Of a stretch of DNA of 64,000 nt, positions 1 to 64,000 are shown one piece after another. The notes below the pieces were generated by a model that saw only the letters and a program-made list of their open reading frames with translations, searched no databases and was not told the DNA's origin. The stretch is from an uncultured Candidatus Saccharibacteria bacterium. Its GTDB lineage: Bacteria; Patescibacteriota; Minisyncoccia; UBA6257; GWB1-50-10. How positions within the stretch are numbered: position 1 is the stretch's first letter; the number at the start of each line of letters is the position of its first letter. The stretch spans positions 18,607-82,606 of the forward strand of contig CAYISA010000001.1 of assembly GCA_964365955.1 (NCBI GenBank), in the 5' to 3' direction. The position numbers were made by a program, and so were the translations under genes.

Positions 1-1533
1 TGAATCTAAATCGGAAATCGCGGAAAATTCCACAAGCGTCCCTTCCGCAAATCGCGCGCCGCATACCGCACCGCACTCAATGCCCGTAGGACCCGAGATA
101 ATTTTCCCGGAACCCGTTCCAGTTTTAGAAACGGAAACAGAAAACATTTTTCCCGTTGTCGAGGCGACAACGGTCGAAGTTGCAACAAAAGAATTCTCTC
201 TTCTCGGCGTCCCCATGATCCCACTCGTGCCACTCCCTACATGCGTGTGCCAACTAAAATCCGTGCCCCGCTCCATCGTGCGGTAATCGGGAGATGCATT
301 TCCGGCGGGCCACGTTTTCCCACTCCCCCCATCCGCACTTACCACGTCTACCAACCGACACGTGGAATCAAAAAGTCTTAAAATTTCGTCACTATTTTTC
401 AATCCTCCCATGTAAATAAAATCGGCTGGGATGGTCGGAACCGTTTCATCGTCCGTTCGTTCCAATAGATAGAATCCGTTTGCGGAAAGAACGGAACCCT
501 CCGGAAACACCGTGCGTAAATTTCCGCTTTTGTTCACTGCCTGCCAACCGGCTAATGCTACGGCAGTCCCGCCGGGATTTTTAAGCTCAAACCATTCGTG
601 CGATGTTTTGTCGTTTGCAGTTCCCGCCCACGCCACTTCATTGATCAAAACAGAACGCGTGGGAATCCCTGTGGCATCAGCAGGGCAAAAAGCGACGTTT
701 TCAATAAGGGCAACCGCAGGCGCGAGAGAAGAAGATGTCGATATCGCCATTCTATTCGTGCTCGTGCGCGGGGTGGCATCTGCCACAACCGTATTTTCTC
801 TTCGCGGCGTTCCTCCTTCCACACGCGACGTATGCCACATAAGCATCGTGAGATTTCTTTCCATGGTCTGCTTGGTATCGTTTTCTCCCGCCGACCATGA
901 CGGATCCGCCGCAATTGCATCTTCCACCCCACAGTCTGCGTTCAAAAGGCGGAGTGTTTGATCACTATTTCTGATCGCGCCTGAAAATTCAGCGTCCACG
1001 GACATTCCCGGAAACATTGTTCCTTTTCGCGCAAGAAGAAAAAACGCGCCGGGGAGAATGCGTGTGCCACGCGGAATTGTTAAATTCAATTTTCCGTCCT
1101 CGTCCAAAACACTCCAGCCGGAAATATCGACCGGAACACCGGAACGATTCGCAAGTTCAATCCACTCGTGCCGCGCAGACGTGCGCGTACCCATCCAAGC
1201 AATTTCGCTAAAAATAACGGAATGGTTTTTCACAATATCTCCGGCTTCTGTGTCACACGAACGGTTCTGCGGTTGCGCAGAAAATGTCGGCGCGCTATTT
1301 GTTTGCCCGACAGGTTCGGTTTCTCTAAGTGCAATTTCTTCCTGCGTGCTTTTCGGGTAAAATGTTTCCTTTGCAACACGCCCAAGTGTTGCAAACGGTT
1401 CTGCAATAGACGCAAGCAATGAGGAATCAGGATTACTTCGCGCCAAACTCCCCATGCCCATACCCGCAACAAACACTAGTCCTATCCCAAGCGCAATTAC
1501 AGCCACTTTGTATTTTACAAAAAAACCGCCCAT
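1..1533 (-). CDS. Exported/membrane-anchored protein with two lamin-tail-domain (LTD)-like modules; partial, 3' end lies beyond the left edge
   Basis: Absent from the ORF track because it has no stop in the window. My translation of the minus strand from ATG 1533-1531 reads MGGFFVKYKVAVIALGIGLVFVAG (TM helix) and stays open to position 1. Two LTD-like motifs are present: VIFSEIAWMGT..HEWIELANRSG..DISGWSV and VLINEVAWAGT..HEWFELKNPGG..LAGWQAV. The listed ORFs at 6-1472 are other-frame shadows of this gene. Confidence 0.65.
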   Translation of the reverse strand, partial: MGGFFVKYKVAVIALGIGLVFVAGMGMGSLARSNPDSSLLASIAEPFATLGRVAKETFYPKSTQEEIALRETEPVGQTNSAPTFSAQPQNRSCDTEAGDIVKNHSVIFSEIAWMGTRTSARHEWIELANRSGVPVDISGWSVLDEDGKLNLTIPRGTRILPGAFFLLARKGTMFPGMSVDAEFSGAIRNSDQTLRLLNADCGVEDAIAADPSWSAGENDTKQTMERNLTMLMWHTSRVEGGTPRRENTVVADATPRTSTNRMAISTSSSLAPAVALIENVAFCPADATGIPTRSVLINEVAWAGTANDKTSHEWFELKNPGGTAVALAGWQAVNKSGNLRTVFPEGSVLSANGFYLLERTDDETVPTIPADFIYMGGLKNSDEILRLFDSTCRLVDVVSADGGSGKTWPAGNASPDYRTMERGTDFSWHTHVGSGTSGIMGTPRRENSFVATSTVVASTTGKMFSVSVSKTGTGSGKIISGPTGIECGAVCGARFAEGTLVEFSAISDLDS

Positions 1534-1604
1534 TGTTTTAGGAATAGTGTAGCAACTAAAATATATTCGTCAAATAAAAAACTTCCTGGCAAAACAATAT
1601 CCTC

Positions 1605-3188
1605 TTACCTGCAAAGAACGTAAACAGTCGGAGCGTAACAAAAATAACGGATTGAGGTTAAAGTCTGTGCTGTGCAATCGAACAAGGGGGCGGTAGTCGC
1701 AAACCAACCTTCCGAATATCCAGTGTGCGACGCGAGAGTTTGATTAAAGACAGTCGCAAGACCCTGCTTCAAAAGTGACGGCTTCTCGGTAACCCATCCC
1801 GTGCAAGTCGATAAACCAACCGTATGCGACGTGCCGCAGGTCGCGAACGTGTCCGTATCGGCAGTAATAATATGACAACCACCTCCCACCGGGATAGTCG
1901 GATTCCAAGCTATAATAGTCGGCTTAATCGTGGCCGGGTTAAACATGCTCGAACTGTTGTATACTTTTGTTTCTAGACCGCTACAATCATAATCAAACGA
2001 TCCGTCACCGCGCTGGGTATAAAAATAACTTGTTTGTCCTGGTTTTGCGTTATAGTTTGAGTCATAACAATCCATAACGGGCTGGCGCGTATCAAGGGTA
2101 GCCCCGACAGGCGCGGCCGACATACGAACATGCCCTACCCATATTGGAGAAGAACTAGTATATCGCGCCAATAATGTGGAAGCGGGAGGATACCTATCAT
2201 TATCTATGTCGTCATAATAAACATACTTTTTCACGATGTTCCCCCCGCCGGAACTTTTAAGGATCGTGATAGCACTTCCTGCCTGTTTAGCCCCCGTTCC
2301 TCCCGCAAGGAGTGTGATGTTATTTCCCGGGGCATAAGCAAAAGTGGCGCCCCCCGATATGGTAATGGACTTGGCATTTAAATCCAGATCAAATCCATCA
2401 ATGCCATCAACATCAGAAACACTAGAAAGAAAACACGGTCCTGTTAGACTTCGTGGTGTTGTTGTTGTTGCGATCGTACAAACCGGGTCTGACCATGCAA
2501 GTTCCAAGTGATTCTTCCGCGCAAGCGCGTCTATCGCAAAAAATGTCGTGCGGTAGGTGGTTTTATGCGTATCATGCGCGACCCAGGATCCCTCATACAC
2601 ATACTGGCGCAAGGACTGCGCTTTTGCGGTTTCAAAAAGCGACGTCCGCTCCTCACTCGTATGTTTTGCCATCCATTCTTCTTTCGCCACCAACACGCCT
2701 TTTTCGTCAAAAAAGACGGGTTGGTCAAACTGATCCGTAACACTAACCGCTCCGGCAGATGCTAATACAAGCGGAACTTTATCTTTTCCTTTGTCGTGCC
2801 CCACTTCTGCATAGACTTCCGTAAGCGCGGCGGTGTCATTTATCACGATTCGCATCCTCTGCGTGTCGCCCGGATGAACATCTAAAGGATCTAACACGCC
2901 CGACACAAACTGCGGGTACACGTCCGCGCTGGTGATGGAGTCAAACTCCGCCTTTCCCTTCGGAATCCGCCAGCGTTCCCCTTTTATATTTACAAATTCA
3001 GCCAAAGCCACCGATGCGATGGGAGAAGATACTTCGCTCGTAGCAACGGGGGGGAGTACGGACATGGCAACTTCCCCGACGTTAAACTGGGCCTTAATAA
3101 GAAATAGAATCCCCAAAAATAGGCCGAGTAACAGACCTAAAAAAACGAGGTTCTTTTTGTTATCCATCATGGATTCATTATACACCAC
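1605..3188 (-). CDS. Hypothetical exported protein with N-terminal membrane anchor and Cys-rich C-terminal half
   Basis: 527-aa ORF. The N-terminus NKKNLVFLGLLLGLFLGILFLI looks like a signal anchor. No family recognised. Confidence 0.6.
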   Translation of the reverse strand: MVYNESMMDNKKNLVFLGLLLGLFLGILFLIKAQFNVGEVAMSVLPPVATSEVSSPIASVALAEFVNIKGERWRIPKGKAEFDSITSADVYPQFVSGVLDPLDVHPGDTQRMRIVINDTAALTEVYAEVGHDKGKDKVPLVLASAGAVSVTDQFDQPVFFDEKGVLVAKEEWMAKHTSEERTSLFETAKAQSLRQYVYEGSWVAHDTHKTTYRTTFFAIDALARKNHLELAWSDPVCTIATTTTPRSLTGPCFLSSVSDVDGIDGFDLDLNAKSITISGGATFAYAPGNNITLLAGGTGAKQAGSAITILKSSGGGNIVKKYVYYDDIDNDRYPPASTLLARYTSSSPIWVGHVRMSAAPVGATLDTRQPVMDCYDSNYNAKPGQTSYFYTQRGDGSFDYDCSGLETKVYNSSSMFNPATIKPTIIAWNPTIPVGGGCHIITADTDTFATCGTSHTVGLSTCTGWVTEKPSLLKQGLATVFNQTLASHTGYSEGWFATTAPLFDCTAQTLTSIRYFCYAPTVYVLCR

Positions 3189-3213
3189 GCGGATTTACGC
3201 GGTATGGAGAAAC

Positions 3214-3242
3214 TTGCATTTTAAGAATAGGCGTGATATAAT
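3214..3242 (+). promoter_or_regulatory. Sigma70-like promoter (TTGCAT-17 nt-TATAAT)
   Basis: TTGCAT at 3214-3219, a 17-nt spacer, and TATAAT at 3237-3242, about 35 nt upstream of the 3276 start. Confidence 0.4.
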
Positions 3243-3275
3243 ACAAACAGTAAACTAAACAACTGAATAATTGGA

Positions 3276-4724
3276 ATGAAAGGACTTGTTATGAAAAATC
3301 TATTGGTGGTATTGCTTATACTCTTCATCGCTGTCTCTATCGGCTTTTCCCAGTCCGTTACAAAAATCTGGGAGAAAAAACTGGAAGGGGACCCTAGTTC
3401 ACAGCCACGTGCAATTGTGGCGGACACAAATAACTGTGTCTATCTCGCGGATGAGTACTACAAAGATCAAAAATATTTGCGTATTCGCAAATTTTCACCC
3501 GCGGGTGCGAAACTCTGGGAATGGATTGACACAGCATCACCGGGCGCTAGAATCTACCCAAAATCCATTGCTTACTCCGTCAAAGATAACTCTATTATTG
3601 CCCCCACGACTACCGCGCTCAATAAATTAAGCGCGGATGGAGTACTGTTGTGGAAAATGCCTTATGCGGGAGGGGTTGCTTCCGTCTTCGGGGACACCAT
3701 CGTTACGCTTACACCAGGGAATATAAGCGGAACGGTTTCGTTTTTTGATCTGAATGGAAACTTTGTCCGAAGCTTTCAAACAGGAATGCTCACACTTGGA
3801 TTTATTGGAATTTCCTTCAGAGACAATTTCATTTGGGTCTCTGCAAATAGTCCGGACGGGATTATCTCAAACACAGCGGCGTATCTTGCTAAATTCACAA
3901 CCAGTGGAATATTGCTCTGGAGGTGGAACGCACCGGACGTAAGCATGTCATTCTCTGATGTAGATCAAGATGGGAACGCATACTTCGCACTTACACAATT
4001 TCGCATACTTCCGGAGCCCTTATGGGTGGAACTGGCGTACCGCCTTGTCGCATTGAATGCGGTAGGAGATGTTGTATGGGATCGCGAGTGGATTGAACAT
4101 CCGCGAGGGTTTGCGAATCAGTATAATTATACGCAAAGTATTGCCGTATCCAGCCATGATATTATCAACCGCCAAGTAGTTCTTTTAGGAATTACGGAGC
4201 GGAGTGATAGTTTGGCCGATGGTAACGCGCAATACTACGCGCGATGTTTCAAAGCAACAAACGGAGATTCGCTCTGGAAGTTACGCGGAGATTATGATCC
4301 TGCGTATAAAGTGTCCCAGTATGAAGCTGGCACATTCACTCCCGACGGAGATCTGGTAATCGCAGGCGATGGATTTCCTCCATCACTTGCAGTCACGTCT
4401 TACCTCCAGAAGTTCCATTCAACGACAACAGAGGTTCGTGAATTTCCAAATCTTCTTCCTATTGGGTTTTCCATTTCCCAAAACTATCCGAATCCCTTTA
4501 ACCCGACGACACACATAAGATTCGCGGTTCCGCGCGCAACACACGTGAAACTCGCGGTCTATGATATCTTGGGTCGAGAGGTAGAAATTTTGTGGGATGG
4601 AGAAAAATCTCCCGCAGTCTACGAGGCGGATTGGGACGCGACAAATTCTTCGAGCGGAATCTATTTTGCGCGGTTTACTACCCCTTCGGGAATAGAAACG
4701 CGCAAAATGATGCTACTGAAATAA
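3276..4724 (+). CDS. Secreted beta-propeller-like protein with T9SS-type C-terminal sorting domain
   Basis: Signal peptide MKNLLVVLLILFIAVSIGFS. The C-terminus NYPNPFNPTTHIRFAVP..VKLAVYDILGREV..SGIYFARF..RKMMLLK matches the Por/T9SS CTD pattern. Confidence 0.8.
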   Translation: MKGLVMKNLLVVLLILFIAVSIGFSQSVTKIWEKKLEGDPSSQPRAIVADTNNCVYLADEYYKDQKYLRIRKFSPAGAKLWEWIDTASPGARIYPKSIAYSVKDNSIIAPTTTALNKLSADGVLLWKMPYAGGVASVFGDTIVTLTPGNISGTVSFFDLNGNFVRSFQTGMLTLGFIGISFRDNFIWVSANSPDGIISNTAAYLAKFTTSGILLWRWNAPDVSMSFSDVDQDGNAYFALTQFRILPEPLWVELAYRLVALNAVGDVVWDREWIEHPRGFANQYNYTQSIAVSSHDIINRQVVLLGITERSDSLADGNAQYYARCFKATNGDSLWKLRGDYDPAYKVSQYEAGTFTPDGDLVIAGDGFPPSLAVTSYLQKFHSTTTEVREFPNLLPIGFSISQNYPNPFNPTTHIRFAVPRATHVKLAVYDILGREVEILWDGEKSPAVYEADWDATNSSSGIYFARFTTPSGIETRKMMLLK

Positions 4725-4735
4725 AGTGGAAACAC

Positions 4736-4766
4736 AAACCCCTGCGGTATGCGGGGGTTTTTATTT
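4736..4766. terminator. Bidirectional rho-independent terminator
   Basis: 10-bp stem (AAACCCCTGC / GCGGGGGTTT) with a 5-nt loop and flanking A/T runs, placed between convergent genes. Confidence 0.6.
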
Positions 4767-7700
4767 ATCGTATAAGTTTATCGAGATTAAACCCTTCCAC
4801 GTCGTCGTTGCGCCGATTCCCGAGCGTTTCCGAATCAAACCGCGGAGCGGTCAGGCGATAACTTACTTCCCCTTCGGAAGAACCGTAGATTATGACGCGC
4901 ATCGTTACCGCATCTTTTTCGTACCATACGTTGCCGTCAAACGCGGGCGTTAAAAGGACCGTCATGCCATCAAAATGATTCGCCAAGTTTGTAACTTTCG
5001 AAAAGAGCCATAAATCCGACGCCTCTTCCGCATTTTTAAAATCCACGCTCGCGCTATAACGCCCGTCTTGTTTGGCCAAGCGCGCAACGCCCGACGTTTC
5101 TTCTTTCTGGCCCGTCATTGCGGCGCCATAGGTGGCGTAACGCTTTCCGCCGATCGTGTAAACCGGGTCCCATGTTCCGACGCTGATTTTGCCGGTACCG
5201 CCACCAAATACCGCTACCAACCCGGTGGTGGTTGTGCCAACACTAAGCAGAGCGGAAGGAGTAGTGGTTCCTATGCCAACCTTCCCGGCAAAATAAGACG
5301 CTGCGGTTGCAAGAGAATAGATTGCATAATTTCCGGCACCTGCACTAGGAGATCCTATTCGAATTCCTTGGTTAGATGTGTTGCCAAACGCGGAAAAAAT
5401 ACCTCCCACATTCGTTCCGCCAGCCCCCGTCCATGTGGATTCCCCCGAAAGACCCACCGCAAGACGCCCAGCGGCTGCTCCTCCACTATGAACCGCGCGA
5501 ACAGCGTACGTTTCCGCCGTGGACGCTTGGGTTCCTTCACTAAAATATGCCATAGCGAATCCTTGTGTTGAGTTTGTGCTCCCTACGGTAAACCGATAGC
5601 TGGAGGGTGATACTCCAATGCCGACATTCGCCCCGCGCACAAAAATAGCATCGGATGCCAGGTTTTGAATCACCAATGTTCCATCCAACCCCACACGGAA
5701 TTTTGTGGAGGTGGCGGTAGCCGTTCGGGAAAGACGCAGAACTTCATCGGTCGGAGAGGTACTCAAAACTTCCAACTTGGAACTGGGAGCTGCCACACCG
5801 ATACCCATATTACCGCTCGTATCAAAAATGGCGCGCAGGGTGGAGCTTGTATAAAACGCGATAGGAACGGTGATGCCGCCGCCTCGGATCTGCAGTTGCC
5901 CGGCCTGTCCATCCATACTTCCGCTACCCCCCATGGTTAGATGAGTTTGCCCCGAGCTATCCGATCCAATTGAAACTATGCCGCCGGTTACATTGTCGTC
6001 TACCGTAAAAATCCCCGTTCCGGGATTCCCCACAACCGCCAACTTCGCGGTTCCAGGAGTTGTTGCGCCCACAGCAACATTGTAAGAAGCAGATGTCGGA
6101 TTAAGATTATTCCCTGAAAGTGACCAAAAATTGGTCCCCCCAGTAGGAGCCGTCCATGTTGCAAGACCATTTGCGTCGGATGTTAATACCTTCCCCGACC
6201 CTTGCGTACCATCTACAATTTGAATCGCGTCGCCAAAAAATGCGGAACGCACCAAACCGCCGATCGGTACGGTGGTTGTGACATAAATCCCGTAGGATGT
6301 TGCCCCCGCGTTTGTTGCACGTCCTGGAGTTATAAAAAGCCCGTAAGAAACGGGAGTGCCGCTTCCCGAAAAAATTGCTTCTCCGCCCGCTACTTTCAGC
6401 CCATAGGAGTTTAGTCCTGTCGCACTATTTGAATTTGTTACGCCCAGTACTCCAGAGGTTCCGGTAATGTTGGAACTGATGGATGATGCGCCGCTTAAAA
6501 TTGTAATAGCGCCTGAAGAAATTGTTCCGATGTTTGAAAGATTGCGGCTGGTATCCATAAACTGCGTGCCGCTCATCTGAAGCGGTCCCGTAGCATTTAC
6601 GTTTCCTCCGTTTATTTGAAGTAAAGCGGTGCCCGTTACATTAGTTGCGTTTTGCCAAAAAGTAAAATAATTCGCTATTCCGGAACCTCCGATTCCGCTC
6701 GGCCACGAGTTCCGACATACTTCCCCGATACAGACGTTTGCCGCAAACGTGGAAGTGGCGCTCACGGTTAAATCTCCGGTCACATCAAGCGCCGTTGCGG
6801 GAGCGACCGCCGAGCCAATACGAACATCAGATGCAAAACGAACATCGGCGGGATAGAAAAGCACCGTGGGACCGCTTGCGGTTCCATTCGGATAAAACTG
6901 GATTGAACCGCTCTGTGTGGCGCCTCCGCTGAAACCCATGTAGAAGCGATCGCCTGCCACATCATGTTTCTGCACCCATTGTCCCAATGTCGGACTTGAG
7001 GTCGCAATCCAAAACGCACCGGTCACCCGCGCGTTTCCCGCTACATCAAGCGGATAAGCGGGATTTGTGTTCCCGTTGCCTGCCCCTATAAAACCATTTT
7101 TTAGCGTGAGGAGATCCGCACCCGCTACATTTACAACAAACGCGCTATCCGTTCCCTCTTTAAAAACCACAGGATTTGCCGCTGTGGAACGAAAAAGTCC
7201 GAACAGTGGATCAGCCCCACCCGCAACGGAAAACGGATAGAGCGGTGTTGTGGTTCCGAGTCCAATATTACTTCCACTGACTGCAAGCGGGGACGTTCCA
7301 GAAAGCGCTGTTGCACTTGTCCAGTATGGAATATAATTTGCGGTTCCGGCACCTGTCACCGTGCCATTGCCTTTATTGTTAAACGTTGTCCAATCCGTGA
7401 AAGAAAGATAACCATTCGTCGTTCCATTTGCTTGGCTGATGGAAATATTCGGAGTGGCGCCTCCGCTACTGGTGAGCGGGAGCGAAGCGGTCACACTTGT
7501 GACGCCTACTGTATCAATATCATTCGAACACACAATCGTTCCGGTAGAACTAAGAGAAGAAATTTTTTGTGTTCCGCCGCAGGTGCCGCCCAACATATTC
7601 AGCATAAGCGTACCCGAGGTCGTAATCGGTCCTCCACTCAAACCCGAACCGCTTCCAACACTTGTCACTGACCCGGCAGGCCACGAGTTCCGACATACTT

Positions 7701-8553
7701 CCCCGATACAGACGTTTGCCGCAAACGTGGAAGTGGCGCTCACGGTTAAATCTCCGGTCACATCAAGCGCCGTTGCGGGAGCGACCGCCGAGCCAATACG
7801 AACATCAGATGCAAAACGAACATCGGCGGGATAGAAAAGCACCGTGGGACCGCTTGCGGTTCCATTCGGATAAAACTGGATTGAACCGCTCTGTGTGGCG
7901 CCTCCGCTGAAACCCATGTAGAAGCGATCGCCTGCCACATCATGTTTCTGCACCCATTGTCCCAATGTCGGACTTGAGGTCGCAATCCAAAACGCACCGG
8001 TCACCCGCGCGTTTCCCGCTACATCAAGCGGATAAGCGGGAGCAACTGTGCCAATGCCGACATTATCCCGCACATAAGCACTTCCATAAACTGAAAATGG
8101 CTGTGGCAAACCCGTTTTAGAAGACGTCGCGACACCAAGCGACGCGGGAAATGCAAAATTGCCTCCACCTTGCAAAGATCCGAATACACCGGAGCTGACA
8201 TTATCGGCAGAAAGCGCGCCGGAGAACGCACCTAAAAATGAGTTTGCTTGTACGTTCCCGTTCACTTGTAATGCCTGCGCGGGAGCCACGGTACCAATGC
8301 CAACATTTCCATTCGGGAAGAAAAGAATATGCTGGTTGGATCCTCCGGAAGTTTGGAACAGGAGCTGGGATTGAGAAGAATACACCGTGCTCGTCCCAAT
8401 CTGTAACGCGCGCGTAGACGATGCAAAAAGAATTCCGCAGTTGCCAGTAGGCGGATTCCCACATGGGCCTTGGAACGTTTGTGCGTCTGCAACACCCACA
8501 AATAGTGCGATGGCGGCGATAGAAAAAAGAATGAGGGTTGGAAATTTATTCAT
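4765..8553 (-). CDS. Large secreted surface protein (1262 aa) with tail-fibre-like NVGIGT..P..L.V.G repeats
   Basis: Signal peptide MNKFPTLILFSIAAIALFVGVADA. Gly/Ser/Thr-rich, with the motif GIGT(V/T)xPxxxLxVxG recurring at least 7 times. Contains an exact 121-aa internal duplication. Confidence 0.85.
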   Translation of the reverse strand: MNKFPTLILFSIAAIALFVGVADAQTFQGPCGNPPTGNCGILFASSTRALQIGTSTVYSSQSQLLFQTSGGSNQHILFFPNGNVGIGTVAPAQALQVNGNVQANSFLGAFSGALSADNVSSGVFGSLQGGGNFAFPASLGVATSSKTGLPQPFSVYGSAYVRDNVGIGTVAPAYPLDVAGNARVTGAFWIATSSPTLGQWVQKHDVAGDRFYMGFSGGATQSGSIQFYPNGTASGPTVLFYPADVRFASDVRIGSAVAPATALDVTGDLTVSATSTFAANVCIGEVCRNSWPAGSVTSVGSGSGLSGGPITTSGTLMLNMLGGTCGGTQKISSLSSTGTIVCSNDIDTVGVTSVTASLPLTSSGGATPNISISQANGTTNGYLSFTDWTTFNNKGNGTVTGAGTANYIPYWTSATALSGTSPLAVSGSNIGLGTTTPLYPFSVAGGADPLFGLFRSTAANPVVFKEGTDSAFVVNVAGADLLTLKNGFIGAGNGNTNPAYPLDVAGNARVTGAFWIATSSPTLGQWVQKHDVAGDRFYMGFSGGATQSGSIQFYPNGTASGPTVLFYPADVRFASDVRIGSAVAPATALDVTGDLTVSATSTFAANVCIGEVCRNSWPSGIGGSGIANYFTFWQNATNVTGTALLQINGGNVNATGPLQMSGTQFMDTSRNLSNIGTISSGAITILSGASSISSNITGTSGVLGVTNSNSATGLNSYGLKVAGGEAIFSGSGTPVSYGLFITPGRATNAGATSYGIYVTTTVPIGGLVRSAFFGDAIQIVDGTQGSGKVLTSDANGLATWTAPTGGTNFWSLSGNNLNPTSASYNVAVGATTPGTAKLAVVGNPGTGIFTVDDNVTGGIVSIGSDSSGQTHLTMGGSGSMDGQAGQLQIRGGGITVPIAFYTSSTLRAIFDTSGNMGIGVAAPSSKLEVLSTSPTDEVLRLSRTATATSTKFRVGLDGTLVIQNLASDAIFVRGANVGIGVSPSSYRFTVGSTNSTQGFAMAYFSEGTQASTAETYAVRAVHSGGAAAGRLAVGLSGESTWTGAGGTNVGGIFSAFGNTSNQGIRIGSPSAGAGNYAIYSLATAASYFAGKVGIGTTTPSALLSVGTTTTGLVAVFGGGTGKISVGTWDPVYTIGGKRYATYGAAMTGQKEETSGVARLAKQDGRYSASVDFKNAEEASDLWLFSKVTNLANHFDGMTVLLTPAFDGNVWYEKDAVTMRVIIYGSSEGEVSYRLTAPRFDSETLGNRRNDDVEGFNLDKLIR
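6701..7063. repeat. Intragenic direct repeat, copy 1 (363 bp)
   Basis: Identical by my reading to 7679-8041 (offset 978 bp). Shadow ORFs 6780-7019 and 7758-7997 translate identically. Confidence 0.9.
7679..8041. repeat. Intragenic direct repeat, copy 2 (363 bp)
   Basis: See copy 1. Identity breaks at 6700/7678 and at 7064/8042. Confidence 0.9.
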
Positions 8554-8556
8554 GAT

Positions 8557-9066
8557 TTATGGCAACGCAACAAAAACTCCTTTTAATTGTTTCCCTGTGG
8601 GACAAAAATCGCGACACATAAAATCCGCTGTCCCCGTAAAATCAACCGTAAAACCGATAGGCTTTGTTTCGCCGGCACGCGCCGATTGATAGAGGCCAAG
8701 ATACGGCGCCGTGAAATCAAAGTCGCCACCCACCGCCGTCATGCGAATTTGCACTAAATCCCCTTTTTTTGCGGTAAGTGTTGCGGGCGCATATCCTGCG
8801 GCACTCACCGTTAAATCAAACATCTTGAGTTTTCGATCCGAATTCAGAGTAGCCGGAACTTCTACAGCCGCTTTTGAGGGTGATGCACCGAATGGAATTT
8901 CTGGTTTGAAATATTTTGGAGGCACTATGGAAACGGGCACGGGGTTAACATCGGGCACGGAAGGTACCGGCGACCTAACCATAGATTTTTGCGCGGTTAA
9001 AAACCAAATTCCCGCGACCACAATAATAACGGCGACTATTATAAGAACGATTTCTTTTTTTGACAT
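8557..9066 (-). CDS. Membrane-anchored cupredoxin-like domain protein (putative)
   Basis: TM anchor IVLIIVAVIIVVAGIWFL, then the pattern F.LTVSA.GY.P..LTAKKGDLV.I.MTA..GDFDF....G....F.C..FC, typical of single cupredoxin-fold proteins. Start moved to the internal ATG at 9066. Confidence 0.45.
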   Translation of the reverse strand: MSKKEIVLIIVAVIIVVAGIWFLTAQKSMVRSPVPSVPDVNPVPVSIVPPKYFKPEIPFGASPSKAAVEVPATLNSDRKLKMFDLTVSAAGYAPATLTAKKGDLVQIRMTAVGGDFDFTAPYLGLYQSARAGETKPIGFTVDFTGTADFMCRDFCPTGKQLKGVFVALP

Positions 9067-9115
9067 GCGGCGATTTTTATCATTATAGCACAGGCGGAGC
9101 ATCTTAATTCCGCGG

Positions 9116-10117
9116 GTGGTATATAATAAATGTATGAAGTGGTTTCGCGTCCTATTTTGGATTTTTGTTGCCGTTGCGGTGCTACTGGCTCTTTTCCTTG
9201 CGTTTTATAAACCATCCGAAACCGCCCGTGCCGCCGGCACGAATATCAGCGCTTTTGATAGCGAACGTTTTGCATGGAACGACATGATTGGCTGGATCGA
9301 TTTTTACGGAACCAATGCCGTGATGGTGGGGACAAGTTCCATTACGGGTTACGCGAGTTCCGCGGCGGGAATTGTCGCGCTCGACTGTTCAACCGCGCCA
9401 GGCGGCTGTGGTGCGTGGAATTATGGCGTCTGCAACGGACGCGACTTAGCCCACCAAACCAATGGAACATGCACTACGGGAAGCGACGCGGGGAGCGGGT
9501 GGCTCTCCGGATACGCCTGGAACGATCTTGCGGGCTGGATTAGTTTTAGTTGCGCGAACCGTGGTGGATATCCTTGCACGGGTGAACAAGTGCGGATTCT
9601 CCCCGATGGGACCTTTGATGGATGGGCGTGGAGCGATTCGGTTGGCTGGATCAGTTTTAACTGCGCGAACACGGCGCAAGGATGCACCTCTCCCGGGCAC
9701 GACTATAAAGTAAAAAGCACATGGACCGCCTCGAATGCAGTCGGATATTTGGAATCTTCTGTATTTGACACGCAGATCCAAGGCGGCGCCATACTGAATA
9801 GTATCCTCTGGAAAGAAGGGGCACCGTCCGTGGGCACGTGCGTAAGTTTCCAAACCGCGGGATCGAATAACCCCGCAGGACCGTGGAACTTTTCGGGTCC
9901 CAGCGGAGACAGCAACGCGTACTATGGCGCCTCGTGCGATGCGGCAAGTGGAATTGCCGGAGGAACCGGGTGCGCCCCCAAAAACACATCCATCTGTGTG
10001 AATCCCCTCTATACGCAGAACTACAGATATGTAAAATATAAGGTAAGGCTCCAAAGCGATACCGCGCAGACAACTACGCCCGTCATTACCGATATCATTT
10101 TGAACTGGAGCCGCTAA
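9116..10117 (+). CDS. Secreted protein with three W-x-D-x-x-G-W-I-x-F repeats and a C-terminal domain shared with the 1855-aa protein
   Basis: N-terminal TM/signal FRVLFWIFVAVAVLLALFLAF. Repeats are WNDMIGWIDFYG, WNDLAGWISFSC and WSDSVGWISFNC. The C-terminus reads RYVKYKVRLQSDTAQTTTPVITDIILNWSR. Confidence 0.75.
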   Translation: MVYNKCMKWFRVLFWIFVAVAVLLALFLAFYKPSETARAAGTNISAFDSERFAWNDMIGWIDFYGTNAVMVGTSSITGYASSAAGIVALDCSTAPGGCGAWNYGVCNGRDLAHQTNGTCTTGSDAGSGWLSGYAWNDLAGWISFSCANRGGYPCTGEQVRILPDGTFDGWAWSDSVGWISFNCANTAQGCTSPGHDYKVKSTWTASNAVGYLESSVFDTQIQGGAILNSILWKEGAPSVGTCVSFQTAGSNNPAGPWNFSGPSGDSNAYYGASCDAASGIAGGTGCAPKNTSICVNPLYTQNYRYVKYKVRLQSDTAQTTTPVITDIILNWSR

Positions 10118-10121
10118 CACC

Positions 10122-11033
10122 ATGGCAATCCGCGAAACACAGATCGACAACAAACTGACGTGGGTGCATCTTACGTACCCGTCCCAAGAAGATTTTTCGA
10201 AACTGAAGTCTTATATCAACGCGCACCCGATCGTCTTGGACGAACTCCTCTCCGCGTCCGATCGCACACGGGTGGACACATACCCCGAGTATATTTTCAT
10301 GGTGTATCATTTCCCGATCTACGACACAAAAGAACTTTCATCGCGCCGTGCGGAAATAGACATCATCGCCTCTAAAGAAACGCTGATCACGGTTTCTTAT
10401 GAAGAGCTGGAGCCAATCCAACAATTTGAGCGGGACCTCGAAACGCGCCTCAAAAAGAAAGAGATCTCCTCTGCGGCTCATCTTCTGTACCATCTGTTAA
10501 GCGGCGTAAACGATTATTCCGTCCGCCAGCTAAAACACGTCGAAAAAAAGGTGAATTATGTAGGGGAAAAATTATTTAAACGCCAAGATCGCAAACTGCT
10601 CGAGGAAATTTCTTACATCAAGCGCGATCTACTGGAATTCTCGATTGTCGCGGTGCCACAACGGTCTACGCTTGAATCCTTGCTCCAAGTAGCGAGTGAT
10701 TTTTGGGGGCCGAGATTCCGTCCGTATTTTTTGGATCTGGTCGGAGATTTTTCCAAGATCCACTACCTTCTTGAAAATCTGAAGACGACCATTGAGTCCT
10801 ACAGCGAGACGGTATCCCAGATTTTCGGATTTAAAACGTCCGAAATTATCCGCCGCTTTTCCATTTTGGGATTCCTTACGTTCCCCCTAATCCTCTATGC
10901 CACCATCGCCCTCCAGCCGAAAGTTGAGGCGGGGATCATCAACACCGCGAACGATTTTTGGATTCAATTCGGCGTTATCGCGGTTATCATCGTGACCGCC
11001 GCTTTCTTCTTTCGAAAAAAGGGGTGGCTCTAA
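10122..11033 (+). CDS. CorA-family divalent cation transporter-like protein with a degenerate GMN motif
   Basis: CorA-like N-terminus (WVHLTYPSQEDF..HPIVLDELL..DRTRVDTYPEYIFMVYHFP), two C-terminal TM helices and an FRKKGWL tail. The position of YGMNF reads ATIALQPK. Confidence 0.6.
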   Translation: MAIRETQIDNKLTWVHLTYPSQEDFSKLKSYINAHPIVLDELLSASDRTRVDTYPEYIFMVYHFPIYDTKELSSRRAEIDIIASKETLITVSYEELEPIQQFERDLETRLKKKEISSAAHLLYHLLSGVNDYSVRQLKHVEKKVNYVGEKLFKRQDRKLLEEISYIKRDLLEFSIVAVPQRSTLESLLQVASDFWGPRFRPYFLDLVGDFSKIHYLLENLKTTIESYSETVSQIFGFKTSEIIRRFSILGFLTFPLILYATIALQPKVEAGIINTANDFWIQFGVIAVIIVTAAFFFRKKGWL

Positions 11034-11036
11034 TCT

Positions 11037-12431
11037 ATGCGGATCTATAACACGCTTTCGGGAGAAAAGGACGAACTTGAGCGGCCGAAAGGTGCGCTCA
11101 AGCTTTTTGTCTGCGGTCCTACCGTCTATGACTATATCCACCTAGGGAACGCGCTCACCTATGTTTCCTTTGATCTTTTTGCTCGCTATCTGAAATCCCA
11201 GGGATTCAGGGTTTTTTTTCTCGAAAACATAACCGATATCGATGATAAAATAATCCAAAAAGCCGAAGAAGAAAAGAAAACTCCAAGTGCAATCGCCGAT
11301 TTTTACCGTAGAGAATTTCTAAAAGACGTGAAAGCGTTGGGCATCGACACCGTGACTCGTTATGCGTCTGCAACGGATTTTATTCCGGAAATCGTAAAAC
11401 AAGTAAACGTTCTTTTAAAAAAGGGTTTTTCCTATAAAATCGAAGGCGACGGATACTATTTCGATATCTCGAAATTCTCTGACTACGGAAAACTTTCCAA
11501 GCGAACGGTTGCCCAAGCGGAGGATGGAGTTTCGCGCATTGACGAGAGTGTTCGAAAAAAAAATAAGGGTGATTTTTGCGTCTGGAAATTTTATTCTGAA
11601 GATCCCGCGGAACCGTATTGGGAAACAGAGATCGGGCGTGGCCGGCCGGGCTGGCACATTGAAGACACTGCAATCACCGAGAAATTCTTCGGCCCCCAAT
11701 ATGACATCCACGGCGGCGGAATTGATCTAAAGTTTCCGCATCATGAGGCGGAAATCGCCCAGCAGGAAGCTGCTTCGGGGAAAATTCCTTTTGTAAAGAT
11801 CTGGATGCATGGGGGGCTTCTAAACGTGGAGGGGAAAAAAATGTCAAAAAGTCTAGGCAATTTTATAACCGCTCGGGATTTTCTGAAAAAATATCCTCCG
11901 CAGCTTTTCCGCTGGATGGTTTTGAACCACCACTACCGGTCGCCACTGAACTACACGCTGGAGCTGGTTGAACAGGCAAAACAAAACATTGAAACCATAA
12001 AAACATTTTTGGAAAAACTGGTCTTTGTAGAAAAAAAATCCCGCGCTTCTAAAATCTCGGAAGTCGCGAAACTCACAAAAAAAGCGCAGACGGAAATAGA
12101 CGGCGCGCTGGACGACGACTTCAATACTCCGGTAGCGATTGCGGCATTTTTTGAATTTATGGGAGAAATCGAGAAGCGCATTTGGAATCTTTCCTCTTCC
12201 GACGCCAAACTAGCGGTTTCTTTTTCCTTACAAAACTTCGAGAATCTTGGATTTTCTTTCTCCGGCTCAAAAATTCCCCTCAAAATACGTCTTCTTACAC
12301 AGAAACGCGAGTTATCAAGAGCCCGTAAACAGTTTGTTCAATCTGATGACTTGAGAAAAGAAATCCATCGTTTAGGATACATTCTAGAAGACACGCCCTA
12401 CGGACCTTTCGTGCGGAAAGAAATAAAATAA
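11037..12431 (+). CDS. cysS: Cysteinyl-tRNA synthetase
   Basis: Class I HIGH-type motif (HLGNALTY), KMSKSLGNF, and overall CysRS-like sequence. Confidence 0.92.
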
Positions 12432-12454
12432 ACGGCGCGCGCTTCCTGGAATCT

Positions 12455-13813
12455 ATGCCGAAATTATCACTTAAAGTCCCTCCTCATGATTTGGAGGCAG
12501 AGCGTTCCGTGTTGGGCGCTTTGATGCTCGACAAAAACGCCGTCGTCCGCGTGGCGGATATTCTGCATCCCACGGATTTTTATCATCCCCAGCATCAGAT
12601 TATCTACGAAGCAATTTTGGATCTTTTCGAGCGCAGTGAACCCATCGATGTACTAACGGTCACACAAAAACTGAAGGGGGGTAAGAAACTAAAAGAGATC
12701 GGCGGCGGAGATTATTTGGCAGAAATTATTTCCAGCGTTCCGACGTCTGCACACGTGGAACATTATGCGACGATTGTGAAAGAAAAGCGCGTACGCCGAG
12801 AATTATTGCACGCAGCGTCCGAAATTAACGAAGACGCTTTTGACGCGGACGACTTCGAAGAATTGTTGGACGGAGTAGAACATAAAATTTTCACTATTTC
12901 CCAACGCTCGCGCCCGCAACGGTTCACCGCCATCAAACAAGAACTCGGCGCCGCCTATGAGCGCTTCGAAAAACTCCACCACGGAGAAAAAAATGTCTTG
13001 CGCGGCGTTCCCACCTATTTTACAAAACTCGACCAGATGCTCTCGGGTCTGCAACACTCCGATATGATCATCGTGGGCGCGCGCCCCTCGGTAGGAAAAA
13101 CTTCGCTGGTTCTTGATATCGCCCGCGAAGTGGGACTCCACGGAAAAACAGTCGGGTTTTTTTCGCTCGAAATGTCCAAAGATCAGGTGGTGGATCGTTT
13201 GATCGCCGGACAAGCCCAAGTGTCCCTGTGGCGCATGCGTTCCGGACAGCTCCGTGATGAGTTGGAATTCCAGCTAGTACAGCAAGCACTGGACCAGCTT
13301 TCGAAGGCCTCAATTTTCATCGACGATACGCCCTCTATGAACATCCTTCAGATCCGTTCCATGGCGCGGCGCCTTCAAATGGAACACGGACTTGATCTCT
13401 TGATTATCGACTATCTGCAGCTCATCCAACCGCGAACCTCAAGCGACAACGTGGTTCAGCAAATCACGGAAATATCGCGCGGCATCAAAACGATTGCCCG
13501 TGAGCTTGCCGTGCCGGTTTTGATTGTGTCCCAGCTCTCGCGCGAAATGGAACGCCGCGAAGTAAAAATACCAAAGCTTTCCGACCTGCGGGATAGCGGA
13601 TCGTTGGAACAAGATGCGGATGTAGTAATCTTCATCGCGCGCAAAGATAACCCGGAAGGGCTCCCTGAAAACAATATTATGAACATTATCATCGCGAAAC
13701 ACCGCAACGGTCCCGTGGGATCCATTGAACTCCGTTTTGACAGCGATAAAACCAGTTTCAAAAATATCGACACCCTGCACTCGGCTCCCGAAGCAGAAAT
13801 CGGAATGTCATGA
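12455..13813 (+). CDS. dnaB: Replicative DNA helicase DnaB
   Basis: N-terminus PHDLEAERSVLGALMLD and Walker A GARPSVGKTSLVLDIA. 452 aa, no intein. Confidence 0.92.
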   Translation: MPKLSLKVPPHDLEAERSVLGALMLDKNAVVRVADILHPTDFYHPQHQIIYEAILDLFERSEPIDVLTVTQKLKGGKKLKEIGGGDYLAEIISSVPTSAHVEHYATIVKEKRVRRELLHAASEINEDAFDADDFEELLDGVEHKIFTISQRSRPQRFTAIKQELGAAYERFEKLHHGEKNVLRGVPTYFTKLDQMLSGLQHSDMIIVGARPSVGKTSLVLDIAREVGLHGKTVGFFSLEMSKDQVVDRLIAGQAQVSLWRMRSGQLRDELEFQLVQQALDQLSKASIFIDDTPSMNILQIRSMARRLQMEHGLDLLIIDYLQLIQPRTSSDNVVQQITEISRGIKTIARELAVPVLIVSQLSREMERREVKIPKLSDLRDSGSLEQDADVVIFIARKDNPEGLPENNIMNIIIAKHRNGPVGSIELRFDSDKTSFKNIDTLHSAPEAEIGMS

Positions 13814-14409
13814 CACCGGACCCCATCAAAAAATTTATTGAAGTATTTTCCCGCCTGCCCGCGATCGGACCCCGGCTTGCAACCCGCCTTGCGTTCCATC
13901 TGACAACACTTGATCGCCAGGAACTCCACGCACTCGCGGTTGCTGTGAATAATCTGAAGGGTCTCACGCGGTGTGAGCGCTGTTTTTTTCTGAAAAGCGG
14001 AACGCAGAAACCATGTTCGTTTTGCGCCGACACGACGCGCGACGCAATGCTTATCGCCATCGTGGAAAAAGATACGGATATACTCGCACTTGAAACTACC
14101 GGCCGCTTTAAGGGTCAGTATTTGGTACTCGGAGAGCTTCCGGAACGAGGCGTGCTTGAGAGTTCCCATAAACTCCGTTTGCGGGCGCTGAAAGATCGAA
14201 TTCAAAAAGAATTAAAGGGGAAGGCAAAAGAAATCATTGTGGCGGTAAATCCGACAACCTTTGGTGATTTTGTCGTAGACACCGTCGGCCAGGAATTTAA
14301 AACTCTTGCGGAGCGTGTAACCAGACTCGGACGTGGTATCCCCACGGGTGGAGAAATCGAATTTGCAGACGAAGAAACTCTGCGATCCGCATTAGAACGA
14401 AGAAACTAA
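13810..14409 (+). CDS. recR: Recombination protein RecR
   Basis: Helix-hairpin-helix N-terminus, C4 zinc finger CERCFF..CSFC, and a Toprim segment. 4-nt overlap with dnaB. Confidence 0.9.
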   Translation: MTPDPIKKFIEVFSRLPAIGPRLATRLAFHLTTLDRQELHALAVAVNNLKGLTRCERCFFLKSGTQKPCSFCADTTRDAMLIAIVEKDTDILALETTGRFKGQYLVLGELPERGVLESSHKLRLRALKDRIQKELKGKAKEIIVAVNPTTFGDFVVDTVGQEFKTLAERVTRLGRGIPTGGEIEFADEETLRSALERRN

Positions 14410-14430
14410 GTGATTGACACTAGAAAATAA

Positions 14431-14459
14431 AATAAGCGACTCCTTGGGGGTCGCTTATT
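14431..14459. terminator. Bidirectional terminator hairpin
   Basis: AATAAGCGAC / GTCGCTTATT stem between convergent recR and rplU. Confidence 0.55.
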
Positions 14460-14781
14460 AAATTTTTGTAATCTCAACTTCGGAAAAATCCTGGCGGTGG
14501 GTATTGAATTTGCGATAGCGGGTTTTGGGGTGATAGCGAAACACGATTTTTTTGGGCGTGCGTGCATTTTTCAAAATCTTTGCTTCAACTTTTGCACCTG
14601 CAACATATGGCGTTCCCACGGTCACTTTTTCCCCGTCCGCAACCAACAGCACCTTATCGAAAACAACGGAAGAGCCCTCCGCTACCGGGAGTCTCTCTGC
14701 TAAAATCCGTTCCACCGGAAGTTTGGTTCCTTTTGAAACCTTATATTGTTTTCCGCCCGTCTCAATAACTGCAAATTGCAT
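14458..14781 (-). CDS. rplU: 50S ribosomal protein L21
   Basis: MQFAVIETGGKQYKV..VTVGTPYV..HRQDFSEVEITKI. Start moved to the internal ATG at 14781; the listed 142-aa ORF carries a non-homologous N-terminal extension. Confidence 0.9.
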   Translation of the reverse strand: MQFAVIETGGKQYKVSKGTKLPVERILAERLPVAEGSSVVFDKVLLVADGEKVTVGTPYVAGAKVEAKILKNARTPKKIVFRYHPKTRYRKFNTHRQDFSEVEITKI

Positions 14782-14896
14782 AACAAAATAGAGTGTATCA
14801 GGGAAAATCTTTTTTGCAAGCCAAACAAAAACCGCCCCTTTGCCCTTCGCCAACCGGCGAAAAAGAGGAGCGGTTTTTTGCTTCAAATCTAAAAGT

Positions 14897-15580
14897 TTAG
14901 TGTTGTTCCATTCTGTCTTTCATGCGACCGATAAGCGTGCCGGCGTAATCCTTGCCGCCCAAACCAAACGCAATACCGCCCGCAATCGCGAACATCGCGA
15001 CAAACCCCGTCACTAAGGACTGGATAATCGCCACCGCAACGCCGAGCTGCGTAAGCATCGCAAGGAAACCAAAGACCACCACTGACCACCACGTGACCGA
15101 TCCCAAGAAATGCGCTCCGTGAAACTTTGTGCTTTTAACCGACGCCTGAACCAGGCGCTTCAAAAAGTTCGCGAATACGAATGCCGCGAGCATAATGAGC
15201 ACCGCTACAATCACATTCGGGATATAGATAAGCACTTCTTTAAGGAATGTTGAAAGCGAGTAGAACCCTAAAATGTCCGTCGCCGCAAGAAGGAAGACTA
15301 CCACCAGAAACCAATAAACAATTCTTCCAAAAAACTTGCCGCTGTTCAGATTCAGGCCCGCGCGATCAAAATATTCCTTTAGCCCTAAACTCATAAGCCC
15401 CTTGTCGAGTTTGATCAACGTGATCACTTTCTCTACAAGCGTCGCAAGCCCGCTCGCTACGATAAGACCCACAATAAGGACAATGAGCGCCCCAATAATG
15501 TTCCCGAGCGTCATAAAAAACCCTGTCCAGAGATTCTGGAGTGATGAAACCACTACCTGTGTCCAATCTTGAATAAGCAT
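14897..15580 (-). CDS. Multi-pass membrane protein with conserved-TM-helix repeats (MscS-associated type)
   Basis: Repeated hydrophobic segments such as GNIIGALIVLIVGLIVASG, resembling the conserved TM helix repeat found at MscS-like N-termini. Confidence 0.45.
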   Translation of the reverse strand: MLIQDWTQVVVSSLQNLWTGFFMTLGNIIGALIVLIVGLIVASGLATLVEKVITLIKLDKGLMSLGLKEYFDRAGLNLNSGKFFGRIVYWFLVVVFLLAATDILGFYSLSTFLKEVLIYIPNVIVAVLIMLAAFVFANFLKRLVQASVKSTKFHGAHFLGSVTWWSVVVFGFLAMLTQLGVAVAIIQSLVTGFVAMFAIAGGIAFGLGGKDYAGTLIGRMKDRMEQH

Positions 15581-15619
15581 GTTGAAATGATAAGCTGATT
15601 GAATTCTCGACCTTTTTAG

Positions 15620-16084
15620 GTGATTCCATTATACCACACGCTTTTCATGAAACCAAAAAACAACCTCCCTCTGTACACCAGCACCTTTGTTTTGCTGTTT
15701 TTGCACTTTGGTGGAGTCATTTTTCACTGGTATAACACTTTTTATTCCTTTGATAAAATTGTCCACGTGGCCGGTGGATTCTGGATAGCTCAAATTATCC
15801 TTTTATTGTCCACAAAACACCAAACCGTTGCCTTCCCGAAAGATAAATTTATGAGGGCGTGTATCCTACTTATCAGTATGGCGGTGCTGGTGGGAGTTTT
15901 TTGGGAATTTTTTGAAGTCTTCGTTGGTAAAATAAGCATACTCCGGTACGGTACGGGCATAGAAAATCACCTCGCGCCCACCGATACCGCTTTTGATCTT
16001 TTTTTTGATTTTCTAGGGGCCACGCTTGCCGCCATCATCTTTCTTCCAAAAAAGAACGGCTCAACTAGTTCGTCTGGAGAATAA
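15620..16084 (+). CDS. Hypothetical integral membrane protein
   Basis: 154-aa ORF with about 4 predicted TM helices. No family recognised. Confidence 0.45.
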   Translation: MIPLYHTLFMKPKNNLPLYTSTFVLLFLHFGGVIFHWYNTFYSFDKIVHVAGGFWIAQIILLLSTKHQTVAFPKDKFMRACILLISMAVLVGVFWEFFEVFVGKISILRYGTGIENHLAPTDTAFDLFFDFLGATLAAIIFLPKKNGSTSSSGE

Positions 16085-16694
16085 TCGCGCCTGTGGACGA
16101 GGTGTAATCAATACTCGAGGAGGTAGCGAATGTGCTGGTCGTACCCGTTACCACCTGTTCCCCCACTGGACCGGTGGACCAATCCGTCTGTGTATACACA
16201 TTGTTCAGAAAACGGGAAAGATAGATCGTCTGCGAAGACGAGTCCGAGGTCCCTTCAAGATCCGTCCAACTCACCGTGATAATTGCTTTAAGTGTTGAGG
16301 GATCATAATATCCGCCGCTTGTCACAATATCTCCCGTTGAAGTTGAGCGATAAATGGGGCTAAGAGAAAACGAATGGGTGTAGGTGATGTTATTTAAAGG
16401 TGTTGTCGCGGTTCCCGCCGAACCATACACAATCCACTTCCCCGCGCTCGTTGTCGTAAAATACGCCGTGCTTGTCGCAAGGCCGCTAATATTATGCCAA
16501 TCCTCGCGCGCGATAGCGCGGAGCGCTTCAAGTTCTTCTTTCGCCAAAAATGCTCCCGCCCCTGCAGCACGCGTCTGGGGTACCGCCCGCAAAGATATCG
16601 AGGAAATGGAAGCTACGGATAGGCTGACGAGCACTAAAATAAGTGATGCGATAAGGATTTCCACAAGCACTTGACCGTTTTTTTTGTTTCCCAT
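16065..16694 (-). CDS. Type IV minor pilin-like protein
   Basis: Prepilin-type N-terminus KKNGQVLVEILIASLILVLVSLSV (G then Q, with E at +5). Confidence 0.6.
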   Translation of the reverse strand: MGNKKNGQVLVEILIASLILVLVSLSVASISSISLRAVPQTRAAGAGAFLAKEELEALRAIAREDWHNISGLATSTAYFTTTSAGKWIVYGSAGTATTPLNNITYTHSFSLSPIYRSTSTGDIVTSGGYYDPSTLKAIITVSWTDLEGTSDSSSQTIYLSRFLNNVYTQTDWSTGPVGEQVVTGTTSTFATSSSIDYTSSTGAIILQTN

Positions 16695-16815
16695 ACCCTT
16701 TTCAATCTATACTACCACACATAGAATTATCCACACATTCCTTTTCTATTCTCAAAGAATGGAGCTATACTAAATGCATCATTACAAGGTCGATTTAACT
16801 TTTCCTTTATTGATC

Positions 16816-17439
16816 ATGTTAAAAACACAAGAAAAGAGGGGGTTTACGCTTATTGAGCTGATTATTTCCATCGCGATTTTGGCAATTTTAGTCGCGGTTC
16901 TGGTAGTCGCAATCAACCCCGCTGAACAGCTGGCACGCTCCCGAGACGCAAAACGCGTTGCAGACCTTGATGCATTGAAATCTGCTTTAAACTTGTATCT
17001 TGCGACCGCCACGACAACCGTAAACTTGGATGGACAGGGAACCGCGAATACGCTCTGTTCCGGTGGAGGCGGGGCCGACACTATTTTCTTTAATAGCACA
17101 GCCGGAGCGACAACCAGCGGTGCATATGACGTGGGTCATACGTGGGTTGCGAAATCAGCAAGCTCGGGCCAGGCTATCGGAGCGTCGGGCTGGTTACCGG
17201 CACGTTTTGATTGGACGCCCGGAGGTTCTCCGATCTCCAACCTTCCGCTTGATCCAACAACTCCGGGAGGAGATTCCACCTATTTCTATTCCTATGCGTG
17301 TGAATCAACCAACAAACAATTTAAGTTGACCGCAAGACTCGAAAGCACTTATTTTGCGAGCGATCTGAACCTTGATGGAAATGACGGCGGAGCAACCTCC
17401 TCACTTTACGAAGTGGGAAGCAATCTTACGACGCTCTAA
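16816..17439 (+). CDS. Type IV pilin
   Basis: MLKTQEKRGFTLIELIISIAILAILVAVLV, a class III signal with FTLIEL. Start moved to the internal ATG at 16816. Confidence 0.8.
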   Translation: MLKTQEKRGFTLIELIISIAILAILVAVLVVAINPAEQLARSRDAKRVADLDALKSALNLYLATATTTVNLDGQGTANTLCSGGGGADTIFFNSTAGATTSGAYDVGHTWVAKSASSGQAIGASGWLPARFDWTPGGSPISNLPLDPTTPGGDSTYFYSYACESTNKQFKLTARLESTYFASDLNLDGNDGGATSSLYEVGSNLTTL

Positions 17440-17519
17440 CCATTTGGACGGCGTGTTTGTTCTGAAAAACCCCCACCTGTGGGGGTTTTTGTTTTCGTAA
17501 AATGCTAAAATAAACACAT

Positions 17520-19229
17520 ATGGCAATCACGCTCGGAAAGATAACAGATCTACTTGTAAAAGAGGGGGTGGTAAAAAAGGAAGAGGTTGCGACATTAGAA
17601 GAAGAAGCGAAACAGTTGGGCGCGACATTTTCGCGGTACTTAATCTCGCAGGGACGGCTTACCGAAAAACGGCTGAATGAAATCATCAGTACGTTTTTGA
17701 ATGTCCCTATTTTTGACATTAAGGAGCGAGCACTGAAGCCGGAATTTGTGGAACTGCTTCCGGAAGCGATCGCGCGCCAGCGTCAACTGCTTATTGTAGA
17801 CGCCGATCAGAAGAAAAAAACGTACTCGGTCGCGATGACGGACCCCACGGACATCGACACTCTTACCTTTCTTGCAGAATACCTGAACGGAACGATTGAC
17901 CCTTACCTCATTTCGTCCGAGGATCTGCGATTCGGGTTTCGTATTTACAAAAAAAAGTCCTCCGCCGAATTCCAAAAAATCATCAATGAGCGCATCAAAG
18001 AGCTCCGCACAACACTGAAGCGCGGTGCGGAAGGGAACATCCTCGAAAATGTTCCGCTGGTTCAACTTTTTGACGCGGTCATGGATTATGCGGCTATTTT
18101 GGATGCCTCGGATATTTATTTTCAGCCCGAAGAAGAACTCTTAAGAATCCGCTTCCGTGTGGATGGACTCTTGCGGGATATTTTTATAACGGATAAGGCG
18201 ATTAACGACGGAATTATTGCGCGCGCCAAGACACTTTCGGCACTGCGTATTGACGAACACGTGAAACCCCAGGACGGACGCTTCCGGTTCCGAACGAGCG
18301 ATACCGATCTGGATATCCGCGTTGCCATCATGCCGACATTTTTTGGCGAGAAACTGACACTCCGCCTTTTGGCGGGATCGCAATCGTTCCTCACCTTTGA
18401 AGAATTGGGTGTGAGCGATGTGATGGCTCAAAAACTCTATCAGACCGTCAAGCGCCCCTACGGAATGCTCTTGAGCGCCGGTCCTACCGGCTCCGGAAAG
18501 ACGACAACTATTTACAGTATTCTGACTCTTCTGAACCGACCCGAGGTTCATATCGCAACCATCGAAGATCCTATTGAATACATGATTCCGAACGTAAGCC
18601 AAACACAGGTGAATGTACAGGCAAATATTACGTTTGCGTCCGGGCTCCGCGCGCTCCTACGCCACAGTCCCGACGTTATTTTGATCGGTGAAACGCGCGA
18701 CGCGGAAACGGCCTCTATTTCAATTAATGCGGCGCTGACCGGCCATCTTTTGATTTCGAGCATCCACACCAATAATGCCCCGAGCGCGGTGGTGCGACTC
18801 CTGGACCTTGGCATTCCGTCTTTCCTTATAGCATCTACTTTGAACGCGGTGGTGGCACAACGCCTGGGAAGAAAAATCTGCCAGAACTGCATTGAGTCGT
18901 ATCCCACGCCTCCCAGCATCGCGAAACAGATACAAGAAGAGTTTGCGCGAGCGGGTAAAAAGAATCCGCCTCCCAAAAAACTCTACCGCGGAAAAGGATG
19001 CACAATCTGCGATAACACGGGGTACAAGGGTCGCACTGGTATTTTCGAAATTTTGGTCGTGAGCGAGAAAATTCGCGACATCATCGCAGGAACCCATTTC
19101 ACGCTCGACTCGCTTTCGGAAATGGCACGCGCGGAAGGAATGACCACGATGTTTGAAGACGGACTCGAAAAAGTGGAGCGCGGCGTTACCACTATTGAAG
19201 AACTATTCCGCATCATGAGCGCGGAATAA
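17520..19229 (+). CDS. pilB: Type IV pilus assembly ATPase PilB/GspE family
   Basis: Walker A GPTGSGKTT, Asp box, His box, and a C-terminal CxxC..CxxC tetracysteine motif. Confidence 0.9.
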   Translation: MAITLGKITDLLVKEGVVKKEEVATLEEEAKQLGATFSRYLISQGRLTEKRLNEIISTFLNVPIFDIKERALKPEFVELLPEAIARQRQLLIVDADQKKKTYSVAMTDPTDIDTLTFLAEYLNGTIDPYLISSEDLRFGFRIYKKKSSAEFQKIINERIKELRTTLKRGAEGNILENVPLVQLFDAVMDYAAILDASDIYFQPEEELLRIRFRVDGLLRDIFITDKAINDGIIARAKTLSALRIDEHVKPQDGRFRFRTSDTDLDIRVAIMPTFFGEKLTLRLLAGSQSFLTFEELGVSDVMAQKLYQTVKRPYGMLLSAGPTGSGKTTTIYSILTLLNRPEVHIATIEDPIEYMIPNVSQTQVNVQANITFASGLRALLRHSPDVILIGETRDAETASISINAALTGHLLISSIHTNNAPSAVVRLLDLGIPSFLIASTLNAVVAQRLGRKICQNCIESYPTPPSIAKQIQEEFARAGKKNPPPKKLYRGKGCTICDNTGYKGRTGIFEILVVSEKIRDIIAGTHFTLDSLSEMARAEGMTTMFEDGLEKVERGVTTIEELFRIMSAE

Positions 19230-19235
19230 TAACTC

Positions 19236-20459
19236 ATGGCACGCTTTTCTTACGTCGCTCAAAATTCTGAAAATGAAATTAGCAAGGGAGTGATTGAGGC
19301 TCCCACGCACAGTGAAGCTGTACGTGTTTTGGTACGCAAGGGCCTTTCCCCTATTAAACTGGAGGTGTTTAAGGACGCGGGTGAAAAAAATAAAACGCTC
19401 CCCATTACTATTTCATTCCGGAAAAATCTGACGCTCTTTGACCAAATCAATATCCTGCGCCACCTAGGAACAATCCTGAACACCGGCACTGATCTTCTCT
19501 CGGGTCTCGATATCATCGCGAAAGACGCTATCAACCCATTGGTACAGAAAATACTTTACGATGTAAAAGAGCGCGTGGGACGCGGTGAGCGTTTTTCTGA
19601 CGCGATCGAAAAATGGAAGAGCCAGTTCAGCCCCATTTTTGTAAGTCTTGTACGCGCCGGAGAATCATCTGGAACGCTTCCAAAAACGCTGATTAGCTAC
19701 GCGCAAGAACTCCGAAAAGACTATTCGTTTTTCAGAAAACTTCGGAGCGCGGTAACTTATCCGGTTATTCTGGTGGTCGCGGTTGTTGCAATGATTCTTA
19801 TTCTTATCTCTATTGTTGTGCCGCGTTTAAAACAGCTTTTTTCCACTACGCGCGCCGCACCTCCCTTTTATACGAAATTTTTTATCGCTGTATCGGATTT
19901 TTGGCTCGCTCATCTATGGACGATCCTGGGAATTTTGGCAATTTGCGCGGTCGCGTTGATGATTGCGTTTCGTAAAAAAACGCTTCGTGAGAAATTAATG
20001 GAAATTCTTTGGTATTTCCCGGTCCTAAAAAAAATAAACAGGAATCTTATTCTTTCCCGATTCACTAAAACGATTGCGAACCTGATTGATGCGGGATTTT
20101 CTCTAAAAGAAGCTCTCCACACAACCGAAGAAGTAGTGGGACCGAAACACAGAAAAGCGCTCAAAGAAATTGCGGAAGCAAAACTAGCAAAAGGTGTGGA
20201 ATTTTCTGAGGCACTAAAATCCTACGAAGATCTTTTTCCGCGTATTTTAGTGAGCGTGATAGCAACCGGCGAAAAAAGTGGACAGCTTTCTTCCGTGCTT
20301 CTCCAGATGGGCGAGTTCTATGAGGAAGAAGTTTTGTATTCATTAGAACTCTTCTTGACGCTCATTGAACCATTGCTTCTTGTCTTTGTGGGTCTGGTTG
20401 TGGGGCTAATGGCTGCATCTATTATTTCTCCGATTTACAGCTTAATCGGCCACTTCTAA
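19236..20459 (+). CDS. pilC: Type IV pilus platform protein PilC/GspF family
   Basis: 407 aa with duplicated GspF-type domains and 3 TM helices. Confidence 0.88.
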   Translation: MARFSYVAQNSENEISKGVIEAPTHSEAVRVLVRKGLSPIKLEVFKDAGEKNKTLPITISFRKNLTLFDQINILRHLGTILNTGTDLLSGLDIIAKDAINPLVQKILYDVKERVGRGERFSDAIEKWKSQFSPIFVSLVRAGESSGTLPKTLISYAQELRKDYSFFRKLRSAVTYPVILVVAVVAMILILISIVVPRLKQLFSTTRAAPPFYTKFFIAVSDFWLAHLWTILGILAICAVALMIAFRKKTLREKLMEILWYFPVLKKINRNLILSRFTKTIANLIDAGFSLKEALHTTEEVVGPKHRKALKEIAEAKLAKGVEFSEALKSYEDLFPRILVSVIATGEKSGQLSSVLLQMGEFYEEEVLYSLELFLTLIEPLLLVFVGLVVGLMAASIISPIYSLIGHF

Positions 20460-20461
20460 CG

Positions 20462-20932
20462 TTACTCCACTGAAACTTTCCCTTCTGCCGAGACGGAAAC
20501 GGTTTTTGTTTTAGAGGCATCCGTGGCAAGTTTAAACTGCACCGATGTGCCGGTTGCAATCGTTCCGCTCAATTTTGTAAATAGGATCTCCGTGCTGCTC
20601 CCCTGCGAGAGCGTCGCGTAACGCACCAACGTTCCAAGATTAAAAACGGTGCTTGATGCACTTACATAAGTGGATCCTGGGAAAATCGCATAAAAAGGTG
20701 TTGTAGTGGCATTCTCAAAATGAACACCCCAAGCCAAACCGTCGACGCCAGCAAAGGCGCGACCGCGTGCTTCTCGCACTCTGGTTGCCACTCCCTGCGC
20801 TTCCGACTCAAGAGAACCGATTTCCTGATTTTTGAACATCAGAAGAGCAGCACTCCCCGCAATGCCGAGAAACAGCACAACAATAATAAGCTCGATGAGC
20901 GAAAAACCCGCTTTCTGATTGCGCGTGTGCAT
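20462..20932 (-). CDS. Type IV pilin-like protein
   Basis: MHTRNQKAGFSLIELIIVVLFLGIAGSAALLMF. Start moved to the internal ATG at 20932, 2 nt after the upstream stop. Confidence 0.75.
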   Translation of the reverse strand: MHTRNQKAGFSLIELIIVVLFLGIAGSAALLMFKNQEIGSLESEAQGVATRVREARGRAFAGVDGLAWGVHFENATTTPFYAIFPGSTYVSASSTVFNLGTLVRYATLSQGSSTEILFTKLSGTIATGTSVQFKLATDASKTKTVSVSAEGKVSVE

Positions 20933-20933
20933 A

Positions 20934-21137
20934 TTAATCCTGAACTTTTTCAATTTGGAAGGCGGGGAGCTGATGTGCGGGCGCTTTCGGCACCCGAAAC
21001 GCCATGAGTCCCTCCCGCACGACAAACTGCACAAGGAACGCCGCACATACCACAAGAATAATCACGTACACAAGTGCCGCGGCTCCTAAATAAGATTCGA
21101 AATTTTTTGATTTATAAAAACGTTGCAACATAACCAT
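20934..21137 (-). CDS. Small single-pass membrane protein in the pilus operon
   Basis: ATG at 21137 overlaps the upstream TAA (TAATG). TM helix GAAALVYVIILVVCAAFLVQFVV. Tightly packed between pilO-like and pilin genes. Confidence 0.45.
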   Translation of the reverse strand: MVMLQRFYKSKNFESYLGAAALVYVIILVVCAAFLVQFVVREGLMAFRVPKAPAHQLPAFQIEKVQD

Positions 21138-21724
21138 TATTCTCCCCGCGTAAAGATAGTACCTGAAAATGCCATCCGAAAATTTCCTCCCGATGGGGCA
21201 AACGACCATTGCCGAATCTGGATCGTGGTCTCCAATCCTTCCACCGCAATAAGAAAATTACTAAGCGCAGTGATGTTTCCTTCCGCTTTGGCGGAAAATT
21301 CGAATCCCCCACCTCCGGGGACAACCCCCGGGAGTTCAACACCCAGAGAAATTTCAAGCGGAAACCCGTACTGGAGCGCCAACGCCCGCACTAAAGGAAA
21401 AATCTTCGTGGGCACGTCAATGGAAAGAGGGAGGGATTTTTCGAGCTCGCCGCGCAGAGCGTTCGCAATCGGACGTTTTTTATTCAACTCCGCAATCTCG
21501 TCGAATTGTTCTAAAACGCGGGCGAATTCACCTTTCGCATTATCCGCCTGTGCCACTTCTTTTTTGATCAGCAAAGAAAGCACAACAAGCGCGACCGCAG
21601 AGAGCGTCAGAATCATTCCGAAGATCACCAGCGTAAATCCAACGCCTTGTCCGAATTTTTGTGTTCCTGGCTGTTCCGGCTTCGGTATGGTTTCTGTTTT
21701 TTTTATATTTTTTTCGTTTTCCAT
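21137..21724 (-). CDS. PilO-like pilus assembly protein
   Basis: Short cytoplasmic N-terminus, one TM (GFTLVIFGMILTLSAVALVVLSLLI), a coiled-coil and a C-terminal domain. Position follows the pilM/N fusion. Confidence 0.55.
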   Translation of the reverse strand: MENEKNIKKTETIPKPEQPGTQKFGQGVGFTLVIFGMILTLSAVALVVLSLLIKKEVAQADNAKGEFARVLEQFDEIAELNKKRPIANALRGELEKSLPLSIDVPTKIFPLVRALALQYGFPLEISLGVELPGVVPGGGGFEFSAKAEGNITALSNFLIAVEGLETTIQIRQWSFAPSGGNFRMAFSGTIFTRGE

Positions 21725-21730
21725 AGGCGA

Positions 21731-23206
21731 TTAAAGGCGTAATAATGCATTAAGAGTAAGGTTTTTTTCGGGTGCCAAGTCTGTGAGCGGGATAGAGACC
21801 TCCGTGACAATCTTTTGTGATTCCATGCGCCGCTTGAACTCCAAGATAGAATCGCGCGAAGCGGCGGTAAACACGCCTGCGATACCCTCATTCGCGGAAG
21901 AAAGACTGGTTATTCCCACTCCCGTTTCGGCGGCAATCTTAGCAATCGCTCCGATCCGCTTCCCCGCGACGGTCTGAAGATTTTTTGCTGCTCGAAACGC
22001 ATCCACTAGCGCGTTAAATTTTTGCGCCTCATCGATCACTGGTTGGGACTGTGGAACCAATCGTTCAAAAATAGCACTTTGATTTCGAATATCGCGATTT
22101 AATGTGGCATTTTGATATTTTAAAAACGCAAACATGCCCGCAAATGCCAGCAAAAAGGAAAATGTATAGACAAAGAGAATTTTTATCCAGAGATTCAGCG
22201 TACGCAGAGAAAGGTTTTCCTGATATCGCCCTCCGAACTCCGACGGAATGAGATTAATCGAAATGTCCGCCGCCGCATAAGGCCGGAATGCGGCGCCATG
22301 GGCGATTAAAAGACGAGGATCGGAATACGCGGGCCGCGAATCCGGAAGAAACGGTTGTGTCGGAATACCGGTAATGGTACGAATAGAAGAGATAACACCC
22401 TCGCGGTTCACGCGGTCAAAAACAAAAATGCGCTCGATAGAAAATTTCAGGTTCGACTCAACAAAACTGGTGAGCTGGCGAATTTTTCCTTCCAACACTT
22501 TAGTGGCTTCTTCTTCGCCCGCGACCGGATGCAAAAAATGTGCCACAACCACACCCTTAAAAAACACAGCGAACTCGATTCCGTCTTCGTCAATTAAGGC
22601 GAAAATAAACGATGGCACACTTGCCTGATCCACAAACTTCGCAAGACTCAAAATGTGGAACTCTATTGCCCCCACTCTCCATCGCTCACCGGAAGTAATC
22701 TGTAGGTAATTCCGGATGGTTTTCTTGTTCACCGCTACGATAAAAACAATATGTTCCTCTTTCTCCGGAATATAAGTTGATGTCCAATCGATATGGGCGT
22801 CTTCGATCGGCCACGGAAGAGAAGCTTCGGCTTTTAGCATGACGGCATTTTTAAGTTCTTCCGCATCCATTTCCGGGAACACTACCGTTTCGGTGTACAT
22901 CTTGTGGGAAGGAATCGAAAGAACGAATACCGGCTCCACGGTAAATTTAAAATGTCGGGCGGGAACGGTTCCTAAGAGCGCTTTAATACCCGTCCGTACC
23001 GGAACAGGGTCCGAAATTTCTCCGTGCTCGATGGATGCCTCCGGGACGTCGTAGATACCCGAAGAGAGGACGGAAATTTTATCGCCGTGCCGAAGCGTTG
23101 CAACACCCGCAATGTGCTTGTCCTGAATATCCAACCCCACCAACACAAATTTGGGAAACACCAACCGTGAAATTTTTCTTAGTATTTTTTCAAGCGCTTC
23201 TTTCAT
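21731..23206 (-). CDS. pilM: PilM-PilN fusion-type pilus assembly protein
   Basis: N-terminal actin-like ATPase fold (LVGLDIQDKHIAG..), then a TM (ILFVYTFSFLLAFAGMFAFL) plus a PilN-like periplasmic part. Confidence 0.7.
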   Translation of the reverse strand: MKEALEKILRKISRLVFPKFVLVGLDIQDKHIAGVATLRHGDKISVLSSGIYDVPEASIEHGEISDPVPVRTGIKALLGTVPARHFKFTVEPVFVLSIPSHKMYTETVVFPEMDAEELKNAVMLKAEASLPWPIEDAHIDWTSTYIPEKEEHIVFIVAVNKKTIRNYLQITSGERWRVGAIEFHILSLAKFVDQASVPSFIFALIDEDGIEFAVFFKGVVVAHFLHPVAGEEEATKVLEGKIRQLTSFVESNLKFSIERIFVFDRVNREGVISSIRTITGIPTQPFLPDSRPAYSDPRLLIAHGAAFRPYAAADISINLIPSEFGGRYQENLSLRTLNLWIKILFVYTFSFLLAFAGMFAFLKYQNATLNRDIRNQSAIFERLVPQSQPVIDEAQKFNALVDAFRAAKNLQTVAGKRIGAIAKIAAETGVGITSLSSANEGIAGVFTAASRDSILEFKRRMESQKIVTEVSIPLTDLAPEKNLTLNALLRL

Positions 23207-23208
23207 GT

Positions 23209-23601
23209 CTACTGGTTGTTTTTTGAAATAGTTGTGATGACCCCATTGCTATCGATTGTTATGGACGCACGCAACGAACGTTTAATCGTCCCCAAGGGTT
23301 TCGCTACGGTAGAGGTTGCCACCACAACAACCGGGTTTCCCTGCGTTACCGAGATATCGGTCGTGGAACCGTCCGACTCTGTAAGCGTATAACTTCCAGC
23401 GTAATCTTTATTACGCGCGAGCTTCAGTGTTGCGTCTTGTATACCCGTTTCCGCAAGCGCCTGTGCTACTTCTGCCGTTCGTTCTGAAAATCCTGTAAAT
23501 ACCGAGGTGCCGCTTTGGATGCCCATTAAGATGCTTACGCTCAAAAGAAAAAGCGTGATAACAAGAACGGTGGCAAGCGATACGATGCCGCGATTCTTCA
23601 T
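23209..23601 (-). CDS. Putative minor pilin / PilX-like protein
   Basis: 130 aa with hydrophobic N-terminus MKNRGIVSLATVLVITLFLLSV. 4-nt overlap with the upstream pseudopilin gene. Confidence 0.5.
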   Translation of the reverse strand: MKNRGIVSLATVLVITLFLLSVSILMGIQSGTSVFTGFSERTAEVAQALAETGIQDATLKLARNKDYAGSYTLTESDGSTTDISVTQGNPVVVVATSTVAKPLGTIKRSLRASITIDSNGVITTISKNNQ

Positions 23602-24095
23602 AGGGAAAGCGCTGCTGTCTCCAATGTGTAGAGCGATTTTGTATCAGCGGCGCTCCCTTCATTATACCCTCCCGTGATGCGGATTTGAACGGATGAGGTC
23701 GCAGTTCCTTGGGAACTGGTGTTGTTAAGTTTTGTAAAAGAAAGTGCGGTTACATAAATTGTGGAAGGAGTGACGGCGACAGCTGTACCGGTCCCTTCCT
23801 GCATCATCAGAGCTCCGCTTGCAAGCGAAAACACCGTGGGATTTTTGGTACTGTCGGACATCTTAAGATTCAGCGTCGTCGAGGCACCGTTGATATCCGT
23901 CGCCGTATAAACCTTATCAACCATCTGTTGTAATGCCTGCTGCACTCCGCTTTGCGCTTCCGTTAACCGATTGGTGGTGTCTTTGGTGCGAAGCGCAAAA
24001 TCGAACACGGTGGCGCCGAGGGTCGCGACAATCGCAAAGATGACGATATAAATCATCATTTCAATCAGCGTAAATCCCGATCGCTTATTTTGCAT
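23598..24095 (-). CDS. Prepilin-type N-terminal cleavage/methylation domain protein (minor pilin)
   Basis: MQNKRSGFTLIEMMIYIVIFAIVATLGATVF. Confidence 0.75.
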   Translation of the reverse strand: MQNKRSGFTLIEMMIYIVIFAIVATLGATVFDFALRTKDTTNRLTEAQSGVQQALQQMVDKVYTATDINGASTTLNLKMSDSTKNPTVFSLASGALMMQEGTGTAVAVTPSTIYVTALSFTKLNNTSSQGTATSSVQIRITGGYNEGSAADTKSLYTLETAALSL

Positions 24096-27000
24096 AATTT
24101 AAAATAATATCCGTGACCGTGGGTGTTGTGGAACTGCTTGTGGTCTCTAAAAACACCTTGTACCGAATATACCGCTTGTTCTGCTGACACACTGCTTTTA
24201 GTTCCACCGCGGTGTTGGGTTCGCTGGTGCCGGTCGGCGGATAATAGGAATTCGAATCGCAGGCGACGGATGGGTTATTCGAACCTGATCCATTCCATGC
24301 GGTATAGGTCCACGGACTCGATGTGGTATCCGACCCCGCAAACTGGAATTTTACCGTTGTGTTGGTTGGGCGCGTCCCCTGCCAGGTAATGGAGTTCGGC
24401 GCCGTGCCGCTTGCCACCGCCGTATCGTAAATAACGGAGGTGAGTGATGAAGAAGTGGCGTACCCCTGCGAAACCGTTAATGTCGTCACGCTTGCCGCGG
24501 TGCTGGTGGGACCATTTCCGTAACTATTCACTCCCATCACTTTATACCAGTAGGTTGTGCTTTGGGTAAGCCCCGTATCGGTGGAAGATGTAATCGTGGT
24601 CGAGGCCACTAGAACATAGATTCCTCCGGAGCTTGTTGAACGGAAAAGATTGTACGAAGTCGTGCTGGATGCCGCGGTCCAGTTTACCACCACGGAAACG
24701 CCCGTTACATACGGAAATGTTGGCGTTCCCGGAGTTCCCGGAAGCGGCCAGATCCAACAACTATTCCCTCCGCTATCCAAAGAATCATCTGTCACGGAGA
24801 TACTTCCGCTTCCGCACGCGTCTGAATCTTTAACGTCCGTCGACGAAACAATTTTGGCGCCCGCAACCGTTAACAACCACGGTGATCCCGCAGAAGAACT
24901 CCTTACCCCAACCCGCGATGTGGTCGCCTGTCCGTTCCAATTTAAGCTATTAAAAGTGTACGTACTACCCGCGTTGAAACGCACGGTGGTAGATGCGGTC
25001 ACAATCGTGGATGTCGCAACGGTCGTTGCGTCAGCCGTCAAGCGGATTGCCGGAGCCGCAAGTGTTCCGGAATTGTTCGAAAATGCAAGATGATTGAACG
25101 CGGAAGTTCCTACCTCCATCGGTCCCATGCTCCCTGTAAGCGTTTGTGCGGACGTTCCGTTGAATGTCACCTGCCCGCTATTGTGCGTAAAGGTGCCATT
25201 ATTCGTGTAATTACCTCCTATTGAAATAGTCCTGACAGCGTTCGCCTTGAATGTGGAACTTGTGGCGATAAGCATCGCGCCCGTCACACTGATCGTTGTA
25301 TTATTCGGACTTGCGTCTACTACTCCCGTATGCGTTCCGTCTCCTGCCGTAAGTTGCCCCCCGACAATAAAAGTACCAGCCGCAAATTGATGCGCGGAAG
25401 TACTGCTCGGCATAACATCTAGATTGTAATAGGTAGCGACGGTAATCGTTGTGACAGCAGCGCCGTTATATTTTACCTTTCCTGTACCTGCGGAAAACGC
25501 CAAACTCACGGGCGATTCGTTGATCACAAAAGGTGTGCCGCTTGAAGCAAAGGTAATAGTGTAGCTCGATCCAGCAAGCGTATTAGTGCCGTTTGAAGAA
25601 TCATTGATAGTGAGAATGTTGTTGACCGTCGTGTCGCCGGAAAATGTATATGTGGTCGTGGCGGTCGACGTTCCGACCTGTAAATTGTAGTAGGGGTTTG
25701 CTGTAACCATCGTGCTTGTCGTTTGGCCTGCATATACAACCGTGCTCGTGCCCGCTTGGAACGTGATTGTGTCCGATACAACCATCGGCGTCCCCGTACC
25801 AGAAAATTGTATTGTGCGGCCGCGTGCGTAAATATCGGCGCTCGGATTCATCGTCCATACTTTTTTCACGACAAGATTTCCAGTCCCGCCGCTTCCAAGA
25901 TATAACCTACTCCCTGCTTCATGATTGCCTCCGCAACTGGCACACGTGGTAGTTAAATTATTGAACGTCCAATCATTCGAGCCGCTTGTGGTGCCGAGTG
26001 TTCCACCCGTGGTATAAAACGTTACCGTGTGATCTACATTGGTTAAATTCACCGTACCACAGGTAGCTCCACAGGTGATAGAACTGGTTGTGGCATTCCC
26101 TATTAATTGAATATTCGCGCTTCCGTTTGAATTATCCAGCGTCCCATTCGCGACCAGAAGCGAATCAATCACTGCGGTCGAAGTTGCAAAGCTCCATCCG
26201 CCCCCCGACCCGTTGAACACCACGGTTGGAAGACTTACTTGAAAGCCCGCCGCAAGCGCTCCCGCGTTGATCATGTGCCCTGTTGAGGTGGCACCAAACG
26301 TCACGGTGCCGGTGCTCGCGCCTCCCTGTCCGTTGTTCAAATAATCGCTATTGAACGCAAAGGTTCCTCCTCCCGCAAAGGTAGCGGTTCCGGTTGCCAC
26401 TGTAAAAAGATTATTGACGGTGGAAGGACTTTGAAGCGCGAATACTTCGCTTGCATTATTCAGCGTCAGTTTATAATAGGTGGTTGAAGCCACTAATGTA
26501 TTCCCCACAGTATAATTTCCGGTAAATTGTACGGTGGAGGTCACAGCATTAAAAGTTCCGGAGAGTAAAAATGGCGTGGCTACATTCCCGACATTCGAGA
26601 GCGTCCATGTCTTTCCGCCCGCCGAAAACGTATGCCCCGCAGAAACAGTAAGCACACCGCTCACTGTCATCGCGCCCGCGCCTGTTGATGTGGTCGTCTG
26701 CGAGGAACCGTTTACGGTAAGGCTGGAAAAAGTCCAGTTGGTTGCACCACCTAAACTTCCGGCGCCGCTGATCGTTGCTGTCCCCCCCGTAAGTGTGACA
26801 GTTCCTGCACCGGTGATATCGCCTCCATTCACGGTAAAATTTGAGGTCCCCGCAAGCGTTCCGGCCGTCACGGTAACATCATTTGAAACCGTTGCGGCAC
26901 CTCCCAGCGTGTACGTTGCGGTACCGTTGGTGTCCAAATTCCAATAGGTTGCGGCAGTGATCGTTGTTGCGGAAGATCCACGATAACTGAACGTAGAACT

Positions 27001-29652
27001 TCCGGGAGTTGACGTCGCTCCGGTCGGGGCAATCACAAACGGCGTTCCTGACCCCAATAAATAAATTGATCCCGTTCCGCCATTTAACGTATTGGTGCCG
27101 GTCGTGGAGCTTGCAACGGTTATCGTGTTTTGGATGGTAGAATATCCGCCGGTTCCAACTCGCAACGTATAGGTAGTACTTCCGGTAGATGTTCCTACAA
27201 AAAGATCCCAATAGGTTGCGGCACCGATATTCGTACTGGTAGTGATTCCGATGTAGCGGACGGTGCTGCTTGCCGCATTAAAGACTCCGGGGTTTGGAAT
27301 CTCTCCACCCGGATATCCCTGGACCACGAAGGGAGACCCCGTGCCGGTTACGGTAATCGTCTTCGTAGAAGTCGCACTTAACGTTGCGCTTCCGCCGCCT
27401 CCGCTTGTCATGGTGATACTCGTCGCTACGATATCGCTATTCAATTGAACCGTATAGGGAGTGGATCCGTTTGTATTAATACTGATAATCCCTAAATCTT
27501 GGAGCGCCGGATTGCTGTCTTGTAATGTTTTGGTACCGCCTGGACTTAAGGTGATCGTCCCGGTTCCTTTTGTGTAGGTGAGTTGGTTGGTTCCACAAAC
27601 ACTCGTACAATCTCCGACGATAAAATTCCCCTTCACCGTGATGCTCGGATTATACGATGATGCGTCTACAGTTGCCGCGGCATCACGAAATAATCTAAAA
27701 TCACCGTTCACTGTAATTGTCTGGCCCGTTGTTGTAGCTAAATAATAAATATTTGTACTCTGGGGTTTTAAAGACAAATTAAAATAACTTGTCGCGGGGA
27801 TATCCGTAGAACCATTTCCGCTAAAAGCAACGGTGCCTGTTGTTGATGGAAGAGCCCCATAGCTTGTGATCTGAAGGGGCGTACTAATAATTCTTCCAAT
27901 CCCCGAAATCGTAAGTGTATAAGGCCCGGGTGAAAATGTATCAGTCGCACTTGAACCGGAGTTCCCAATTGTGACTCGATTTGTAACCGTTGTATCGCCT
28001 CCCAAGGTATATGTAACCGCTGAAGCATCTGCGCTTACACCAACTTGGAGGCCGTAATAAGCATCCGAAACAGCGATTGTGGTGGCGGTTGTCGCTGTAT
28101 AACTGACAGTCCCTGTTCCTCCACTTAGTGTTCCCTTGCTTGTAATTACAAAAGGCGTCCCCGAACTCGAAAGTGTAAGCGTGGCAATACTTAAGGCAAG
28201 CGTATCGGAGTTTCCCGAACCGGCATTCCCAACCGTCACGACACCTGCGGCAGTTGCGTTCCCGCCTAACGTAAAAGTGACCGCCGACGAGTCAGCTGTC
28301 GTCCCAACTCCAAAATTATAGTACGCGACCGCGGCAAGCGTGACAGAAGACGTGGCGGTGTAGTTAATCGTACTGGTACCGATTGTGAACGTGCCCGAAA
28401 CACAAAATGGTATCACGGTGTTCAATGCGCCCGTGCACGTGGCGGATGTCCCCGGGCGATTGAGTGTTATAGTATTCCCGTCGGGGGTAAACGTTCCAAT
28501 GACATACAGGGCACCCACGTTCACCGCTCCGCCGGGTTGGAATGTTTTCCCAGAAGCCACAATCACTTTCGCGGATGTTGCATTCAACACCCCTCCTGAA
28601 ACCGTAAAGGGAATATCCGTATCACTCACACTGTCATACGTTCCGACATTCGCATTAGTGATAGGTCCGGAGTCCTCATGCCGCAAAATCACGCGCCCCC
28701 TATAGACATCAATTCCGCTTAAATTCGTTCCTGAATAACGCGTTACGGTCGCGCCCACCCGCGTGGCACTTCCGTTGTCCATATAGACAGTGATCACGGT
28801 GCTTGTCGAGGGCTGTGTCATAGTAACGGTGTAGGTTCCTGGTGCTCCCGCGCTTGTAGAAGACGCCACACTCCCCCCTACTACCACTTTAACCGTGGAA
28901 GATGTCGCTGTAACCCCTTCGTCTTGATAAATCGTACCCGCAATTGTGATCGAAATCGCCGGTGGCGTGTAGGTAATTGTTGCATACACTTTAGAGAGTT
29001 GGACGTAAATTGAGTTCGAGTAAGAGCCACCGTCTCCATCATCGCAGGTTCCGTCGTCCGGGATCGTAAGCCCCACCTCAAGCGTTGAGGTGGTTCCTTT
29101 TACATAACTAATGGAGTGCGACTGGGTACTTGATGTAAATGTATCCGTCATCGTGATCGCGCTTCCGAAATCTGTCGAGGCGCCGTCCAAAACCCGGACG
29201 GATTTTGCAGTCGGATAAACGCTAATGGTCGGAGCGCTTCCCCCCGCACAAACGGAGTACTCATCAATTGCCGCATTTGCCGAAAACGTAATATCGATCG
29301 CGGTAATTGTGGAACCGACCGGAATATTGGTCCAGTCCGTTGTTGATGTAGAGAGTTTAAATGTCTGCCGCGTATTAATGATCTTACTAAAAACCGTAGT
29401 CGTATCATTGTTGTCGTTCACTTTTATATAGCAAACATTCGCGCTGCAATCCTTCAGTGGGAGTATCTGGTATGCCCACGATGCCGAGTCGTTGGTACCA
29501 TCCGCTACAGGATGGATCGCACCCGTTGTTGTTCCGTGCGCAATATACGGAATACCGCCCAAAAAAAGAAAAATGGCGGCGACAAAAAAAAATGTTCTCC
29601 GCGTTGAAGTTGCAAGCATTTTAAAGATTATAGCACACTTTTTATCCTTCAT
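24085..29652 (-). CDS. Giant secreted Thr/Ser/Gly-rich repeat protein (1855 aa) with FN3-like domain; putative pilus-associated adhesin
   Basis: Signal peptide ..RRTFFFVAAIFLFLGGIPYIAHG. At least 8 repeat units of roughly 90-120 aa, each carrying Y(Y/W)NL and TYTLGG motifs. FN3-like segment PGTPTFPYVTGVSVVVNWTAASSTTSYNLFRS..YWYKVMGVNSYG. First gene of the minor-pilin operon, overlapping the next gene by 11 nt. Confidence 0.85.
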   Translation of the reverse strand: MKDKKCAIIFKMLATSTRRTFFFVAAIFLFLGGIPYIAHGTTTGAIHPVADGTNDSASWAYQILPLKDCSANVCYIKVNDNNDTTTVFSKIINTRQTFKLSTSTTDWTNIPVGSTITAIDITFSANAAIDEYSVCAGGSAPTISVYPTAKSVRVLDGASTDFGSAITMTDTFTSSTQSHSISYVKGTTSTLEVGLTIPDDGTCDDGDGGSYSNSIYVQLSKVYATITYTPPAISITIAGTIYQDEGVTATSSTVKVVVGGSVASSTSAGAPGTYTVTMTQPSTSTVITVYMDNGSATRVGATVTRYSGTNLSGIDVYRGRVILRHEDSGPITNANVGTYDSVSDTDIPFTVSGGVLNATSAKVIVASGKTFQPGGAVNVGALYVIGTFTPDGNTITLNRPGTSATCTGALNTVIPFCVSGTFTIGTSTINYTATSSVTLAAVAYYNFGVGTTADSSAVTFTLGGNATAAGVVTVGNAGSGNSDTLALSIATLTLSSSGTPFVITSKGTLSGGTGTVSYTATTATTIAVSDAYYGLQVGVSADASAVTYTLGGDTTVTNRVTIGNSGSSATDTFSPGPYTLTISGIGRIISTPLQITSYGALPSTTGTVAFSGNGSTDIPATSYFNLSLKPQSTNIYYLATTTGQTITVNGDFRLFRDAAATVDASSYNPSITVKGNFIVGDCTSVCGTNQLTYTKGTGTITLSPGGTKTLQDSNPALQDLGIISINTNGSTPYTVQLNSDIVATSITMTSGGGGSATLSATSTKTITVTGTGSPFVVQGYPGGEIPNPGVFNAASSTVRYIGITTSTNIGAATYWDLFVGTSTGSTTYTLRVGTGGYSTIQNTITVASSTTGTNTLNGGTGSIYLLGSGTPFVIAPTGATSTPGSSTFSYRGSSATTITAATYWNLDTNGTATYTLGGAATVSNDVTVTAGTLAGTSNFTVNGGDITGAGTVTLTGGTATISGAGSLGGATNWTFSSLTVNGSSQTTTSTGAGAMTVSGVLTVSAGHTFSAGGKTWTLSNVGNVATPFLLSGTFNAVTSTVQFTGNYTVGNTLVASTTYYKLTLNNASEVFALQSPSTVNNLFTVATGTATFAGGGTFAFNSDYLNNGQGGASTGTVTFGATSTGHMINAGALAAGFQVSLPTVVFNGSGGGWSFATSTAVIDSLLVANGTLDNSNGSANIQLIGNATTSSITCGATCGTVNLTNVDHTVTFYTTGGTLGTTSGSNDWTFNNLTTTCASCGGNHEAGSRLYLGSGGTGNLVVKKVWTMNPSADIYARGRTIQFSGTGTPMVVSDTITFQAGTSTVVYAGQTTSTMVTANPYYNLQVGTSTATTTYTFSGDTTVNNILTINDSSNGTNTLAGSSYTITFASSGTPFVINESPVSLAFSAGTGKVKYNGAAVTTITVATYYNLDVMPSSTSAHQFAAGTFIVGGQLTAGDGTHTGVVDASPNNTTISVTGAMLIATSSTFKANAVRTISIGGNYTNNGTFTHNSGQVTFNGTSAQTLTGSMGPMEVGTSAFNHLAFSNNSGTLAAPAIRLTADATTVATSTIVTASTTVRFNAGSTYTFNSLNWNGQATTSRVGVRSSSAGSPWLLTVAGAKIVSSTDVKDSDACGSGSISVTDDSLDSGGNSCWIWPLPGTPGTPTFPYVTGVSVVVNWTAASSTTSYNLFRSTSSGGIYVLVASTTITSSTDTGLTQSTTYWYKVMGVNSYGNGPTSTAASVTTLTVSQGYATSSSLTSVIYDTAVASGTAPNSITWQGTRPTNTTVKFQFAGSDTTSSPWTYTAWNGSGSNNPSVACDSNSYYPPTGTSEPNTAVELKAVCQQNKRYIRYKVFLETTSSSTTPTVTDIILNYAK

Positions 29653-29664
29653 TTTTAATGATTT

Positions 29665-29693
29665 TTGACATTTTGCCAGTGATAGTGGATAAT
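29665..29693 (+). promoter_or_regulatory. Sigma70-like promoter (TTGACA-17 nt-GATAAT)
   Basis: TTGACA at 29665-29670, a 17-nt spacer, and GATAAT at 29688-29693, about 64 nt upstream of the 29757 start. Confidence 0.4.
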
Positions 29694-29756
29694 CTCATCA
29701 GCTAATTTCAAACTAAATAACTGATGTACCACTAATTAAAGAAAGGGGCGTTTAAT

Positions 29757-32516
29757 ATGAAACGCTTTGTTGTTTTTCTTGCTGGTTTGTTTTTCCTTAC
29801 ATCCCTTGTCGCAACCGGCCAATCGTTTGTTCCGACGCAAGGACCGTACGGAAAAGATGTGTTTTCGATTGCTCGCGGAACTGGCGGCCGCATATTTGCA
29901 GGAGCGGAAGATAATCTGTACCGTTTCCGCGATACCGCATGGGCCAATGTTCTTGTTTACAATGACCTCCCGGTTATCTCCAACACCAAACCGATGGCAA
30001 GTTTGAACGGAGAAGTTATTGTTTATGCAAGTTCTCGGTTCATGTCGTATCGAACTTTATATGTGTCAAAAGATGGCGGTGCCACATGGAATACAGAATT
30101 CGCGAGCGGATTCCCGGACGGTCCCCCCCCTTTGACGTGCCTTGCGTTTAACATAGAAGGGCAACTATTTACAGGGACACTAAGACGAGCATTTGCCGAT
30201 ACTGCCGTTGGTGGCGGCATCTGGCGATCACTTGATACTGCGAAGACATGGGAACGAGTCCGTGATACTACAAGCGGTCTAGGGCTTGATACTATTTCCG
30301 TCTATTCACTTACGGTTCGTGGAAACACGATCTTTGTGGGTGCGCAAAGCGGGATCTTTCTCTCAACCGATGCCGGCGCTACCTGGACGCATCATTTTTC
30401 TGATGTGTTTCCGGGGCATATTTATTCCGTTGCGATTGATAGTTCCGGGGACCTCTTCTTGAGCACGGATTATAATTACGGCAACGGAGAAGATATCTAC
30501 CGTTCCACCGACAACGGGACAACCTGGACGGGAATGGGACTAGGCGCTCACACGACCGTGCTTGCCGTGCATCCAAATGGCACTGTTTTTGGCGGTTCGC
30601 GTGAAAACCTCGGCGTTCTTCGATCCACAAACAATGGCATCACATGGGACGCCTCAAATCCGGCTATCGGGAACACCGCCGCAGGTGTACCAAAAATTGC
30701 ATCCATCGAATTCGGCGAGGACGGCAGTGTCTATGTAGGCGCTTTGCTCGATGGAGTATTCCGCTCAACGGATAATGGAACGACATGGAAACAGATAGGA
30801 ATTCCGGCGCAAACCTCTATGGTGGCGATTCCGGACACAGTTGCTCCGCCTCCTCTGATAAGCAAGCTTTTTACGGAATCGGTCTATCTTGATTCCGTTC
30901 CAAGCGCACTTCTTGCAGTCGCAAAAGGGTATCCCTATCAATCTGTCGATGGTGTTCGCTGGGAACGGTTTGAACTTCCTGGTTTCTCTGGATTTGTACA
31001 AACCGCAATCGTTTCACCAGGAAATTCATTTATGGCAACTCTTGGTGGAGGCATTTTCCGGTCACTGGATGGCGGATACACATGGGAACGATTAATATCT
31101 TTCCCAGCGCCAACTCAAAGAATTTATGCCATGGCAATGAGTCATGGGAATAAATTATTTGCAAGCGGTGATTTTGCTGAAGGATTGTATCGTTCTAGTG
31201 ATTTTGGAAATACGTGGGAACAGGTTTATCCATTAGTTGGATTAATTACTTCACTTGCTACGTCCCCACTCAATGATTCTTTAATCTTCGCTGGGGCGGA
31301 TGGAGTTCATCGAAGTACCGATGGTGGAACTTCGTGGGAACTGACTGGCCTTTCGGGCATCGGAATCACATCGCTCTCGGTTGACGCGGGTGGCATGGTC
31401 TACGCCGGAAATCAGGATGGCATCTATCGCTCAACCAACAACGGTACTACCTGGGAACCCCCAAGTGCGGAGTCGAGAGCACTGCGCGGAGTTCAAGGTG
31501 TAGGACCGACGAACGTGCTCTCGATTGCAAGCAAACACGTAAGTGTCTTTGCGGGAACCGAAACGTCGGGACTATATCTTTCCACGGATCAGGGAACTGG
31601 ATGGGAACCGATTAATGCGGGGCTCACCAGTTCCAAAATCCCTTCCGTTACGATCACGCGACGCGGTTATGTTTTTGCCGCAACTGACAAAGGCGTTTTC
31701 CGTTCTCTGTCACCGATTGCGGTAGCAGAGTACACATACGCGCTAACGGACGGATGGAATATGGTTTCACTTCCCGTGCGTCCAGACGATTCCCGGAAGA
31801 CATCGGTCTTCCCGTCGGCACAGTCCAAAGCGTTTGCCTATGACGGCGGTTATAACACCGAAGACGTTATGCAACGTGGCTCCGGCTATTGGGTAAAACA
31901 TCCAAGCGCAGGCATTGCTATATTAGGCACTCCGGTGGAACGTGAAACGGTGAGCGTAAGACAGGGCTGGAACATGATCGGCTCAATTACATCGCCTGTT
32001 CCCGTTGCAACCATCGGAAGCATCCCCGGTGGACTCGTCGTCTCGAATTTCTATGGGTGGAAGGGTGTCTCTCAAGTCTACGACACAGCAGACACCATCG
32101 GCCCCGGAAAAGCGTACTGGGTTAGAGCGTCGGCAAACGGCAAGTTGATACTTGCAAAAACGCCAGCAGCACAACCCTTCGCAATCGTGATTGTGCCCAC
32201 AGACGAAGCTCCGCCGCCACCTCCGGGATATAACGGAAAAGATATTCCAAAGAGCTTCATGCTTTATGGAAACTATCCAAATCCTTGGAACCCAACAACG
32301 GTGATCAAATTTGATCTCCCAGAAAATGCATCCGTGACTTTAAAAGTCTGGAATGTGTTGGGACAGGAAGTTCTGAAGGTGATGGACCATGTTCCGTATG
32401 AAGCGGGTCGCTATGAAATCACACTTCATTCCGACGAGCTGCCGAGTGGCATCTATTTCTACACGCTTCAGGCGGGAAATCATCTTGCAACCAAAAAGAT
32501 GATCCTTCTGAAGTAA
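29757..32516 (+). CDS. BNR/Asp-box repeat beta-propeller protein with T9SS-type C-terminal sorting domain
   Basis: Signal peptide MKRFVVFLAGLFFLTSLVATG. At least 10 S-x-D-x-G-x-T-W boxes (SKDGGATW, STDAGATW, STDNGTTW, STDGGTSW, STNNGTTW, STDQGTGW and others). C-terminus NYPNPWNPTTVIKFDLP..VTLKVWNVLGQEV..SGIYFYTLQAG..KKMILLK. Confidence 0.85.
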   Translation: MKRFVVFLAGLFFLTSLVATGQSFVPTQGPYGKDVFSIARGTGGRIFAGAEDNLYRFRDTAWANVLVYNDLPVISNTKPMASLNGEVIVYASSRFMSYRTLYVSKDGGATWNTEFASGFPDGPPPLTCLAFNIEGQLFTGTLRRAFADTAVGGGIWRSLDTAKTWERVRDTTSGLGLDTISVYSLTVRGNTIFVGAQSGIFLSTDAGATWTHHFSDVFPGHIYSVAIDSSGDLFLSTDYNYGNGEDIYRSTDNGTTWTGMGLGAHTTVLAVHPNGTVFGGSRENLGVLRSTNNGITWDASNPAIGNTAAGVPKIASIEFGEDGSVYVGALLDGVFRSTDNGTTWKQIGIPAQTSMVAIPDTVAPPPLISKLFTESVYLDSVPSALLAVAKGYPYQSVDGVRWERFELPGFSGFVQTAIVSPGNSFMATLGGGIFRSLDGGYTWERLISFPAPTQRIYAMAMSHGNKLFASGDFAEGLYRSSDFGNTWEQVYPLVGLITSLATSPLNDSLIFAGADGVHRSTDGGTSWELTGLSGIGITSLSVDAGGMVYAGNQDGIYRSTNNGTTWEPPSAESRALRGVQGVGPTNVLSIASKHVSVFAGTETSGLYLSTDQGTGWEPINAGLTSSKIPSVTITRRGYVFAATDKGVFRSLSPIAVAEYTYALTDGWNMVSLPVRPDDSRKTSVFPSAQSKAFAYDGGYNTEDVMQRGSGYWVKHPSAGIAILGTPVERETVSVRQGWNMIGSITSPVPVATIGSIPGGLVVSNFYGWKGVSQVYDTADTIGPGKAYWVRASANGKLILAKTPAAQPFAIVIVPTDEAPPPPPGYNGKDIPKSFMLYGNYPNPWNPTTVIKFDLPENASVTLKVWNVLGQEVLKVMDHVPYEAGRYEITLHSDELPSGIYFYTLQAGNHLATKKMILLK

Positions 32517-32528
32517 GTGTTCGGATTC

Positions 32529-32562
32529 AAAACCCCCGCGCTTTTTGCGGGGGTTTTTATTT
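32529..32562. terminator. Bidirectional rho-independent terminator
   Basis: AAAACCCCCGC / GCGGGGGTTTT stem with flanking A and T runs. It closes both the + strand gene and the minus-strand tRNA cluster. Confidence 0.6.
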
Positions 32563-32563
32563 T

Positions 32564-32591
32564 TGGTGGACCCATGGAGAATCGAGCTCCA
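32564..32591 (-). other. Orphan tRNA 3' half (T-arm, acceptor 3' strand, ACCA) resembling the 3' end of the upstream tRNA-Ala
   Basis: The minus strand reads TGGAG-CTCGATT-CTCCA-TGGGTCC-A-CCA. tRNA-Ala ends GCGAG-TTCGATT-CTCGC-TAGGTCC-A. No matching 5' half was found. Confidence 0.5.
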
Positions 32592-32622
32592 GCCTCGGCA
32601 ACTTGCCCGCCCACCATTCTTG

Positions 32623-32693
32623 TGGACCTAGCGAGAATCGAACTCGCGTCTCCACAATGCGAATGTGGCGTCTTGCCACTGGACCATAGGCCC
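32623..32693 (-). tRNA. tRNA-Ala (anticodon CGC)
   Basis: Manual cloverleaf: acceptor GGGCCTA/TAGGTCC with G3:U70, anticodon loop TTCGCAT, T-arm GCGAG-TTCGATT-CTCGC, discriminator A. No encoded CCA. Confidence 0.8.
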
Positions 32694-32781
32694 GATAAAC
32701 AAGCTTATGGTGGGCGGGTAAAAATGCCGCGTAATACCACTTTACTATGGGCCCCAAAATCAATTTTCAAAATGTCTGAAT

Positions 32782-32901
32782 TGGTCGGGCTGCTGGGAAT
32801 CTTTCTCCCCCGTCACTATCGCTCCTCTTCCGAAACCCGCCACACCCGCTTTCTTCGTGCCCCGCACGCGCGGCCGTCGGCTTCGATTTCCATCTCCCAA
32901 A
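32782..32901 (-). ncRNA. tRNA-linked conserved structured element, copy E3 (unassigned family)
   Basis: Collinear conserved blocks shared with 42300-42411 and 43964-44071: TGG(G)AAWTYGAAG, a GC hairpin, GGTTTCGRAG(A)GGAG and GACGGGGGAGAAA. Ends in GATTCCCAGCAGCCCGACCA, a 1-mismatch copy of the tRNA-Pro 3' strand plus CCA. Confidence 0.5.
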
Positions 32902-32955
32902 CAAAAGTATACCTTCTAATGGAATTTATTTGCAAACAACAAGCGCTTAAACCGG

Positions 32956-33026
32956 TCGGGCTGCCGGGAATCGAACCCGGTCTACACGCACCCGAAGCGT
33001 GCGTACTACCGGCATACTCCAGCCCG
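32956..33026 (-). tRNA. tRNA-Pro (anticodon CGG)
   Basis: Acceptor CGGGCTG/CAGCCCG, D-stem GTAT/GTAC, anticodon stem CACGC/GCGTG with loop TTCGGGT (G37), T-arm CCGGG-TTCGATT-CCCGG. Position 8 is G. No encoded CCA. Confidence 0.75.
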
Positions 33027-33072
33027 AAACGTTCTTCACTATACCCGAAGTCATTCTACTCGTAAAGAGAAT

Positions 33073-34563
33073 TTACTGCACGTGGTGCTTTGCCTTCATT
33101 TTTTCTTCAATACCGGTTTCAAATTCTTCTTTCGTCCCGCGCGCTTTTTTTGATAAGTCGTGAAGCCTGCTTTCGGTCATCTCCCCCAGTTCCTTCGATC
33201 GCGTACTCAAATATGCCTCCGCATTCCGTTCGGGATCTTCCAAAACCTCTTCGAGTAAAATCGAGAGGATCTGACCGATTTTCGGTCCCGCGGGAATTTT
33301 CAAAAGTTCCATCAATCCATCCCCCTTCAGTCTTAACATCTTCGGATGAATCGGATCGCGACGCACCTTATCGATCATGAACTGCAGGTGGCGCAGTTTA
33401 TATGGAAATGCCTTAGGAACACCCGAACCGATCCGGTCCGCTTCGCGCACCTTCAGCAAATCATCCACATTTTCCATTCCCACGCGGCTTAAAAATCGTC
33501 GCACGCCGGTTTCCGTAACTTCACCCACGTTGTAATAAAAAAGATGACAGCGTACCAAATGTGCAACGCGTTCAATAATGTCCTTCGAAAATCGTAGACG
33601 ATCTAGAATTTTCAGAGTCATTTTTGCCCCCACAACTTCATGATTATAAAATGTGGAATCATGGCCATCCCCTGCCTTTGTGCGCGGTTTTCCCACGTCA
33701 TGTAAAAGCGAAGCGAGACGCACTTCCAGCGAATACCCCTTTTCAACCGCGTAATTCAGCGCCCGCACATTGTGATCAAAAACGGTAAAGATGTGATGTT
33801 TGTTTTGCCCGCACCCAATTCCTTCGCGAAGTTCGGGAATGATGAATTTCAGAAGCCCTGTATCTTCTAGCATCACAATTCCGTCCGCCGCGCGATCCGT
33901 CATCAATAGTTTTGTTAATTCATCGCGGATACGTTCTTGCGAAATAAGTCCCAGCGCGCCGGAACGCTCCCGGATCGCTTTATAAGTTTCCGGCTCAACC
34001 ACAAACCCCAGATCTGACGAAAATCGCACTGCCCGCAAAAGACGCAGAGCGTCTTCCTCAAAGCGCCGGTGCGGTTCACCCACCGCGCGGATAATTTTAT
34101 TTCCGATATCCGCGACCCCTCCATACGGATCGATGAGTGCAGAGGCGTCTTTTTGAAACGAGAGCGCCAGCGCGTTCACGGTAAAATCGCGGCGCGCCAG
34201 ATCGTCTTCTACGGTTGCGGCAAATTTTACTTCGTCGGGGTGTCGCTTGTCCGAATAGGTTCCTTCAATCCGATACGTCGTGACTTCTACTACTTTCAGT
34301 CGCGGATCCTCGGATTCGGTTTTTACACCCACCGTTCCGAAGATATTTTCATAGACGCTCTCCGGAAAGAGTTTTTGAATCTCATCGGGCTTTGCGTTCG
34401 TCGTGATATCCCAGTCCTTCGGTTCCCGTTTCAGAATAAGATCACGAACACACCCGCCAACCAAAAACGCCTCAAACCCCGCCTGGATAAGCGTCTCGGC
34501 AACATGAACAACCCCTTTGGGAATGGATCCATACGTCATAGGTTGTTTTAATTGTAATTTCAT
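33073..34563 (-). CDS. cca: CCA-adding tRNA nucleotidyltransferase (PolyA-pol family with HD domain)
   Basis: N-terminus LVGGCVRDLIL..KDWDITT, a head domain, and an HD motif LLHDVGK. Confidence 0.85.
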   Translation of the reverse strand: MKLQLKQPMTYGSIPKGVVHVAETLIQAGFEAFLVGGCVRDLILKREPKDWDITTNAKPDEIQKLFPESVYENIFGTVGVKTESEDPRLKVVEVTTYRIEGTYSDKRHPDEVKFAATVEDDLARRDFTVNALALSFQKDASALIDPYGGVADIGNKIIRAVGEPHRRFEEDALRLLRAVRFSSDLGFVVEPETYKAIRERSGALGLISQERIRDELTKLLMTDRAADGIVMLEDTGLLKFIIPELREGIGCGQNKHHIFTVFDHNVRALNYAVEKGYSLEVRLASLLHDVGKPRTKAGDGHDSTFYNHEVVGAKMTLKILDRLRFSKDIIERVAHLVRCHLFYYNVGEVTETGVRRFLSRVGMENVDDLLKVREADRIGSGVPKAFPYKLRHLQFMIDKVRRDPIHPKMLRLKGDGLMELLKIPAGPKIGQILSILLEEVLEDPERNAEAYLSTRSKELGEMTESRLHDLSKKARGTKEEFETGIEEKMKAKHHVQ

Positions 34564-34633
34564 TTGACACGATTTTCAACGCGATGTAGACTTTTTCTAG
34601 TACTTTAATCAACTAGAAAAGGGGTATTTTACT

Positions 34634-35017
34634 ATGGCATTTCCCTCTAAAGAGACGGGCGCGTTGCTCACGAAAATCATCGAGTTCCAAGAAACGACCC
34701 TGCCCCAAAGCGAAAAACTTGCGGAAGACCTGGGGTCTTTGCTCCAAGAAATTTTGAAAAGCGCTGATGAATCTAACAAACAGATGGAAAATCTGGAAAA
34801 AGTAAACGGGGACTTAGAGAAAAAAGTCCAAGAATTACAAAATACATTGGTGGATCCGAAAGAGATCCAGAACGAAGCGATTCAGATCATTCTGCGGCGC
34901 ATTCTCGATAGCGAACCTGACGCAACACTGCGCCCGAAACTTGAGCGACTGATTGAAATCACACTGCACGAACGTATCTACCTCACTCCCGACCAGATCG
35001 CGCTCAAGATTTCTTAA
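34634..35017 (+). CDS. Hypothetical coiled-coil protein
   Basis: 127-aa ORF rich in E/K/L heptads, followed by a terminator. Confidence 0.45.
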   Translation: MAFPSKETGALLTKIIEFQETTLPQSEKLAEDLGSLLQEILKSADESNKQMENLEKVNGDLEKKVQELQNTLVDPKEIQNEAIQIILRRILDSEPDATLRPKLERLIEITLHERIYLTPDQIALKIS

Positions 35018-35025
35018 GCTCATAT

Positions 35026-35056
35026 GCCGTCTTTATAAAAGGCGGCTTTTTATTTT
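35026..35056 (+). terminator. Rho-independent terminator
   Basis: GCCGTC / GGCGGC stem followed by TTTTTATTTT. Confidence 0.5.
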
Positions 35057-35083
35057 GAAATGTCTGCGGTACACTAAAATTAT

Positions 35084-35158
35084 GCCCCTGTGGTGAAAAG
35101 GATATCACGACTGGCTTCGAACCAGTTGTTGGGGGTTCGAATCCCTCCGGGGGCACCA
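35084..35158 (+). tRNA. tRNA-Arg (anticodon TCG), CCA encoded
   Basis: Acceptor GCCCCTG/CGGGGGC, D-arm GTGA-AAAGGATA-TCAC, anticodon arm ACTGG-CTTCGAA-CCAGT, T-arm GGGGG-TTCGAAT-CCCTC, then ACCA. Confidence 0.8.
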
Positions 35159-35165
35159 CGACATT

Positions 35166-35489
35166 ATGCAGTGGATTTTACCTCTTTTAATTCTTATCAT
35201 CTTTGAAGCCATCGCGGATGTACTGGCGAAAGAATGGTCGCTACACGGTCTTTGGATCCGCGCAACGGGCGCCCTTCTTGCTTATCTTTTAGCAAACACT
35301 TTCTGGCTCTTTGCGCTCAAGAACGGATCCGGGCTCGGACGAGGCGTGATCATTTTTTCCGTAGTTTCTGCGATTCTTGCGGTCTTCATCGGTTTCGTAT
35401 TTTATAAGGAAAATCTTACCACGCTTCAGATTGTCGGCGTTCTCGTCGGCATCATCTCTATTGTGCTTATTTTTTGGGACTCATCGTAG
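35166..35489 (+). CDS. Small four-helix membrane transporter (SMR/EamA-like)
   Basis: 107 aa with four TM helices and a membrane-embedded Glu in helix 1 (LILIIFEAIADVLAK). Confidence 0.5.
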   Translation: MQWILPLLILIIFEAIADVLAKEWSLHGLWIRATGALLAYLLANTFWLFALKNGSGLGRGVIIFSVVSAILAVFIGFVFYKENLTTLQIVGVLVGIISIVLIFWDSS

Positions 35490-35538
35490 GTTCTTCCCAA
35501 AAATTCGGAAGTGCGGTATATATGTATAGATCAACGTA

Positions 35539-35611
35539 CCGCCTGTAGCTCAATTGGCAGAGCAGCTCCCTCTTAAGGAGACGGTTGAAGGTTCAAGTCC
35601 TTCCAGGCGGA
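35539..35611 (+). tRNA. tRNA-Lys (anticodon CTT)
   Basis: Acceptor CCGCCTG/CAGGCGG, TAGCTCAATTGGCAGAGC D-arm, anticodon loop CTCTTAA, T-arm GAAGG-TTCAAGT-CCTTC. No encoded CCA. Confidence 0.8.
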
Positions 35612-35640
35612 CAAAAAAATAGCGCCGTGACGGGCGCTAT
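35612..35640 (-). terminator. Rho-independent terminator for the minus-strand small ORF
   Basis: ATAGCGCC / GGCGCTAT stem followed on the minus strand by T7. Confidence 0.5.
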
Positions 35641-35825
35641 AAGCGTAGATTCGGAAAGAAATGAAGCTACCCACCAAACTAAGATTTTTTTGACTTCAAC
35701 AGTTTCTGTTCCATCTTTTGAAGCTCGGCAAGCTGACGTTTTTTCTTGGGCGTAAGAATCACTCCTTTGATGGGGCTGATAAGAATCCCGTCAAAAAATT
35801 CAGTCAGTTTTTGAAGCACTTCGCC

Positions 35826-36041
35826 CTAGAAATCGAGTCTTTTTTTCTGCGATTGAATTCTTTTTTCGATTTTTGATGCCTTTAATTTATTTCCCCGAAC
35901 TCCCACGATATGACATGACTTCCCGCACTTAGCACAAGAAAAGTTAAAAGTGCAGATCTCTTTGCTACCAGGAAAATCAGGTATGCCATGCGTTTTTACC
36001 TTAGCATGACAACATTTCGATCTGTAATTCTGCTCGAACAT
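35826..36041 (-). CDS. Small C4 zinc-ribbon protein (71 aa), followed by an in-frame TAG and 48 further sense codons
   Basis: CC..C..C pattern (SKCCHAK...FSCAKCGKSCH). After TAG 35828-35826 the frame stays open (GEVLQKLTEFFDGIL..KKKRQLAELQKMEQKLLKSKKS) to TAG 35681-35679, just before the terminator. Confidence 0.4.
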   Translation of the reverse strand: MFEQNYRSKCCHAKVKTHGIPDFPGSKEICTFNFSCAKCGKSCHIVGVRGNKLKASKIEKRIQSQKKRLDF

Positions 36042-36146
36042 TTCATCTTCTCCATTTTTTTGAAAAGGCTAACTCCAGTATCACTCTTTTGCGGGTCATG
36101 TCAAACGGTCGAAAAATACCGAAAAATCTGGTATACTGGTGCGCGC

Positions 36147-38336
36147 ATGAAGGGAAATCACGAACTCTTGACGCCTCTTTCGGAAATCCATGGAATCGGC
36201 GCGCGGTTTCTTGAGAAACTCGCACGCTTGCATATCTATACCGTGAAAGATCTTCTGTGGCACTTCCCCACCCGCTACGAAGATTTCAGAACAATTTATA
36301 AAATTGCGGATCTTATTCCAAATCAGGAGGCAACCATTCAAGGAGTTGTGGAAAAGATAAAAAGCCGGCATACCTGGCGCCGGAATCTATTCCTAATGGA
36401 AGCGGACATTTCGGATGATACTGGCACCATCCGCGCCCTATGGTTTAACCAACCCTATATCCAAAATGTTCTTCAGCCGGGAAAACAGGCTAATTTTTCC
36501 GGGAAAGTGGTTCTTTCGCGAAAAGAGAGTGATCTGTATCTTTCAAACCCAACCTATGAAGTGTTGCGCTCCGGACATTCCTCTTTCGACGAAACAGGAG
36601 CACCCATTGAGACACCCACGGAAACACGTCACACCGCGCGCATTGTGCCAATCTACCCCGAAACACGCGGGTTCACTTCCAAAGGACTACGGTACCTTAT
36701 CAAACCGATTTTAGATAATCTTCCTGAGATTCCCGAAACCATTCCGGAAGAAGTACTTAAAGGAGAAAACTTTCCAACTGTCTCGAACGCTCTCCAAAAT
36801 GTCCATTTCCCCGAAACTCTCGAGGATGCGATTGCCGCAAAACGCCGCTTTGCGTTTGAAGATCTTTTTCTTTTGCAGCTGTGGAGTGTCCGCGAGCGGC
36901 TAAAATTCGCTAAAGAACGTGCGCCGCAAATTCATGTCGATATTGCCGTTATTAAAAACTATATCGCCGCGCTTCCGTTTGCACTGACCAAGTCCCAAAA
37001 AAAAACGTTGTGGGAAATTATGCAGGATTTAGGGCGCCCCCACCCCATGAACCGGCTTCTCCAGGGCGATGTGGGATCCGGAAAAACCATCGTAGCGGCG
37101 ATCGCGGCGCTTGAAACTGCCCACACGGAGTACCAGACGGCGTTTATGGCGCCTACCGAACTCTTGGCTCGCCAGCACTATAAAACGTTTCAGAAATTTT
37201 TCCGCGATTTTGACGGCGGCATCGCACTCCTGACCTCCAGCGAAGCTAAGATGCAGTACGGTCATCAACTGGAGAGCGAGATGCGGAAAGCGGCGCTACT
37301 TGACCATATCGAACAGAATAAAATTAAAATTGTGATTGGAACTCACGCGTTGATTCAAAAAACAGTCACATTTCCGAAACTTGGGTTGGTAGTGGTAGAC
37401 GAACAGCACCGCTTCGGAGTCCGCCAACGGGATGTGCTTTTAAAGCATAACCTCGGGAACAAAAAAGAACATCCTCCCATCCCGCATTTTCTTAGTATGA
37501 GCGCGACGCCGATCCCCCGAACACTCAACCTTACGCTTTTCGGCGATCTGGATCTTTCGCTGATTACGGAACTTCCAAAAGACCGGAAGCCGATTCTTAC
37601 CAAAGTGGTTCCTCCCAAAGACCGAACCAAAGCATATGCGTTTATCCGCAGTGAGATCAAAAAGAGCCGGCAGGTATTCGTCATCTGTCCCAGAATTGAA
37701 GTAGCCGCAGAGAATCCGTCCGCTTTCGGGAACGTAAATCCATTGCAAGAAATAAGAGCCGTGAAAGAAGAGTATAAGAAATTATCAGAAAAGATATTCC
37801 CCGATCTCCGCGTCGCCATGCTCCACGGTAGAATGAGACCGAAAGAAAAAGAGAAAACAATGCGGGAATTTTCCGAAGGGAAAAAAGATATCTTGGTTGC
37901 GACGTCAGTCATTGAAGTCGGCATCGATATTCCAAATGCCACCATCATGATAATCGAGGGCTCCGAACGATTCGGCCTAGCACAACTGTATCAGTTCCGC
38001 GGGCGCGTGGGACGGGGAGAACATCAGTCCTACTGCCTGCTTTTTACCGATGCATCGGGCACCCAAATAAAAGCGCGCCTCAAGGCGATCGTGGAGGCAA
38101 AAAACGGATTCGAGCTTGCGGAATATGACCTGAAAATGCGCGGACCCGGCGAGTTTTTGGGAGAGTCGCAAACCGGGATGCCGGACTTGGCAATGAAAGC
38201 CATACAGAATCCCGATCTGGTACAACATGCCCGCGAAGCCGCTACCAAACTTCTTGCAAAAGACCCGAACTTGAAAATATATCCGCTGCTTGCCGAACGC
38301 CTTGCAGAGTTTCAAAAAAATATGCACGGGGAATGA
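36147..38336 (+). CDS. recG: ATP-dependent DNA helicase RecG
   Basis: Wedge domain, then helicase motifs: GDVGSGKT, DEQHRFG, SATPIPRT and the TRG motif QLYQFRGRVGRG. Start moved to ATG 36147 (MKGNHELLTPL), preceded by TATACT. Confidence 0.9.
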   Translation: MKGNHELLTPLSEIHGIGARFLEKLARLHIYTVKDLLWHFPTRYEDFRTIYKIADLIPNQEATIQGVVEKIKSRHTWRRNLFLMEADISDDTGTIRALWFNQPYIQNVLQPGKQANFSGKVVLSRKESDLYLSNPTYEVLRSGHSSFDETGAPIETPTETRHTARIVPIYPETRGFTSKGLRYLIKPILDNLPEIPETIPEEVLKGENFPTVSNALQNVHFPETLEDAIAAKRRFAFEDLFLLQLWSVRERLKFAKERAPQIHVDIAVIKNYIAALPFALTKSQKKTLWEIMQDLGRPHPMNRLLQGDVGSGKTIVAAIAALETAHTEYQTAFMAPTELLARQHYKTFQKFFRDFDGGIALLTSSEAKMQYGHQLESEMRKAALLDHIEQNKIKIVIGTHALIQKTVTFPKLGLVVVDEQHRFGVRQRDVLLKHNLGNKKEHPPIPHFLSMSATPIPRTLNLTLFGDLDLSLITELPKDRKPILTKVVPPKDRTKAYAFIRSEIKKSRQVFVICPRIEVAAENPSAFGNVNPLQEIRAVKEEYKKLSEKIFPDLRVAMLHGRMRPKEKEKTMREFSEGKKDILVATSVIEVGIDIPNATIMIIEGSERFGLAQLYQFRGRVGRGEHQSYCLLFTDASGTQIKARLKAIVEAKNGFELAEYDLKMRGPGEFLGESQTGMPDLAMKAIQNPDLVQHAREAATKLLAKDPNLKIYPLLAERLAEFQKNMHGE

Positions 38337-38408
38337 AGCGGTTTGCGTGCGAAAAACATATTGATATATAATCCGATTAGCACATTCCAAGAACTATAAG
38401 GAGTTTTT

Positions 38409-39089
38409 GTGAAATATCTTGTTTGGATGTCGATATTTTTTGTATTTTCCCCTTCGGTTGCTTCTGCACAGTCACCTACAATCATCGCAAAAAGCTTCTA
38501 CGCAATCGAGATTAATTATTCCGATCCCGTCTCATGGTTCGGGGGATCGGTTCTGGGATTTGCACCTAAACAAGCGCTCTATCATGAAACATGGAAACCG
38601 GGTAAAGCGCCGGGTTATGCCTTTCGAGTGGAGTTGATTGCGGACGGAAAAGAACGATGGTTCCTGGTAGATCAGGATTCCTCCGTTCAATCTTTTGTCC
38701 ACCTGCCACGCGCCGACCTGAAAAATCTTGGAAAAGACGCGATATTGCTGGTGGGGCAAATCCTTCACTTTCTGAACTGTACAGACGCCTGCTCTACAAC
38801 ACTTCAGGGGATCCTCCATATCGATACATCGGAAATTGTTTCAAAATTCCGCGATCGTAAACCATTCGAAATTCCCGATTCCGAAAAAATTCAACTCCGC
38901 GGGACGCACTCACGATTTGTGACTGTAACCACGCGAAACGTAAACACTAGAGATCCCTATATCGCGGGAGATATCTTGATTGAGCGCGTGAATGGTTACA
39001 CTATCTACCCATATGTTTCGGTTTATCTTTTTGACCAAAAAATATGGATAACACTCTACCTAAGAAAATTTTTGGTAGAATATCAGTAA
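38409..39089 (+). CDS. Hypothetical secreted protein
   Basis: GTG start and signal peptide MKYLVWMSIFFVFSPSVASA. No family recognised. Confidence 0.5.
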   Translation: MKYLVWMSIFFVFSPSVASAQSPTIIAKSFYAIEINYSDPVSWFGGSVLGFAPKQALYHETWKPGKAPGYAFRVELIADGKERWFLVDQDSSVQSFVHLPRADLKNLGKDAILLVGQILHFLNCTDACSTTLQGILHIDTSEIVSKFRDRKPFEIPDSEKIQLRGTHSRFVTVTTRNVNTRDPYIAGDILIERVNGYTIYPYVSVYLFDQKIWITLYLRKFLVEYQ

Positions 39090-39120
39090 AACCCCCCGAA
39101 TAATCCGAGGGGTTTTTATT
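39088..39120. terminator. Bidirectional terminator hairpin
   Basis: AAAACCCCCCG...CGAGGGGTTTTT between convergent genes. Confidence 0.5.
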
Positions 39121-39131
39121 TCTTTTTCGAT

Positions 39132-41138
39132 TTATCGGAACTCTACCTTGAACTCCGTTTTTAATAGTTTCTTTATTTTTTCTATTTGTTTATCCACTTC
39201 TTCTGCAGTCAACGTCCGATTGTCTTGTTGGAACACGATTCGGAACGTAAGACTTTCTTTATCCGTCCATTTGGGATCGCTGTACTCATCCACAAGATCC
39301 ACGTCGCGGATCATGCGCATATTGGCAAGCTGGATCGCCTGCATCACGTCTCCTACCGAATACATAGTGTTTAGAAGGATAGAAATATCGCGCATCACCG
39401 CCGGATAACGGGAAGGCGGCAGATACTCCATTTCCTCGGCTACCGCTTCTTTCAATACATCGAGTTGGATTTCCACGATCGCCGTATGCCAGCCTTTCGC
39501 CGTTGTCAAAGCAGTCCCCATAACACCGATTTCTTTTGCACCCAAACGAAGTGTGACAACAGAAGATTTGTCCATCCAGTATTTTCCGACATGGGCCGGC
39601 TTTCCTTTCTTGTCGAAAAGAACGGAGTCGGTAATGCCCGTACTTTTCAAAAAACTTTGAAGAACGCCTTTTAAGTTGAAAAATGATTCCTTGCCTTTGG
39701 TTGCAAACACCATGCCCAGCATCCATTGCTCCACAATACCTTTTGTATTTCGCAAAAAGGTCTTCCCAACCTCGAAAATAGTCACCGTATCCCCAAACTT
39801 TGCATTCGATTCGGCACTTGCAAGCAGATTTGGCGCGAGTGCAGGGCGAAGATAATAAAATTCTTTACTGATCGGATTTTCCAAAGACACTAAAATCGCT
39901 TTTTCCACCATTATCTCGGCCTCTTTCGCAATAAAGGAATTGCCGTATATCTCGTTCAAACCCAATTCCGAAAGAATTTTTCGCGTTTTTTCTTTAAGAA
40001 CAATAGTTTCATCTTGTGCTGCCGCGCCCAAATGAATACGGGGCGGAACGGATTTTAAATTCCCCAATCCGTAAAGCCGCACCACTTCTTCTGCTATGTC
40101 TTCGTGGGTTTCAATGTCAGTTCGATAAAGTGGAACTTTCCACACATCCTTCCCTTTGTTTATAAATCCAAGACGCCGTAGATATCCTGCCGCCACCTCA
40201 TTAGAAAGAGAGGTCCCGATAAATGCGTTGAATTTAAGAATATCGAACCTAAGCTCGTGCTTGGGGGCCGGTTTCTTTTGCGAATCATATACTTCAAGAA
40301 TCTTTGCGCCTGTGATTTCTTGGATCACGTAAGCGGCACGCGAAAGTCCTAATTCTGCAAGGTTTTCGCTTAACCGATGTGAAAACCTCTGTGACGCATC
40401 AGTTACCAACTTCAACATTTTTGACGTTCTATAAATACTCACGGGATCAAATGTGGCGGACTCAATAACAATGCGCTTTGTGGCTGCAGTCACCTCCGGG
40501 CCATGTCCCCCTTTGATTCCAGCAATTGCGATCGAATGCTTGGCATCCGCAATCACCACCGTCTCGGGCGCAAGATCATATTTCACCCCATCAATCGTAA
40601 TTATGGATTCTCCCTTCTTCTTCGCGCGCCGCACAATAATTTTTGCGCCCTCTAATTTATCCGCATCAAACGCATGAAGCGGCTGGCCCATCTCGAGCAT
40701 TACATAATTCATTGCATCAACGATGTTATTAATGGGACGAAGCCCGCACTCTTTGAGTGTTTCCTGCATCCACCGCGGAGATGATTTTACAGTGACCTCA
40801 TCCATCACACACGCGGTGTATCGAGTACAAAGTTGTGGCTCATCTATATTTATGTTCAATTGTGGTTTACAATTTCTAGAGGGTTTTGCAAAATCCACAA
40901 CCGGCAATTTCTTCATTCCGCCCCAGTCGACAATCCAGTCAAAAATCACCGCGACTTCTTTGGCAATGCCCCAATGTGATGAGGCATCGGCATATCGATT
41001 CGGGGGAAGATTCACCTCGAATGTGTTCCCGGAAGCATCTTCCGCTTCAAACGCGTGTAAGGACAGCGCCTCGACGACCTGCGCTTTGGATTTCAGCTTG
41101 GGAACGAATTGTTTCACAAGGGAGTACGAAAATTTCAT
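39132..41138 (-). CDS. pheT: Phenylalanyl-tRNA synthetase beta subunit (short form, 668 aa)
   Basis: B3/4, B5 and FDX-ACB-like regions are recognisable. Lies immediately downstream of pheS. Confidence 0.88.
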   Translation of the reverse strand: MKFSYSLVKQFVPKLKSKAQVVEALSLHAFEAEDASGNTFEVNLPPNRYADASSHWGIAKEVAVIFDWIVDWGGMKKLPVVDFAKPSRNCKPQLNINIDEPQLCTRYTACVMDEVTVKSSPRWMQETLKECGLRPINNIVDAMNYVMLEMGQPLHAFDADKLEGAKIIVRRAKKKGESIITIDGVKYDLAPETVVIADAKHSIAIAGIKGGHGPEVTAATKRIVIESATFDPVSIYRTSKMLKLVTDASQRFSHRLSENLAELGLSRAAYVIQEITGAKILEVYDSQKKPAPKHELRFDILKFNAFIGTSLSNEVAAGYLRRLGFINKGKDVWKVPLYRTDIETHEDIAEEVVRLYGLGNLKSVPPRIHLGAAAQDETIVLKEKTRKILSELGLNEIYGNSFIAKEAEIMVEKAILVSLENPISKEFYYLRPALAPNLLASAESNAKFGDTVTIFEVGKTFLRNTKGIVEQWMLGMVFATKGKESFFNLKGVLQSFLKSTGITDSVLFDKKGKPAHVGKYWMDKSSVVTLRLGAKEIGVMGTALTTAKGWHTAIVEIQLDVLKEAVAEEMEYLPPSRYPAVMRDISILLNTMYSVGDVMQAIQLANMRMIRDVDLVDEYSDPKWTDKESLTFRIVFQQDNRTLTAEEVDKQIEKIKKLLKTEFKVEFR

Positions 41139-41141
41139 AAA

Positions 41142-42140
41142 TCAGAATTGTTCGATAAACCTTATGTCACCCGAATAAAACAGCCGAATGTCGGGGATGT
41201 TATATTTGATCATCGCGAGTCGATCGAGCCCCATACCGAACGCGAACCCTTGCACTCCACCGGCTGACGAATCGGGGTTATAACGCACCGCATCAAAAAC
41301 ATTTCGATGTACCATCCCCGCGCCCATGACTTCCAGCCATTTTCCACCTTTCAACCGAATATCAACTTCCAATCCCGGCTCGACGAAGGGAAAATAACTT
41401 GGTCGGAAACGAAAATCGATTTGAGTACGGAAAAACTTTTTGAAAAATTCCTCGATAATGAATTTAAAATTGGCGAGCGTCACATCCGGTCCCACCATCA
41501 GCCCTTCGACCTGATAAAAATTGAACGCGTGGGAAGCATCGGTTGCTTCATAACGGAATACCCGTCCCGGAACAATAATCTGAAACGGGGGGTTGTGCGC
41601 CTGCATATAACGAATCTGCATGGGCGACGTGTGCGTGCGTAACAACAAACTTTCCTCGCCGCGTTTTTCCTTTTTTATCCAGAACGTATCCCACAGGTCC
41701 CGCGCGGGATGATCGCCCGGAATATTCAGCGCATCAAAATTATAGAATTCCGATTCGATTTCCGGTCCTTCCACAACGGAAAAGTTCATCGAGGAAAAAA
41801 TGCGACGCACTTCGGCGTCCACCAGCGTAAGAGGATGGAGATGCCCCCGGGAAATTCGCTTCCCCGGTTTTGTGACGTCGATTCTTTTTTTACTTTTTAT
41901 CTCCGAAAGATGCGTAAGCGCAACAGCGATTTTCTTTTCCAGTTCTTGACGCAGGGCATTTGCGCGCGGACCCAATTTCCGCCGCCCTTCCACCGGAAGG
42001 CCCTTGAGAGATTTGAGTATTTCCGTAAGTTCTCCTTTGCGGCCGATGTATTTTATGCGCGCAAGTTCGAGCGCCACCGCGTCCCGTGCTTTTTCTATAT
42101 CGCCCCAGGCACGTTTTTTAATATCCTCAAGCGGTTCCAT
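41142..42140 (-). CDS. pheS: Phenylalanyl-tRNA synthetase alpha subunit
   Basis: Class II motifs: HPARDLWDTFW, FRPSYFPFVEPG and GFAFGMGLDRLAM. Confidence 0.92.
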   Translation of the reverse strand: MEPLEDIKKRAWGDIEKARDAVALELARIKYIGRKGELTEILKSLKGLPVEGRRKLGPRANALRQELEKKIAVALTHLSEIKSKKRIDVTKPGKRISRGHLHPLTLVDAEVRRIFSSMNFSVVEGPEIESEFYNFDALNIPGDHPARDLWDTFWIKKEKRGEESLLLRTHTSPMQIRYMQAHNPPFQIIVPGRVFRYEATDASHAFNFYQVEGLMVGPDVTLANFKFIIEEFFKKFFRTQIDFRFRPSYFPFVEPGLEVDIRLKGGKWLEVMGAGMVHRNVFDAVRYNPDSSAGGVQGFAFGMGLDRLAMIKYNIPDIRLFYSGDIRFIEQF

Positions 42141-42188
42141 GGTTTATATATCTATTATATCCGAATTTTCTCCGAGAGAAAAACGGAT

Positions 42189-42216
42189 TTGAATTTCAAG
42201 GTATTCTTAGTATATG
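42189..42216 (+). promoter_or_regulatory. Possible promoter for the tRNA pair (TTGAAT-16 nt-TATATG)
   Basis: The -10 element ends 8 nt before the first tRNA nucleotide. Confidence 0.3.
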
Positions 42217-42223
42217 ATGGTTC

Positions 42224-42295
42224 TGCGGGGAAGAGTAACGGTTGCTCGTCAGGCTCATAACCTGAAGGTAGTGGGTTCAATTCCCACCCCCGCAA
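42224..42295 (+). tRNA. tRNA-Met (anticodon CAT), initiator-like
   Basis: Closely parallels E. coli tRNA-fMet as I recall it (xGCGGGG...GCTCGTCxGGCTCATAACCxGAAGGT...CCCCCGCAA). A11:U24 is present. It has U1:A72 and A8, and only two G:C pairs at 29-31/39-41. Confidence 0.7.
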
Positions 42296-42299
42296 CACA

Positions 42300-42411
42300 G
42301 GTGGGAATTGAAGTCGACCCGAGCGCTTGCGGGGCAAGAAAAAGTGAGGGCGACGGGTTTCGAAGGAGTCCCGCCGAAGCGGACGGGGGAGAAAAATTCC
42401 CACCCCCGCGA
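42300..42411 (+). ncRNA. tRNA-linked conserved structured element, copy E1 (unassigned family)
   Basis: The 5' arm GGTGGGAATT pairs with the 3' arm AATTCCCACC (10 bp). The core carries the conserved blocks shared with E2 and E3. It ends in CCCAC-CCCCGCG-A, a 1-mismatch copy of the upstream tRNA 3' strand. A 34-nt repeat at 42279-42312 and 42395-42428 flanks the core. Confidence 0.5.
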
Positions 42412-42433
42412 CACAGGTGGGAATTGAAATATT

Positions 42434-42506
42434 GCCGGCGTAGCTCAGTGGTTAGAGCGAGCGCTTCATAAGCGTTAGGTCGGAGGTTCGATCCCTCCCG
42501 TCGGCA
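42434..42506 (+). tRNA. tRNA with anticodon CAT (elongator Met or Ile2; not distinguishable by eye)
   Basis: Acceptor GCCGGCG/CGTCGGC, TAGCTCAGTGGTTAGAGC, anticodon loop TTCATAA, T-arm GGAGG-TTCGATC-CCTCC. No CCA. Confidence 0.8.
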
Positions 42507-42510
42507 CTAA

Positions 42511-42540
42511 AAGCCCCGCCAATTGGCGGGGTTTGGGTTT
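42511..42540. terminator. Rho-independent terminator
   Basis: GCCCCGCC-AATT-GGCGGGGT followed by a T-rich tail. Confidence 0.55.
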
Positions 42541-42740
42541 CACATATAGATAACATCACCGCAGGAAATAACGCGTCCTTTTTTTGATCCCGATACAACA
42601 CGCCAAATCGGACACCGTGACGGGCAGTTATCGCGTCCAATCATTTCTACTTCATACTTACCTTCATTTCGGACAAAAATCTTTATGGCCTCTCCTATGA
42701 CAAATTTGGAAGTGTCCACCCTACATTGCCTCTGTCCCAT
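42540..42740 (-). CDS. Hypothetical small protein (66 aa)
   Basis: ORF only. No recognisable family. Ends at the shared terminator. Confidence 0.3.
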   Translation of the reverse strand: MGQRQCRVDTSKFVIGEAIKIFVRNEGKYEVEMIGRDNCPSRCPIWRVVSGSKKGRVISCGDVIYM

Positions 42741-42838
42741 GAATCTCTCCTTTCTTAATAATGAATTGATGCTGTAGCTAAGTATCCTCTATTCGTGTTT
42801 TTCGGTCAAGAACCTGTCGCGTTTACCGCGCTTTTGAT

Positions 42839-43297
42839 ATGCTTATTCCCATGACTACGGAACAAAAGAAAAAAATCGTATCCGTTGCTCGCGCGCTTGT
42901 CGGTAAGTCATACGTGTACGGCGCCGCGCCGGAAAATGTTCCAAACGCATTCGATTGCTCATCGTTTACGCAATATGTTTTCGGGCAGATAGGAATCCAA
43001 CTTCCACGCAGTGCTATCCTGCAAGCCGCCGACCCTAACGGAAAAGAAGTCGAAATTTTTCCGGACTTCCAGAATCTTGAAATCGGCGATCTACTTTTCA
43101 TGCGTAGCGACCGCGGACATTACCACGACCAGTTATTCAACGGAAAAACAATGGATATCGGACATGTCGTTCTTTATCTGGGGGGCGGAGCAATCATCCA
43201 TTCACAAAGCAAAAAAGGTGGGGTCGTCGAAGAACCCTTGAAAGAGTTCGCGCTGCAGCCGCACTATTCGGTTGTTTATATCAAGCGTTTTGAATGA
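42839..43297 (+). CDS. NlpC/P60 (C40) family cysteine peptidase, no signal peptide
   Basis: Catalytic Cys context AFDCSSFTQYVF and His context GHVVLYLGGGAIIHS. Confidence 0.85.
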   Translation: MLIPMTTEQKKKIVSVARALVGKSYVYGAAPENVPNAFDCSSFTQYVFGQIGIQLPRSAILQAADPNGKEVEIFPDFQNLEIGDLLFMRSDRGHYHDQLFNGKTMDIGHVVLYLGGGAIIHSQSKKGGVVEEPLKEFALQPHYSVVYIKRFE

Positions 43298-43815
43298 CCT
43301 ACTCGATTCCCGCTTACTCCCAACACCTGGATATTAAAGACAAAAAGTGGCGCCGCCGCTCCTGCGGAGTTGTCGCTTTCAAAATGGTACTGGATTTCTG
43401 GGAAAAACAAACATCCCCAACATTCCCAGAACTCTTGAAAAACGGACAGAAGATGAAAGCATACATTCGGGGCGTCGGGTGGAGCCATGCTGGTATTGCC
43501 AAACTTGCAAAAAAATACGGTTTTGCAGGAAAAAATTTTGATTGGTTCCTGAAAAAATCCGAATGGGCGTTCAAAAAAACCCGAATTTTTCTAAAAACCG
43601 GCCCCGTGATTGTATCGATCCATAAAGATCTGAATCCAAAGAAATCGGGGCATCTGGTGGTGGTTACTCGTATCACCGCGAGCCGCGTTTACTACCTGGA
43701 TCCCGACGCTTACGCGCGCGACAACATACGGCGCGTGGCTTCAAAAAAACGTTTTCTCGCGGGATGGAAGCGGCGCATGATCATTGTCCGCCCCCGCGGG
43801 TTGCATAGAAAATAA
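43294..43815 (+). CDS. Peptidase C39-like (papain-fold) protein, no signal peptide
   Basis: RSCGVVAFKMVLDFW (Cys) and GHLVVVTRI..YYLDP (His/Asp). ATGA overlap with the upstream gene. Confidence 0.65.
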   Translation: MTYSIPAYSQHLDIKDKKWRRRSCGVVAFKMVLDFWEKQTSPTFPELLKNGQKMKAYIRGVGWSHAGIAKLAKKYGFAGKNFDWFLKKSEWAFKKTRIFLKTGPVIVSIHKDLNPKKSGHLVVVTRITASRVYYLDPDAYARDNIRRVASKKRFLAGWKRRMIIVRPRGLHRK

Positions 43816-43841
43816 GGAATTGTTAAAGTGTAGTTGCTGTT

Positions 43842-43917
43842 GCGGGCGTGGTGTAGCCTGGTTTAACACGCCTCCCTGTCACGGAGGAGACCGTGGGTTC
43901 AAATCCCATCGCCCGCG
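43842..43917 (+). tRNA. tRNA-Asp (anticodon GTC)
   Basis: Acceptor GCGGGCG/CGCCCGC, discriminator G, anticodon arm CCTCC-CTGTCAC-GGAGG, T-arm GTGGG-TTCAAAT-CCCAT. No CCA. Confidence 0.85.
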
Positions 43918-43930
43918 CACGTGAAAAGAA
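43911..43930 (+). repeat. Direct repeat, left copy (tRNA-Asp acceptor 3' end plus trailer): GCCCGCGCACGTGAAAAGAA
   Basis: 19 of 20 nt identical to 47967-47986. Confidence 0.85.
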
Positions 43931-43959
43931 GTTACCCCTTGTGGGTAATTTCTTTTTAT
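43924..43959 (+). terminator. Terminator-like hairpin after tRNA-Asp
   Basis: 14-bp stem (AAAAGAAGTTACCC / GGGTAATTTCTTTT) with a 5-nt loop and a T-rich 3' side. Confidence 0.5.
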
Positions 43960-43963
43960 CCAC

Positions 43964-44071
43964 AATGGGATTTGAAGGGAACTCGCGCGCTCGCGAGCGA
44001 GATAAAACGCGAGTCCCTGGTTTCGGAGGAGGCGCAAATGCGGCGGGGGAGAAAAAATCCCATCGCCTGCG
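43964..44071 (+). ncRNA. tRNA-linked conserved structured element, copy E2 (unassigned family)
   Basis: The 5' arm ATGGGATTT pairs with the 3' arm AAATCCCAT. Contains hairpin CTCGCG-CGCT-CGCGAG and the blocks GGTTTCGGAGGAG and CGGGGGAGAAAAAA. Ends in CCCAT-CGCCTGC-G, a 1-mismatch copy of the tRNA-Asp 3' strand. Ends 9 nt before the RT stop codon. Confidence 0.5.
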
Positions 44072-44079
44072 CTGACAAA

Positions 44080-45144
44080 TTAGAAAATTACTTCTTTAAG
44101 TTTGTGCGTATCCCCGTGCTGCAATAACCCACGATAGGAGTTGATCGTCTCACGGCGCGGATATCCTTTCAGATTTCGCACTATCCTCCGTTTCGTGATG
44201 GTGCGAATCTGCCGATGATGCGGGAAATGAATCCATCCGAGAAAATCGACCCCGGAGGCATAAGACTCAATGGAAACTTTCTTCTCGTGTAACGAGAGGC
44301 GAAGGTGATCATGGAGGAATGCCCGAATCTTGAGTAATAACACCACGAGATAATCCTTGTTATCCGATAGGATCAGAAAATCATCGGCATAGCGAATATA
44401 ATATTTCCCCTTCAATTCCTGTTTTATAAACATATCAAATTCATGCATATAAATGTTTGCGAGGAGCTGGGATGTGAGATTCCCCAAGGGAAGTCCAAGG
44501 CCAGACCGCACCATATGAAAGCTTGAAATGACTTGTCCTAAGAGCCAAAGAATATCTCGATCTCCTATATTTCGTTCAATGATACGGGTCAAAATTTTTT
44601 GATCCACGCTTGCAAAGAATCTCTTAATATCACACTTTAGGACGTAGCAGGTGCGCGTATTATTCTTTGATACTTTGCGGGCAAATGAGTCGAAGCGTTC
44701 CAGAGCCTTATGAATCCCCTTGTCTTCTCGGCAGGCACAGGAATCGTAGATGAATCGCTCTTCAAAATAAGGATAGAGAGCCCGATAAAGTACGTGATGG
44801 AGAAAGCGGTCCCGCACAGAAGCCTTATGAATAGTCCGTCGTTTCGGGTCCGAGACGTGGAATTCGGAATAGGGTCCATGAACATATGTTTTGTAAAGAA
44901 GGTCTCGGTGAAGCGACACAAGATTGTCTGAGAGGCATGCCTCGAATCCCGCCACATCCTTTTTGTGTCGTTTACCGCAGAGAAACCGTTCCCACGTTGC
45001 AAGGAGATTTTCTATGGTTATGATATCTTGGTAAGTATGAATAATCGTAGTAATAGTGCTGTACCCCCCCGCACAAGGGAAACTCCGCTTGTACTTTTGA
45101 AGGTAAAAGAAACATACCGAACGTGGCATACCCACCTCGCGCAT
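44080..45144 (-). CDS. Diversity-generating retroelement reverse transcriptase
   Basis: RT motifs are present, including the DGR-typical LPLGNLTSQLLANIYM (xGxxxSQ) and YIRYADDFLIL. The N-terminus IENLLATWERFLCGKRHKKDV parallels Bordetella Brt WENLLDAYRK. Alternative start at ATG 45129. Confidence 0.9.
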   Translation of the reverse strand: MREVGMPRSVCFFYLQKYKRSFPCAGGYSTITTIIHTYQDIITIENLLATWERFLCGKRHKKDVAGFEACLSDNLVSLHRDLLYKTYVHGPYSEFHVSDPKRRTIHKASVRDRFLHHVLYRALYPYFEERFIYDSCACREDKGIHKALERFDSFARKVSKNNTRTCYVLKCDIKRFFASVDQKILTRIIERNIGDRDILWLLGQVISSFHMVRSGLGLPLGNLTSQLLANIYMHEFDMFIKQELKGKYYIRYADDFLILSDNKDYLVVLLLKIRAFLHDHLRLSLHEKKVSIESYASGVDFLGWIHFPHHRQIRTITKRRIVRNLKGYPRRETINSYRGLLQHGDTHKLKEVIF

Positions 45145-45435
45145 ATTTCTCGCATTGATCGGAATACGATAGGAATTCGTATTGACGAGACGTTCCTTTC
45201 TCTCTTGGAGCTTACGTTCCGAGCGTGTTTTGCGGCGGATAAATTTGAGAAGCTATCCATGGTGTCAAATGCTATTGCGAAATCTGACATCCTCAAATTC
45301 TTCCTGCAACTTGCATGGGAGGGAAAGACACTGGATCACGCGCTCTACGGAAAACTGCTTCTCGATTTAGATGAAATCGGCCGGATGCTCGGAGGGTGGA
45401 AACGAACCTTGTCTAGCAAAACTCCCGCGAAATAG
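45037..45435 (+). CDS. avd: Avd-like four-helix-bundle accessory protein
   Basis: ETYRTWHTHLAHISRIDRNTIGIRIDETFLSLLELTFRA...LDEIGRMLGGWKRTL matches the four-helix-bundle / S23-IVS family used as the DGR accessory variability determinant. Start uncertain (ATG 45037 or TTG 45097; the listed ORF starts at 44965). Confidence 0.75.
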   Translation: MNNRSNSAVPPRTRETPLVLLKVKETYRTWHTHLAHISRIDRNTIGIRIDETFLSLLELTFRACFAADKFEKLSMVSNAIAKSDILKFFLQLAWEGKTLDHALYGKLLLDLDEIGRMLGGWKRTLSSKTPAK

Positions 45436-45455
45436 CGGGAGAAATCATATGCGTA

Positions 45456-45574
45456 GCAGAAACAGAGCACGCAGTTGTCAGAATTCCAGTCATTCTCGAA
45501 GTTGCCGAGGTTGAACTTGTAGTCACCGTCCGAGTTGCGGTTCACGTTCGGCACCCTGTGGTTACCGTCGGCGT
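45456..45574 (-). repeat. DGR template repeat (TR)
   Basis: 119 bp homologous to both VRs. In coding sense it encodes DGNHRVPNVNRNSDGDYKFNLGNFENDWNSDNCVLCFC, with nine Asn (AAC/AAT) codons. Every internal difference from the VRs is at a TR adenine (T on the + strand). Confidence 0.9.
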
Positions 45575-45904
45575 GTCGTCATGGTATATACGACGCATCA
45601 TCCAGTCCACCGGAGAGAACGCCTGTCCTCCCCTGCATTTCATTCGGAGTCTTTGAATACTCCCGAATGCATCGTACCGACGGATATGATTTTTTCATGA
45701 GGGATGGCGCGCGCGCATAAGGCGTACCCGATGCGTTCCTGGCCTATTTTCGCTCACGGGAATTCGATGACATGAAGCCGTAACCGCATGTTCGAATCCA
45801 ATTCCGTCGTTAGTATATATAAAAACCCCCTCGTTTGCACGAGAGGGTCGAATCTAAGGAACTAATCGGACAAGAACTTATCCAATCGTCCGAGTGTCTG
45901 AGTA

Positions 45905-46573
45905 CTACTCACCGTCGCAGAAACAGAGCACGCAGTAGTCAGAACCCCAGTCACGCTCGAAGTCGCCGAGGCTGAACTCGCAGTCACCGACCGAGTAGCG
46001 GAACACGCGCGGCACCCTGTGGTCACCGCCGGCGTCAACCCAGAGAGCGTTCTTCTCGTCGAAGGAGACGTAGAATTTTCCTTTCGGAAGTTCATCTTTC
46101 TTCTCCTGATAGACGAGGGAGGCACCCTGAGCACCGACGAGAATCGCGTTCTGAGACCGCAAAAGGTTCATGTGATCTTCGGAGGTCACGCTACCCTTCT
46201 TGATTCCGAAGACTTTGACCTTGTAGGTCTTCCCGGGAACCAGTTGGGTGGTCGCCTTGGCGAAGTGTGAGTCCGTGATGTCGGTGTTGTAATAGTAGAA
46301 GCCCTTGCGGTACTTCTGTTCGAAGGTCGCAAGCTGGGTTCCATGGACATAGTCCTTGGGAACCGTAAGCGCGAACTCTTTGAGGTGCTCGTAGCGCGGA
46401 TCGATGAGGTTGGCCCCGTCAAACTTTCCCTCAATCGCATTTTGAAGATGCAGTTTGAGGAGATGCGGATTGAAGGGGTACCCACTCGGTTGGCGGAGTT
46501 GACGGGCGATTTTAAAAATCTGCCCGGTAATCGACTCGTATAAGTCGCCTGCGACAATCGGTTTCGTTGCCAT
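45905..46573 (-). CDS. DGR variable protein 1 (target gene, VR at the C-terminus)
   Basis: Start set to ATG 46573, preceded by AAGGA. The C-terminus ..GGDHRVPRVFRYSVGDCEFSLGDFERDWGSDYCVLCFCDGE carries VR1. Paralog of 46832-47683. Confidence 0.85.
   Translation of the reverse strand: MATKPIVAGDLYESITGQIFKIARQLRQPSGYPFNPHLLKLHLQNAIEGKFDGANLIDPRYEHLKEFALTVPKDYVHGTQLATFEQKYRKGFYYYNTDITDSHFAKATTQLVPGKTYKVKVFGIKKGSVTSEDHMNLLRSQNAILVGAQGASLVYQEKKDELPKGKFYVSFDEKNALWVDAGGDHRVPRVFRYSVGDCEFSLGDFERDWGSDYCVLCFCDGE
45917..46035 (-). repeat. DGR variable repeat VR1
   Basis: Offset of +461 from the TR. 17 mismatches, all at TR + strand T (coding-strand A). Confidence 0.9.
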
Positions 46574-46831
46574 GACGATATTCCTTTCTGTTAATGAACG
46601 CTTGGAGACTGCCAAGTCAGGTGTAAGGGTATCTTACGGTCTAAAGAGTAGTATAGTAATTATATATTGTCAAGCATAAAGATTCGAATCAACGGGCCTA
46701 TCCCCTACCAAAACCCCTACAAATGGAGGGTAAATCGATGTATAAAAAATGCCTCTCGTTTGCACGAGAGGCATGAATCTAAGGGTCGAAAAACCCTAAG
46801 GGCATACATAATGGACGTAAGCGCCAAAGAA

Positions 46832-47683
46832 TTATTCGCCGTCGCAGAAACAGAGCACGCAGTCGGCAGAATTCCAGCCACCCTCGAAGTAGCCGAGGTT
46901 GAACTCGTAGTCACCGACCGAGAGGCGGTACACGTGCGGCACCCTGTGGTCACCGTCGGGGTCTTTCCAGAGCGCTTCCTTCTTATCAAAGGAGAGGGTC
47001 CACTTGCCGACCGGAAACTCGTCTTTCTTGAGTTGCCAGGCAAGCGAGAGACCATGGGCTCCGACAAAGATCGCTTTCTCGCGGGCATACACTCCCATCA
47101 ATTCCTCCGAGGTGGATCGAGAACCGATGTTCACGATCTTGACCTTGTAAGTTTTGCCGGGGACAAGCTTCTGCGTCGCGTTCCGGAAATTCTTGTCGGT
47201 CACGTCATCGTTGAAGGAGTAGAAATCTCTGAGCTTCAACGAGTCGAGCTGTCTCTCGTGCCGATAGTTCTTCGGAACCGTGAGAGAGAAGGTCTTCAAG
47301 ACCATGAATCTCTGGAGGAGAAGCTGCTTTCGCGCTTTCTCCTGCCAGTCCTTCGGACCGTTCTTCACAATATACTCGAGATCATCCGTCTGAAATGCGC
47401 CGGAGGCAAACATCTTGCCCCAATGCGCGTCGAAATTCTGAAGCTTCTTTGCGATCTCTTCGGGAACCTTGTGGAGATTCCAGAAATCCCGGACTTCGTG
47501 CTCGCGGCCTTTGCCGTCCAGTTCGAAGAATAGATCGATGGCACCATGACCCAAGACATCGTTATCACGACACTCCGTGAATTTCTTTTTCCCCTCTTCG
47601 GAGAAAACCTCTTTGTCGGTGAGATAGAAAAGCACGGAGGTACCATTCTTCTCTACCTTTTTCCATGATATGAAATCGCACAT
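46832..47683 (-). CDS. DGR variable protein 2 (target gene, VR at the C-terminus)
   Basis: Start set to ATG 47683, preceded by AGGAAGGAG. The C-terminus ..DGDHRVPHVYRLSVGDYEFNLGYFEGGWNSADCVLCFCDGE carries VR2. Confidence 0.85.
   Translation of the reverse strand: MCDFISWKKVEKNGTSVLFYLTDKEVFSEEGKKKFTECRDNDVLGHGAIDLFFELDGKGREHEVRDFWNLHKVPEEIAKKLQNFDAHWGKMFASGAFQTDDLEYIVKNGPKDWQEKARKQLLLQRFMVLKTFSLTVPKNYRHERQLDSLKLRDFYSFNDDVTDKNFRNATQKLVPGKTYKVKIVNIGSRSTSEELMGVYAREKAIFVGAHGLSLAWQLKKDEFPVGKWTLSFDKKEALWKDPDGDHRVPHVYRLSVGDYEFNLGYFEGGWNSADCVLCFCDGE
46844..46962 (-). repeat. DGR variable repeat VR2
   Basis: Offset of +1388 from the TR. 13 mismatches at TR + strand T, plus one C/G difference at the distal edge (45572 vs 46960). 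Confidence 0.9.
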
Positions 47684-47966
47684 ATGTGACTCCTTCCTAG
47701 GAATTGTGAGGGAAACAGTGTATTTAGTTCGTAAGGTTTCTGACACCAGGTTAGCATATTGTTTCTATTTTGTCAAATCTATGTAGCAAAAGCATATAGA
47801 ACAGAGGTATTTAGCTGCTCTAGTATTCCTTACTATCTCTGTAAAATCTTTGGAAATAACGGAAAATGTGGTAGGAATAATCAAGTTAATACAATCGCTC
47901 GTAGGTCTGGAATATAAATTGATGTATCATTTCTCCTCTCAAATGCGGTTTTAACATCGTCCACTA

Positions 47967-47986
47967 GCCCGCGCAAGTGAAAAGAA
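47967..47986 (+). repeat. Direct repeat, right copy: GCCCGCGCAAGTGAAAAGAA
   Basis: 19 of 20 nt identical to 43911-43930. Preceded by TCCACTA, a degenerate match to the tRNA-Asp T-stem 3' strand TCCCATC. Confidence 0.85.
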
Positions 47987-47989
47987 ATA

Positions 47990-48016
47990 AAAATCCCCGC
48001 GTAAAACGCGGAGATT
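47990..48016 (-). terminator. Rho-independent terminator of the gatCA operon
   Basis: AATCCCCGCG-TAAAA-CGCGGAGATT hairpin, followed on the minus strand by a T-rich run. Confidence 0.55.
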
Positions 48017-48185
48017 ATTTCCGTTTGGGACAGTTTTTCTTATGGATTTTTTCGAATTCAAAACGGATATGTTTATTGCAGTAAACACAGTAGGAACAGG
48101 GACAGCTATGCTTGGCGCCTCCTAAATGACACCGGCATCTGCATTCTTCAGAGGAATGCGGAGGTATCACCTTCATTCTTTTCAT
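48015..48185 (-). CDS. Small Cys/His-rich putative zinc-binding protein (56 aa)
   Basis: Below the ORF-track size cutoff. My translation is MKRMKVIPPHSSEECRCRCHLGGAKHSCPCSYCVYCNKHIRFEFEKIHKKNCPKRK. AGGA lies 9 nt upstream of the ATG. Sits between gatA and the terminator. Confidence 0.4.
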   Translation of the reverse strand: MKRMKVIPPHSSEECRCRCHLGGAKHSCPCSYCVYCNKHIRFEFEKIHKKNCPKRK

Positions 48186-48248
48186 GCGGTTTTTCCTGTC
48201 TGAAATTTTGAATAACGCTATCTAGATAATAGCACGTCAGAGAAAAAT

Positions 48249-49670
48249 TTACCGATTCTTTTCGTAATACATTCCCAAGCTTAAAATATCCGCCTCGTGA
48301 AAATGCTTTCCGATCAGTTGAAATCCTACGGGCAATTTCTTGTCTTCTATTTTGTAGTCGCGTACGGGAATCGAAATCGCGGGAACGCCTGCAAGGTTAG
48401 CGGGGATCGTAAAAACATCGGAAAGATACATTGCCATAGGATCATCTATTTTTTCGCCGATTTTAAATGCGGTCGTGGGGGTTGTGGGAGCAAATAAAAT
48501 GTCCACCTCCTTAAACGCTCTATCAAAATCTTCCTTAATCAGGTGGCGCACTTTTTGTGCCTTAGCATAATACGCATCATAATACCCCGATGAAAGAACA
48601 AACGTCCCCAGTAAAATCCTGCGCCGAGCCTCCGTGCCGAATCCAAGCCCTCGATTTTTGAAATAAAGATCGCGGAGCGATGGAGAAGATTCCGGCGTCT
48701 CTTTGATGCGCGCGTAACGAATTCCATCAAATCGCGCTAGATTGGCGCTCACCTCCGCCGGCATAATAATGTAATAGACCGAAAGCGCGTATTTGGTGTT
48801 CGGCAAACTTATTTCTTTCATTTTGAATCCCTTGCGCTCAAATACCTTGCGAGCTACTTCAATCTCTTTTTCCACGCGGCTTTCCAAACCGCCTGTAAAA
48901 TATTCTTTCGGAATTCCGATCGTGAGTTGTTTGGGATCTTTTTTCTCTATGTCAGAAAGTGAAAAATCGAAATCCACGCTGGTGGAATCGTACTCATCTT
49001 TCCCGCGTATTGCGTCAAAAAGAATCGCGGCGTCTTCCACGGTTTTGGTGAAAGGACCGATCTGGTCAAGACTGGACGCCATTGCGATAAGCCCAAAACG
49101 TGAAACGGCACCATAGGTAGGTTTGAGTCCTACTACGCCGCAAAAGGCGGCCGGCTGGCGAATGGACCCGCCCGTATCGGAGCCGAAAGCCCCGAGTGCC
49201 ATACCAGCCGCGACAGCTACCGCCGAACCTCCGGAAGAACCACCGGGCGTGCGTTTCAAATCGTACGGATTTTTTGTTACCTGAAATGCCGAGTTTTCGG
49301 TAGAGGACCCCATTGCGAATTCATCCAAATTGGTTTTCCCCAAAATCACCGCGCCCGCATGATTCAATTTCTGTACCACAGTTGCGTCATAACTCGCTTC
49401 ATAAGACTCTAAAATCTTGGAGGCCGCTGTTGTGCGCATTCCCAAAAAAAGCATGTTGTCTTTGATCGCGAGCGGCACTCCTGCGAGCGTGCCCGATGGA
49501 GCTTCCGCCTTCTTCGGCGTCTCACTTTCAAAAACAGTTAGATACGCTTGTAAATCCACATCTTTTGTCCGGATGGCATTCAAAAACTCTTCGGTAATTT
49601 CTTGTGCCGAGAATGTTTTTGCTTTCAATCCTTCCAGGAAACTTTTGATCGTGAGGGTAGAAATATCCAT
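48249..49670 (-). CDS. gatA: Glutamyl-tRNA(Gln)/aspartyl-tRNA(Asn) amidotransferase subunit A
   Basis: Amidase signature GGSSGGSAVAVAAGM. Lies downstream of gatC. Confidence 0.92.
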   Translation of the reverse strand: MDISTLTIKSFLEGLKAKTFSAQEITEEFLNAIRTKDVDLQAYLTVFESETPKKAEAPSGTLAGVPLAIKDNMLFLGMRTTAASKILESYEASYDATVVQKLNHAGAVILGKTNLDEFAMGSSTENSAFQVTKNPYDLKRTPGGSSGGSAVAVAAGMALGAFGSDTGGSIRQPAAFCGVVGLKPTYGAVSRFGLIAMASSLDQIGPFTKTVEDAAILFDAIRGKDEYDSTSVDFDFSLSDIEKKDPKQLTIGIPKEYFTGGLESRVEKEIEVARKVFERKGFKMKEISLPNTKYALSVYYIIMPAEVSANLARFDGIRYARIKETPESSPSLRDLYFKNRGLGFGTEARRRILLGTFVLSSGYYDAYYAKAQKVRHLIKEDFDRAFKEVDILFAPTTPTTAFKIGEKIDDPMAMYLSDVFTIPANLAGVPAISIPVRDYKIEDKKLPVGFQLIGKHFHEADILSLGMYYEKNR

Positions 49671-49675
49671 ACGCG

Positions 49676-49957
49676 CTATTCGAAAACCGGAGGCGTTTTT
49701 AGGAAACCTTCCGCCCGCTCGGAAAAATCTTCAGTTGCCTTTTCGCCTTCGATTTGTTCGCCATTATCGGCACGAAATACATTCTCATTCAATGTGCCGC
49801 CCACCATTGGCTCAATGCCGGCTGTATCGACTTCCTTCAATTCTTCAAAATGCTCCAAAATTTTCTCGAGGTCGCCGCGCAAGCGCCCTTCTTCCTCTTT
49901 AGAAAGTTCGATGCGCGCCAACTCTGCCAAATTATGGATCTCTTTTTCTGAAATCAT
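49676..49957 (-). CDS. gatC: Amidotransferase subunit C
   Basis: 93 aa; ISEKEIHNLAELARIELSKEE..FEELKEVDT pattern. Confidence 0.85.
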   Translation of the reverse strand: MISEKEIHNLAELARIELSKEEEGRLRGDLEKILEHFEELKEVDTAGIEPMVGGTLNENVFRADNGEQIEGEKATEDFSERAEGFLKTPPVFE

Positions 49958-50583
49958 GGCTTTGCATCAAGTAGCGGACCGCTGACACTCGGAGGTAATA
50001 AATCTATCTTCTTAAGAAAATTACTTTGGATTTCTTCGGGAGTTAGACCGGGAGGGAAATCCAGTTCTTGTAACGCCTCTTCGGGTTTTCTGCCTTGATA
50101 ATCAATAAGTTCGCGATACTTTCTCAACCGCGAAAACGCGTATTCCATTGCCGCAACATCAATGCGATTCAAGAGTTTTCTTGTGACATTCCCCCTTTTC
50201 AGCTCTTCCTTGGTAAACTGCGGAGCCTCAATGTCCAAGCGCGCGTTTAAATTGCCCCCCAACATAAGATTTAGTGTAGAAAAAACATTCGCTAACTGAT
50301 GTTGATCGGATATTTGAGGAGCGTGATCGGTATCTTCTTCTTTTTTAATTTCCAACTTCTCCTTTTTCTCTAATAAATAATCGAGCGTTGTGCTCGCATA
50401 GTTCAAGGAGTAGGTTTTTGCCCTAAGGAGCTGCTCTCCGAATATTTGTCGCTTCTCTGGGTCAGAAATCTCATCCCGCAATAGAGAAAGGTTATCAAAA
50501 AGACTTCCATCCATTGGAATAATCCTCGGCTCATCTTTTTTCGCTTCCGGTGAAAATCCCGCGTCCTGCATTTCTTTCGACAT
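49954..50583 (-). CDS. Hypothetical protein
   Basis: 209-aa ORF with a 4-nt overlap with gatC. No family recognised. Confidence 0.5.
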   Translation of the reverse strand: MSKEMQDAGFSPEAKKDEPRIIPMDGSLFDNLSLLRDEISDPEKRQIFGEQLLRAKTYSLNYASTTLDYLLEKKEKLEIKKEEDTDHAPQISDQHQLANVFSTLNLMLGGNLNARLDIEAPQFTKEELKRGNVTRKLLNRIDVAAMEYAFSRLRKYRELIDYQGRKPEEALQELDFPPGLTPEEIQSNFLKKIDLLPPSVSGPLLDAKP

Positions 50584-50604
50584 CCCTAATACAATAGAGC
50601 CGTG

Positions 50605-52653
50605 CTATTCTTTCGTCAACCTGAGCAGCGCCAGAAAATCTTTTTCGCTAAGGATGCGCACGCCGAGCGTTTTTGCCTTCTCGTATTTTGAACCCGGATC
50701 GGTGCCCGCAATCACAAAATCCGTTTTGCGGGAAACGCTTTCCGACAGTCTTCCTCCCTCTGCTTGGATTTTTTCTTTTGCCAGCTCCCGTGACATGGAC
50801 GCAAGCGATCCCGTAAGAACGAAGGTTCTTTCCGACCACTTCCCCTCCGACGCGAGTCGCGCATCTTCCTTGAACACAACGCCAACTTTTTCCAACCGCT
50901 CAAGAAACTTCTGATTTTTCTTATCCAAAAACCACGCCTGAATACTTTCCGCTACTTTCGGTCCAATATCTTTTACGTTCTCCAGCCGGCCTAGAGAAAG
51001 CGCGGAATACGTTTTTTGCAATTCTTTGATTGACTGCGCGGAAAATTCTTTTGCAAGCAAACGCGCGGTTTCTTCTCCAACATGAAGAATCCCTAAACTG
51101 AAAAGGAAACGTGAGAGCGTAATTTTTTTATGCTTTGTAATCTCTTCAACGATATTTTTTGCGGATTTTTCTCCAAAACGCTCCAACATCATAATGTCTC
51201 CTTCTTTGAGAACGAAAATGTCCGCGGCATCGACAATCAAGCCCTCGTCCAGAAACCGATCCACGATATTCGGACCCAAGCCATCTATATTAAAGACAGA
51301 ACGCCCCACAAAATGATAGAGGTGTTCGCGAAATCGCGCCCCGCAATGCGAATTCGAACAATGATACAGCACGCCCTCGCGTACCACAGGCGAGCCGTCA
51401 ACCGGGCATTTGTCCGGCATCCGGAACTTCTTTTCTTTTCCCGTCCGCAGTTCCGGGAGCACCCGCATCACTTGGGGAATGACGTCTCCCGCCCGGCTCA
51501 CAATCACCGTGTCTCCCACTCGTACATCCAATCTCTCAATCTCATCGGCGTTATGCAAAGTCGCGTGCGTAATCGTGACGCCCCCCACTTCCACGGGCTG
51601 GAGTACTGCCACCGGAGTCAACACACCCGTTCGCCCCACCTGCACTTTAATTTCTTCTACCATGGTCGTCGCTTCTTTCGGCGAAAATTTATACGCGGCC
51701 GCGGCGCGTGGCGCTTTCCCGATAACTCCTCCGCGCCTGAAAATTTCGTTGTCGTTTATAATCACGACCGTACCGTCAATCTCGTATGGCAATGAATCCC
51801 TCTTTTTTCCCCATAGATTGCGAAAAGAAAACACATCTTTCAATGTTCCAACTTTCCTATTATGGGGATTTATCGCGAACCCCCACGAAGCAAGAACTTT
51901 GTGATACTCTTCGTGCGTTTTCACGGAAAAGGAAAGGGGGCTCACAATGTCATATTGGAAAGAACTCATCCGACGCGACGCGGCTACGCCTGGATCCAGC
52001 TGTCGAATAGACCCCGCAACAAGATTTCTGGGGTTCGCATACGGCTTTAGATCTTTTTTGAGTTGTTCGCGGTTAATCCACTCGAATTCTTTTGTCGTGA
52101 TATAAATTTCCCCACGCACAACAAGATGTTCGGGAATAGGATAGTTCCCCAGCGCCTCCAATTGGTGGGGTAATGTGCTGACTGTATGTACATTTTGTGT
52201 TACATCTTCTCCGATCCGTCCATCGCCGCGCGTGGACGCTTGCACCAACATGCCTTTTTCGTAAATACATTCAATGGCGAGTCCATCAATTTTAAGTTCG
52301 CAATAATAGCCGTTTTTCTCTATTGCACCCGCGGAAACGTCAAGGTAATTTAGAAGCCGCTCGCGCCATTTCTGCATTTCAGTTTCCGAAAATGCATCAT
52401 TTAACGACAACATCGGCGCTTCATGAGAAACTTTTTTGAACGCGTCGAGCGGTTTGCCGCCCACGGTCTGGGTGGGGGATCCAAATTCCGCGAACTCCGG
52501 ATAATTTCGCTCCAGTTCAAGAAGCTCATTTTTTAGGGCATCAAGCGCAGAATCCGAAATCTCCGGCGCGTCAAACACATGATAGAGCGTCCGATGATAT
52601 TCAATCAATTTCCGCAGTTTTTGAATGCGTTCTTTGGCTGTTTTCTTATCCAT
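50605..52653 (-). CDS. ligA: NAD-dependent DNA ligase
   Basis: Adenylation motif ELKIDGLAIE, OB fold, Zn finger CPVDGSPVV..CSNSHC, HhH repeats and a BRCT domain. Confidence 0.93.
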   Translation of the reverse strand: MDKKTAKERIQKLRKLIEYHRTLYHVFDAPEISDSALDALKNELLELERNYPEFAEFGSPTQTVGGKPLDAFKKVSHEAPMLSLNDAFSETEMQKWRERLLNYLDVSAGAIEKNGYYCELKIDGLAIECIYEKGMLVQASTRGDGRIGEDVTQNVHTVSTLPHQLEALGNYPIPEHLVVRGEIYITTKEFEWINREQLKKDLKPYANPRNLVAGSIRQLDPGVAASRRMSSFQYDIVSPLSFSVKTHEEYHKVLASWGFAINPHNRKVGTLKDVFSFRNLWGKKRDSLPYEIDGTVVIINDNEIFRRGGVIGKAPRAAAAYKFSPKEATTMVEEIKVQVGRTGVLTPVAVLQPVEVGGVTITHATLHNADEIERLDVRVGDTVIVSRAGDVIPQVMRVLPELRTGKEKKFRMPDKCPVDGSPVVREGVLYHCSNSHCGARFREHLYHFVGRSVFNIDGLGPNIVDRFLDEGLIVDAADIFVLKEGDIMMLERFGEKSAKNIVEEITKHKKITLSRFLFSLGILHVGEETARLLAKEFSAQSIKELQKTYSALSLGRLENVKDIGPKVAESIQAWFLDKKNQKFLERLEKVGVVFKEDARLASEGKWSERTFVLTGSLASMSRELAKEKIQAEGGRLSESVSRKTDFVIAGTDPGSKYEKAKTLGVRILSEKDFLALLRLTKE

Positions 52654-52659
52654 AACGTT

Positions 52660-53079
52660 TTATAGTTGGAGGGGAAGAATGGTTTCCACCGAACGTATGG
52701 CGTTCGTAGAATCCGCTTCCGCGCTGATACGCGCTTCTTTTTTTCCTGTTACAGGATTATCGGAAACCTCTGCCACTTTTACGAACAAGTGTATTCCCGG
52801 ATCATCAAATGTGGTAGACGCATACGAACTACAATTAGGCTGCGAAGTGGGATTACTGACAAGAAAATCTTTTTGCTGAATTACACAGTAGCTTTCTGAC
52901 TCGAGTCCCGCGTCCGCTGCAAAAAGCGCCTTCGCGGAATTTGCCGCGTCGTTTGTCTGGCGAATCTGATACTTCATCAGAAGCCCCGCGATCGCCGTGG
53001 CACTTAACAAAATCCCCCCGAGCATCATAACGCTCATGAGTAAAATCTGTCCGGACTTTTTATTGGTGTTATACGTCAT
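52660..53079 (-). CDS. Putative minor pilin (PilX-like)
   Basis: Hydrophobic N-terminus KKSGQILLMSVMMLGGILLSATAIAGLLM. Last gene of the minor-pilin block. Confidence 0.5.
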   Translation of the reverse strand: MTYNTNKKSGQILLMSVMMLGGILLSATAIAGLLMKYQIRQTNDAANSAKALFAADAGLESESYCVIQQKDFLVSNPTSQPNCSSYASTTFDDPGIHLFVKVAEVSDNPVTGKKEARISAEADSTNAIRSVETILPLQL

Positions 53080-53082
53080 GAA

Positions 53083-53679
53083 TTAGTTCGAACCCGCCTC
53101 TGCCTCGAATGGCAGAAAACGCGCGCTCACGGTCGTCTGAATATTTTCAACCATAGTCGGGGAAGTGATATTTATGGGTGAAACCGTCATGCGAATCGTA
53201 ACTCGCCACGGTAATTCAAATGCAGGCGCTCTTTGGTCTTGCATGGAAAAATCGAAATGTTGCACATTAACATTCGGCGCCGTAATGGCTTTGAACTCCC
53301 CGCCTCCTTCTTTTCTCTCAATGCTTGTACTTGCGATATTGTATCGATACGCCACCGTCACAAGCTCGTTTCCCCGCATGCGTTGGAACTCAATATTATC
53401 GTCACCTATCGCAGGGAAACGAGTGGTACAGGTTGGGTGAGGTAACGCATTAGGATCAACGGTATGGCAAAAATTCCGTCCTGCCCGAATCTCCCGGGCA
53501 ATCTGCTCTAGTACCAAACTCATATTGTTGTTCACGGCAATCATAGCCGCTACCGAACGCTGGGTTCTAATACTCTGCATAAACCCACCCGTCACAAGTC
53601 CCAAAACTGCCACAAAAACAGAAAGTGCCACAAGCAATTCCACGATTGTAAATCCATTTTTTTTGTTACGGTATTTCAT
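53083..53679 (-). CDS. Minor pilin (PilW-like)
   Basis: MKYRNKKNGFTIVELLVALSVFVAVLGLVTGGF. Start moved to ATG 53679. Confidence 0.65.
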   Translation of the reverse strand: MKYRNKKNGFTIVELLVALSVFVAVLGLVTGGFMQSIRTQRSVAAMIAVNNNMSLVLEQIAREIRAGRNFCHTVDPNALPHPTCTTRFPAIGDDNIEFQRMRGNELVTVAYRYNIASTSIERKEGGGEFKAITAPNVNVQHFDFSMQDQRAPAFELPWRVTIRMTVSPINITSPTMVENIQTTVSARFLPFEAEAGSN

Positions 53680-53687
53680 ATTAAAAT

Positions 53688-54281
53688 TTATCTCCAATCA
53701 TAGGCGTAATCTTCCATAGTAATCTCTCGCGGTCCGCTTTGTGAATTCCAAAACACCTTGGAATTAAACTTTATTCTTTTAGTGGGTTCTCCAGAAACAA
53801 AAATGGTGGTAATGACACGTTTAAAAGGAGTTGGCGTGCCTCCCGCCGCATAGCTGTATGTTTTACTAGCGGGGTCAAAAAGAATGGGGGTACTATCCGC
53901 AGGAGTAAGCAAAGTTTTTATTTTTTCGGAGTCAACCGAAGCAACACACGTGCTTCCATCGGAAGCGAAAGAGGTGCCGACACTGCGACACGTAAAATCT
54001 CTTAGCGACGTGTCATACTGCATCTGATAATCATTCCTTCCTTCCGAAAATAAACCATTCCATGGTGTGTGAGGATCAGTCCCATTCGTATAATTTTCAT
54101 CCACCAGACCGCGTACAATCTCAATTCCCTCGCTTGCCAAAAACGTTGCGATAAAACGCTCGCTTACTTCCCTGCTTTTTGCCATCGAGTTGGTTAAAAG
54201 CGCCAGAACGCCAAGAATGCCCACCACTCCAACAACGGAGGCAACCATCGCCTCTACCATAATCTGTCCGTTTCTTTTCAT
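53688..54281 (-). CDS. Minor pilin (PilV-like)
   Basis: MKRNGQIMVEAMVASVVGVVGILGVLAL. Start moved to ATG 54281. Confidence 0.6.
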   Translation of the reverse strand: MKRNGQIMVEAMVASVVGVVGILGVLALLTNSMAKSREVSERFIATFLASEGIEIVRGLVDENYTNGTDPHTPWNGLFSEGRNDYQMQYDTSLRDFTCRSVGTSFASDGSTCVASVDSEKIKTLLTPADSTPILFDPASKTYSYAAGGTPTPFKRVITTIFVSGEPTKRIKFNSKVFWNSQSGPREITMEDYAYDWR

Positions 54282-54285
54282 AAAA

Positions 54286-54888
54286 TTATTCAGTAATTTG
54301 ACCGCTTTCCGTGATACCAATCTTCGAAATAAGCGTTCCCTGCTTCAGCGAAAGCTGGATCTCAAGCGGAAACAGAAACGCCGTGCCAACACTATCGGTT
54401 GACGTAGGAATAGGGTCCGGAGGAATAAACAGAACATCGAATTCATTTGGAGAAGAGGTATCGCCATCTTTTAACGAAAATTGGATTCGCGGGTCCGGGA
54501 CATAACTGCCGTCATCCGGAAACGCGATATCTTCGGCCGAATCGTAATAACGGTTCCCTTGATACACGCCCCGTACCTTACATAGGCCGTTCAAACCCGC
54601 CACATCGCCGAATAAAAGTGCTTGTTGACTTGCCGCATCAAAGTGAACCCCGAACGCGCATACCTCGCGCTCCGAAACCGCATTGGTCGCGGAAAAACGC
54701 TGGAGGGTCATGGATTTTGCGCGGTAGAGAAGCCCGCTTACGATCGCGCTGTCATGAATCATGGCAAGTTGATCGCGTGCTACGCTTTGCGACGTGACTA
54801 AAATTCCGGAAAGAATTATGAGAACCGCAAGCACCACCCCGATTTCCACAAGCGTCATACCGCGTCGTCGCGCGTTCATATCCTCCAT
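54286..54888 (-). CDS. Minor pilin (FimT/GspH-like)
   Basis: ARRRGMTLVEIGVVLAVLIILSGILV. Confidence 0.6.
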   Translation of the reverse strand: MEDMNARRRGMTLVEIGVVLAVLIILSGILVTSQSVARDQLAMIHDSAIVSGLLYRAKSMTLQRFSATNAVSEREVCAFGVHFDAASQQALLFGDVAGLNGLCKVRGVYQGNRYYDSAEDIAFPDDGSYVPDPRIQFSLKDGDTSSPNEFDVLFIPPDPIPTSTDSVGTAFLFPLEIQLSLKQGTLISKIGITESGQITE

Positions 54889-54918
54889 ATACGTTATTAT
54901 ACTAAAAAATCGGGGTGA

Positions 54919-55833
54919 TTACCCTCCAAAGACGGAGAAATAGAATTGGACGATGGGAACGCCCCCAAAAACAGTAAGGGCGCTACCCGCCACAAAAAAC
55001 GGCGCAAATGGTAGCATGTCTTTCATGGTCTTTTTTTTCTGTACCATGCAATAGAGTCCCACTAAGCCCCCCACCATAAACGAAAGGGCGATCACCACCG
55101 TAATATCCGGCCATCCGAAAAGAATTCCTGCCGCGAGTGCCAATTTTACGTCTCCGAACCCCATCGCGCGTCCGCTACTAAAAGCATAAAGCGCGTAAAA
55201 AAGCAGGCCCGCGATGCCTGCGGCAAGCAGACGATTTACCATCACATTCAAAACTTGCGGGAAAAGCATCGCGTAATGCCCTAAGAATGAATGGCTGAAG
55301 GCAAAAAGAAAGTCAGTGTGAGTGCCAACAAGAAAAGCAATGAGCACCCCCAGAATCCCCAAACCCCAGGAAAGCTCGTTCGGGATGATGTAGTGTTTCA
55401 AATCAACCGCCGCCATCACAAGCCAGATTAAAAAAACCAACACCCACGATACAACAAGACCGTAATACCAAAGCGGTGACGCGCCACCCAAAAATACCGC
55501 GTTCGGAATTTTCCAAAACCCGTTCAGAAAAAACGGGACAAACGCAAAAATACATCCCGTGAGGATCTCGACGAGCGGATACTGAAATGAAATCCGCGCT
55601 TTACAGCCACGGCACCGGGCGCCCTGCACAATAAAACTAAAAACAGGGATGAGTTCGAGGGGGCCGAGCGTTCTCCCGCAGGCGGGACAGTGTGACCGAC
55701 CTCTAAGTTTTTGAAAAGAAAAAAGCGATCCGTTTTTAGGATCGTTGGGATCGTATCGTACTATAAGCACATTGATAAAACTTCCAAAAAACAAACCCAG
55801 TCCTAAAAGCAGTATCCACCCCCACTCCGTCAT
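54919..55833 (-). CDS. pilD: Prepilin peptidase (A24 family)
   Basis: N-terminal Cys pairs CPACG..CRGC, multiple TM helices and the active-site context GFGDVKL. Start moved to ATG 55833 to avoid overlap with the pilin gene. Confidence 0.85.
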   Translation of the reverse strand: MTEWGWILLLGLGLFFGSFINVLIVRYDPNDPKNGSLFSFQKLRGRSHCPACGRTLGPLELIPVFSFIVQGARCRGCKARISFQYPLVEILTGCIFAFVPFFLNGFWKIPNAVFLGGASPLWYYGLVVSWVLVFLIWLVMAAVDLKHYIIPNELSWGLGILGVLIAFLVGTHTDFLFAFSHSFLGHYAMLFPQVLNVMVNRLLAAGIAGLLFYALYAFSSGRAMGFGDVKLALAAGILFGWPDITVVIALSFMVGGLVGLYCMVQKKKTMKDMLPFAPFFVAGSALTVFGGVPIVQFYFSVFGG

Positions 55834-55841
55834 AGATTTGA

Positions 55842-56327
55842 TTAACGCCCGAACTGGCTCCCTAACGCGACACAGTAGGCATTCTGATCCGCACACGTAC
55901 ACGAAGGAATGGAATCCCGAACGCCGTCCGGGACATTACGTGGACTTGCGTTATAAGACGCGGCATTTGTAGGCATAAAACTCGGCGTTTCCGTACCGCG
56001 GTTATTTTCAAGGCAGATCCCTACCACGTATCCCTCGGGTGGCGCGGGAATATACGCATACTCGCCGCCCTGCGGATCGGTGGGAAGCCCCGGAATCACA
56101 CGCGCGACACCGGTTCCGTAAAATTGGTTCGCTGTAGGATACCGATTGGATGAGGAGTGATAGGCCTCAAGTCCATTCTGGATCTGCCGGATATCGGCGA
56201 TTCTACGGGCATCCCGTGCTCGGCTACGCGCAGGACCAATTCCCACAAGCACAACCGAAGAAAGGAGGCCGATAATCGCGACCACCACAAGCATCTCAAT
56301 TAATGTAAACCCACTGTTTTTTTTCAT
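55842..56327 (-). CDS. Type IV pilin
   Basis: MKKNSGFTLIEMLVVVAIIGLLSSVVLVGI..ARDARRIADIRQIQNGLEAY. Confidence 0.85.
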   Translation of the reverse strand: MKKNSGFTLIEMLVVVAIIGLLSSVVLVGIGPARSRARDARRIADIRQIQNGLEAYHSSSNRYPTANQFYGTGVARVIPGLPTDPQGGEYAYIPAPPEGYVVGICLENNRGTETPSFMPTNAASYNASPRNVPDGVRDSIPSCTCADQNAYCVALGSQFGR

Positions 56328-56397
56328 AATTATATAACCGTCTTACAAATCCTGACCGGAGAAGAAAAAATCTCCGGTCGGGACTTTTAAAAAACAA

Positions 56398-56802
56398 TTA
56401 CTGACCTGCCGCCGCACAAATTTCCTGCCCAACGGTACACGATAACGCCGTAGGACACAGTCCAGTGCCTGCTGTAAAAGCCGTTGTTTCTCCGCAAGCG
56501 CCGAGTTTGTACCCCGTATTTACCCCATTCGCATCTGTAAGTACTTCATAAACATAAGCATCTCCCGAAGGACCTTGCATGGTAACCCCTGCGATTGCCG
56601 ACGAATCCGTTGGATACCCAGCCGGATTGATATACGCCGCCTCCAAACCGTTTTGGATCTGCTTTATATCGGCAGCTCTTTTTGCGTCTCGAGAACGTTC
56701 ACGCGCGCCGCCAAGCCCCAACACGACAACGGATGCCAAAAGACCGATAATGGCGACCACAATCAACATTTCGATAAGCGTAAACCCTTTATTTTGTTTC
56801 AT
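56398..56802 (-). CDS. Type IV pilin (likely major pilin, paralog of 55842-56327)
   Basis: MKQNKGFTLIEMLIVVAIIGLLASVVVLGL..SRDAKRAADIKQIQNGLEAAY. Confidence 0.85.
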   Translation of the reverse strand: MKQNKGFTLIEMLIVVAIIGLLASVVVLGLGGARERSRDAKRAADIKQIQNGLEAAYINPAGYPTDSSAIAGVTMQGPSGDAYVYEVLTDANGVNTGYKLGACGETTAFTAGTGLCPTALSCTVGQEICAAAGQ

Positions 56803-56907
56803 TTGTTCTTATATAACCTGAAAGCGACCTTTTTGAATAGCGGTTTCATTATACACTATTGCGGCCCCCTGATACACGATATTGTCCACATGCTTTGCAT
56901 CATATCA

Positions 56908-58113
56908 CTAAAATCCTTTTGTCAGGTTGTATAAGGGGAGTAAAATAGAGGCAAAAAGACCCCCTACCATGACGCCGATAACTACAAGCAAAATAGGCTG
57001 AATCAGCTCCACCAAACTTCCGACCAAATCTTCCACCTCCCGCGTATAAAAAGAGCTGATCTTTGAAAGCAACTGTTCCAGACGCCCGGTGGTCTCTCCT
57101 ACGGAGATAAGCTGGGATACAAGCGGGGGAAAATAAGGGGAATCTTTGAGTGCCTGCGAAAGTAAAATACCTTTTCGCACGTTTTCCGCCGCCGTGTGAA
57201 GCACTTCCTGATAGATCGAGCTTCCGATGGTGTGGGACGAAATTTCAACCGCTTGCGGGATGGTAAGACCGCCCTGGATCAGCACTTTTGATGACTCGGC
57301 GAAGCGCGCGATATACAGTTTCTGAAACATTTTTCCGAAAATCGGCAACCGCAGGATAATTTCGTCTTTCACCGCTTTTCCTTCCTCGGTTTGGACGTAA
57401 TTGATTGCGACCATCAGAAAGCCGATAAAAATGATTAAGAGCGCCCACCACCAATTCCCGAAAAATGTCCCCGTCGCAAGCAACACTTTTGTGATAAACG
57501 GCAACTCAACTTTTGATTCCGCGAAAATGGGCATCATCTGCGGCAAGACCATGGTGAGCATGACGATCACCACCGCGACAAAAAGCAAAATCACGAAAAT
57601 CGGATAGATGAGCGCGTTCCGCACTTTTCCGAGCAATCGCGCCTGGCTTTCCAGATAATCTGCCAAAAAATCGAGCACCTCGCCCAAGCGTCCTGTGACC
57701 TCCGCGGACTTTACCATGTTCACATAAAACTCGGAAAATACGCTCGGATGCCGCCCCAGCGCCTGCGAAAGCGAAAAACCGGATTGGATGTCGCGGCTTA
57801 ATTCCGCGATGACCTGTTTTAGCGTGGGACGCGTCGTCTGCTGGTATAGGTTCCGTAATGTATCCCCCAACGGAACCTGGGACGCGAGAAGTGTCGCAAA
57901 TTGCCGCGTAAAAATCATCAAATCCGCCGTGCGGACACGTTCAAAAAAACTGGAAATGTTCTCCCACCAATTCGCGCTCTTGATCGCTTCGACGCTCAAG
58001 ATAAAAAGCCCGTGGCTCAACAAAATGTTCGCCGCCGCATCGCGGCTGGTGGCTTCTACATTACCGATTTGGAGCTCCCCCTCTTTTGTGCGTGCTTTAT
58101 AATTGAACTTCAT
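56908..58113 (-). CDS. pilC: Type IV pilus platform protein PilC/GspF family
   Basis: 401 aa with duplicated GspF domains. Confidence 0.88.
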   Translation of the reverse strand: MKFNYKARTKEGELQIGNVEATSRDAAANILLSHGLFILSVEAIKSANWWENISSFFERVRTADLMIFTRQFATLLASQVPLGDTLRNLYQQTTRPTLKQVIAELSRDIQSGFSLSQALGRHPSVFSEFYVNMVKSAEVTGRLGEVLDFLADYLESQARLLGKVRNALIYPIFVILLFVAVVIVMLTMVLPQMMPIFAESKVELPFITKVLLATGTFFGNWWWALLIIFIGFLMVAINYVQTEEGKAVKDEIILRLPIFGKMFQKLYIARFAESSKVLIQGGLTIPQAVEISSHTIGSSIYQEVLHTAAENVRKGILLSQALKDSPYFPPLVSQLISVGETTGRLEQLLSKISSFYTREVEDLVGSLVELIQPILLVVIGVMVGGLFASILLPLYNLTKGF

Positions 58114-58126
58114 TGGTGATGTGGTT

Positions 58127-59200
58127 TTAACTGCGCTCGAGCAAAATGCGCAGTTCCGCAGGGTTTAGTGAGAATCCTTCAGCCTGTTCCAACGACACTT
58201 CTTTATTGCGCACCAAGTTCACCAGCGAACGGTTCAGCGAGATCATGCCTTCTTGCACGCTGGTCTCGATCACAAGATCGATCTGGTAAATTTTCCGCTC
58301 ACGAATAAGATTCCGCACCGCGGAATTCGAAAGCATGATTTCCATTGCCGGCACGCGTCCGCCGCCCACCCGCGGCACCAGCCGTTCCGACACGATGGCC
58401 ACGAGCGTCGATGCGAGCTGAGACACCACCTGCCCCTGTTGTTCCGGCGGAAAACTGTCGATAATGCGGTCAATCGTCTGGGAAGCCGAATTGGTGTGGA
58501 GCGTGGAGAATACCAAATGTCCGGTCTCCGCCGCCGTCATGGACGTTGCGATCGTTTCGGGATCGCGCATTTCACCGATCATGATCACATCCGGGTCCTG
58601 TCGCAATACCGCGCGAAGCGCCTCGTGAAACGAGATGGCGTCTTGCCCCACTTCGCGTTGGGAGATAATACACCGGTCCTGTGAAAAAATATACTCGATG
58701 GGGTCTTCGACGGTAATGATGTGTTCTGTATATTTATGATTCACCTCGTCCAAAACCGCCGCAAGCGTAGTGGATTTTCCGTGTCCGGCCGGGCCCACCA
58801 CCAGAATGAAACCTTGGTTCAGTTTTGCAAAATCATGCAGGATGGGCGGCAATCCCAACTCTTCGATGGTCCGAATGCGCGCGGGAATAAGCCGCAGTGC
58901 GGCCGCCATGAATCCGCGCTGATAAAATACGTTCACGCGAAATCGCGCTTTGTCTTCGTAGTTATACGAAAAGTCCACCTGCTTCAAAGCCCCAAAGCGG
59001 CTTTTCTGTTCTTCGTTTAAAAGAGCCATCACTAACCCCTCCGCGTCTTCTTTTGTTAGAATTGGTTCTTTCGCAAGCGGGATCAAAACACTGTCCACGC
59101 GAATCGTGGGGCGGCGTCCCACTGCGATATGAAGGTCCGACGCATTCTGGCGCGCTGTAGTAAGGAGAAGTTCATTCAGCTTTTCCTTGAAATTCATCAT
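58127..59200 (-). CDS. pilT: Twitching-motility (retraction) ATPase PilT
   Basis: 357 aa; ASDLHI, Walker A GPAGHGKST, and an AIRNLIRE-like SAVRNLIRERK motif. Confidence 0.88.
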   Translation of the reverse strand: MMNFKEKLNELLLTTARQNASDLHIAVGRRPTIRVDSVLIPLAKEPILTKEDAEGLVMALLNEEQKSRFGALKQVDFSYNYEDKARFRVNVFYQRGFMAAALRLIPARIRTIEELGLPPILHDFAKLNQGFILVVGPAGHGKSTTLAAVLDEVNHKYTEHIITVEDPIEYIFSQDRCIISQREVGQDAISFHEALRAVLRQDPDVIMIGEMRDPETIATSMTAAETGHLVFSTLHTNSASQTIDRIIDSFPPEQQGQVVSQLASTLVAIVSERLVPRVGGGRVPAMEIMLSNSAVRNLIRERKIYQIDLVIETSVQEGMISLNRSLVNLVRNKEVSLEQAEGFSLNPAELRILLERS

Positions 59201-59234
59201 GCGTAGTTAATTGTAGCGAATTTTCCTTAGTCCG

Positions 59235-60980
59235 TCACGCTTCTCCACGAAACGTTTCGGTAGTTTCGGTTATAACCTCTTCAATCAATACTTTTCCTTC
59301 AAGCGCTTTCAATATGCCATCCTGCCGGAGAGATATAAATCCCTGCCGATGAGCCTCATCAAGAATCGTTCCTTCGGTGAACCCTTTCGTAATCGCGTCA
59401 CCTAATTCTCGCGTCATCCGGAACATTTCGAATAGTGCGAGACGCCCCACGCTTCCCTTTCCTTTACAGATTTTGCACGTCGGTTTCGGCTCCGCTTTAT
59501 AGATTGTGTACGGCGATCGATACGACACTATTTTTTGCACATCCGCAGGAAGCGCATGAAGCGCCGCGTCAATGCTTTTAGAAATTTCTTGGGATGCCGG
59601 ACGCGGAACTTTGCATTCGGGACAAAGGTGGAGCACTAGCCGCTGGGAAAGCATGAGATTCAAGGCGGATGAAAGCAAAAAAGGTTCCACCTTCAAGTCC
59701 ACAAGGCGCGGGACAACTCCGATCGCATTATTTGTGTGGATCGTTGAAAGCACGATGTGGCCGGTCAGAGCGGCGTTCACCGCAAGATCCGCCGTTTCCG
59801 AATCGCGGACCTCACCCACCATAATCACATCCGGATCTTGACGCAAAATCTGCCGCAGTCCGGAGGCAAAGGTGTAACCGATTTCCGGCCGCACCTGCGA
59901 CTGATTCACGCCGTCCATAAAATACTCAACCGGATCTTCGAGCGTCACCACATTATATGCGTCGCTGTTGAACCGCTGAAGAATTGCGTAAAGTGTTGTG
60001 GATTTTCCAGAGCCGGTGGGACCGCTGATCAAAACCATCCCATACGGCCGCGTAACGGCTTCTGTGACAATCGCGGAATGCCACGCACTAAGTCCAAGTT
60101 GATCGAGCCCCTTCAAACCCGTCGCGCTGTCCAAAACACGGATCGCGGTTTTTTCTCCCGAAGGAGTGGGAAATGTCGCCACGCGGTAATCAACATCTCT
60201 ACCAAAAATAAACGTGCGGAATCGTCCGTCTTGCGGAATGCGGGATTCGTCGAGTTTCATGCGCGCCAAAACCTTCACGCGCGACAAAACCGGCTGGGAA
60301 AGCGACGGCGGGAGCGAAGATATTTCCTTCAGTTTCCCGTCTACGCGGAATCGTATTCGCAGACGATTTTTCTGCGGCTCGATATGAATGTCCGATGCGT
60401 TCGATTCAACGGCCTCGCGGAGCGTCGATGCCACAATCTTGATGATCGGCGCGTCGTCGCGTGATCCTCCGCTTTCCAATTCCACCTGCTCGTCTTCCTC
60501 CACAACTTTTCCGATCTCCCGCACCGCCGCCTGCAATTCGGATTCAAATGGAGCGTATTTTCGAAGAACGGCATTTAAATCGGAGAAGGTGATCAAATAG
60601 ATCCCCAAGCTCACTCCTTCTTTTTTTGCAATAAACTTAAGCGCCTCCTGCGCGCGCAAATCATCGGGATGAAACATTCCCACCACGAGAAGTTTTTTCT
60701 GTTTTTCAATCGGAACCACACGATAGGTCACGGCCGTTTCCTGCGGAATAATTTTTAAAAGCTCCTCCCCGATGGATTCGGGATTAACTTTTTTGTACGG
60801 AATTCCAAGCAACTCGCTTTTTACACCCGCCACCACGCTTTCCTCCACGGTTTTCCGTTCATAGAGAATTTCTTCCGCCGAACGATTTACAAACGCTCCG
60901 TCTCGGAGCGCTCGATCGGCAACATCCTCCCCCACCAGCTGCCTTTTTACCAATTCTTTGATGAGTTCCTGATCGGTCAT
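59235..60980 (-). CDS. pilB: Type IV pilus assembly ATPase PilB
   Basis: 581 aa with a GSPII N-terminal domain, Walker A GPTGSGKST and a C-terminal tetracysteine CPEC..CKIC. Confidence 0.9.
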   Translation of the reverse strand: MTDQELIKELVKRQLVGEDVADRALRDGAFVNRSAEEILYERKTVEESVVAGVKSELLGIPYKKVNPESIGEELLKIIPQETAVTYRVVPIEKQKKLLVVGMFHPDDLRAQEALKFIAKKEGVSLGIYLITFSDLNAVLRKYAPFESELQAAVREIGKVVEEDEQVELESGGSRDDAPIIKIVASTLREAVESNASDIHIEPQKNRLRIRFRVDGKLKEISSLPPSLSQPVLSRVKVLARMKLDESRIPQDGRFRTFIFGRDVDYRVATFPTPSGEKTAIRVLDSATGLKGLDQLGLSAWHSAIVTEAVTRPYGMVLISGPTGSGKSTTLYAILQRFNSDAYNVVTLEDPVEYFMDGVNQSQVRPEIGYTFASGLRQILRQDPDVIMVGEVRDSETADLAVNAALTGHIVLSTIHTNNAIGVVPRLVDLKVEPFLLSSALNLMLSQRLVLHLCPECKVPRPASQEISKSIDAALHALPADVQKIVSYRSPYTIYKAEPKPTCKICKGKGSVGRLALFEMFRMTRELGDAITKGFTEGTILDEAHRQGFISLRQDGILKALEGKVLIEEVITETTETFRGEA

Positions 60981-60989
60981 GCGAAAAAA

Positions 60990-61304
60990 TTATGGCTTGA
61001 AGGGATTGCTTTTCCCGGTCGCCGGCAACACAAGCGCGGAAGCAAAATTTTGGAGCAGGGCAAACACCTTCGCTTCTCGTTCCTGGGACGTGGGATCAAG
61101 AACCGAGGTGGGATCGAAATTTTTTGTTGAGCTCGAGATGGTCGAAATTTCTTTGAAGGTTCCGGGGAGTACGACTTCGATTTTTTCCGGCTGTTTGAAA
61201 AAGAGATAATATCCGCCGCCAAAAACACCGACGATGACCACGGCAAAGGTCAGGATAGTGATCCAATTTACTGGTTTTTTCTCTTCTTCTACAAGGATTG
61301 CCAT
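60990..61304 (-). CDS. Small single-pass membrane protein in the pilus operon
   Basis: 104 aa with TM helix WITILTFAVVIVGVFGGGYYLFF. Confidence 0.45.
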   Translation of the reverse strand: MAILVEEEKKPVNWITILTFAVVIVGVFGGGYYLFFKQPEKIEVVLPGTFKEISTISSSTKNFDPTSVLDPTSQEREAKVFALLQNFASALVLPATGKSNPFKP

Positions 61305-61313
61305 ATTTTTAAT

Positions 61314-61898
61314 TTATTGCACGGGGTTTTGATAAAACATATCGATGGACAAATCGAGTGCGTCTCCTACGCCTGCTTCCTTGCCTATCCCGGGTGTGAA
61401 CTTGAACGTTCGTACGTTCGCTACACGGATATTCTTTTCCACGAGCTCAAGAAATTTTTTAAGATTTTCATAGACGCCGCGCGCGGACACCGTAACGTTC
61501 ACGGCCCCCATTGGTTTCACAATGGTAATTTTTGCTTTCGAAGCGGAAAGAAAGGGGGGGGTGATTTTAAATCCCAAGGACGTAACGGTGGCATTCGTCG
61601 TTTTGGCAACCGCATTAATCTGTCGTAAGGCTCCGATCGTATCCGAACCTGCGGGCATCGCGAGGGAAACCGAAGCTTGTAGCTGGGGAAGATTACGAAA
61701 CTGCGCGATCAATTTTTGGACTTCGTCCACCGCCTGTTTCTGAACGTTAAAAAGGGATTGCTTCGATGCGATCTCTCCTCGCTCTTTTGAGATATTTTTT
61801 GCCTCGGGAACGATTAAATTAAAATAGATGATCGCCACGCCGATAAAAAGGGCAACCGAGAGCCCGATACTTAAAATTCTTTTTGTGGAAATTCTCAT
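61314..61898 (-). CDS. PilO-like pilus assembly protein
   Basis: N-terminal TM, a coiled-coil and a C-terminal domain. Position follows the pilN-like gene. Confidence 0.55.
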   Translation of the reverse strand: MRISTKRILSIGLSVALFIGVAIIYFNLIVPEAKNISKERGEIASKQSLFNVQKQAVDEVQKLIAQFRNLPQLQASVSLAMPAGSDTIGALRQINAVAKTTNATVTSLGFKITPPFLSASKAKITIVKPMGAVNVTVSARGVYENLKKFLELVEKNIRVANVRTFKFTPGIGKEAGVGDALDLSIDMFYQNPVQ

Positions 61899-61903
61899 GA
61901 AAA

Positions 61904-62479
61904 TTAAAATGCCGGCTTGGTAAGGAAGTCATCCTTGAACGTAATTTTGATGGTGAACACCGTGTTGCCGCTTGCGAGCGATACCTTATCGAGTGCGATC
62001 ACAGCAACCTCGGGCTGACGCTCAAAAACCGTAACTTGTCCGGCGACCGCATCAAACTCGGGAGTCGTTCCATCAAGCGTCAATGTCTGCGAGTCCCCCT
62101 CCATACTCGCGTTTGTATAGGCAACGGAAGGAACGGTATTTTTTTCGAGAAAAGAAAAGATATTATAAGAGAAAAGGTGATCGCCAAGCGCTTTTTTTAA
62201 ATTGACGATCTGCGAATAAAAACTCACAAATTTTTCTTTGTCTTCGCTGGTAACTTGTTTTGCCAACTGATCAATCGAGGCATCCACCCGTTTTCTTTCG
62301 CCCGCCAAATACGACGTGTACCCGAACTTCAGTCCGACAAAAACAAAGATAGAAAATAGAAAAAGAAACGCCGCCGAAATAAGCAACCGCCACGGCCACC
62401 CCACGGGCAGTTTCTCGGTTAAAAATTCCTCCGAAAATTGTGAAGTTCTAGCTACTGGCTGAACTCCCGTTTGATCCAT
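61904..62479 (-). CDS. PilN-like pilus assembly protein
   Basis: Single TM (LLISAAFLFLFSIFVFVGL) followed by a periplasmic domain. Overlaps the pilM 3' end. Confidence 0.55.
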   Translation of the reverse strand: MDQTGVQPVARTSQFSEEFLTEKLPVGWPWRLLISAAFLFLFSIFVFVGLKFGYTSYLAGERKRVDASIDQLAKQVTSEDKEKFVSFYSQIVNLKKALGDHLFSYNIFSFLEKNTVPSVAYTNASMEGDSQTLTLDGTTPEFDAVAGQVTVFERQPEVAVIALDKVSLASGNTVFTIKITFKDDFLTKPAF

Positions 62480-63572
62480 AAAATAGTTTCATCGCAAGAC
62501 CCGTGGAGAGCGCGAACGTATTGCTCAATTCCTTCATGAGTGGCTCCATCCCCTGGGGGTACTGTATCTTTGAAAACGGCCGAAGCCCTCCTACCATAAT
62601 CCCCATCTGTTCTTCGACGTGTTCCCGGATGCCCGGAAGATTTGCCCCCCCGCCCGTAAGCAACACTTTTTCGATCGTGCGTCCCGTCGCTTGCTCAAAA
62701 ATTCCCCGCACGCGGCTTGCTTCCTGTATTATAACATCTAAAAAGGGCGCAAGCGATGTTGATAATTCGGTTTCTCCTCCAAATCCTTCAAGCCCGCGTC
62801 GTTTTTTAAGCTCCTCCGCGCGCCACGGGCTGATCTCCAAACTGCGCGCGAGCGCTTGCGTGAGCGATGCTCCTCCGTAATCCGACTGCCCTACTTGCTT
62901 AACATGGCGTCCTTCAATTACGGCAAACTGGGTGGATTCCGCACCTAGGTCAATAAGTAGCGCCGGCGCGTTTTCGCCCTCATAGAGCGTCCGCACTAAT
63001 GCGTAGCTTTCAATCTCCACGGCGGCCAGATGCACACCCGCGCCTCTAAAAATGGCTTTGTAAGTTTCGATCAAATCATTCGGAACCGCGGTGAGTAGAA
63101 TATGCTGAAAAGGCTGGCCCTGTGCATTCGTAAAATCTTCCATCTTCACCCAATCGAGTGTCGTCGTGTTCAGCGCAACCGGAATATACTGCCGGGCCTG
63201 AAACAATACCGCATTCTGCGTCTCTTTGAGCGGCATAGCAGGCAGTTCGATAGGAACGATAAAAACCCGAAAGAGCGGAACGGAAGCCACGGCACGATCC
63301 GTCTGCACCTTCATTTCCCGCAGGAGTGTTTTTAGAAGAGCGGAAGTCCGTTTTACATCAAGACGTAGCGATGTGGTCTGTACCGCCTCATTCGGCCGAT
63401 CCAAATAATCCTTCTTCTCAAGGATTCCGTAATTCGTGAGCGCGACACCGTCCGCAAGACGCTCCAACTCCACGGCCTTAAGCGCCACCGTGCCGATATC
63501 CACCCCAAGCGCTCGTTTCACTTTAAGAAATTGGGTGACATCCGTAAAAAAATCTTTAATGCCAAAATTCAT
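62448..63572 (-). CDS. pilM: Type IV pilus assembly ATPase-fold protein PilM
   Basis: Actin-like fold: LGVDIGTVALKAVELE, LIDLGAESTQFAV, LLTGGGANLPG. Confidence 0.85.
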   Translation of the reverse strand: MNFGIKDFFTDVTQFLKVKRALGVDIGTVALKAVELERLADGVALTNYGILEKKDYLDRPNEAVQTTSLRLDVKRTSALLKTLLREMKVQTDRAVASVPLFRVFIVPIELPAMPLKETQNAVLFQARQYIPVALNTTTLDWVKMEDFTNAQGQPFQHILLTAVPNDLIETYKAIFRGAGVHLAAVEIESYALVRTLYEGENAPALLIDLGAESTQFAVIEGRHVKQVGQSDYGGASLTQALARSLEISPWRAEELKKRRGLEGFGGETELSTSLAPFLDVIIQEASRVRGIFEQATGRTIEKVLLTGGGANLPGIREHVEEQMGIMVGGLRPFSKIQYPQGMEPLMKELSNTFALSTGLAMKLFYGSNGSSASS

Positions 63573-63610
63573 TTCCTATTCATTGTAACACAGATTTGCG
63601 GGATCCTTTT

Positions 63611-64000
63611 ATGTTTTCTAAAATAGCAGTTATGAAGCTTCGCAATATTATTTTTTCGCTCGGGACACTGCTCTTCCCTATGCGGTGCCCGGGCTGTAAC
63701 ACCGTCATGCCGGGATCCGATCCGTCCACGCGCCTCTGCGAAACCTGCCAAAATTCCATCGCACTTTTAAGCGGAGTGTACTGCTCTGTCTGCGGGAGAC
63801 GCCTATCCGAAACAGTTCGCCACCCGCACTCCAACCATATTCTTTTCCCCGCAACGGATTTTAAAACCACCGCCATACGAAATTGCATCCATGCACTAAA
63901 ATACCGCCGTGAACGCCTGGTAGCACGCATCTGTGCAGAACTTCTTTTTTTGTATCTCAAAAAAATAGAGCGCTCATATGATCTTTCTTTCGGAAAATGG
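63611..64000 (+). CDS. comF: ComF-family phosphoribosyltransferase-like competence protein (partial, runs off the right edge)
   Basis: Not in the ORF track because it has no stop. My translation is MFSKIAVMKLRNIIFSLGTLLFPMRCPGCN..LCETCQNSI..YCSVCGRRL...AIRNCIHALKYRRERLVA, showing the double zinc-ribbon N-terminus typical of ComF. Confidence 0.6.
   Translation, partial: MFSKIAVMKLRNIIFSLGTLLFPMRCPGCNTVMPGSDPSTRLCETCQNSIALLSGVYCSVCGRRLSETVRHPHSNHILFPATDFKTTAIRNCIHALKYRRERLVARICAELLFLYLKKIERSYDLSFGKW

Follow-up and report, generated by a model that had tools for sequence, protein, structure and literature searches.

A beta-propeller protein with a T9SS type A C-terminal domain, encoded in a Patescibacteria genome with no T9SS genes in the DNA examined

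In the 64-kb stretch of DNA analysed here (the window), an ORF of 482 amino acids was identified at positions 3276-4724 of the plus strand. As an earlier note on this DNA had described, it is wedged between minus-strand genes (1605-3188 and 4765-8553). Its product is a beta-propeller protein ending in a T9SS-type C-terminal domain (CTD). The genes and signals of the locus, and a second CTD gene further along the window, are as follows:

1..1533, minus strand: membrane-anchored Lamin-tail-domain (LTD) protein (PF00932, 94 bits), cut by the window edge and 719 aa in full
1605..3188, minus strand: divergent partner gene, '527 family', probable real start ATG 3170 (521 aa)
3177..3182, minus strand: candidate -10 box (TATAAT) of the 527 gene, 6 nt upstream of ATG 3170
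3214..3242, plus strand: candidate promoter of the CTD gene, with TTGCAT at 3214-3219, a 17-nt spacer and the extended -10 TGATATAAT at 3234-3242 (TATAAT at 3237-3242)
3280..3284, plus strand: Shine-Dalgarno sequence AAGGA, 6 nt 5' of ATG 3291
3291..4724, plus strand: CDS of the CTD beta-propeller protein, 477 aa (annotated alternative start 3276, 482 aa; GenBank MEK7465491.1)
4736..4760, plus strand: intrinsic terminator, a hairpin of 11 pairs (6 G-C) and then a T run
4765..8553, minus strand: 1262-aa secreted protein, convergent with the CTD gene and part of a fast-evolving surface-protein island
29757..32516, plus strand: second CTD protein, 919 aa, a BNR/Sortilin-type propeller with a type A CTD (TIGR04183, 39.8 bits; PF15902/PF02012)

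The more likely start codon of the CTD gene is ATG 3291 rather than 3276, as it is served by the ribosome binding site AAGGA at 3280-3284 and corresponds to the start of an orthologue of 74% identity; residue numbers for the parts of the protein nevertheless follow the 482-aa numbering. The sequence GAAAGGA is aligned in all four orthologous upstream regions. The promoter proposed in the earlier note, TTGCAT-17-TATAAT, is present, but its description as near-consensus does not hold for the -35 box, which agrees with TTGACA at three of six positions; for this reason the consensus scan called no promoter at 3214-3242. The candidate is supported by its conservation, the pattern TTG...N17...TGnTATAAT being kept upstream of the CTD gene in four orthologous loci. 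The terminator that the same note had described was also found, with its 11 pairs and T run, and is placed between the convergent CTD and 1262-aa genes.

The CTD protein consists of a signal peptide, a seven-bladed propeller, a linker and a bona fide T9SS type A CTD:

3291..3350, plus strand: Sec-type signal peptide, MKNLLVVLLILFIAVSIGFS with cleavage before QS, recognised by inspection (hydrophobic h-region, small-residue cleavage motif)
3357..4421, plus strand: seven-bladed beta-propeller passenger of the SBBP or 'delta-60' repeat type (aa 28-382)
4422..4469, plus strand: flexible linker between passenger and CTD (aa 383-398), with pLDDT <50 at residues 385-396
4470..4721, plus strand: T9SS type A C-terminal domain (aa 399-482), a predicted 7-stranded beta-sandwich

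All orthologues possess an equivalent N-terminus ending in [SA]Q, and AF2 places a helix at residues 3-21. The AF2 model of the protein (pLDDT 84.3) gives the passenger 28 strands, which fits seven blades, and the passenger repeats follow the consensus DxxGNxYVxG...KYxxxGxxxW. With the whole model, Foldseek retrieved nothing from the PDB but beta-propellers of a generic kind (CylK, YncE, clathrin, WD40), as the CTD was swamped by the propeller. A Pfam scan of the protein gave no match to PF06739 at E<=0.01, while its homologues carry PF06739/PF13360 at levels from faint to real; the modelled seven-bladed passenger works like an SBBP propeller.

The CTD contains the motifs QNYPNPFNP, VYDILGREV, SGIYF and RKMMLLK, as well as G.Y and, with the near-C-terminal lysine, K(-6)...K(C-terminus). 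HMM searches matched TIGR04183 (43.9 bits, cut-off 23, E 1.7e-11) and PF18962 (34.2 bits, cut-off 27, E 3.1e-8), both over aa 404-479 and stopping three residues short of the stop codon; the sorting domain that had been recognised from the letters of the sequence is thus confirmed by profile. AF2 predicts seven strands across residues 399-480, with pLDDT of 82-91 for most of the domain. The CTD alone gave zero phmmer matches in the PDB; a profile of 21 CTD sequences found weak matches to solved CTDs (E 1.4e-3), its best relatives being the T9SS CTDs 8GLJ_D (the top match), 5UYT, 8GLK_D and RgpB 5HFS.

The product of the divergent 527 gene is anchored in the membrane by an N-terminal TM segment and comprises a beta-rich region outside the cytoplasm and a C-terminus that is rich in Cys and resembles MopE; it has no match in Pfam or NCBIfam, and its AF2 model is poor (pLDDT 43.8, from an 8-sequence alignment). 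The -10 box of this gene, ATTATA when viewed on the plus strand, is invariant in the four-locus alignment, and the TATAAT-N6-ATG arrangement also occurs in the related loci L005, L006 and L030; this spacing suggests that the mRNA may be leaderless or near-leaderless. Wherever a 527 homologue is at least about 32% identical and upstream DNA is available, the gene lies head to head with a CTD gene. The full HMM search yielded 255 clusters of the family at E<=1e-30, spanning CPR and DPANN, and remote members have no CTD gene as neighbour. The idea that the 527 family is a dedicated CTD receptor was down-weighted on account of this breadth and of the remote members. Pfam analysis of 28 longer members revealed no informative fused domain, only one LRR and one MopE motif.

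Downstream of the 527 gene lies the LTD gene, an order kept in L001, L005, L006 and L012. On the other side of the CTD gene, the 1262-aa protein showed no recognised domain in family scans and has syntenic homologues of 50-53% identity in L005 and L006. The neighbours in this surface island are TM or signal-peptide proteins with identities of 32-57%, as against 71-95% for RpoD/DnaG. Exactly two CTD ORFs were found in the window (3276-4724 and 29757-32516) with a CTD HMM built for this analysis; the second protein has a Patescibacteria orthologue (P0143), and its CTD is 40% identical to the focal one. Small CTD proteins were also seen near the locus in L009 and L012. The CTD propeller, the unannotated 527-family protein and the LTD protein form a newly defined conserved CPR surface module.

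The source organism is a groundwater Patescibacteria (CPR) bacterium. All GenBank protein names on the contig read [Patescibacteria group bacterium], in agreement with the CPR-like context noted earlier, and the module's relatives bear the names Patescibacteria, Paceibacterota or 'Saccharibacteria'. The CTD gene is linked on this contig to AlaRS-RpoD-DnaG and CysRS-DnaB-RecR, and its linkage to CPR housekeeping genes recurs across assemblies and species.

The composition of the gene is ordinary for the window: GC3 is 0.455 against 0.511±0.060, codon-usage distance 0.85 against 0.80±0.20, and the tetranucleotide z-score lies between -0.3 and 0. Syntenic orthologues were found at 47% and 32% identity, and the divergent CTD/527 pair occurs in at least 13 lineages. 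The 56-aa proteins in the '90% cluster' of the focal protein are unrelated, a clustering artefact. In a tree built from the passenger only, the CPR proteins are monophyletic (100% bootstrap), apart from Ignavibacteria-like/FCB homologues; the nearest non-CPR homologues are SBBP-repeat T9SS cargo proteins of Ignavibacteria. Horizontal acquisition, one of the alternatives raised earlier, thus finds support as an old, single event, given the monophyletic CPR clade and the many lineages with the pair, whereas a recent transfer is ruled out by ordinary composition and synteny. An Ignavibacteria-like FCB bacterium appears to have passed the gene family to the CPR clade in a single ancient event; within the clade the family has been inherited with its divergent 527 partner and, in closer relatives, also with the LTD protein.

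Among CPR proteins, conservation of the CTD is about double that of the passenger (54% versus 26% identity). For the window gene and its 74% orthologue, the only usable pair, dN/dS was 0.11 for the CTD and 0.14 for the passenger, at a dS of 1.0-1.4 that is near saturation. Per-column information content of CPR and FCB CTDs is correlated (r=0.85), with the same residue in 34 of 39 conserved columns, and no orthologue with a lost or truncated CTD was found. By these comparisons the CTD is under strong purifying selection. According to Lauber et al. 2024 (PMC10994853), what the conserved motifs of type A domains determine is the fold and not contacts with the translocon, so retention of the fold alone can explain much of this conservation. 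Of the conserved CTD residues, only the lysine near the C-terminus is considered important for transport and not for the fold (PMC10994853). K(-6) is present in 14 of 18 CPR-context CTDs, compared with 106 of 111 FCB CTDs, and K or R occupies the position in 17 of the 18; its retention is not obviously predicted by a purely structural role of the CTD.

The earlier note had seen no T9SS components in the window, and this proved correct: the roughly 55 ORFs scanned gave no match to T9SS or outer-membrane families. No component of the T9SS core (PorK/L/M/N, SprA/Sov, PorV, PorU, PorZ) was detected in the window, in about 7 kb further upstream or in the annotated flanks of related loci; Bam, Lpt, Lpx and TolC families were not detected in the approximately 70 kb examined here or in the flanks of more than ten related loci, nor OmpH in the DNA examined of the focal genome. 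The searches covered about 70 kb of this genome and 10-20 kb per relative. Both type IV pilus clusters consist of pilM-N-O followed by pilB/T/C and lack a secretin, which diderms require. To our knowledge, no CPR cell imaged to date has an outer membrane. Indirectly, the Patescibacteria label, the lack of outer-membrane families within the DNA examined and the secretin-less pili speak against the outer membrane that functional T9SS cargo would need. The T9SS has been reported only from the FCB superphylum (PMC11205867); literature searches for T9SS in Patescibacteria, CPR or Parcubacteria returned no relevant paper, and those by Pfam/TIGRFAM accession nothing on CPR.

These observations support the core reading of a T9SS-type sorting-domain protein in a CPR genome, with none of the T9SS in sight. 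In this bacterium the CTD probably has a different job. The reading that we favour, with a probability of roughly 0.55, is that of an anciently acquired, fast-evolving, Sec-exported surface propeller whose CTD acts independently of any T9SS and serves to retain or dock the protein at the surface; the retention role is one that we infer. In a cell with no outer membrane, Sec export by itself would put the protein outside. The CTD would stay uncleaved, as a compact beta-sandwich holding or docking the propeller at the cell surface, where it may dock to the cell wall, to other copies of itself or to the 527/LTD surface proteins inherited with it. The propeller would serve as the part that varies and binds a ligand or a host. 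What connects the CTD with the 527 and LTD proteins is co-inheritance, and the 527 family is much wider than its pairing with the CTD. A repurposed domain had been listed among the alternatives, and it is the best one remaining, the CTD being constrained more strongly than its passenger.

An unlikely alternative is that the bacterium is an epibiont of a T9SS-bearing FCB host, its CTD propellers docking on the PorV shuttle or the PorU/PorZ complex of that host, so that the CTD is an adhesion or mimicry device instead of a self-secretion signal. The CPR CTDs are as close to an Ignavibacteria CTD (45-61%) as to one another and have the same consensus, the transport-associated lysine is mostly kept, and the passenger evolves very fast, like host-interaction proteins. 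At least two unrelated passengers bear the CTD in CPR genomes, with the small CTD proteins of L009 and L012 nearby. The Ignavibacteria homologue P0011 comes from the record Ignavibacteria_SJA_28_OLB5; its co-occurrence with the orthologue L009, whose sample label ANAN16-1 we take to denote an anammox-reactor metagenome, is anecdotal. However, the T9SS as it is known engages the CTD first within the cavity of the translocon (PMC10994853), the loading of an exogenous CTD onto PorV is hypothetical, and constraints that specify the fold cover most of the conservation by themselves (PMC10994853). It is doubtful that PorV/PorU/PorZ at the surface of an Ignavibacteria-like host serve as docking sites for CTD-tagged proteins of this Patescibacteria clade, or even link them covalently. 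If they did, CPR bacteria would attach to hosts by T9SS signal mimicry, and the identity of the host could be predicted from the genome.

The closest homologues outside CPR, SBBP-repeat T9SS cargo of Ignavibacteria, and the lack of a T9SS within the window would also suit a passive relic, in which the CTD of an FCB-derived gene is neutral baggage that is still undecayed. This is quite improbable, as the domain is twice as conserved as its passenger over at least 13 lineages, has a dN/dS of about 0.11, matches the FCB consensus in 34 of 39 conserved columns and is lost or truncated in no orthologue, in a gene whose composition is fully ameliorated. More improbable again is genuine T9SS cargo, in which case this subclade would, against expectation, possess an outer membrane and have its T9SS genes in another part of the genome. 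Every sequence feature of a functional type A CTD is kept, including the lysine, there are several CTD proteins per genome, and the genes may lie beyond the ~70 kb examined; against this stand the absence of T9SS, Bam, Lpt, Lpx and TolC genes in that DNA and in the flanks of more than ten related loci, two pilus clusters without the secretin needed by diderms, the imaged CPR cells without an outer membrane and the restriction of known T9SS to the FCB superphylum (PMC11205867). That an FCB gene came to lie on a CPR contig by chimeric assembly, the mis-assembly considered in the earlier note, or that the contig was mis-binned can be rejected with near certainty, since nothing beyond the taxonomic oddity speaks for it, while four records assembled independently of one another (ERZ1292635, ERZ1292640, ERR3858118, ERR3858135) show the gene with the same junction at either end, other species from unrelated samples share the arrangement, CPR housekeeping genes flank the gene on one contig, and composition shows no break.

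The T9SS and its CTD signal are regarded as a hallmark of the FCB superphylum and of transport across the outer membrane (PMC11205867, PMC10994853). Here a canonical type A CTD has long been kept by purifying selection in a lineage for which the DNA examined contained neither T9SS nor outer-membrane genes, in a phylum whose cells are believed to have no outer membrane. This points either to a second, T9SS-independent function of the CTD (surface retention, docking or oligomerisation) or to interaction with T9SS-bearing hosts, in which case the host range of CPR bacteria could, unusually, be approached from sequence. The automatic label 'T9SS type A sorting domain-containing protein' is no evidence of a T9SS in such genomes.

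Among known systems, the same architecture of signal peptide, SBBP-like propeller, linker and type A CTD is found in SBBP-propeller T9SS cargo of Ignavibacteria/FCB (P0011, P0023, P0037). Their CTDs are 45-61% identical to those of the CPR proteins and have the same motifs, whereas passenger identity is 15-23% by alignment and 24-29% by BLAST, and the CPR proteins form a separate clade with 100% bootstrap. The hosts also differ, that of the focal gene being a member of the Patescibacteria whose examined DNA contains neither T9SS nor outer-membrane genes, and so does the gene context: the focal CTD gene is locked to a partner gene of CPR/DPANN type, while the Ignavibacteria gene sits among many other CTD cargo genes.

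With the SprA-PorV substrates of F. johnsoniae (8GLJ, 8GLK) and the RgpB CTD of P. gingivalis (5HFS), the focal protein shares a predicted 7-stranded beta-sandwich at the C-terminus. These structurally characterised type A CTDs have the PNP..., GxY and K-x4-K motifs in common with it, but sequence similarity is weak (profile E 1.4e-3), CPR and Ignavibacteria CTDs together form a distinct sub-type, QNYPNPFNPxT, and the focal host has no translocon, PorV or PorU in the DNA examined. The FlgD Ig-like domain (PF13860), one of several related Ig-like sandwiches found at the C-terminus of secreted proteins, is a homologous-looking beta-sandwich, with weak profile matches to 7EH9, 7BHQ and 3OSV; it co-occurs in many homologues of the focal protein and models a structural or binding role that is independent of a T9SS, although the focal domain itself scores with TIGR04183/PF18962 and not with PF13860. 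The sorting signals of monoderms (LPXTG-sortase) provide an analogy in the way of working only, as a C-terminal element for surface retention after Sec export: the focal gene has no LPXTG-type motif, TM tail or nearby sortase, and in place of a short peptide its element is a folded domain of ~85 aa.

The protein under study is encoded on the plus strand between minus-strand genes (1605-3188 and 4765-8553), an arrangement that an earlier note on this DNA had described, and was said there to carry a T9SS-type C-terminal sorting domain (CTD).

3276-4724, plus strand: focal ORF with the CTD, 482 aa
1605-3188, minus strand: 527-family gene, product membrane-anchored, head-to-head with the CTD gene

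HMM searches bore this assignment out, residues 404-479 exceeding the curated cut-offs of both TIGR04183 (43.9 bits, cut-off 23, E 1.7e-11) and PF18962 (34.2 bits, cut-off 27, E 3.1e-8); the PGAP label was already T9SS type A sorting domain. The top PDB matches of a 21-sequence CTD profile were all solved T9SS CTDs (first F. johnsoniae 8GLJ_D, E 1.4e-3; then the ice-binding protein CTD 5UYT, 8GLK_D and RgpB 5HFS), with FlgD Ig-like structures as weaker matches ranked after them. An AlphaFold2 model with 20 homologues as input (pLDDT 84.3) has an N-terminal helix corresponding to the signal peptide recognised by inspection (MKNLLVVLLILFIAVSIGFS, ending before QS), 28 strands across residues 28-382, read as a putative 7-bladed propeller, a disordered linker (385-396) and a 7-stranded sandwich (399-480). 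In both its sequence and its predicted fold, the domain belongs to the T9SS type A CTD family. Foldseek analysis of the model against the PDB returned generic propellers only (CylK and YncE top), matches too general to suggest an activity for the passenger; the passenger repeat consensus is DxxGNxYVxG...KYxxxGxxxW, and homologues carry SBBP/PQQ-like repeat annotations.

Upstream alignment of orthologues, together with P0001 (an orthologue of 74% identity), indicates that the true start is probably ATG 3291 (477 aa) and not 3276. The promoter string that the earlier note had called near-consensus (TTGCAT-17-TATAAT, 3214-3242) is present, but the description was too generous, since the -35 element has only 3/6 consensus positions and a promoter consensus scan did not call it. 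The promoter is nevertheless supported by phylogenetic footprinting, as TTG...N17...TGnTATAAT and a ribosome-binding site (GAAAGGA) are conserved upstream of four orthologues. The intrinsic terminator was also as described (4736-4760; 11-bp stem, then a T run). The 527 gene looks leaderless: on the minus strand, TATAAT (3182-3177) is followed after 6 nt by ATG 3170 (window 3165-3182), and because TATAAT-N6-ATG recurs in three orthologous loci, this ATG, which gives the 521 aa listed in GenBank, is probably the real start, and not GTG 3188.

The composition of the focal gene is unremarkable: GC3 is 0.455 (window mean 0.511 +- 0.060), codon-usage distance 0.85 (0.80 +- 0.20 for window genes >300 aa) and tetranucleotide z-scores -0.3 to 0. 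This, with orthologues in the same gene arrangement, rules out recent transfer; the horizontal acquisition suggested earlier survives as one probable ancient event. Syntenic loci L005 and L006 in other genomes encode orthologues of 47% and 32% identity and share with the window the arrangement AlaRS-RpoD-DnaG-acyltransferase-LTD-'527'-CTD-giant protein (LTD, Lamin-tail-domain protein). RpoD is 85-95% and DnaG 71-84% identical among these three genomes, whereas the surface genes (LTD, 527, CTD propeller and a 1262-aa protein; L001, L005 and L006 compared with the window) are just 32-57% identical between genomes; the region is thus a vertically inherited surface island that evolves fast even among rather closely related genomes. 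The focal protein falls in a 90%-identity cluster whose representatives are unrelated 56-aa proteins (P0122-P0126), a database clustering artefact.

Partners of the CTD gene encode membrane-anchored proteins of ~460-530 aa with the conserved motifs DPLDVHxGDTQ, YEGxWVxHDTH and AWSDPxC and a C-terminal Cys-rich MopE-like motif. The 527 family has no match in Pfam or NCBIfam, its structure model is poor (pLDDT 44) and domains fused to its members were uninformative. The CTD/527 pair was found in the window and in related loci L005, L006, L007, L009, L012, L014, L015, L016, L017, L018 and L021, and probably also occurs in L030, whose upstream ORF on the minus strand is incomplete; L030 included, it spans at least 13 lineages, in MAGs named Patescibacteria, Paceibacterota and 'Saccharibacteria'. 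Remote 527 homologues (<=30% identity) in Jorgensenbacteria, Liptonbacteria, Parcubacteria LiPW_15 and DPANN archaea have no CTD neighbour. The recurrent pairing thus makes a robust marker of common ancestry, and the two proteins probably act together; the 527 family as a whole is not CTD-specific. A full HMM search at E<=1e-30 gave at least 255 50%-identity clusters of the family, whose Cys-rich, extracytoplasmic, membrane-anchored proteins are common to Patescibacteria and DPANN archaea (Pacearchaeota, Nanoarchaeota, Woesearchaeota). Small CTD proteins lie close to the module in L009 (299 aa) and L012 (215 aa).

Beyond CPR orthologues, the closest homologues of the focal protein are Ignavibacteria-type SBBP-repeat T9SS cargo (24-30% identity). 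Neighbour-joining was applied to just the passenger region of 11 CPR-context sequences (ten module loci and P0001), two of unknown context and 15 FCB-like sequences (FCB, the Bacteroidota/Ignavibacteria superphylum). The first 13 formed one clade with 100% bootstrap support, apart from the FCB-like sequences, which points to one ancient acquisition, presumably from FCB to CPR since the domain is overwhelmingly abundant in FCB. A CTD HMM built from 120 homologues flagged two ORFs of the 64 kb and no others, the focal ORF and the following:

29757-32516, plus strand: second CTD protein, 919 aa, BNR/Sortilin, F510_1955-like

It repeats the focal pattern: P0142 (39%) and P0143 (31%) are most closely related to it, and FCB proteins come next. 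P0143 (L031, GCA_030018585.1), which carries a Patescibacteria label and whose contig also encodes split transketolase, Rpe, RpiB and GAPDH, is a distant orthologue in another Patescibacteria MAG; CPR genomes therefore have at least two different established CTD cargo-type families.

Averaged over all pairs of ten CPR orthologues, identity is 54% for the CTD and 26% for the passenger. CPR CTDs are 45-61% identical to one Ignavibacteria CTD, equal to their closeness to each other; per-column information content of 13 CPR and 111 FCB-type CTDs agrees (r=0.85), with the same residue in 34/39 CPR-conserved columns. dN/dS between the window and the 74% orthologue (CTD 0.11, passenger 0.14) is approximate because dS (1.0-1.4) is near saturation. 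No orthologue of the focal protein has lost the CTD. Identity, information content, dN/dS and universal retention argue that the CTD is still functional and under selection. According to Lauber et al. 2024 (PMC10994853), the type A motifs that are conserved determine the fold and do not touch the translocon, so fold maintenance can account for most of this conservation. A possible exception is the near-C-terminal lysine, important for transport (PMC10994853); in CPR-context CTDs it is K in 14/18 and K/R in 17/18, which a purely structural role would not readily account for.

A Sec signal peptide, propeller, linker and CTD under selection are stably inherited together on a CPR chromosome. If the cell has no outer membrane, Sec export alone would place the protein outside, so the CTD could not be an outer-membrane translocation signal. 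It may persist as a compact C-terminal sandwich through which the variable propeller is retained, docked or oligomerised at the cell surface; the 527 and LTD proteins, inherited along with it, are possible partners. This T9SS-independent role is the most economical reading (probability about 0.55). The CPR CTD might instead dock onto proteins that handle CTDs on the surface of a T9SS-bearing host, which we consider unlikely. That the CTD is a neutral relic is more doubtful still, the selection data counting against it.

The CPR-like context recognised earlier was upheld. In GenBank the focal protein is MEK7465491.1, annotated 'T9SS type A sorting domain-containing protein [Patescibacteria group bacterium]'; the entries for three other proteins from this contig, CysRS, DnaB and RecG, name the organism in the same way, and window content fits a CPR genome: housekeeping genes (CysRS, DnaB, RecR, L21, RecG, PheST, LigA, GatCA, CCA-adding enzyme), LTD proteins, giant proteins without recognised domain, two type IV pilus clusters and a diversity-generating retroelement (DGR).

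16774-24095: type IV pilus cluster 1 (PilB, PilC, PilT, PilM, prepilin peptidase, several N-methyl pilins; set given for both clusters)
52660-63999: type IV pilus cluster 2 (same set)
44080-45144, minus strand: DGR reverse transcriptase
45452-45574: DGR template repeat (TR)
45913-46035: DGR variable repeat (VR) 1, 3' end of minus-strand ORF 45905-46615
46840-46962: DGR variable repeat 2, 3' end of minus-strand ORF 46832-47746

The DGR spans 44080-47746, nearly every position at which TR and VR differ is an adenine in the TR, and both target ORFs have outlying codon usage (GC3 0.70 and 0.68). The 182-aa ORF at 32517-33065 is probably not a gene, since tRNA-Ala (32622-32693) and tRNA-Pro (32954-33026) overlap it on the opposite strand. 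A 1855-aa protein without recognised domain (24085-29652) adjoins pilus cluster 1. In both clusters, pilM-N-O is followed directly by pilB/T/C, and neither contains a PilQ-type secretin. As the earlier note had remarked of T9SS components in the window, no T9SS or outer-membrane family matched in a scan of ~55 ORFs, and the annotation of the flanks of related loci lists none. Judged from this DNA, a T9SS and outer membrane hidden elsewhere in the genome are improbable. Exact-sequence matching found the focal gene in groundwater metagenomes from Hainich (well H43, 0.2 um fraction). That it is an artefact is scarcely credible: the mis-assembly proposed earlier is ruled out by four records from independent assemblies (ERZ1292635, ERZ1292640, ERR3858118, ERR3858135), all of which have this gene with identical neighbours to either side.

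Full-text literature searches turned up no paper in which CTD proteins of Patescibacteria/CPR are discussed, and according to reviews T9SS is restricted to the FCB superphylum or Bacteroidota (PMC11205867; PMC10994853). The occurrence of a CTD protein in CPR is solid, reproducible and somewhat surprising for T9SS and CPR specialists; its function is inferred. As neither T9SS nor outer-membrane genes were found in the DNA available here, the focal protein is not classed with functional T9SS cargo, whose hosts possess both a T9SS and an outer membrane.

Follow-up and report, generated by a model that had tools for sequence, protein, structure and literature searches.

The giant gene at 24085–29652 (minus strand) of the window, the 64,000-nt stretch of DNA analysed here, of an ultrasmall Patescibacteria bacterium encodes an 1855-residue protein that ends in a jelly roll. 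Because the same domain forms the tail of a pilus subunit in related bacteria, we consider it most likely that the giant protein is a very long adhesin borne by the type IV pilus. On balance, we lean towards a non-pilin protein, exported by Sec, that is a component (or cargo) of the minor-pilin complex priming and capping the pilus and that docks via this C-terminal domain (C-dom). A large part of bacterial diversity falls within the Patescibacteria, which live attached to other microbes and whose best-supported means of attachment is the type IV pilus. The C-dom offers a testable rule, namely that one small C-terminal domain marks the proteins of the minor-pilin complex, be they pilins or giant secreted proteins, and this rule can be used to pick host-recognition candidates from thousands of unannotated giant genes.

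The ORF has the architecture given in the original prediction: a signal peptide, degenerate repeats, an FN3-like domain and a conserved C-terminal module, all discussed below with minus-strand coordinates. As read from the sequence, the signal peptide (residues 1–40; 29533–29652) is of the Sec type and not a prepilin leader, with a basic n-region, a 17-residue hydrophobic core and a cleavage-like site (AHG/AHA/ARA). Cleavage probably occurs after AHG, and an AxA-like site is kept in six orthologs. Met12 is an alternative start that fits the orthologs better. The giant protein contains neither a G-F-T-L-x-E motif nor a G/A-x-x-x-x-E prepilin motif with a hydrophobic helix, i.e., there is no class III signal of the PF07963 type. 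It is 100% identical to P0001, a protein of a Patescibacteria MAG at NCBI. The N-terminal domain (residues 41–228; 28969–29532) is specific to pilus-linked orthologs and fast-evolving; it is common to only about 7 proteins, and a dedicated search with it gave zero matches. A beta-sandwich-like region and then degenerate, Thr/Ser/Gly-rich repeats of approximately 90 aa follow (residues 229–1630; 24763–28968), putatively forming a beta-solenoid stalk. The FN3 domain (residues approximately 1631–1729; 24466–24762) has both the fold and the sequence signature of its class, and is optional, being missing from the orthologs P0004 and P0005. The C-dom itself (residues 1730–1855; 24088–24465) is a galactose-binding-domain-like jelly roll that Patescibacteria minor pilins have as well, and the structural model of the C-terminal part of the giant protein consists of FN3 plus this jelly roll. 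No other recognisable anchor was seen in the giant protein.

Eight repeat units of the Y[YWF]x[LF] type were located, at residues 444, 532, 623, 814, 903, 1059, 1321, and 1408, in line with the at least 8 expected. Of their 28 pairs, 14 align in register at E < 1e-3, compared to approximately 0 in 20 shuffles. The repeat profile has no sequence relative in the PDB and no Pfam match, and two relatives are labelled PF12951 or "autotransporter-associated beta strand". The repeat region is common to approximately 45 giant proteins of Patescibacteria, a group in which giant surface proteins are common (PMC8080830). The majority of these repeat proteins have no pilus linkage, and the two repeat-only relatives that we examined, P0010 and P0017, lie away from pilus genes. 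These observations would suit a generic giant surface protein whose adjacency to pilins is incidental, an explanation that the gene order and the C-dom largely refute and that we find hardly credible. It is apparently not the repeats but the C-dom that ties the giant protein to the pilus.

The giant gene is the first in a tightly packed series of same-strand pilus genes, with a downstream spacing of -4 to +6 nt, just as had been predicted. ATGCAAAATAA holds the start of a 165-aa prepilin and the giant gene's stop, which overlap by 11 nt, so that the prepilin (23598–24095; N_methyl 1.8e-9, weak GspJ/ComGF matches) begins inside the last codons of the giant gene; it is a GspJ/PilW-position minor pilin, homologous to J-position pilins elsewhere. 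The next gene encodes a minor pilin-like protein of 130 aa without E5, at the GspK/PilX position (23209–23601; weak DUF2509/YgdB match), with same-position homologs in 30+ loci. The PilM-like protein of 491 aa (21731–23206; TIGR01175 1e-10 for residues 21–168) has a C-terminal TM segment and an extracytoplasmic part, is kept in orthologous loci, and is possibly a PilM/N fusion. The run continues with a 195-aa TM protein at the PilO-like position for which no family match was found (21137–21724), a TM protein of approximately 65 aa (20934–21131; 65–78 aa in orthologs), and a GspH/FimU-like minor pilin of approximately 156 aa (20462–20932; TIGR01708 2e-8), for which an internal Met at approximately 20932 was taken as the true start. 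All of these genes are on the minus strand. Convergent with this operon, the plus strand encodes the assembly ATPase PilB (17520–19229) and the platform protein PilC (19236–20459). Also on the plus strand is a probable major pilin (16774–17439; N_methyl 1.6e-8) whose homologs are found upstream of pilB in many loci.

Four orthologs of the giant protein, 42% to 57% identical, head the same gene string, and the identical 11-nt overlap is present at four orthologous loci. The persistence of synteny and overlap down to 42% identity argues against incidental adjacency, as does a Brennerbacteria locus in which an unrelated 817-aa passenger with the same C-dom occupies the same slot. We regard membership of the operon as established. 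Co-occurrence of homologs with pilus operons, which had been proposed as a check, was found for orthologs that have both the N- and C-terminal modules, which are always first in the same operon, and for most C-dom genes (below), but not for the repeat-only relatives. The refuting condition named with the prediction, a general lack of linkage between homologs and pilus genes, therefore speaks for the prediction, though just for the portion of the protein that counts.

A search with the C-terminus of the giant protein matched proteins of 310 to 346 aa that have prepilin N-termini (PF07963 above the gathering score) and the C-dom at their C-terminus. The element connecting the giant protein to the pilus, missed in the original prediction, appears to be a pilin-derived jelly-roll domain. 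It comprises approximately 120 aa with conserved S..D, W.G, VKFQ.A, and RY.RY motifs and a terminal ..I(I/L)N(W/Y).. strand, a pattern that the giant protein fits, and it lies 0 to 3 residues from the C-terminus in 80/80 loci. The family as defined in this analysis is large, with more than 2,000 clusters at 50% identity (2062 representatives at E ≤ 1e-3). Neither Pfam nor NCBIfam had a matching model and the profile has no sequence match in the PDB. Approximately 70% of the top set are non-pilins with very varied passengers.

In most Patescibacteria, the C-dom is the C-terminal domain of a minor pilin encoded between GspH-like and GspJ-like genes. Approximately 20 of the 21 GTDB genome loci that were informative, which span many Patescibacteria classes, show the order PilB-PilC-H-[C-dom protein]-J-K-PilM. 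In the window, the H-like gene has moved to the end of the operon, and the neighbouring J, K, and PilM genes match those of other loci. Pilus genes are present within 6 kb of the C-dom gene at approximately 20 of the 21 genome loci and at 40 of the 48 metagenome loci with enough flank, and at 32/39 of the latter when non-pilin C-dom proteins alone are considered. The other 8 of the 48 loci and the second C-dom copy of the window (9134–10117) are not next to pilus genes. Overall, pilus linkage is seen in approximately 83% to 95% of informative loci. There is exactly one C-dom per pilus operon, fused or split. Linkage at this level by a domain homologous to pilin domains also speaks against incidental adjacency.

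The window encodes what appears to be the pilin from which the C-dom was separated. This protein, p209 (16065–16694, minus strand), is a truncated, 209-aa GspI-position minor pilin that has the prepilin motif (GQVLVE...) and ends exactly at the C-dom boundary. Along its entire length, it is similar to the pilin module of C-dom pilins (1e-27 to 1e-10). Placed end to end, p209 and giant residues 1730–1855 are collinear with 23 fused pilins, and each half of this alignment has invariant columns. A p209/C-dom chimera is predicted as a pilin plus jelly roll with a pLDDT of 83 and a pTM of only 0.54, a confidence driven by the alignment of fused homologs. Judging from these alignments, p209 is the surviving pilin half of an ancestral "pilin + C-dom" protein, the C-dom half of which now closes the giant protein, and the giant gene retains the ancestral slot of the split pilin. 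The two genes are not adjacent in this genome. Orthologs of p209 are present in L032 and L002, and none was found in the examined parts of L003 and L004. This kind of split recurs across many lineages with varying passenger regions: a truncated GQxxxE pilin is directly upstream of 17/32 non-pilin C-dom genes, with the same end boundary in 16 of the 17. The homology of the C-dom to pilin domains, the split and its recurrence are in our view established by these comparisons.

The predicted C-dom structure matches the folds of CBM6/32/36/61, the Fbs1/PNGase sugar-binding domain, discoidin, and MAM. Since this fold is carbohydrate-binding or lectin-like, the C-dom could be the adhesive element instead of the dock. 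The giant protein would then be a free-standing surface adhesin that is co-expressed with the pilus without being attached to it, with the C-dom as a lectin or carbohydrate-binding module for glycans of the host or its own wall that pilins and many Sec-exported proteins would equally employ. Such a scenario, which we judge rather unlikely, accommodates the size and promiscuity of the C-dom family, the members unlinked to pilus genes, and the reading of the TM7x PilX1 and PilX2 modules as lectins (PMC11623550). Sequence identity of the C-dom to the CBM galactose-binding-like folds and to podophage tail nozzle jelly rolls is 3% to 14%, and glycan binding is not implied by the resemblance. However, a free adhesin leaves unexplained why each minor-pilin operon has one C-dom at a fixed position, fused or split, why truncated pilins share an end boundary, why the C-dom is always at the extreme C-terminus, and why the translational coupling to the next pilin is conserved. 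It would also have to do without any anchor that we recognise. Finally, the C-dom is not conserved like a host-specificity determinant: its conservation keeps pace with that of the pilus machinery, unlike that of the N-domain. In L002–L004, the N-domain is 25% to 31% identical, versus 42% to 75% for the C-dom; for L002, the values are 75% for the C-dom, 67% for J, 78% for K, and 76% for PilC, compared to 25% for the N-domain.

The best reading, by analogy, is that the giant protein is a PilY1-like, non-homologous adhesin associated with the pilus; its physical attachment, tip position, and adhesive role are inferred. After Sec export, the C-dom would dock the giant protein non-covalently onto the minor-pilin complex, most likely onto p209, its former covalent partner. 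Pilus extension would then move the long repeat stalk outwards, probably a beta-solenoid, so that the fast-evolving N-domain at the end of the stalk may touch the host cell. The giant gene is translationally coupled to the next minor pilin.

Like PilY1/PilC and MshQ, the giant protein is a large, Sec-exported non-pilin within a minor-pilin operon, a working resemblance and not homology, and like them it has a conserved C-terminal and a variable N-terminal part. It is the very end of the C-terminus, supplied in trans or in cis, that retains PilC/PilY1, MshQ, and CpaL at the tip, and the PilY1/PilC C-terminus, supplied in trans, attaches to the minor-pilin complex (PMC13533445), a precedent for the docking proposed here. 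The predicted absence of similarity to PilY1/PilC is borne out, with no match to PF05567 (Neisseria_PilC) at E ≤ 0.1 over the whole 1855 aa and none in NCBIfam. What does not hold is the supposed PilY1 position: the giant gene is in the slot of a GspI/PilV-position minor pilin, upstream of J and K, whereas the PilY1 slot is downstream of pilX, and the presumed partner is the I-position pilin and not PilK. Moreover, the giant protein ends in a jelly roll of approximately 125 aa, in contrast to the beta-propeller plus free donor strand of PilY1/PilC, and its passenger is a repeat stalk of approximately 1,600 residues.

A tip element in cis (GspK) or in trans (PilY1), always at the extreme C-terminus, is likewise a feature of the beta-strand addition model of tip licensing, which includes CpaL/TadG (PMC13533445). 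The C-dom would be a second, non-homologous case, in cis on a pilin or in trans on a large adhesin, with the difference that it is a whole autonomous domain tied to the I-position pilin and not a strand of approximately 10 residues that completes PilK. Its autonomy is indicated by the pilin "tail" segment next to the C-dom, which is missing in 110/117 non-pilin family members; obligate strand complementation is thus unsupported. In monomer models, the last strand (giant residues approximately 1845–1854; pLDDT 82–90) lies inside the jelly roll. That it is not a free donor strand counts against another, distinctly improbable alternative, in which the giant protein acts in priming or assembly, with PilY1-like licensing and no adhesion, or is a substrate that a T2SS-like pseudopilus piston recognises by its C-dom and drives across the wall. 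Passengers of 150 to 2,500 residues, adhesin-like repeats, and fast-evolving N-termini also fit a pure assembly factor badly, a secretion signal is superfluous in forms fused to a pilin, and in monoderm-like Patescibacteria there is no outer membrane to get across. This alternative does account for the location inside the core minor-pilin block and for the fact that every operon has kept one C-dom; in addition, a conserved C-terminal domain on varied passengers recalls secretion CTDs, and licensing by a C-terminal element is established for the tip proteins PilC/PilY1, GspK, and CpaL (PMC13533445).

For the preferred pilus-borne adhesin, modular pilins provide a further comparison. Streptococcus sanguinis PilB and PilC are modular minor pilins with grafted binding modules. 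In Saccharibacteria, minor pilins bear jelly-roll and propeller modules that have been linked to binding of the host (PMC11623550). The fused C-dom relatives, with a pilin and a C-terminal jelly roll in type IV pilus loci, are modular in the same way as PilX1 (jelly roll) and PilX2 (propeller) of Nanosynbacter lyticus TM7x. The giant protein differs in having no pilin module; the jelly-roll module has moved to a Sec-exported giant, leaving a truncated pilin.

More tentatively, the C-dom could serve the type IV pili of Patescibacteria as a universal adaptor, derived from a pilin and detachable onto any Sec-exported passenger, with passengers swapped on the tip complex. If so, one organism could arm the same pilus with alternative tips. 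Passengers named for this adaptor are GWIDF-repeat proteins, giant solenoids, and LamG-, DUF2341- or Kelch-like proteins. The second C-dom protein of the window, of approximately 327 aa (9134–10117, plus strand), has a Sec signal peptide, GWIDF/GWISF repeats, and the C-dom; the same architecture is found between a truncated pilin and a K-like gene in many loci, and the protein is possibly an alternative partner of the same pilus. The window thus contains two C-dom proteins, the giant and the 327-aa GWIDF protein, and a single truncated partner pilin.

The 1855-aa giant protein is encoded at 24085..29652 on the minus strand, and a Patescibacteria MAG encodes a partial hypothetical protein (P0001) that is 100% identical to it. 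The original prediction placed this gene at the head of a tightly packed minor-pilin operon, and the arrangement was confirmed. The stop codon of the giant gene and the start codon of the next prepilin gene both lie within ATGCAAAATAA, giving an 11-nt overlap, and the downstream genes follow on the same strand at distances of -4 to +6 nt. They encode the J-position prepilin J165 (165 aa; N_methyl 1.8e-9, weak GspJ/ComGF matches), the K-position pilin-like protein K130 (130 aa, lacking E5, with a weak DUF2509/YgdB match), a 491-aa PilM-like protein with a TM segment at its C-terminus, TM proteins of 195 aa and approximately 65 aa and, last in this run, the GspH-like pilin H156. PilB and PilC are encoded on the plus strand, convergent with the operon, with a probable major pilin upstream of pilB. 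A scan for promoters and terminators gave no more sites than shuffled sequences, and revealed no terminator-like sites between the operon genes apart from weak internal ones.

The giant protein was also predicted to carry a signal peptide, degenerate repeats and a conserved C-terminal module, and all 3 were recovered. The signal peptide is of the Sec type and not that of a prepilin, with an AxA-like site kept in orthologs. Whole-length blastp of the protein against itself gave no off-diagonal matches; the repeats surfaced only by unit-versus-unit comparison, as 8 in-register units of approximately 90 aa (14 of 28 pairs at E<1e-3, versus about 0 in shuffles). The repeat profile had no match in the PDB, Pfam and NCBIfam searches with the giant protein returned nothing useful, and a search with the fast-evolving N-terminal domain alone (N-domain; residues 41-228) found no homologs. 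In a map of 75 homologs, about 45 giant Patescibacteria proteins share the central repeats (residues approximately 220-1640), and only about 7 share the N-terminal (1-228) and C-terminal (1640-1855) parts. The proposed linkage of homologs to pilus genes holds for those sharing the terminal modules: in 4 orthologs, with 42-57% identity, the gene again stands first in this operon and the 11-nt overlap is retained. It fails for 2 repeat-only relatives, which lie in unrelated neighbourhoods. The repeats are therefore generic, and the tie to the pilus must be carried by the termini.

A search with the last 242 residues retrieved proteins of 310-346 aa that begin like canonical prepilins (GQSLIELLVA...; PF07963 above threshold) and all end in the same domain of approximately 125 aa. 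This domain (C-dom; residues 1730-1855 of the giant protein), a galactose-binding-domain-like jelly roll, has no relatives by sequence in Pfam, NCBIfam or the PDB. An exhaustive profile search yielded 2062 cluster representatives (936 at E<=1e-10), in which C-dom nearly always forms the very C-terminal end of a protein of 110-2600 aa. Roughly one-quarter to one-third of the top set are pilins; the remainder are Sec-type proteins with very different passengers preceding C-dom. Metagenome contigs were scanned with a 7-sequence alignment, a broad 25-sequence alignment being too degenerate, and in all 80 loci C-dom extended to within 0-3 residues of the C-terminus.

The genomic position of C-dom genes is largely fixed. 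Twenty-three loci were recovered from GTDB species genomes (Paceibacterota, Saccharibacteria, Komeilibacteria, Nomurabacteria, Parcubacteria, Brennerbacteria and others). The order PilB-PilC-H-like pilin-[C-dom protein]-J-like pilin-K-like-PilM is found in about 20 of the 21 informative ones, most of which have a C-dom protein that is itself a pilin. The C-dom gene therefore occupies the GspI/PilV slot of a canonical H-I-J-K block. In the metagenome scan, which was seeded with non-pilin C-doms, recognisable type IV pilus genes lie within 6 kb of the C-dom gene in 40 of 48 loci with enough flank (8/9 for pilin-type and 32/39 for non-pilin genes). Each of the minor-pilin blocks examined contains a single C-dom, which is either fused to the pilin or split from it. 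That the giant and pilin genes are neighbours by accident can essentially be dismissed.

In the window, the pilin half of the split protein is p209, a truncated 209-aa minor pilin (GQVLVEILIA...; 16065..16694, minus strand). Its full length aligns to the pilin module of C-dom pilins (1e-27 to 1e-10), and it ends exactly at the C-dom start. A chimera of p209 and giant residues 1730-1855 is collinear with 23 fused pilins (identity 31-39%), 19 columns across both halves being invariant. It is predicted to fold as a classical pilin, made up of helix 6-64 and a sheet, with the jelly roll after it and pLDDT 83-91 at the junction. Truncated p209 orthologs are present in the orthologous loci L032 and L002. 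More generally, 17 of 32 non-pilin C-dom genes have a truncated GQxxxE pilin of about 200-237 aa immediately upstream, and 16 of these 17 pilins stop at the same boundary. Fission of pilin and C-dom is thus a widely recurring event. Between the new signal peptide and C-dom, the passengers can be as small as GWIDF-repeat modules (approximately 290 aa) or as large as in proteins of 1128 aa and 2660 aa, and in Brennerbacteria the same slot is occupied by an 817-aa Gly-rich/Ig/FN3 protein. In locus L024 (243-1812), a 292-aa C-dom ORF without an obvious signal peptide comes after a 224-aa GASLLE pilin; the pair may represent a recent split or a fused pilin interrupted by a frameshift.

We considered obligate complementation of the jelly roll by strands from the p209 tail (QTDWSGG...GSITL), but such strand donation is not required, since no tail of this kind adjoins C-dom in 110 of 117 non-pilin members. 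For the same reason, C-dom is regarded as an autonomous domain.

Conservation is uneven along the giant protein. Between the window and L002, identity is 25% for the N-domain and 75% for C-dom, compared to 67% for J165, 78% for K130 and 76% for PilC; with L003 and L004, it is 27-31% for the N-domain, and 50% and 42% for C-dom. In its evolution, C-dom thus resembles the machinery, and the N-terminus a specificity determinant. The giant protein has a conserved ...LNYA(K/R/Q) end, and the J165 start codon is contained in its Tyr-Ala codons (24085-24095), with an 11-nt overlap in 5 of 5 loci, whereas pilin-fused C-doms terminate in ...NWSP. The last residues of the giant protein may therefore be constrained by the overlapping start.

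We infer that the giant protein would be exported via Sec and its signal peptide cleaved, after which C-dom would dock non-covalently onto the minor-pilin complex. By Rosetta-stone logic, p209 is the most probable partner; J165, translationally coupled to the giant gene, could be a neighbour. The protein could then be incorporated at the pilus tip during priming, with the long, putatively solenoid repeat stalk presenting the variable N-terminal domain to a host surface. Docking via C-dom would parallel PilC/PilY1, MshQ and CpaL, which are held via their extreme C-terminus, an element that may be supplied in trans or in cis (PMC13533445), and a role in adhesion would parallel the lectin-like modular minor pilins that promote host binding in Saccharibacteria (PMC11623550). 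Given its lectin-like fold, C-dom may instead be the binding element itself and the giant protein perhaps just a co-regulated free adhesin, which we consider rather unlikely; a licensing or secretion-substrate role is more doubtful still. With C-dom as the docking module, the system is of a known kind: a large non-pilin attached to the tip complex of a type IV pilus, or a minor pilin that has acquired a binding module by grafting. A limited literature search found neither C-dom as a specific domain, nor its fused-or-split distribution, nor its coupling of giant repeat proteins to a pilus operon.

Some C-dom genes lie away from pilus genes, among them a second one in the window (9134..10117, plus strand). 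It encodes a protein of approximately 327 aa with a Sec signal peptide, GWIDF/GWISF repeats and C-dom (hmm 2e-29), and is followed by CorA, CysRS, DnaB and RecR without pilus genes, as in L111. In other lineages, the same architecture of signal peptide, GWIDF repeats and C-dom is located between the truncated pilin and the K-like gene, raising the possibility of alternative, interchangeable tip proteins on one common docking domain. The GWISF/GWIDF module is carried by the J-position pilin in some lineages (L008 6849-7805, L007 9247-10917) and by the Sec-exported C-dom protein in others (L054 7479-8333, L087, L103, L105), in which a search of the locus showed no pilin resembling J165. This makes two cases in which tip modules have moved between pilin-anchored and secreted carriers. 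The GspH-like minor pilin is hugely extended in other lineages (L007 4125-7835, L023 3404-5617, L052 4065-5201), reaching 1236 aa in L007, where it contains a series of Ig/FN3-like units and has a Cys-rich C-terminus; direct grafting of giant modules onto pilins is therefore possible too.

The operon lies in ordinary chromosome, without signs of mobile elements around it. Seven tRNA genes (Ala, Pro, Arg, Lys, 2 Met and Asp; 32622-33026, 35084-35612, 42224-42507 and 43842-43918) are interspersed with housekeeping genes (CCA-adding enzyme, RecG, PheRS). A 1262-aa Thr/Ser/Gly-rich protein (4765-8553, minus strand) with a signal-peptide-like N-terminus lacks C-dom and shows no sequence relationship to the giant protein (best BLASTP E 0.78). 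A Por_Secre_tail domain, which is a T9SS-type C-terminal sorting domain, closes 2 secreted proteins: a 919-aa BNR/Sortilin protein (29757-32516, plus strand; 4.7e-9) and a 482-aa protein (3276-4724, plus strand; 3.1e-8). To our knowledge, T9SS is not expected in a Patescibacteria genome, making this domain an odd presence. The gene for the 919-aa protein and the giant gene are divergent, and they remain neighbours in L001/L032.

A second, separate type IV pilus cluster occupies 53083-63572 on the minus strand and encodes PilM (62448..63572), PilB (59235..60980), PilT (58127..59200), PilC (56908..58113), 2 pilins (approximately 55842-56800), the prepilin peptidase PilD (54919..55902) and 3 further pilin-like ORFs (53083-54888). 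Within the window, PilT and PilD are seen only in this cluster. The organism thus has 2 pilus systems, as reported for the Saccharibacteria TM7x.

Follow-up and report, generated by a model that had tools for sequence, protein, structure and literature searches.

A complete tRNA-Ala(CGC) gene within a disrupted outer tRNA-Ala-like gene, probably placed there by a mobile cassette

The 64-kb stretch of DNA analysed here (the window) holds a tRNA-Ala gene on the minus strand that is enclosed by an inverted repeat and followed by what looks like the 3' part of a second tRNA. This piece (TGGAG-CTCGATT-CTCCA-TGGGTCC-A-CCA, 32591-32564, minus strand) was reported in the original prediction as an orphan, and as a possible decoy partner for the tRNA-Ala beside it. 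Its sequence was read correctly, including a T-loop that begins with C instead of T and an encoded CCA that is absent from the tRNA-Ala(CGC) called by ARAGORN, and its acceptor strand could indeed pair with the 5' strand of that tRNA through a U6:G67 wobble. However, the piece is neither an orphan nor an alternative partner, as a matching 5' half lies just upstream of the tRNA-Ala (32754-32725) and the two belong to a second, outer tRNA gene.

Structure of the nested locus

The locus is a disrupted outer tRNA-Ala-like gene around a complete tRNA-Ala(CGC). The outer 5' half (32725..32754, minus strand), recognised from the sequence and from the ARAGORN intron model with the inner tRNA masked, comprises the acceptor strand GGGCCCA (32754-32748) followed by TA, the D-arm GTAA/AGTGGTA/TTAC (32745-32731) followed by G26, and the 5' strand of the anticodon stem, CGGCA (32729-32725), and matches the 3' piece perfectly. 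The outer 3' half (32564..32600, minus strand), supported by sequence, fold, ARAGORN and helix pairing, continues with the anticodon-stem strand TGCCG, the variable segment AGGC, the T-arm TGGAG/CTCGATT/CTCCA (in which U54 has become C), the acceptor strand TGGGTCC, A73 and the encoded CCA. All four outer helices are perfectly paired (7/7, 4/4, 5/5 and 5/5), and the acceptor strand TGGGTCC finds its partner 130 nt upstream in GGGCCCA, with G3:U70, rather than in the GGACCCA that had been suggested.

On the native sequence the intron option of ARAGORN misses the outer tRNA, which is hidden by the better score of the inner gene. Once the latter is masked, the same model joins 32754..32564 (minus strand) into a single tRNA of 74 nt whose anticodon loop contains a 117-nt insert, so that 32564-32591 does form part of a complete tRNA under another model. 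Restoring the loop TTCGCAT turns the outer gene into tRNA-Ala(cgc) for ARAGORN, and the 5' half is identical (30/30 nt) to the plain tRNA-Ala(CGC) genes of L013, L014, L027 and L098, four members of a comparison set of 160 syntenic Parcubacteria loci. RNAfold of 32560-32760 (minus strand) returns exactly the nested structure at -85.4 kcal/mol (z = -4.77), a stability reached by 0/200 shuffles.

The inner gene (32693 to 32622/32623, minus strand) is a complete and canonical tRNA-Ala(CGC) by ARAGORN and by Rfam RF00005 (62.7 bits, E = 7e-12), with G3:U70, A73 and the T-loop TTCGATT but without an encoded CCA. It shows two differences from the nested inner tRNA of L143 and is presumed to be the working gene of the locus. 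Between inner and outer gene lie the parts of a putative cassette, all on the minus strand. Its left end, TTTTTA (32719..32724), combines the two retained loop bases U32 and U33 with the outermost cassette bases, and is followed by the left repeat arm CCCGCCCACCAT (32707..32718), which would form the 5' strand of an RNA stem, and an A/T-rich linker of 13 nt, aagcttgtttatc (32694..32706), the 5' leader of the inner tRNA; equivalent short linkers occur in relatives. Beyond the inner tRNA come the 5-nt trailer linker caaga (32618..32622), the right arm ATGGTGGGCGGG (32606..32617) and CAAGT (32601..32605), that is, the right terminal motif G-CAAG plus the loop base U38.

The two arms form the perfect 12-bp inverted repeat originally described (12/12 bp, or 15 nt at 93% when extended), and this repeat probably forms a stem in the transcript; to that extent the proposed processing stem stands, although the 3' piece on which the proposal was built is no orphan. 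The 12-mer has no further exact copy in the 64-kb window, while at most one mismatch yields 4 matches against 0.34 expected, a number reached by 0/100 shuffles. No target-site duplication was found for the window copy, whose flanks are TTTA and CAAG, no ORF lies between the outer halves, and no GIY-YIG ORF was found in the 64-kb window. A single bidirectional intrinsic terminator (AAAACCCCCGC...GCGGGGGTTTT, 32529..32557) follows the whole nested unit just past the outer 3' half and closes the tRNA transcription unit. Farther upstream, before E(Pro) and the nested unit, is a promoter-like site (TTGCAA-18-TATACT, 32906..32935, minus strand), a consensus match only; transcription from it would include the outer halves together with the inner tRNA.

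The likeness to elements E1-E3 that had been pointed out holds only in part, as E1-E3 are a different structured family ending in a copy of a tRNA 3' end, whereas the Ala locus contains a cassette with terminal inverted repeats in an anticodon loop. E1-E3 follow tRNA-Pro, -Met and -Asp. For the X elements, a hammerhead or other ribozyme was considered and rejected on account of a wrong motif order and the lack of an Rfam match.

An insert in the anticodon loop could also mark an intron, removed from the outer tRNA by a group I ribozyme or by an archaeal-type bulge-helix-bulge endonuclease and ligase to give two mature tRNAs. ARAGORN places the insert at the canonical 37/38 position, and tRNA genes of Patescibacteria commonly carry group I introns, many of them at 35/36 (PMC13011429), which is also the commonest insertion point among the relatives described below. 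However, cmscan at E <= 1 over 31000-45000 returned tRNAs only and no group I intron, tmRNA or other Rfam family, and at the gathering threshold 13 loci likewise gave tRNAs and no group I intron. The insert measures 117 nt, 72 of them tRNA, versus 184-894 bp for bacterial tRNA group I introns, none of which was found at 37/38 (PMC13011429). A 6x5-nt internal loop and the 12-bp helix appear in both the MFE and the centroid fold, instead of two 3-nt bulges 4 bp apart, and a bulge-helix-bulge register, if forced, breaks that helix after 2 bp on inspection. Joining of the halves would moreover put the anticodon UUU, as read from TTTTTA (CAA or UAA at other junctions), on a body with the alanine identity of G3:U70 and A73, and the junction positions are element termini common to Ala, Met and Arg hosts. 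The splicing reading is thus largely refuted and very improbable. A tmRNA was rejected as well: neither ARAGORN nor Rfam found one in the window, the outer gene retains its whole D-arm, and G3:U70 is missing from the Met, Pro and Thr outers.

Nested tRNAs and their repeats in relatives

The synteny cca - tRNA-Pro - tRNA-Ala is kept in Parcubacteria, and nested tRNAs were detected in the comparison set by masking and rescanning and by eye. At least 20 cases were found among the 160 loci, involving tRNA-Ala, -Pro, -Arg, -Thr and -Met. In every case the inner tRNA is of the same kind as the outer, and it is always enclosed by a perfect inverted repeat of 11-15 bp, so the repeat flagged in the original prediction is conserved as a feature. 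Across 15 cassettes, whose flanking stems have at least 10 different sequences, 191/193 stem positions are paired, in contrast to ~55 plain tRNA-Ala genes, where flanking repeats reach only 5-9 nt, the chance level. One tRNA, the tRNA-Ser of L070, is bracketed by repeats yet apparently not nested. The possibility that inner tRNAs are cassette-only lineages was rejected, as the CCACA/TGTGG type is also an apparently plain gene in L088. This nested tRNA-in-tRNA arrangement, recurrent in many related ultra-small (CPR) bacteria, does not appear to have been described so far; a literature search on nested or split tRNAs in Patescibacteria found nothing relevant.

The ends of the cassettes are shared across hosts. 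The left end of the window copy, TTTA-C, corresponds to TTCA-C in relatives, and the general form TTYA-C is common to Ala, Met and Arg hosts, independent of the native anticodon. The right motif G-CAAG recurs in L152, L102, L048/L116, L121 (Met host) and L088 (Pro host), and also in L008 (Arg host), where the cassette is inverted. Earlier readings of the TTTTCA/CAAGT flanks as a mutated anticodon converging on UUC (Ala and Met hosts), or as a conserved RNA internal loop, k-turn, bulge-helix-bulge motif, integron attC core or IS200/IS605 ends, were dropped because these flanks are the outermost bases of the terminal inverted repeats; the same ends are found inverted in the Arg host and at non-tRNA sites.

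Several comparisons distinguish native from incoming sequence. The outer gene of L017 differs from the plain tRNA-Ala of its relative L013 only by three insertions, and the outer gene is accordingly taken as the native one. The inner copy in the window, by contrast, is probably foreign, because inner and outer alleles differ and match different lineages. An empty and a filled site can be compared directly in L029 (plain) and L102 (nested), whose flanks are 100% identical within a ~1.5-kb tract of 97-100% identity. The two differ only by the insert and by 7 substitutions, all at outer positions 12-44, where L102 matches the outer gene of L048; lying within otherwise identical DNA, these substitutions mark a co-conversion tract. 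Furthermore, L102 and L048/L116 carry identical inner tRNAs despite a flank identity of ~72%. The empty/filled pair and the presence of identical cassettes in divergent genomes both indicate that the cassettes spread horizontally by recombination. The L029/L102 pair provides the presence/absence polymorphism among close relatives; scans with the cca protein of the window gave no relative closer than 73% identity in genomes and 70% in metagenomes, too distant to date the window's own insertion. A scan of viral contigs for the cassette end gave 28 matches to a 15-mer, only one of them with a partner arm (two empty hairpins), and no evidence that phage carry loaded cassettes.

The original prediction had also offered an att remnant as a reading of the arrangement. 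Transfer RNA genes are classical integration sites, and the orphan tRNA 3' ends behind tRNA-Pro, -Met and -Asp in the window resemble attR-type repeats, so that an integrase scar, or a local tandem duplication followed by decay, might account for the locus with no specific mobile cassette. The suggestion of a mobile-element event went in the right direction. A classical integrase, however, leaves a complete tRNA and a 3' fragment, whereas here both halves enclose a whole tRNA of a different allele type, and the insert is short (117 bp) and ends in conserved motifs that recur across hosts and genomes. Tandem duplication cannot produce the nested order, and the allele differences that mark the inner copy as probably foreign argue against either event. 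Both are highly improbable.

The repeats also occur away from nested tRNAs. Those of the best-sampled subfamily (CCCGTTAGA...TCTAACGGG) enclose tRNA-Ala, -Pro or -Arg, a GIY-YIG ORF, or other contents of 50-130 nt, and constitute the terminal inverted repeats of a family of transposable elements. In this CCCGTTAGA subfamily, 12/16 non-tRNA copies are flanked by a perfect 4-bp target duplication, compared with 1 of ~150 unrelated repeat pairs. No such duplication was seen in the tRNA-loaded copies of this subfamily (0/6), nor in that of the window, which means that loaded copies are not products of simple transposition. The repeat of the window belongs to a second subfamily, CCCGCCCACC, with one further member only, the nested tRNA-Thr of L070, which is bracketed by the same arm family (CCCGCCCACCTTT/AAAGGTGGGCGGG). 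For CCCGCCCACC no non-tRNA copies with target duplications were seen, and its link to the CCCGTTAGA family consists of shared architecture, size (116-123 nt) and terminal motifs only.

The largest copies of the family (~280 bp) have an 84-aa GIY-YIG nuclease as their sole coding content (Pfam E = 3.5e-15 for the domain). Such an ORF sits in the outer tRNA-Ala of L066, and L143 is an ORF-less derivative of the L066 architecture. GIY-YIG ORFs were identified inside related elements (L066, L160 and L014) and beside new tRNA copies (L063, L103, L143 and L047), with 7/8 lying within 245 nt of a tRNA gene. Nuclease-driven homing of the cassettes is proposed only tentatively, because these ORFs consist of the catalytic domain without a DNA-binding domain, a search for PDB relatives found none, and their similarity to intron endonucleases (TIGR01453) amounts to 18-24 bits, below the cut-off of 56. 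Searching the literature for GIY-YIG elements that combine inverted repeats with target duplications yielded nothing relevant.

In the nested loci, the acceptor and T helices of the outer genes have stayed remarkably intact, with acceptor stems paired 7/7 in 12/13 outers, even where D or anticodon arms are interrupted, and the outer exons of L017 are far better conserved than its flanks. The outer RNA could therefore still be functional, either as a scaffold or insulator for the inner tRNA or, once the halves anneal, as a two-piece, chargeable tRNA-like molecule with a non-decoding role. Consistent with such nesting at the RNA level, all outer helices of the window are perfect, insertions in outer genes fall in loops and not in the acceptor stem, the stems covary (e.g. 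G:C to A:U from L105 to L017), and the apparently non-nested tRNA-Ser of L070 has the repeats all the same. There is also a likeness to the split tRNA halves of Nanoarchaeum, which are joined through GC-rich complementary extensions. In contrast, the ~55 plain tRNA-Ala(CGC) genes of relatives manage with neither flanking stem nor outer halves, the L029/L102 polymorphism shows that the arrangement is dispensable, and far from any tRNA the same repeats bound ordinary mobile copies that have target duplications. Outer genes also decay, as seen from U54C in the window, the three insertions in L017, D-loop insertions in L048, L066 and L143, loss of the outer 3' half in L016 and a broken anticodon stem in L121. 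A functional nesting is accordingly unlikely, though less so than the other alternatives considered. Its most specific form, in which the outer halves, once the inner tRNA is released, remain paired via the 12-bp stem as a bacterial two-piece tRNA that is put to a non-decoding use, such as donating alanine, or is ligated, is more doubtful still; such a molecule would be chargeable by AlaRS because it ends in CCA and carries G3:U70.

A mobile cassette with a replacement tRNA

The best explanation, with a probability of roughly 0.7, is that a mobile cassette of ~117 bp brought a working tRNA-Ala into the anticodon loop of a resident tRNA-Ala(CGC), leaving the outer halves vestigial: their CGC anticodon is gone and U54 is now C. 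Under this explanation the anticodon loop of the resident gene (32754-32564) gave way to a cassette in which a complete tRNA-Ala(CGC) is enclosed, with short linkers, by the 12-bp terminal inverted repeat. The insertion would be costless to the cell because the cassette carries a working copy of the gene it destroys, and decoding would have been taken over by the inner tRNA. Within the precursor, base pairing in the 12-bp stem and in the acceptor, T and anticodon helices of the outer gene would keep leader and trailer off the nearly identical inner tRNA. The latter may then be freed by RNase P and 3' processing and finished by the CCA-adding enzyme encoded just upstream.

The cassettes would belong to a family of tiny Parcubacteria elements with terminal inverted repeats, of which the ORF-less window copy would be a non-autonomous member. 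Copies loaded with a tRNA appear to pass between genomes by homologous recombination, with the conserved tRNA halves as homology arms, and this recombination is possibly stimulated by a nuclease that cuts empty tRNA genes, as in intronless homing.

If correct, a mobile element can enter an essential, highly conserved gene free of cost by bringing a working copy, and the conserved halves of the broken tRNA gene would provide universal homology arms for recombination into distant genomes. Standard tRNA finders give the inner gene only, and outer halves or 'orphan' fragments in CPR genomes will be misread as att sites or noise. The nested loci would be bacterial cases in which mobile DNA has split a tRNA gene at its anticodon loop, and are relevant to the long-standing question of the origin of split and intron-containing tRNA genes. 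Should the nuclease move them, the ~280-bp elements with their 84-aa GIY-YIG protein and 4-bp duplications would represent a new and exceptionally small kind of transposon. A two-piece outer tRNA, if true, would be the first bacterial counterpart of archaeal split tRNAs, made by a mobile element.

Comparison with known systems

The arrangement shares features with several known systems. Like the intervening sequences of bacterial rRNA, the cassette puts an extended hairpin in place of a terminal loop and is sporadic and horizontally transferred, and excision by RNase III without religation is plausible for it; here, however, the host is a tRNA and the hairpin loop holds a complete, presumably functional tRNA. 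The group I introns of Patescibacteria tRNA genes occur in the same phylum, also target the anticodon loop (often at 35/36) and are likewise missed by standard annotation (PMC13011429), but the cassette is far too short and has no ribozyme core, and rescue comes from a second gene copy instead of splicing. Archaeal split and intron-containing tRNAs (Nanoarchaeum; 37/38 introns) show the same break in the anticodon loop and a GC-rich complementary extension of 12-14 nt. In contrast to these, the window locus belongs to a bacterium, lacks both a bulge-helix-bulge motif and a usable anticodon, and has its halves in cis around another tRNA, and the evidence favours a dead gene.

As in MITEs and other small transposons, perfect terminal inverted repeats of 11-15 bp enclose elements of 50-130 bp with many copies per clade, ordinary family copies have 4-bp target duplications, and ORF-less derivatives stand beside ORF-bearing ones. 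Unlike in those elements, no DDE transposase was seen in the family, the GIY-YIG nuclease being its only ORF, and tRNA-loaded copies lack target duplications and occur almost only inside the cognate tRNA gene.

A further parallel is T4 SegB, a GIY-YIG homing endonuclease encoded in a tRNA cluster, which recognises the DNA of the T-psi-C stem-loop and whose neighbouring tRNA genes are co-converted (PMC2330249). As in this intronless homing, GIY-YIG genes stand among or within tRNA genes in related elements, and the cassettes appear to spread by recombination in which flanking tRNA sequence is co-converted and an intact replacement copy travels along. The two systems differ in that the family ORFs are putative nucleases of ~84 aa with the catalytic domain only, against 221 aa in SegB, and in that members of the family are bounded by terminal inverted repeats and, as ordinary copies, duplicate 4 bp of target. 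Finally, unlike SegB, the cassette lies inside a tRNA gene, where the ORF-less window copy carries a whole replacement tRNA.

A tRNA-Ala gene inside a split tRNA-Ala gene

All sequence details of the original prediction were borne out when read on the minus strand, including the T-arm/acceptor/CCA piece TGGAG-CTCGATT-CTCCA-TGGGTCC-A-CCA at 32591-32564 and the perfect 12-bp inverted repeat, CCCGCCCACCAT (32606-32617) and ATGGTGGGCGGG (32707-32718), that encloses a complete tRNA-Ala(CGC) (32693-32622, minus strand; ARAGORN). The finding is thus real and its interpretation changes, as the piece described as an orphan has a previously missed 5′ half, GGGCCCA-TA-GTAA-AGTGGTA-TTAC-G-CGGCA (32754-32725, minus strand; acceptor strand, D-arm and anticodon-stem strand), directly upstream of the left repeat arm. 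The two halves pair at 7/7 positions of the acceptor stem, including G3:U70, and at 5/5 positions of the anticodon stem (CGGCA/TGCCG). ARAGORN in intron mode did not report this outer gene in the native sequence, and with the inner tRNA masked it joined 32754..32564 as a 74-nt tRNA whose anticodon loop takes a 117-nt insert at the canonical site. Because the 5′ half pairs perfectly and the halves are joined as one tRNA, 32564-32591 is not an orphan, an outcome that the original prediction had named as its refutation. This piece forms the 3′ portion of a tRNA-Ala gene that has been split, and the inverted repeat delimits a small mobile cassette with a replacement tRNA. The minimum free energy fold of 32560-32760 (minus strand) is the nested structure itself (-85.4 kcal/mol, z = -4.77; RNAfold). 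The 12-mer of the repeat has no other occurrence within the window; with up to one mismatch it has four matches versus 0.34 expected, a count reached in none of 100 shuffles.

Other readings of the locus were also considered. An archaeal-type intron was rejected, as the RNAfold structure contained no bulge-helix-bulge motif and no usable anticodon results, and a tmRNA was rejected for want of any ARAGORN or Rfam detection. An integrase att scar was rejected because it would not leave two halves surrounding a whole gene. The outer 5′ half is identical at 30/30 positions to plain tRNA-Ala(CGC) genes in relatives, and restoring the loop TTCGCAT returns a tRNA-Ala(cgc) in ARAGORN. The present loop, TTTTTA...CAAGT, would yield UUU, CAA or UAA after any splice, although G3:U70 and A73 give the tRNA body an alanine identity. 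These unusable anticodons, together with U54C in the T-loop, suggest a disrupted tRNA-Ala(CGC) gene whose function appears to be supplied by the inner tRNA, which is canonical (62.7 bits, Rfam) and probably the sole working copy. The outer acceptor and T helices are remarkably intact; the cassette may have arrived recently, recombination may have reset these helices repeatedly, or the RNA may retain a residual function. Since a promoter-like site (32935-32906) lies upstream of the nested unit and a strong bidirectional terminator (32557-32529) at its far end, the outer halves should belong to the precursor RNA of the inner tRNA, where the repeat stem and outer fold would stop the inner tRNA from pairing wrongly with its leader and trailer while RNase P and 3′ processing take place.

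Convergent with this locus is a gene for a 919-aa protein (29757-32516, plus strand) whose C-terminus is a T9SS type A sorting domain (TIGR04183, 43.3 bits versus a cut-off of 23), which would not be expected of a Parcubacteria-like genome. The region keeps an even GC content throughout and so gives no indication of a chimeric join.

Recurrence of nesting in related loci

The adjoining gene for the CCA-adding enzyme (33073-34563, minus strand) served as a probe and recovered 80 genome and 80 metagenome loci, all from Patescibacteria/Parcubacteria, with closest relatives at 73% and 70% identity, respectively. The order cca - tRNA-Pro(CGG) - tRNA-Ala(CGC) is widely kept among them. Nested tRNAs were sought by inspecting flanks, by rescanning after each of 469 tRNAs had been masked, and by repeat scans, and the nested structure recurs in relatives. 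Ala within Ala was found in the window and in loci L152, L102, L048/L116, L105, L016 (5′ half only), L017, L018, L022, L025, L039, L066, L143 and L070; Pro within Pro in L088, L097, L068, L031, L116, L108 and L126; Arg within Arg in L008/L085 (D-loop, cassette inverted); Thr within Thr in L070; and Met within Met in L121. Every nested locus has the same kind of tRNA inside and outside and an 11-15 bp inverted repeat around the inner tRNA. Across 15 cassettes the repeat stems are paired at 191/193 positions, with at least 10 different sequences and compensatory changes; repeats flanking approximately 55 plain tRNA-Ala genes occur at chance level only. The window's repeat family (CCCGCCCACC...) also encloses the nested tRNA-Thr of L070.

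Insertion is usually directly past TTCG (35/36), or at 37/38, and 35/36 is where group I introns of Patescibacteria are reported to be enriched (PMC13011429). That survey reports tRNA group I introns of 184-894 bp and none at 37/38; the window's insert, at 117 nt and with no Rfam match, was rejected as a group I intron. TTCG is present in the anticodon loop of all nested tRNAs (Ala CGC, Pro CGG, Thr CGT, Arg TCG) except Met.

Several variants were also observed. In L070 (10820-10929), a tRNA-Ser(TGA) lies directly within a 12-bp repeat, CCCGCCCAAAGC/GCTTTGGGCGGG, and outer halves could not be recognised around it, which makes it the sole apparently free-standing loaded cassette seen. The outer tRNA-Ala of L017, L018, L022, L025 and L039 carries, at position 30/31 and upstream of the inner tRNA-Ala, a two-hairpin insert ‘Y’ of approximately 70 nt (CCCGC..GCGGG, then CGATTTGTA..TACAAATCG, covarying in L025, then GGAAC), the first 12 nt of which resemble the window's repeat arm. 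A 20-nt palindrome, CCTGCCTGCCGGCAGGCAGG, occupies loops of disrupted outer tRNA genes in the mutually unrelated loci L121 (D-loop), L070 (T-loop), L128 and L160.

The structured X elements E(Pro) (32891-32781, minus strand), E(Met) (42300-42412, plus strand) and E(Asp) (43965-44072, plus strand), which lie behind tRNA-Pro, tRNA-Met and tRNA-Asp in the window, are a different family from the Ala cassette. At the start of each, the T-loop and T-stem 3′ strand of its own tRNA appear as their reverse complement, and at the end the same tRNA is repeated from about position 57 up to its 3′ terminus, the copy in E(Pro) having an encoded CCA. Common to them are the conserved GGYTTCGRAGGAG and CGGGGGAGAAA blocks and a consensus fold of three helices with compensatory changes at 16/33 pairs (four sequences). 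A second X subtype occurs behind tRNA-Ala, tRNA-Pro and tRNA-Lys in many loci and in the T-arm of the dead L017 outer gene. Directly after E(Met), the T-arm of tRNA-Met occurs in inverted form a second time, as GGTGGGAATTGAA (42416-42428, plus strand), and immediately precedes a second tRNA-Met (42434-42507).

Repeat family and GIY-YIG ORFs

The commonest arm pair, CCCGTTAGAAAT/ATTTCTAACGGG, is also found outside tRNAs; at many sites, frequently the ATGAA of gene starts, it encloses a GC-rich filling of 50-130 nt. Perfect 4-bp direct repeats (TGAA, TTTA, TGGG, TTCA, TAAA, TTGA, TACA) flank 12 of 16 such copies versus one of approximately 150 unrelated repeat pairs; as these are target-site duplications, the main repeat family is a transposable element. 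None of six tRNA-loaded copies has a target duplication. Copies with TTCAC-CCCGTTAGAAAT... ends occur in L014 (2218-2612) and L160 (9032-9314), with approximately 14 more in L011, L012, L016, L018, L023, L040, L050, L066, L079, L103, L105 and L127. With its terminal inverted repeats and 4-bp duplications, the element could represent a very small, undescribed kind of transposon. The window's copy, of a rarer subfamily, probably belongs to the same family because it shares architecture, size (116-123 nt), insertion site and terminal motifs. Cassettes of the window's type have conserved TTYA-C and G-CAAG flanks, which represent the outermost bases of the main family's repeat and are present in Ala, Met, Pro and Arg (inverted) hosts, which is why the outer "anticodon" is alike in any host. 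Two adjacent ‘empty’ hairpins of the family, TCCCGTTAGAGG-CGAC-GCCTCTAATGGGA and CCCCGTTAGAAG-CGATA-ACTTCTAACGGGG-CAAGT, were seen at 2400-2600 of L163 (IMGVR_UViG_3300038429_000794), a contig classed as viral.

The repeat elements are associated with GIY-YIG ORFs. In copies of approximately 280 bp (L014 2335-2612 and L160 9032-9314), the sole content is an 84-aa ORF with a GIY-YIG nuclease domain (Pfam E = 3.5e-15), and across 161 sources seven of eight GIY-YIG ORFs have a tRNA gene no more than 245 nt away. In L066 such an ORF lies within the outer tRNA-Ala beside a hairpin-flanked inner tRNA; L143 is built alike, except that a short hairpin takes the place of the ORF, and only two positions distinguish its inner tRNA from that of the window. 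ORFs in L063 (2734-2988), L103 (1030-1281) and L143 (3503-3754), all on the minus strand, separate the decayed, old 5′ half of a tRNA-Lys, whose D-loop or anticodon arm has received a hairpin, from a complete, new tRNA-Lys(CTT) that begins 9-10 nt past the stop codon. The L160 copy (minus strand) is inserted at about position 9/10 of a tRNA-Pro that ARAGORN still calls intact, because the repeat end ...CGGGC and a TGTA duplication rebuild the 5′ acceptor strand.

Cassette movement

The outer gene is the native one: the plain tRNA-Ala of L013 equals the outer gene of its relative L017, where it is broken by three insertions. The cassette is also polymorphic for presence and absence. L029 (plain) and L102 (nested) share a tract of approximately 1.5 kb at 97-100% identity in otherwise mosaic genomes, with both flanks 100% identical, and differ solely by a 116-nt insert and seven substitutions, all within outer positions 12-44. 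The substituted positions agree with the L048 outer gene and form a co-conversion tract. Cassettes are shared horizontally, with identical inner tRNAs in L102 and L048/L116 and flanks only approximately 72% identical. This pair and these shared tRNAs argue for spread by homologous recombination, which would install the cassette with the conserved halves of the tRNA gene serving as arms.

In the searchable literature, nothing was found that describes tRNAs nested in tRNAs or GIY-YIG elements that have both inverted repeats and target duplications, and the nested cassette is of clear interest to specialists in tRNA and mobile elements. By analogy with SegB of phage T4, which spreads via cutting (PMC2330249), the GIY-YIG protein may drive spread by cutting empty tRNA genes. 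The nested cassette can be likened both to MITE-like elements and to intronless homing.
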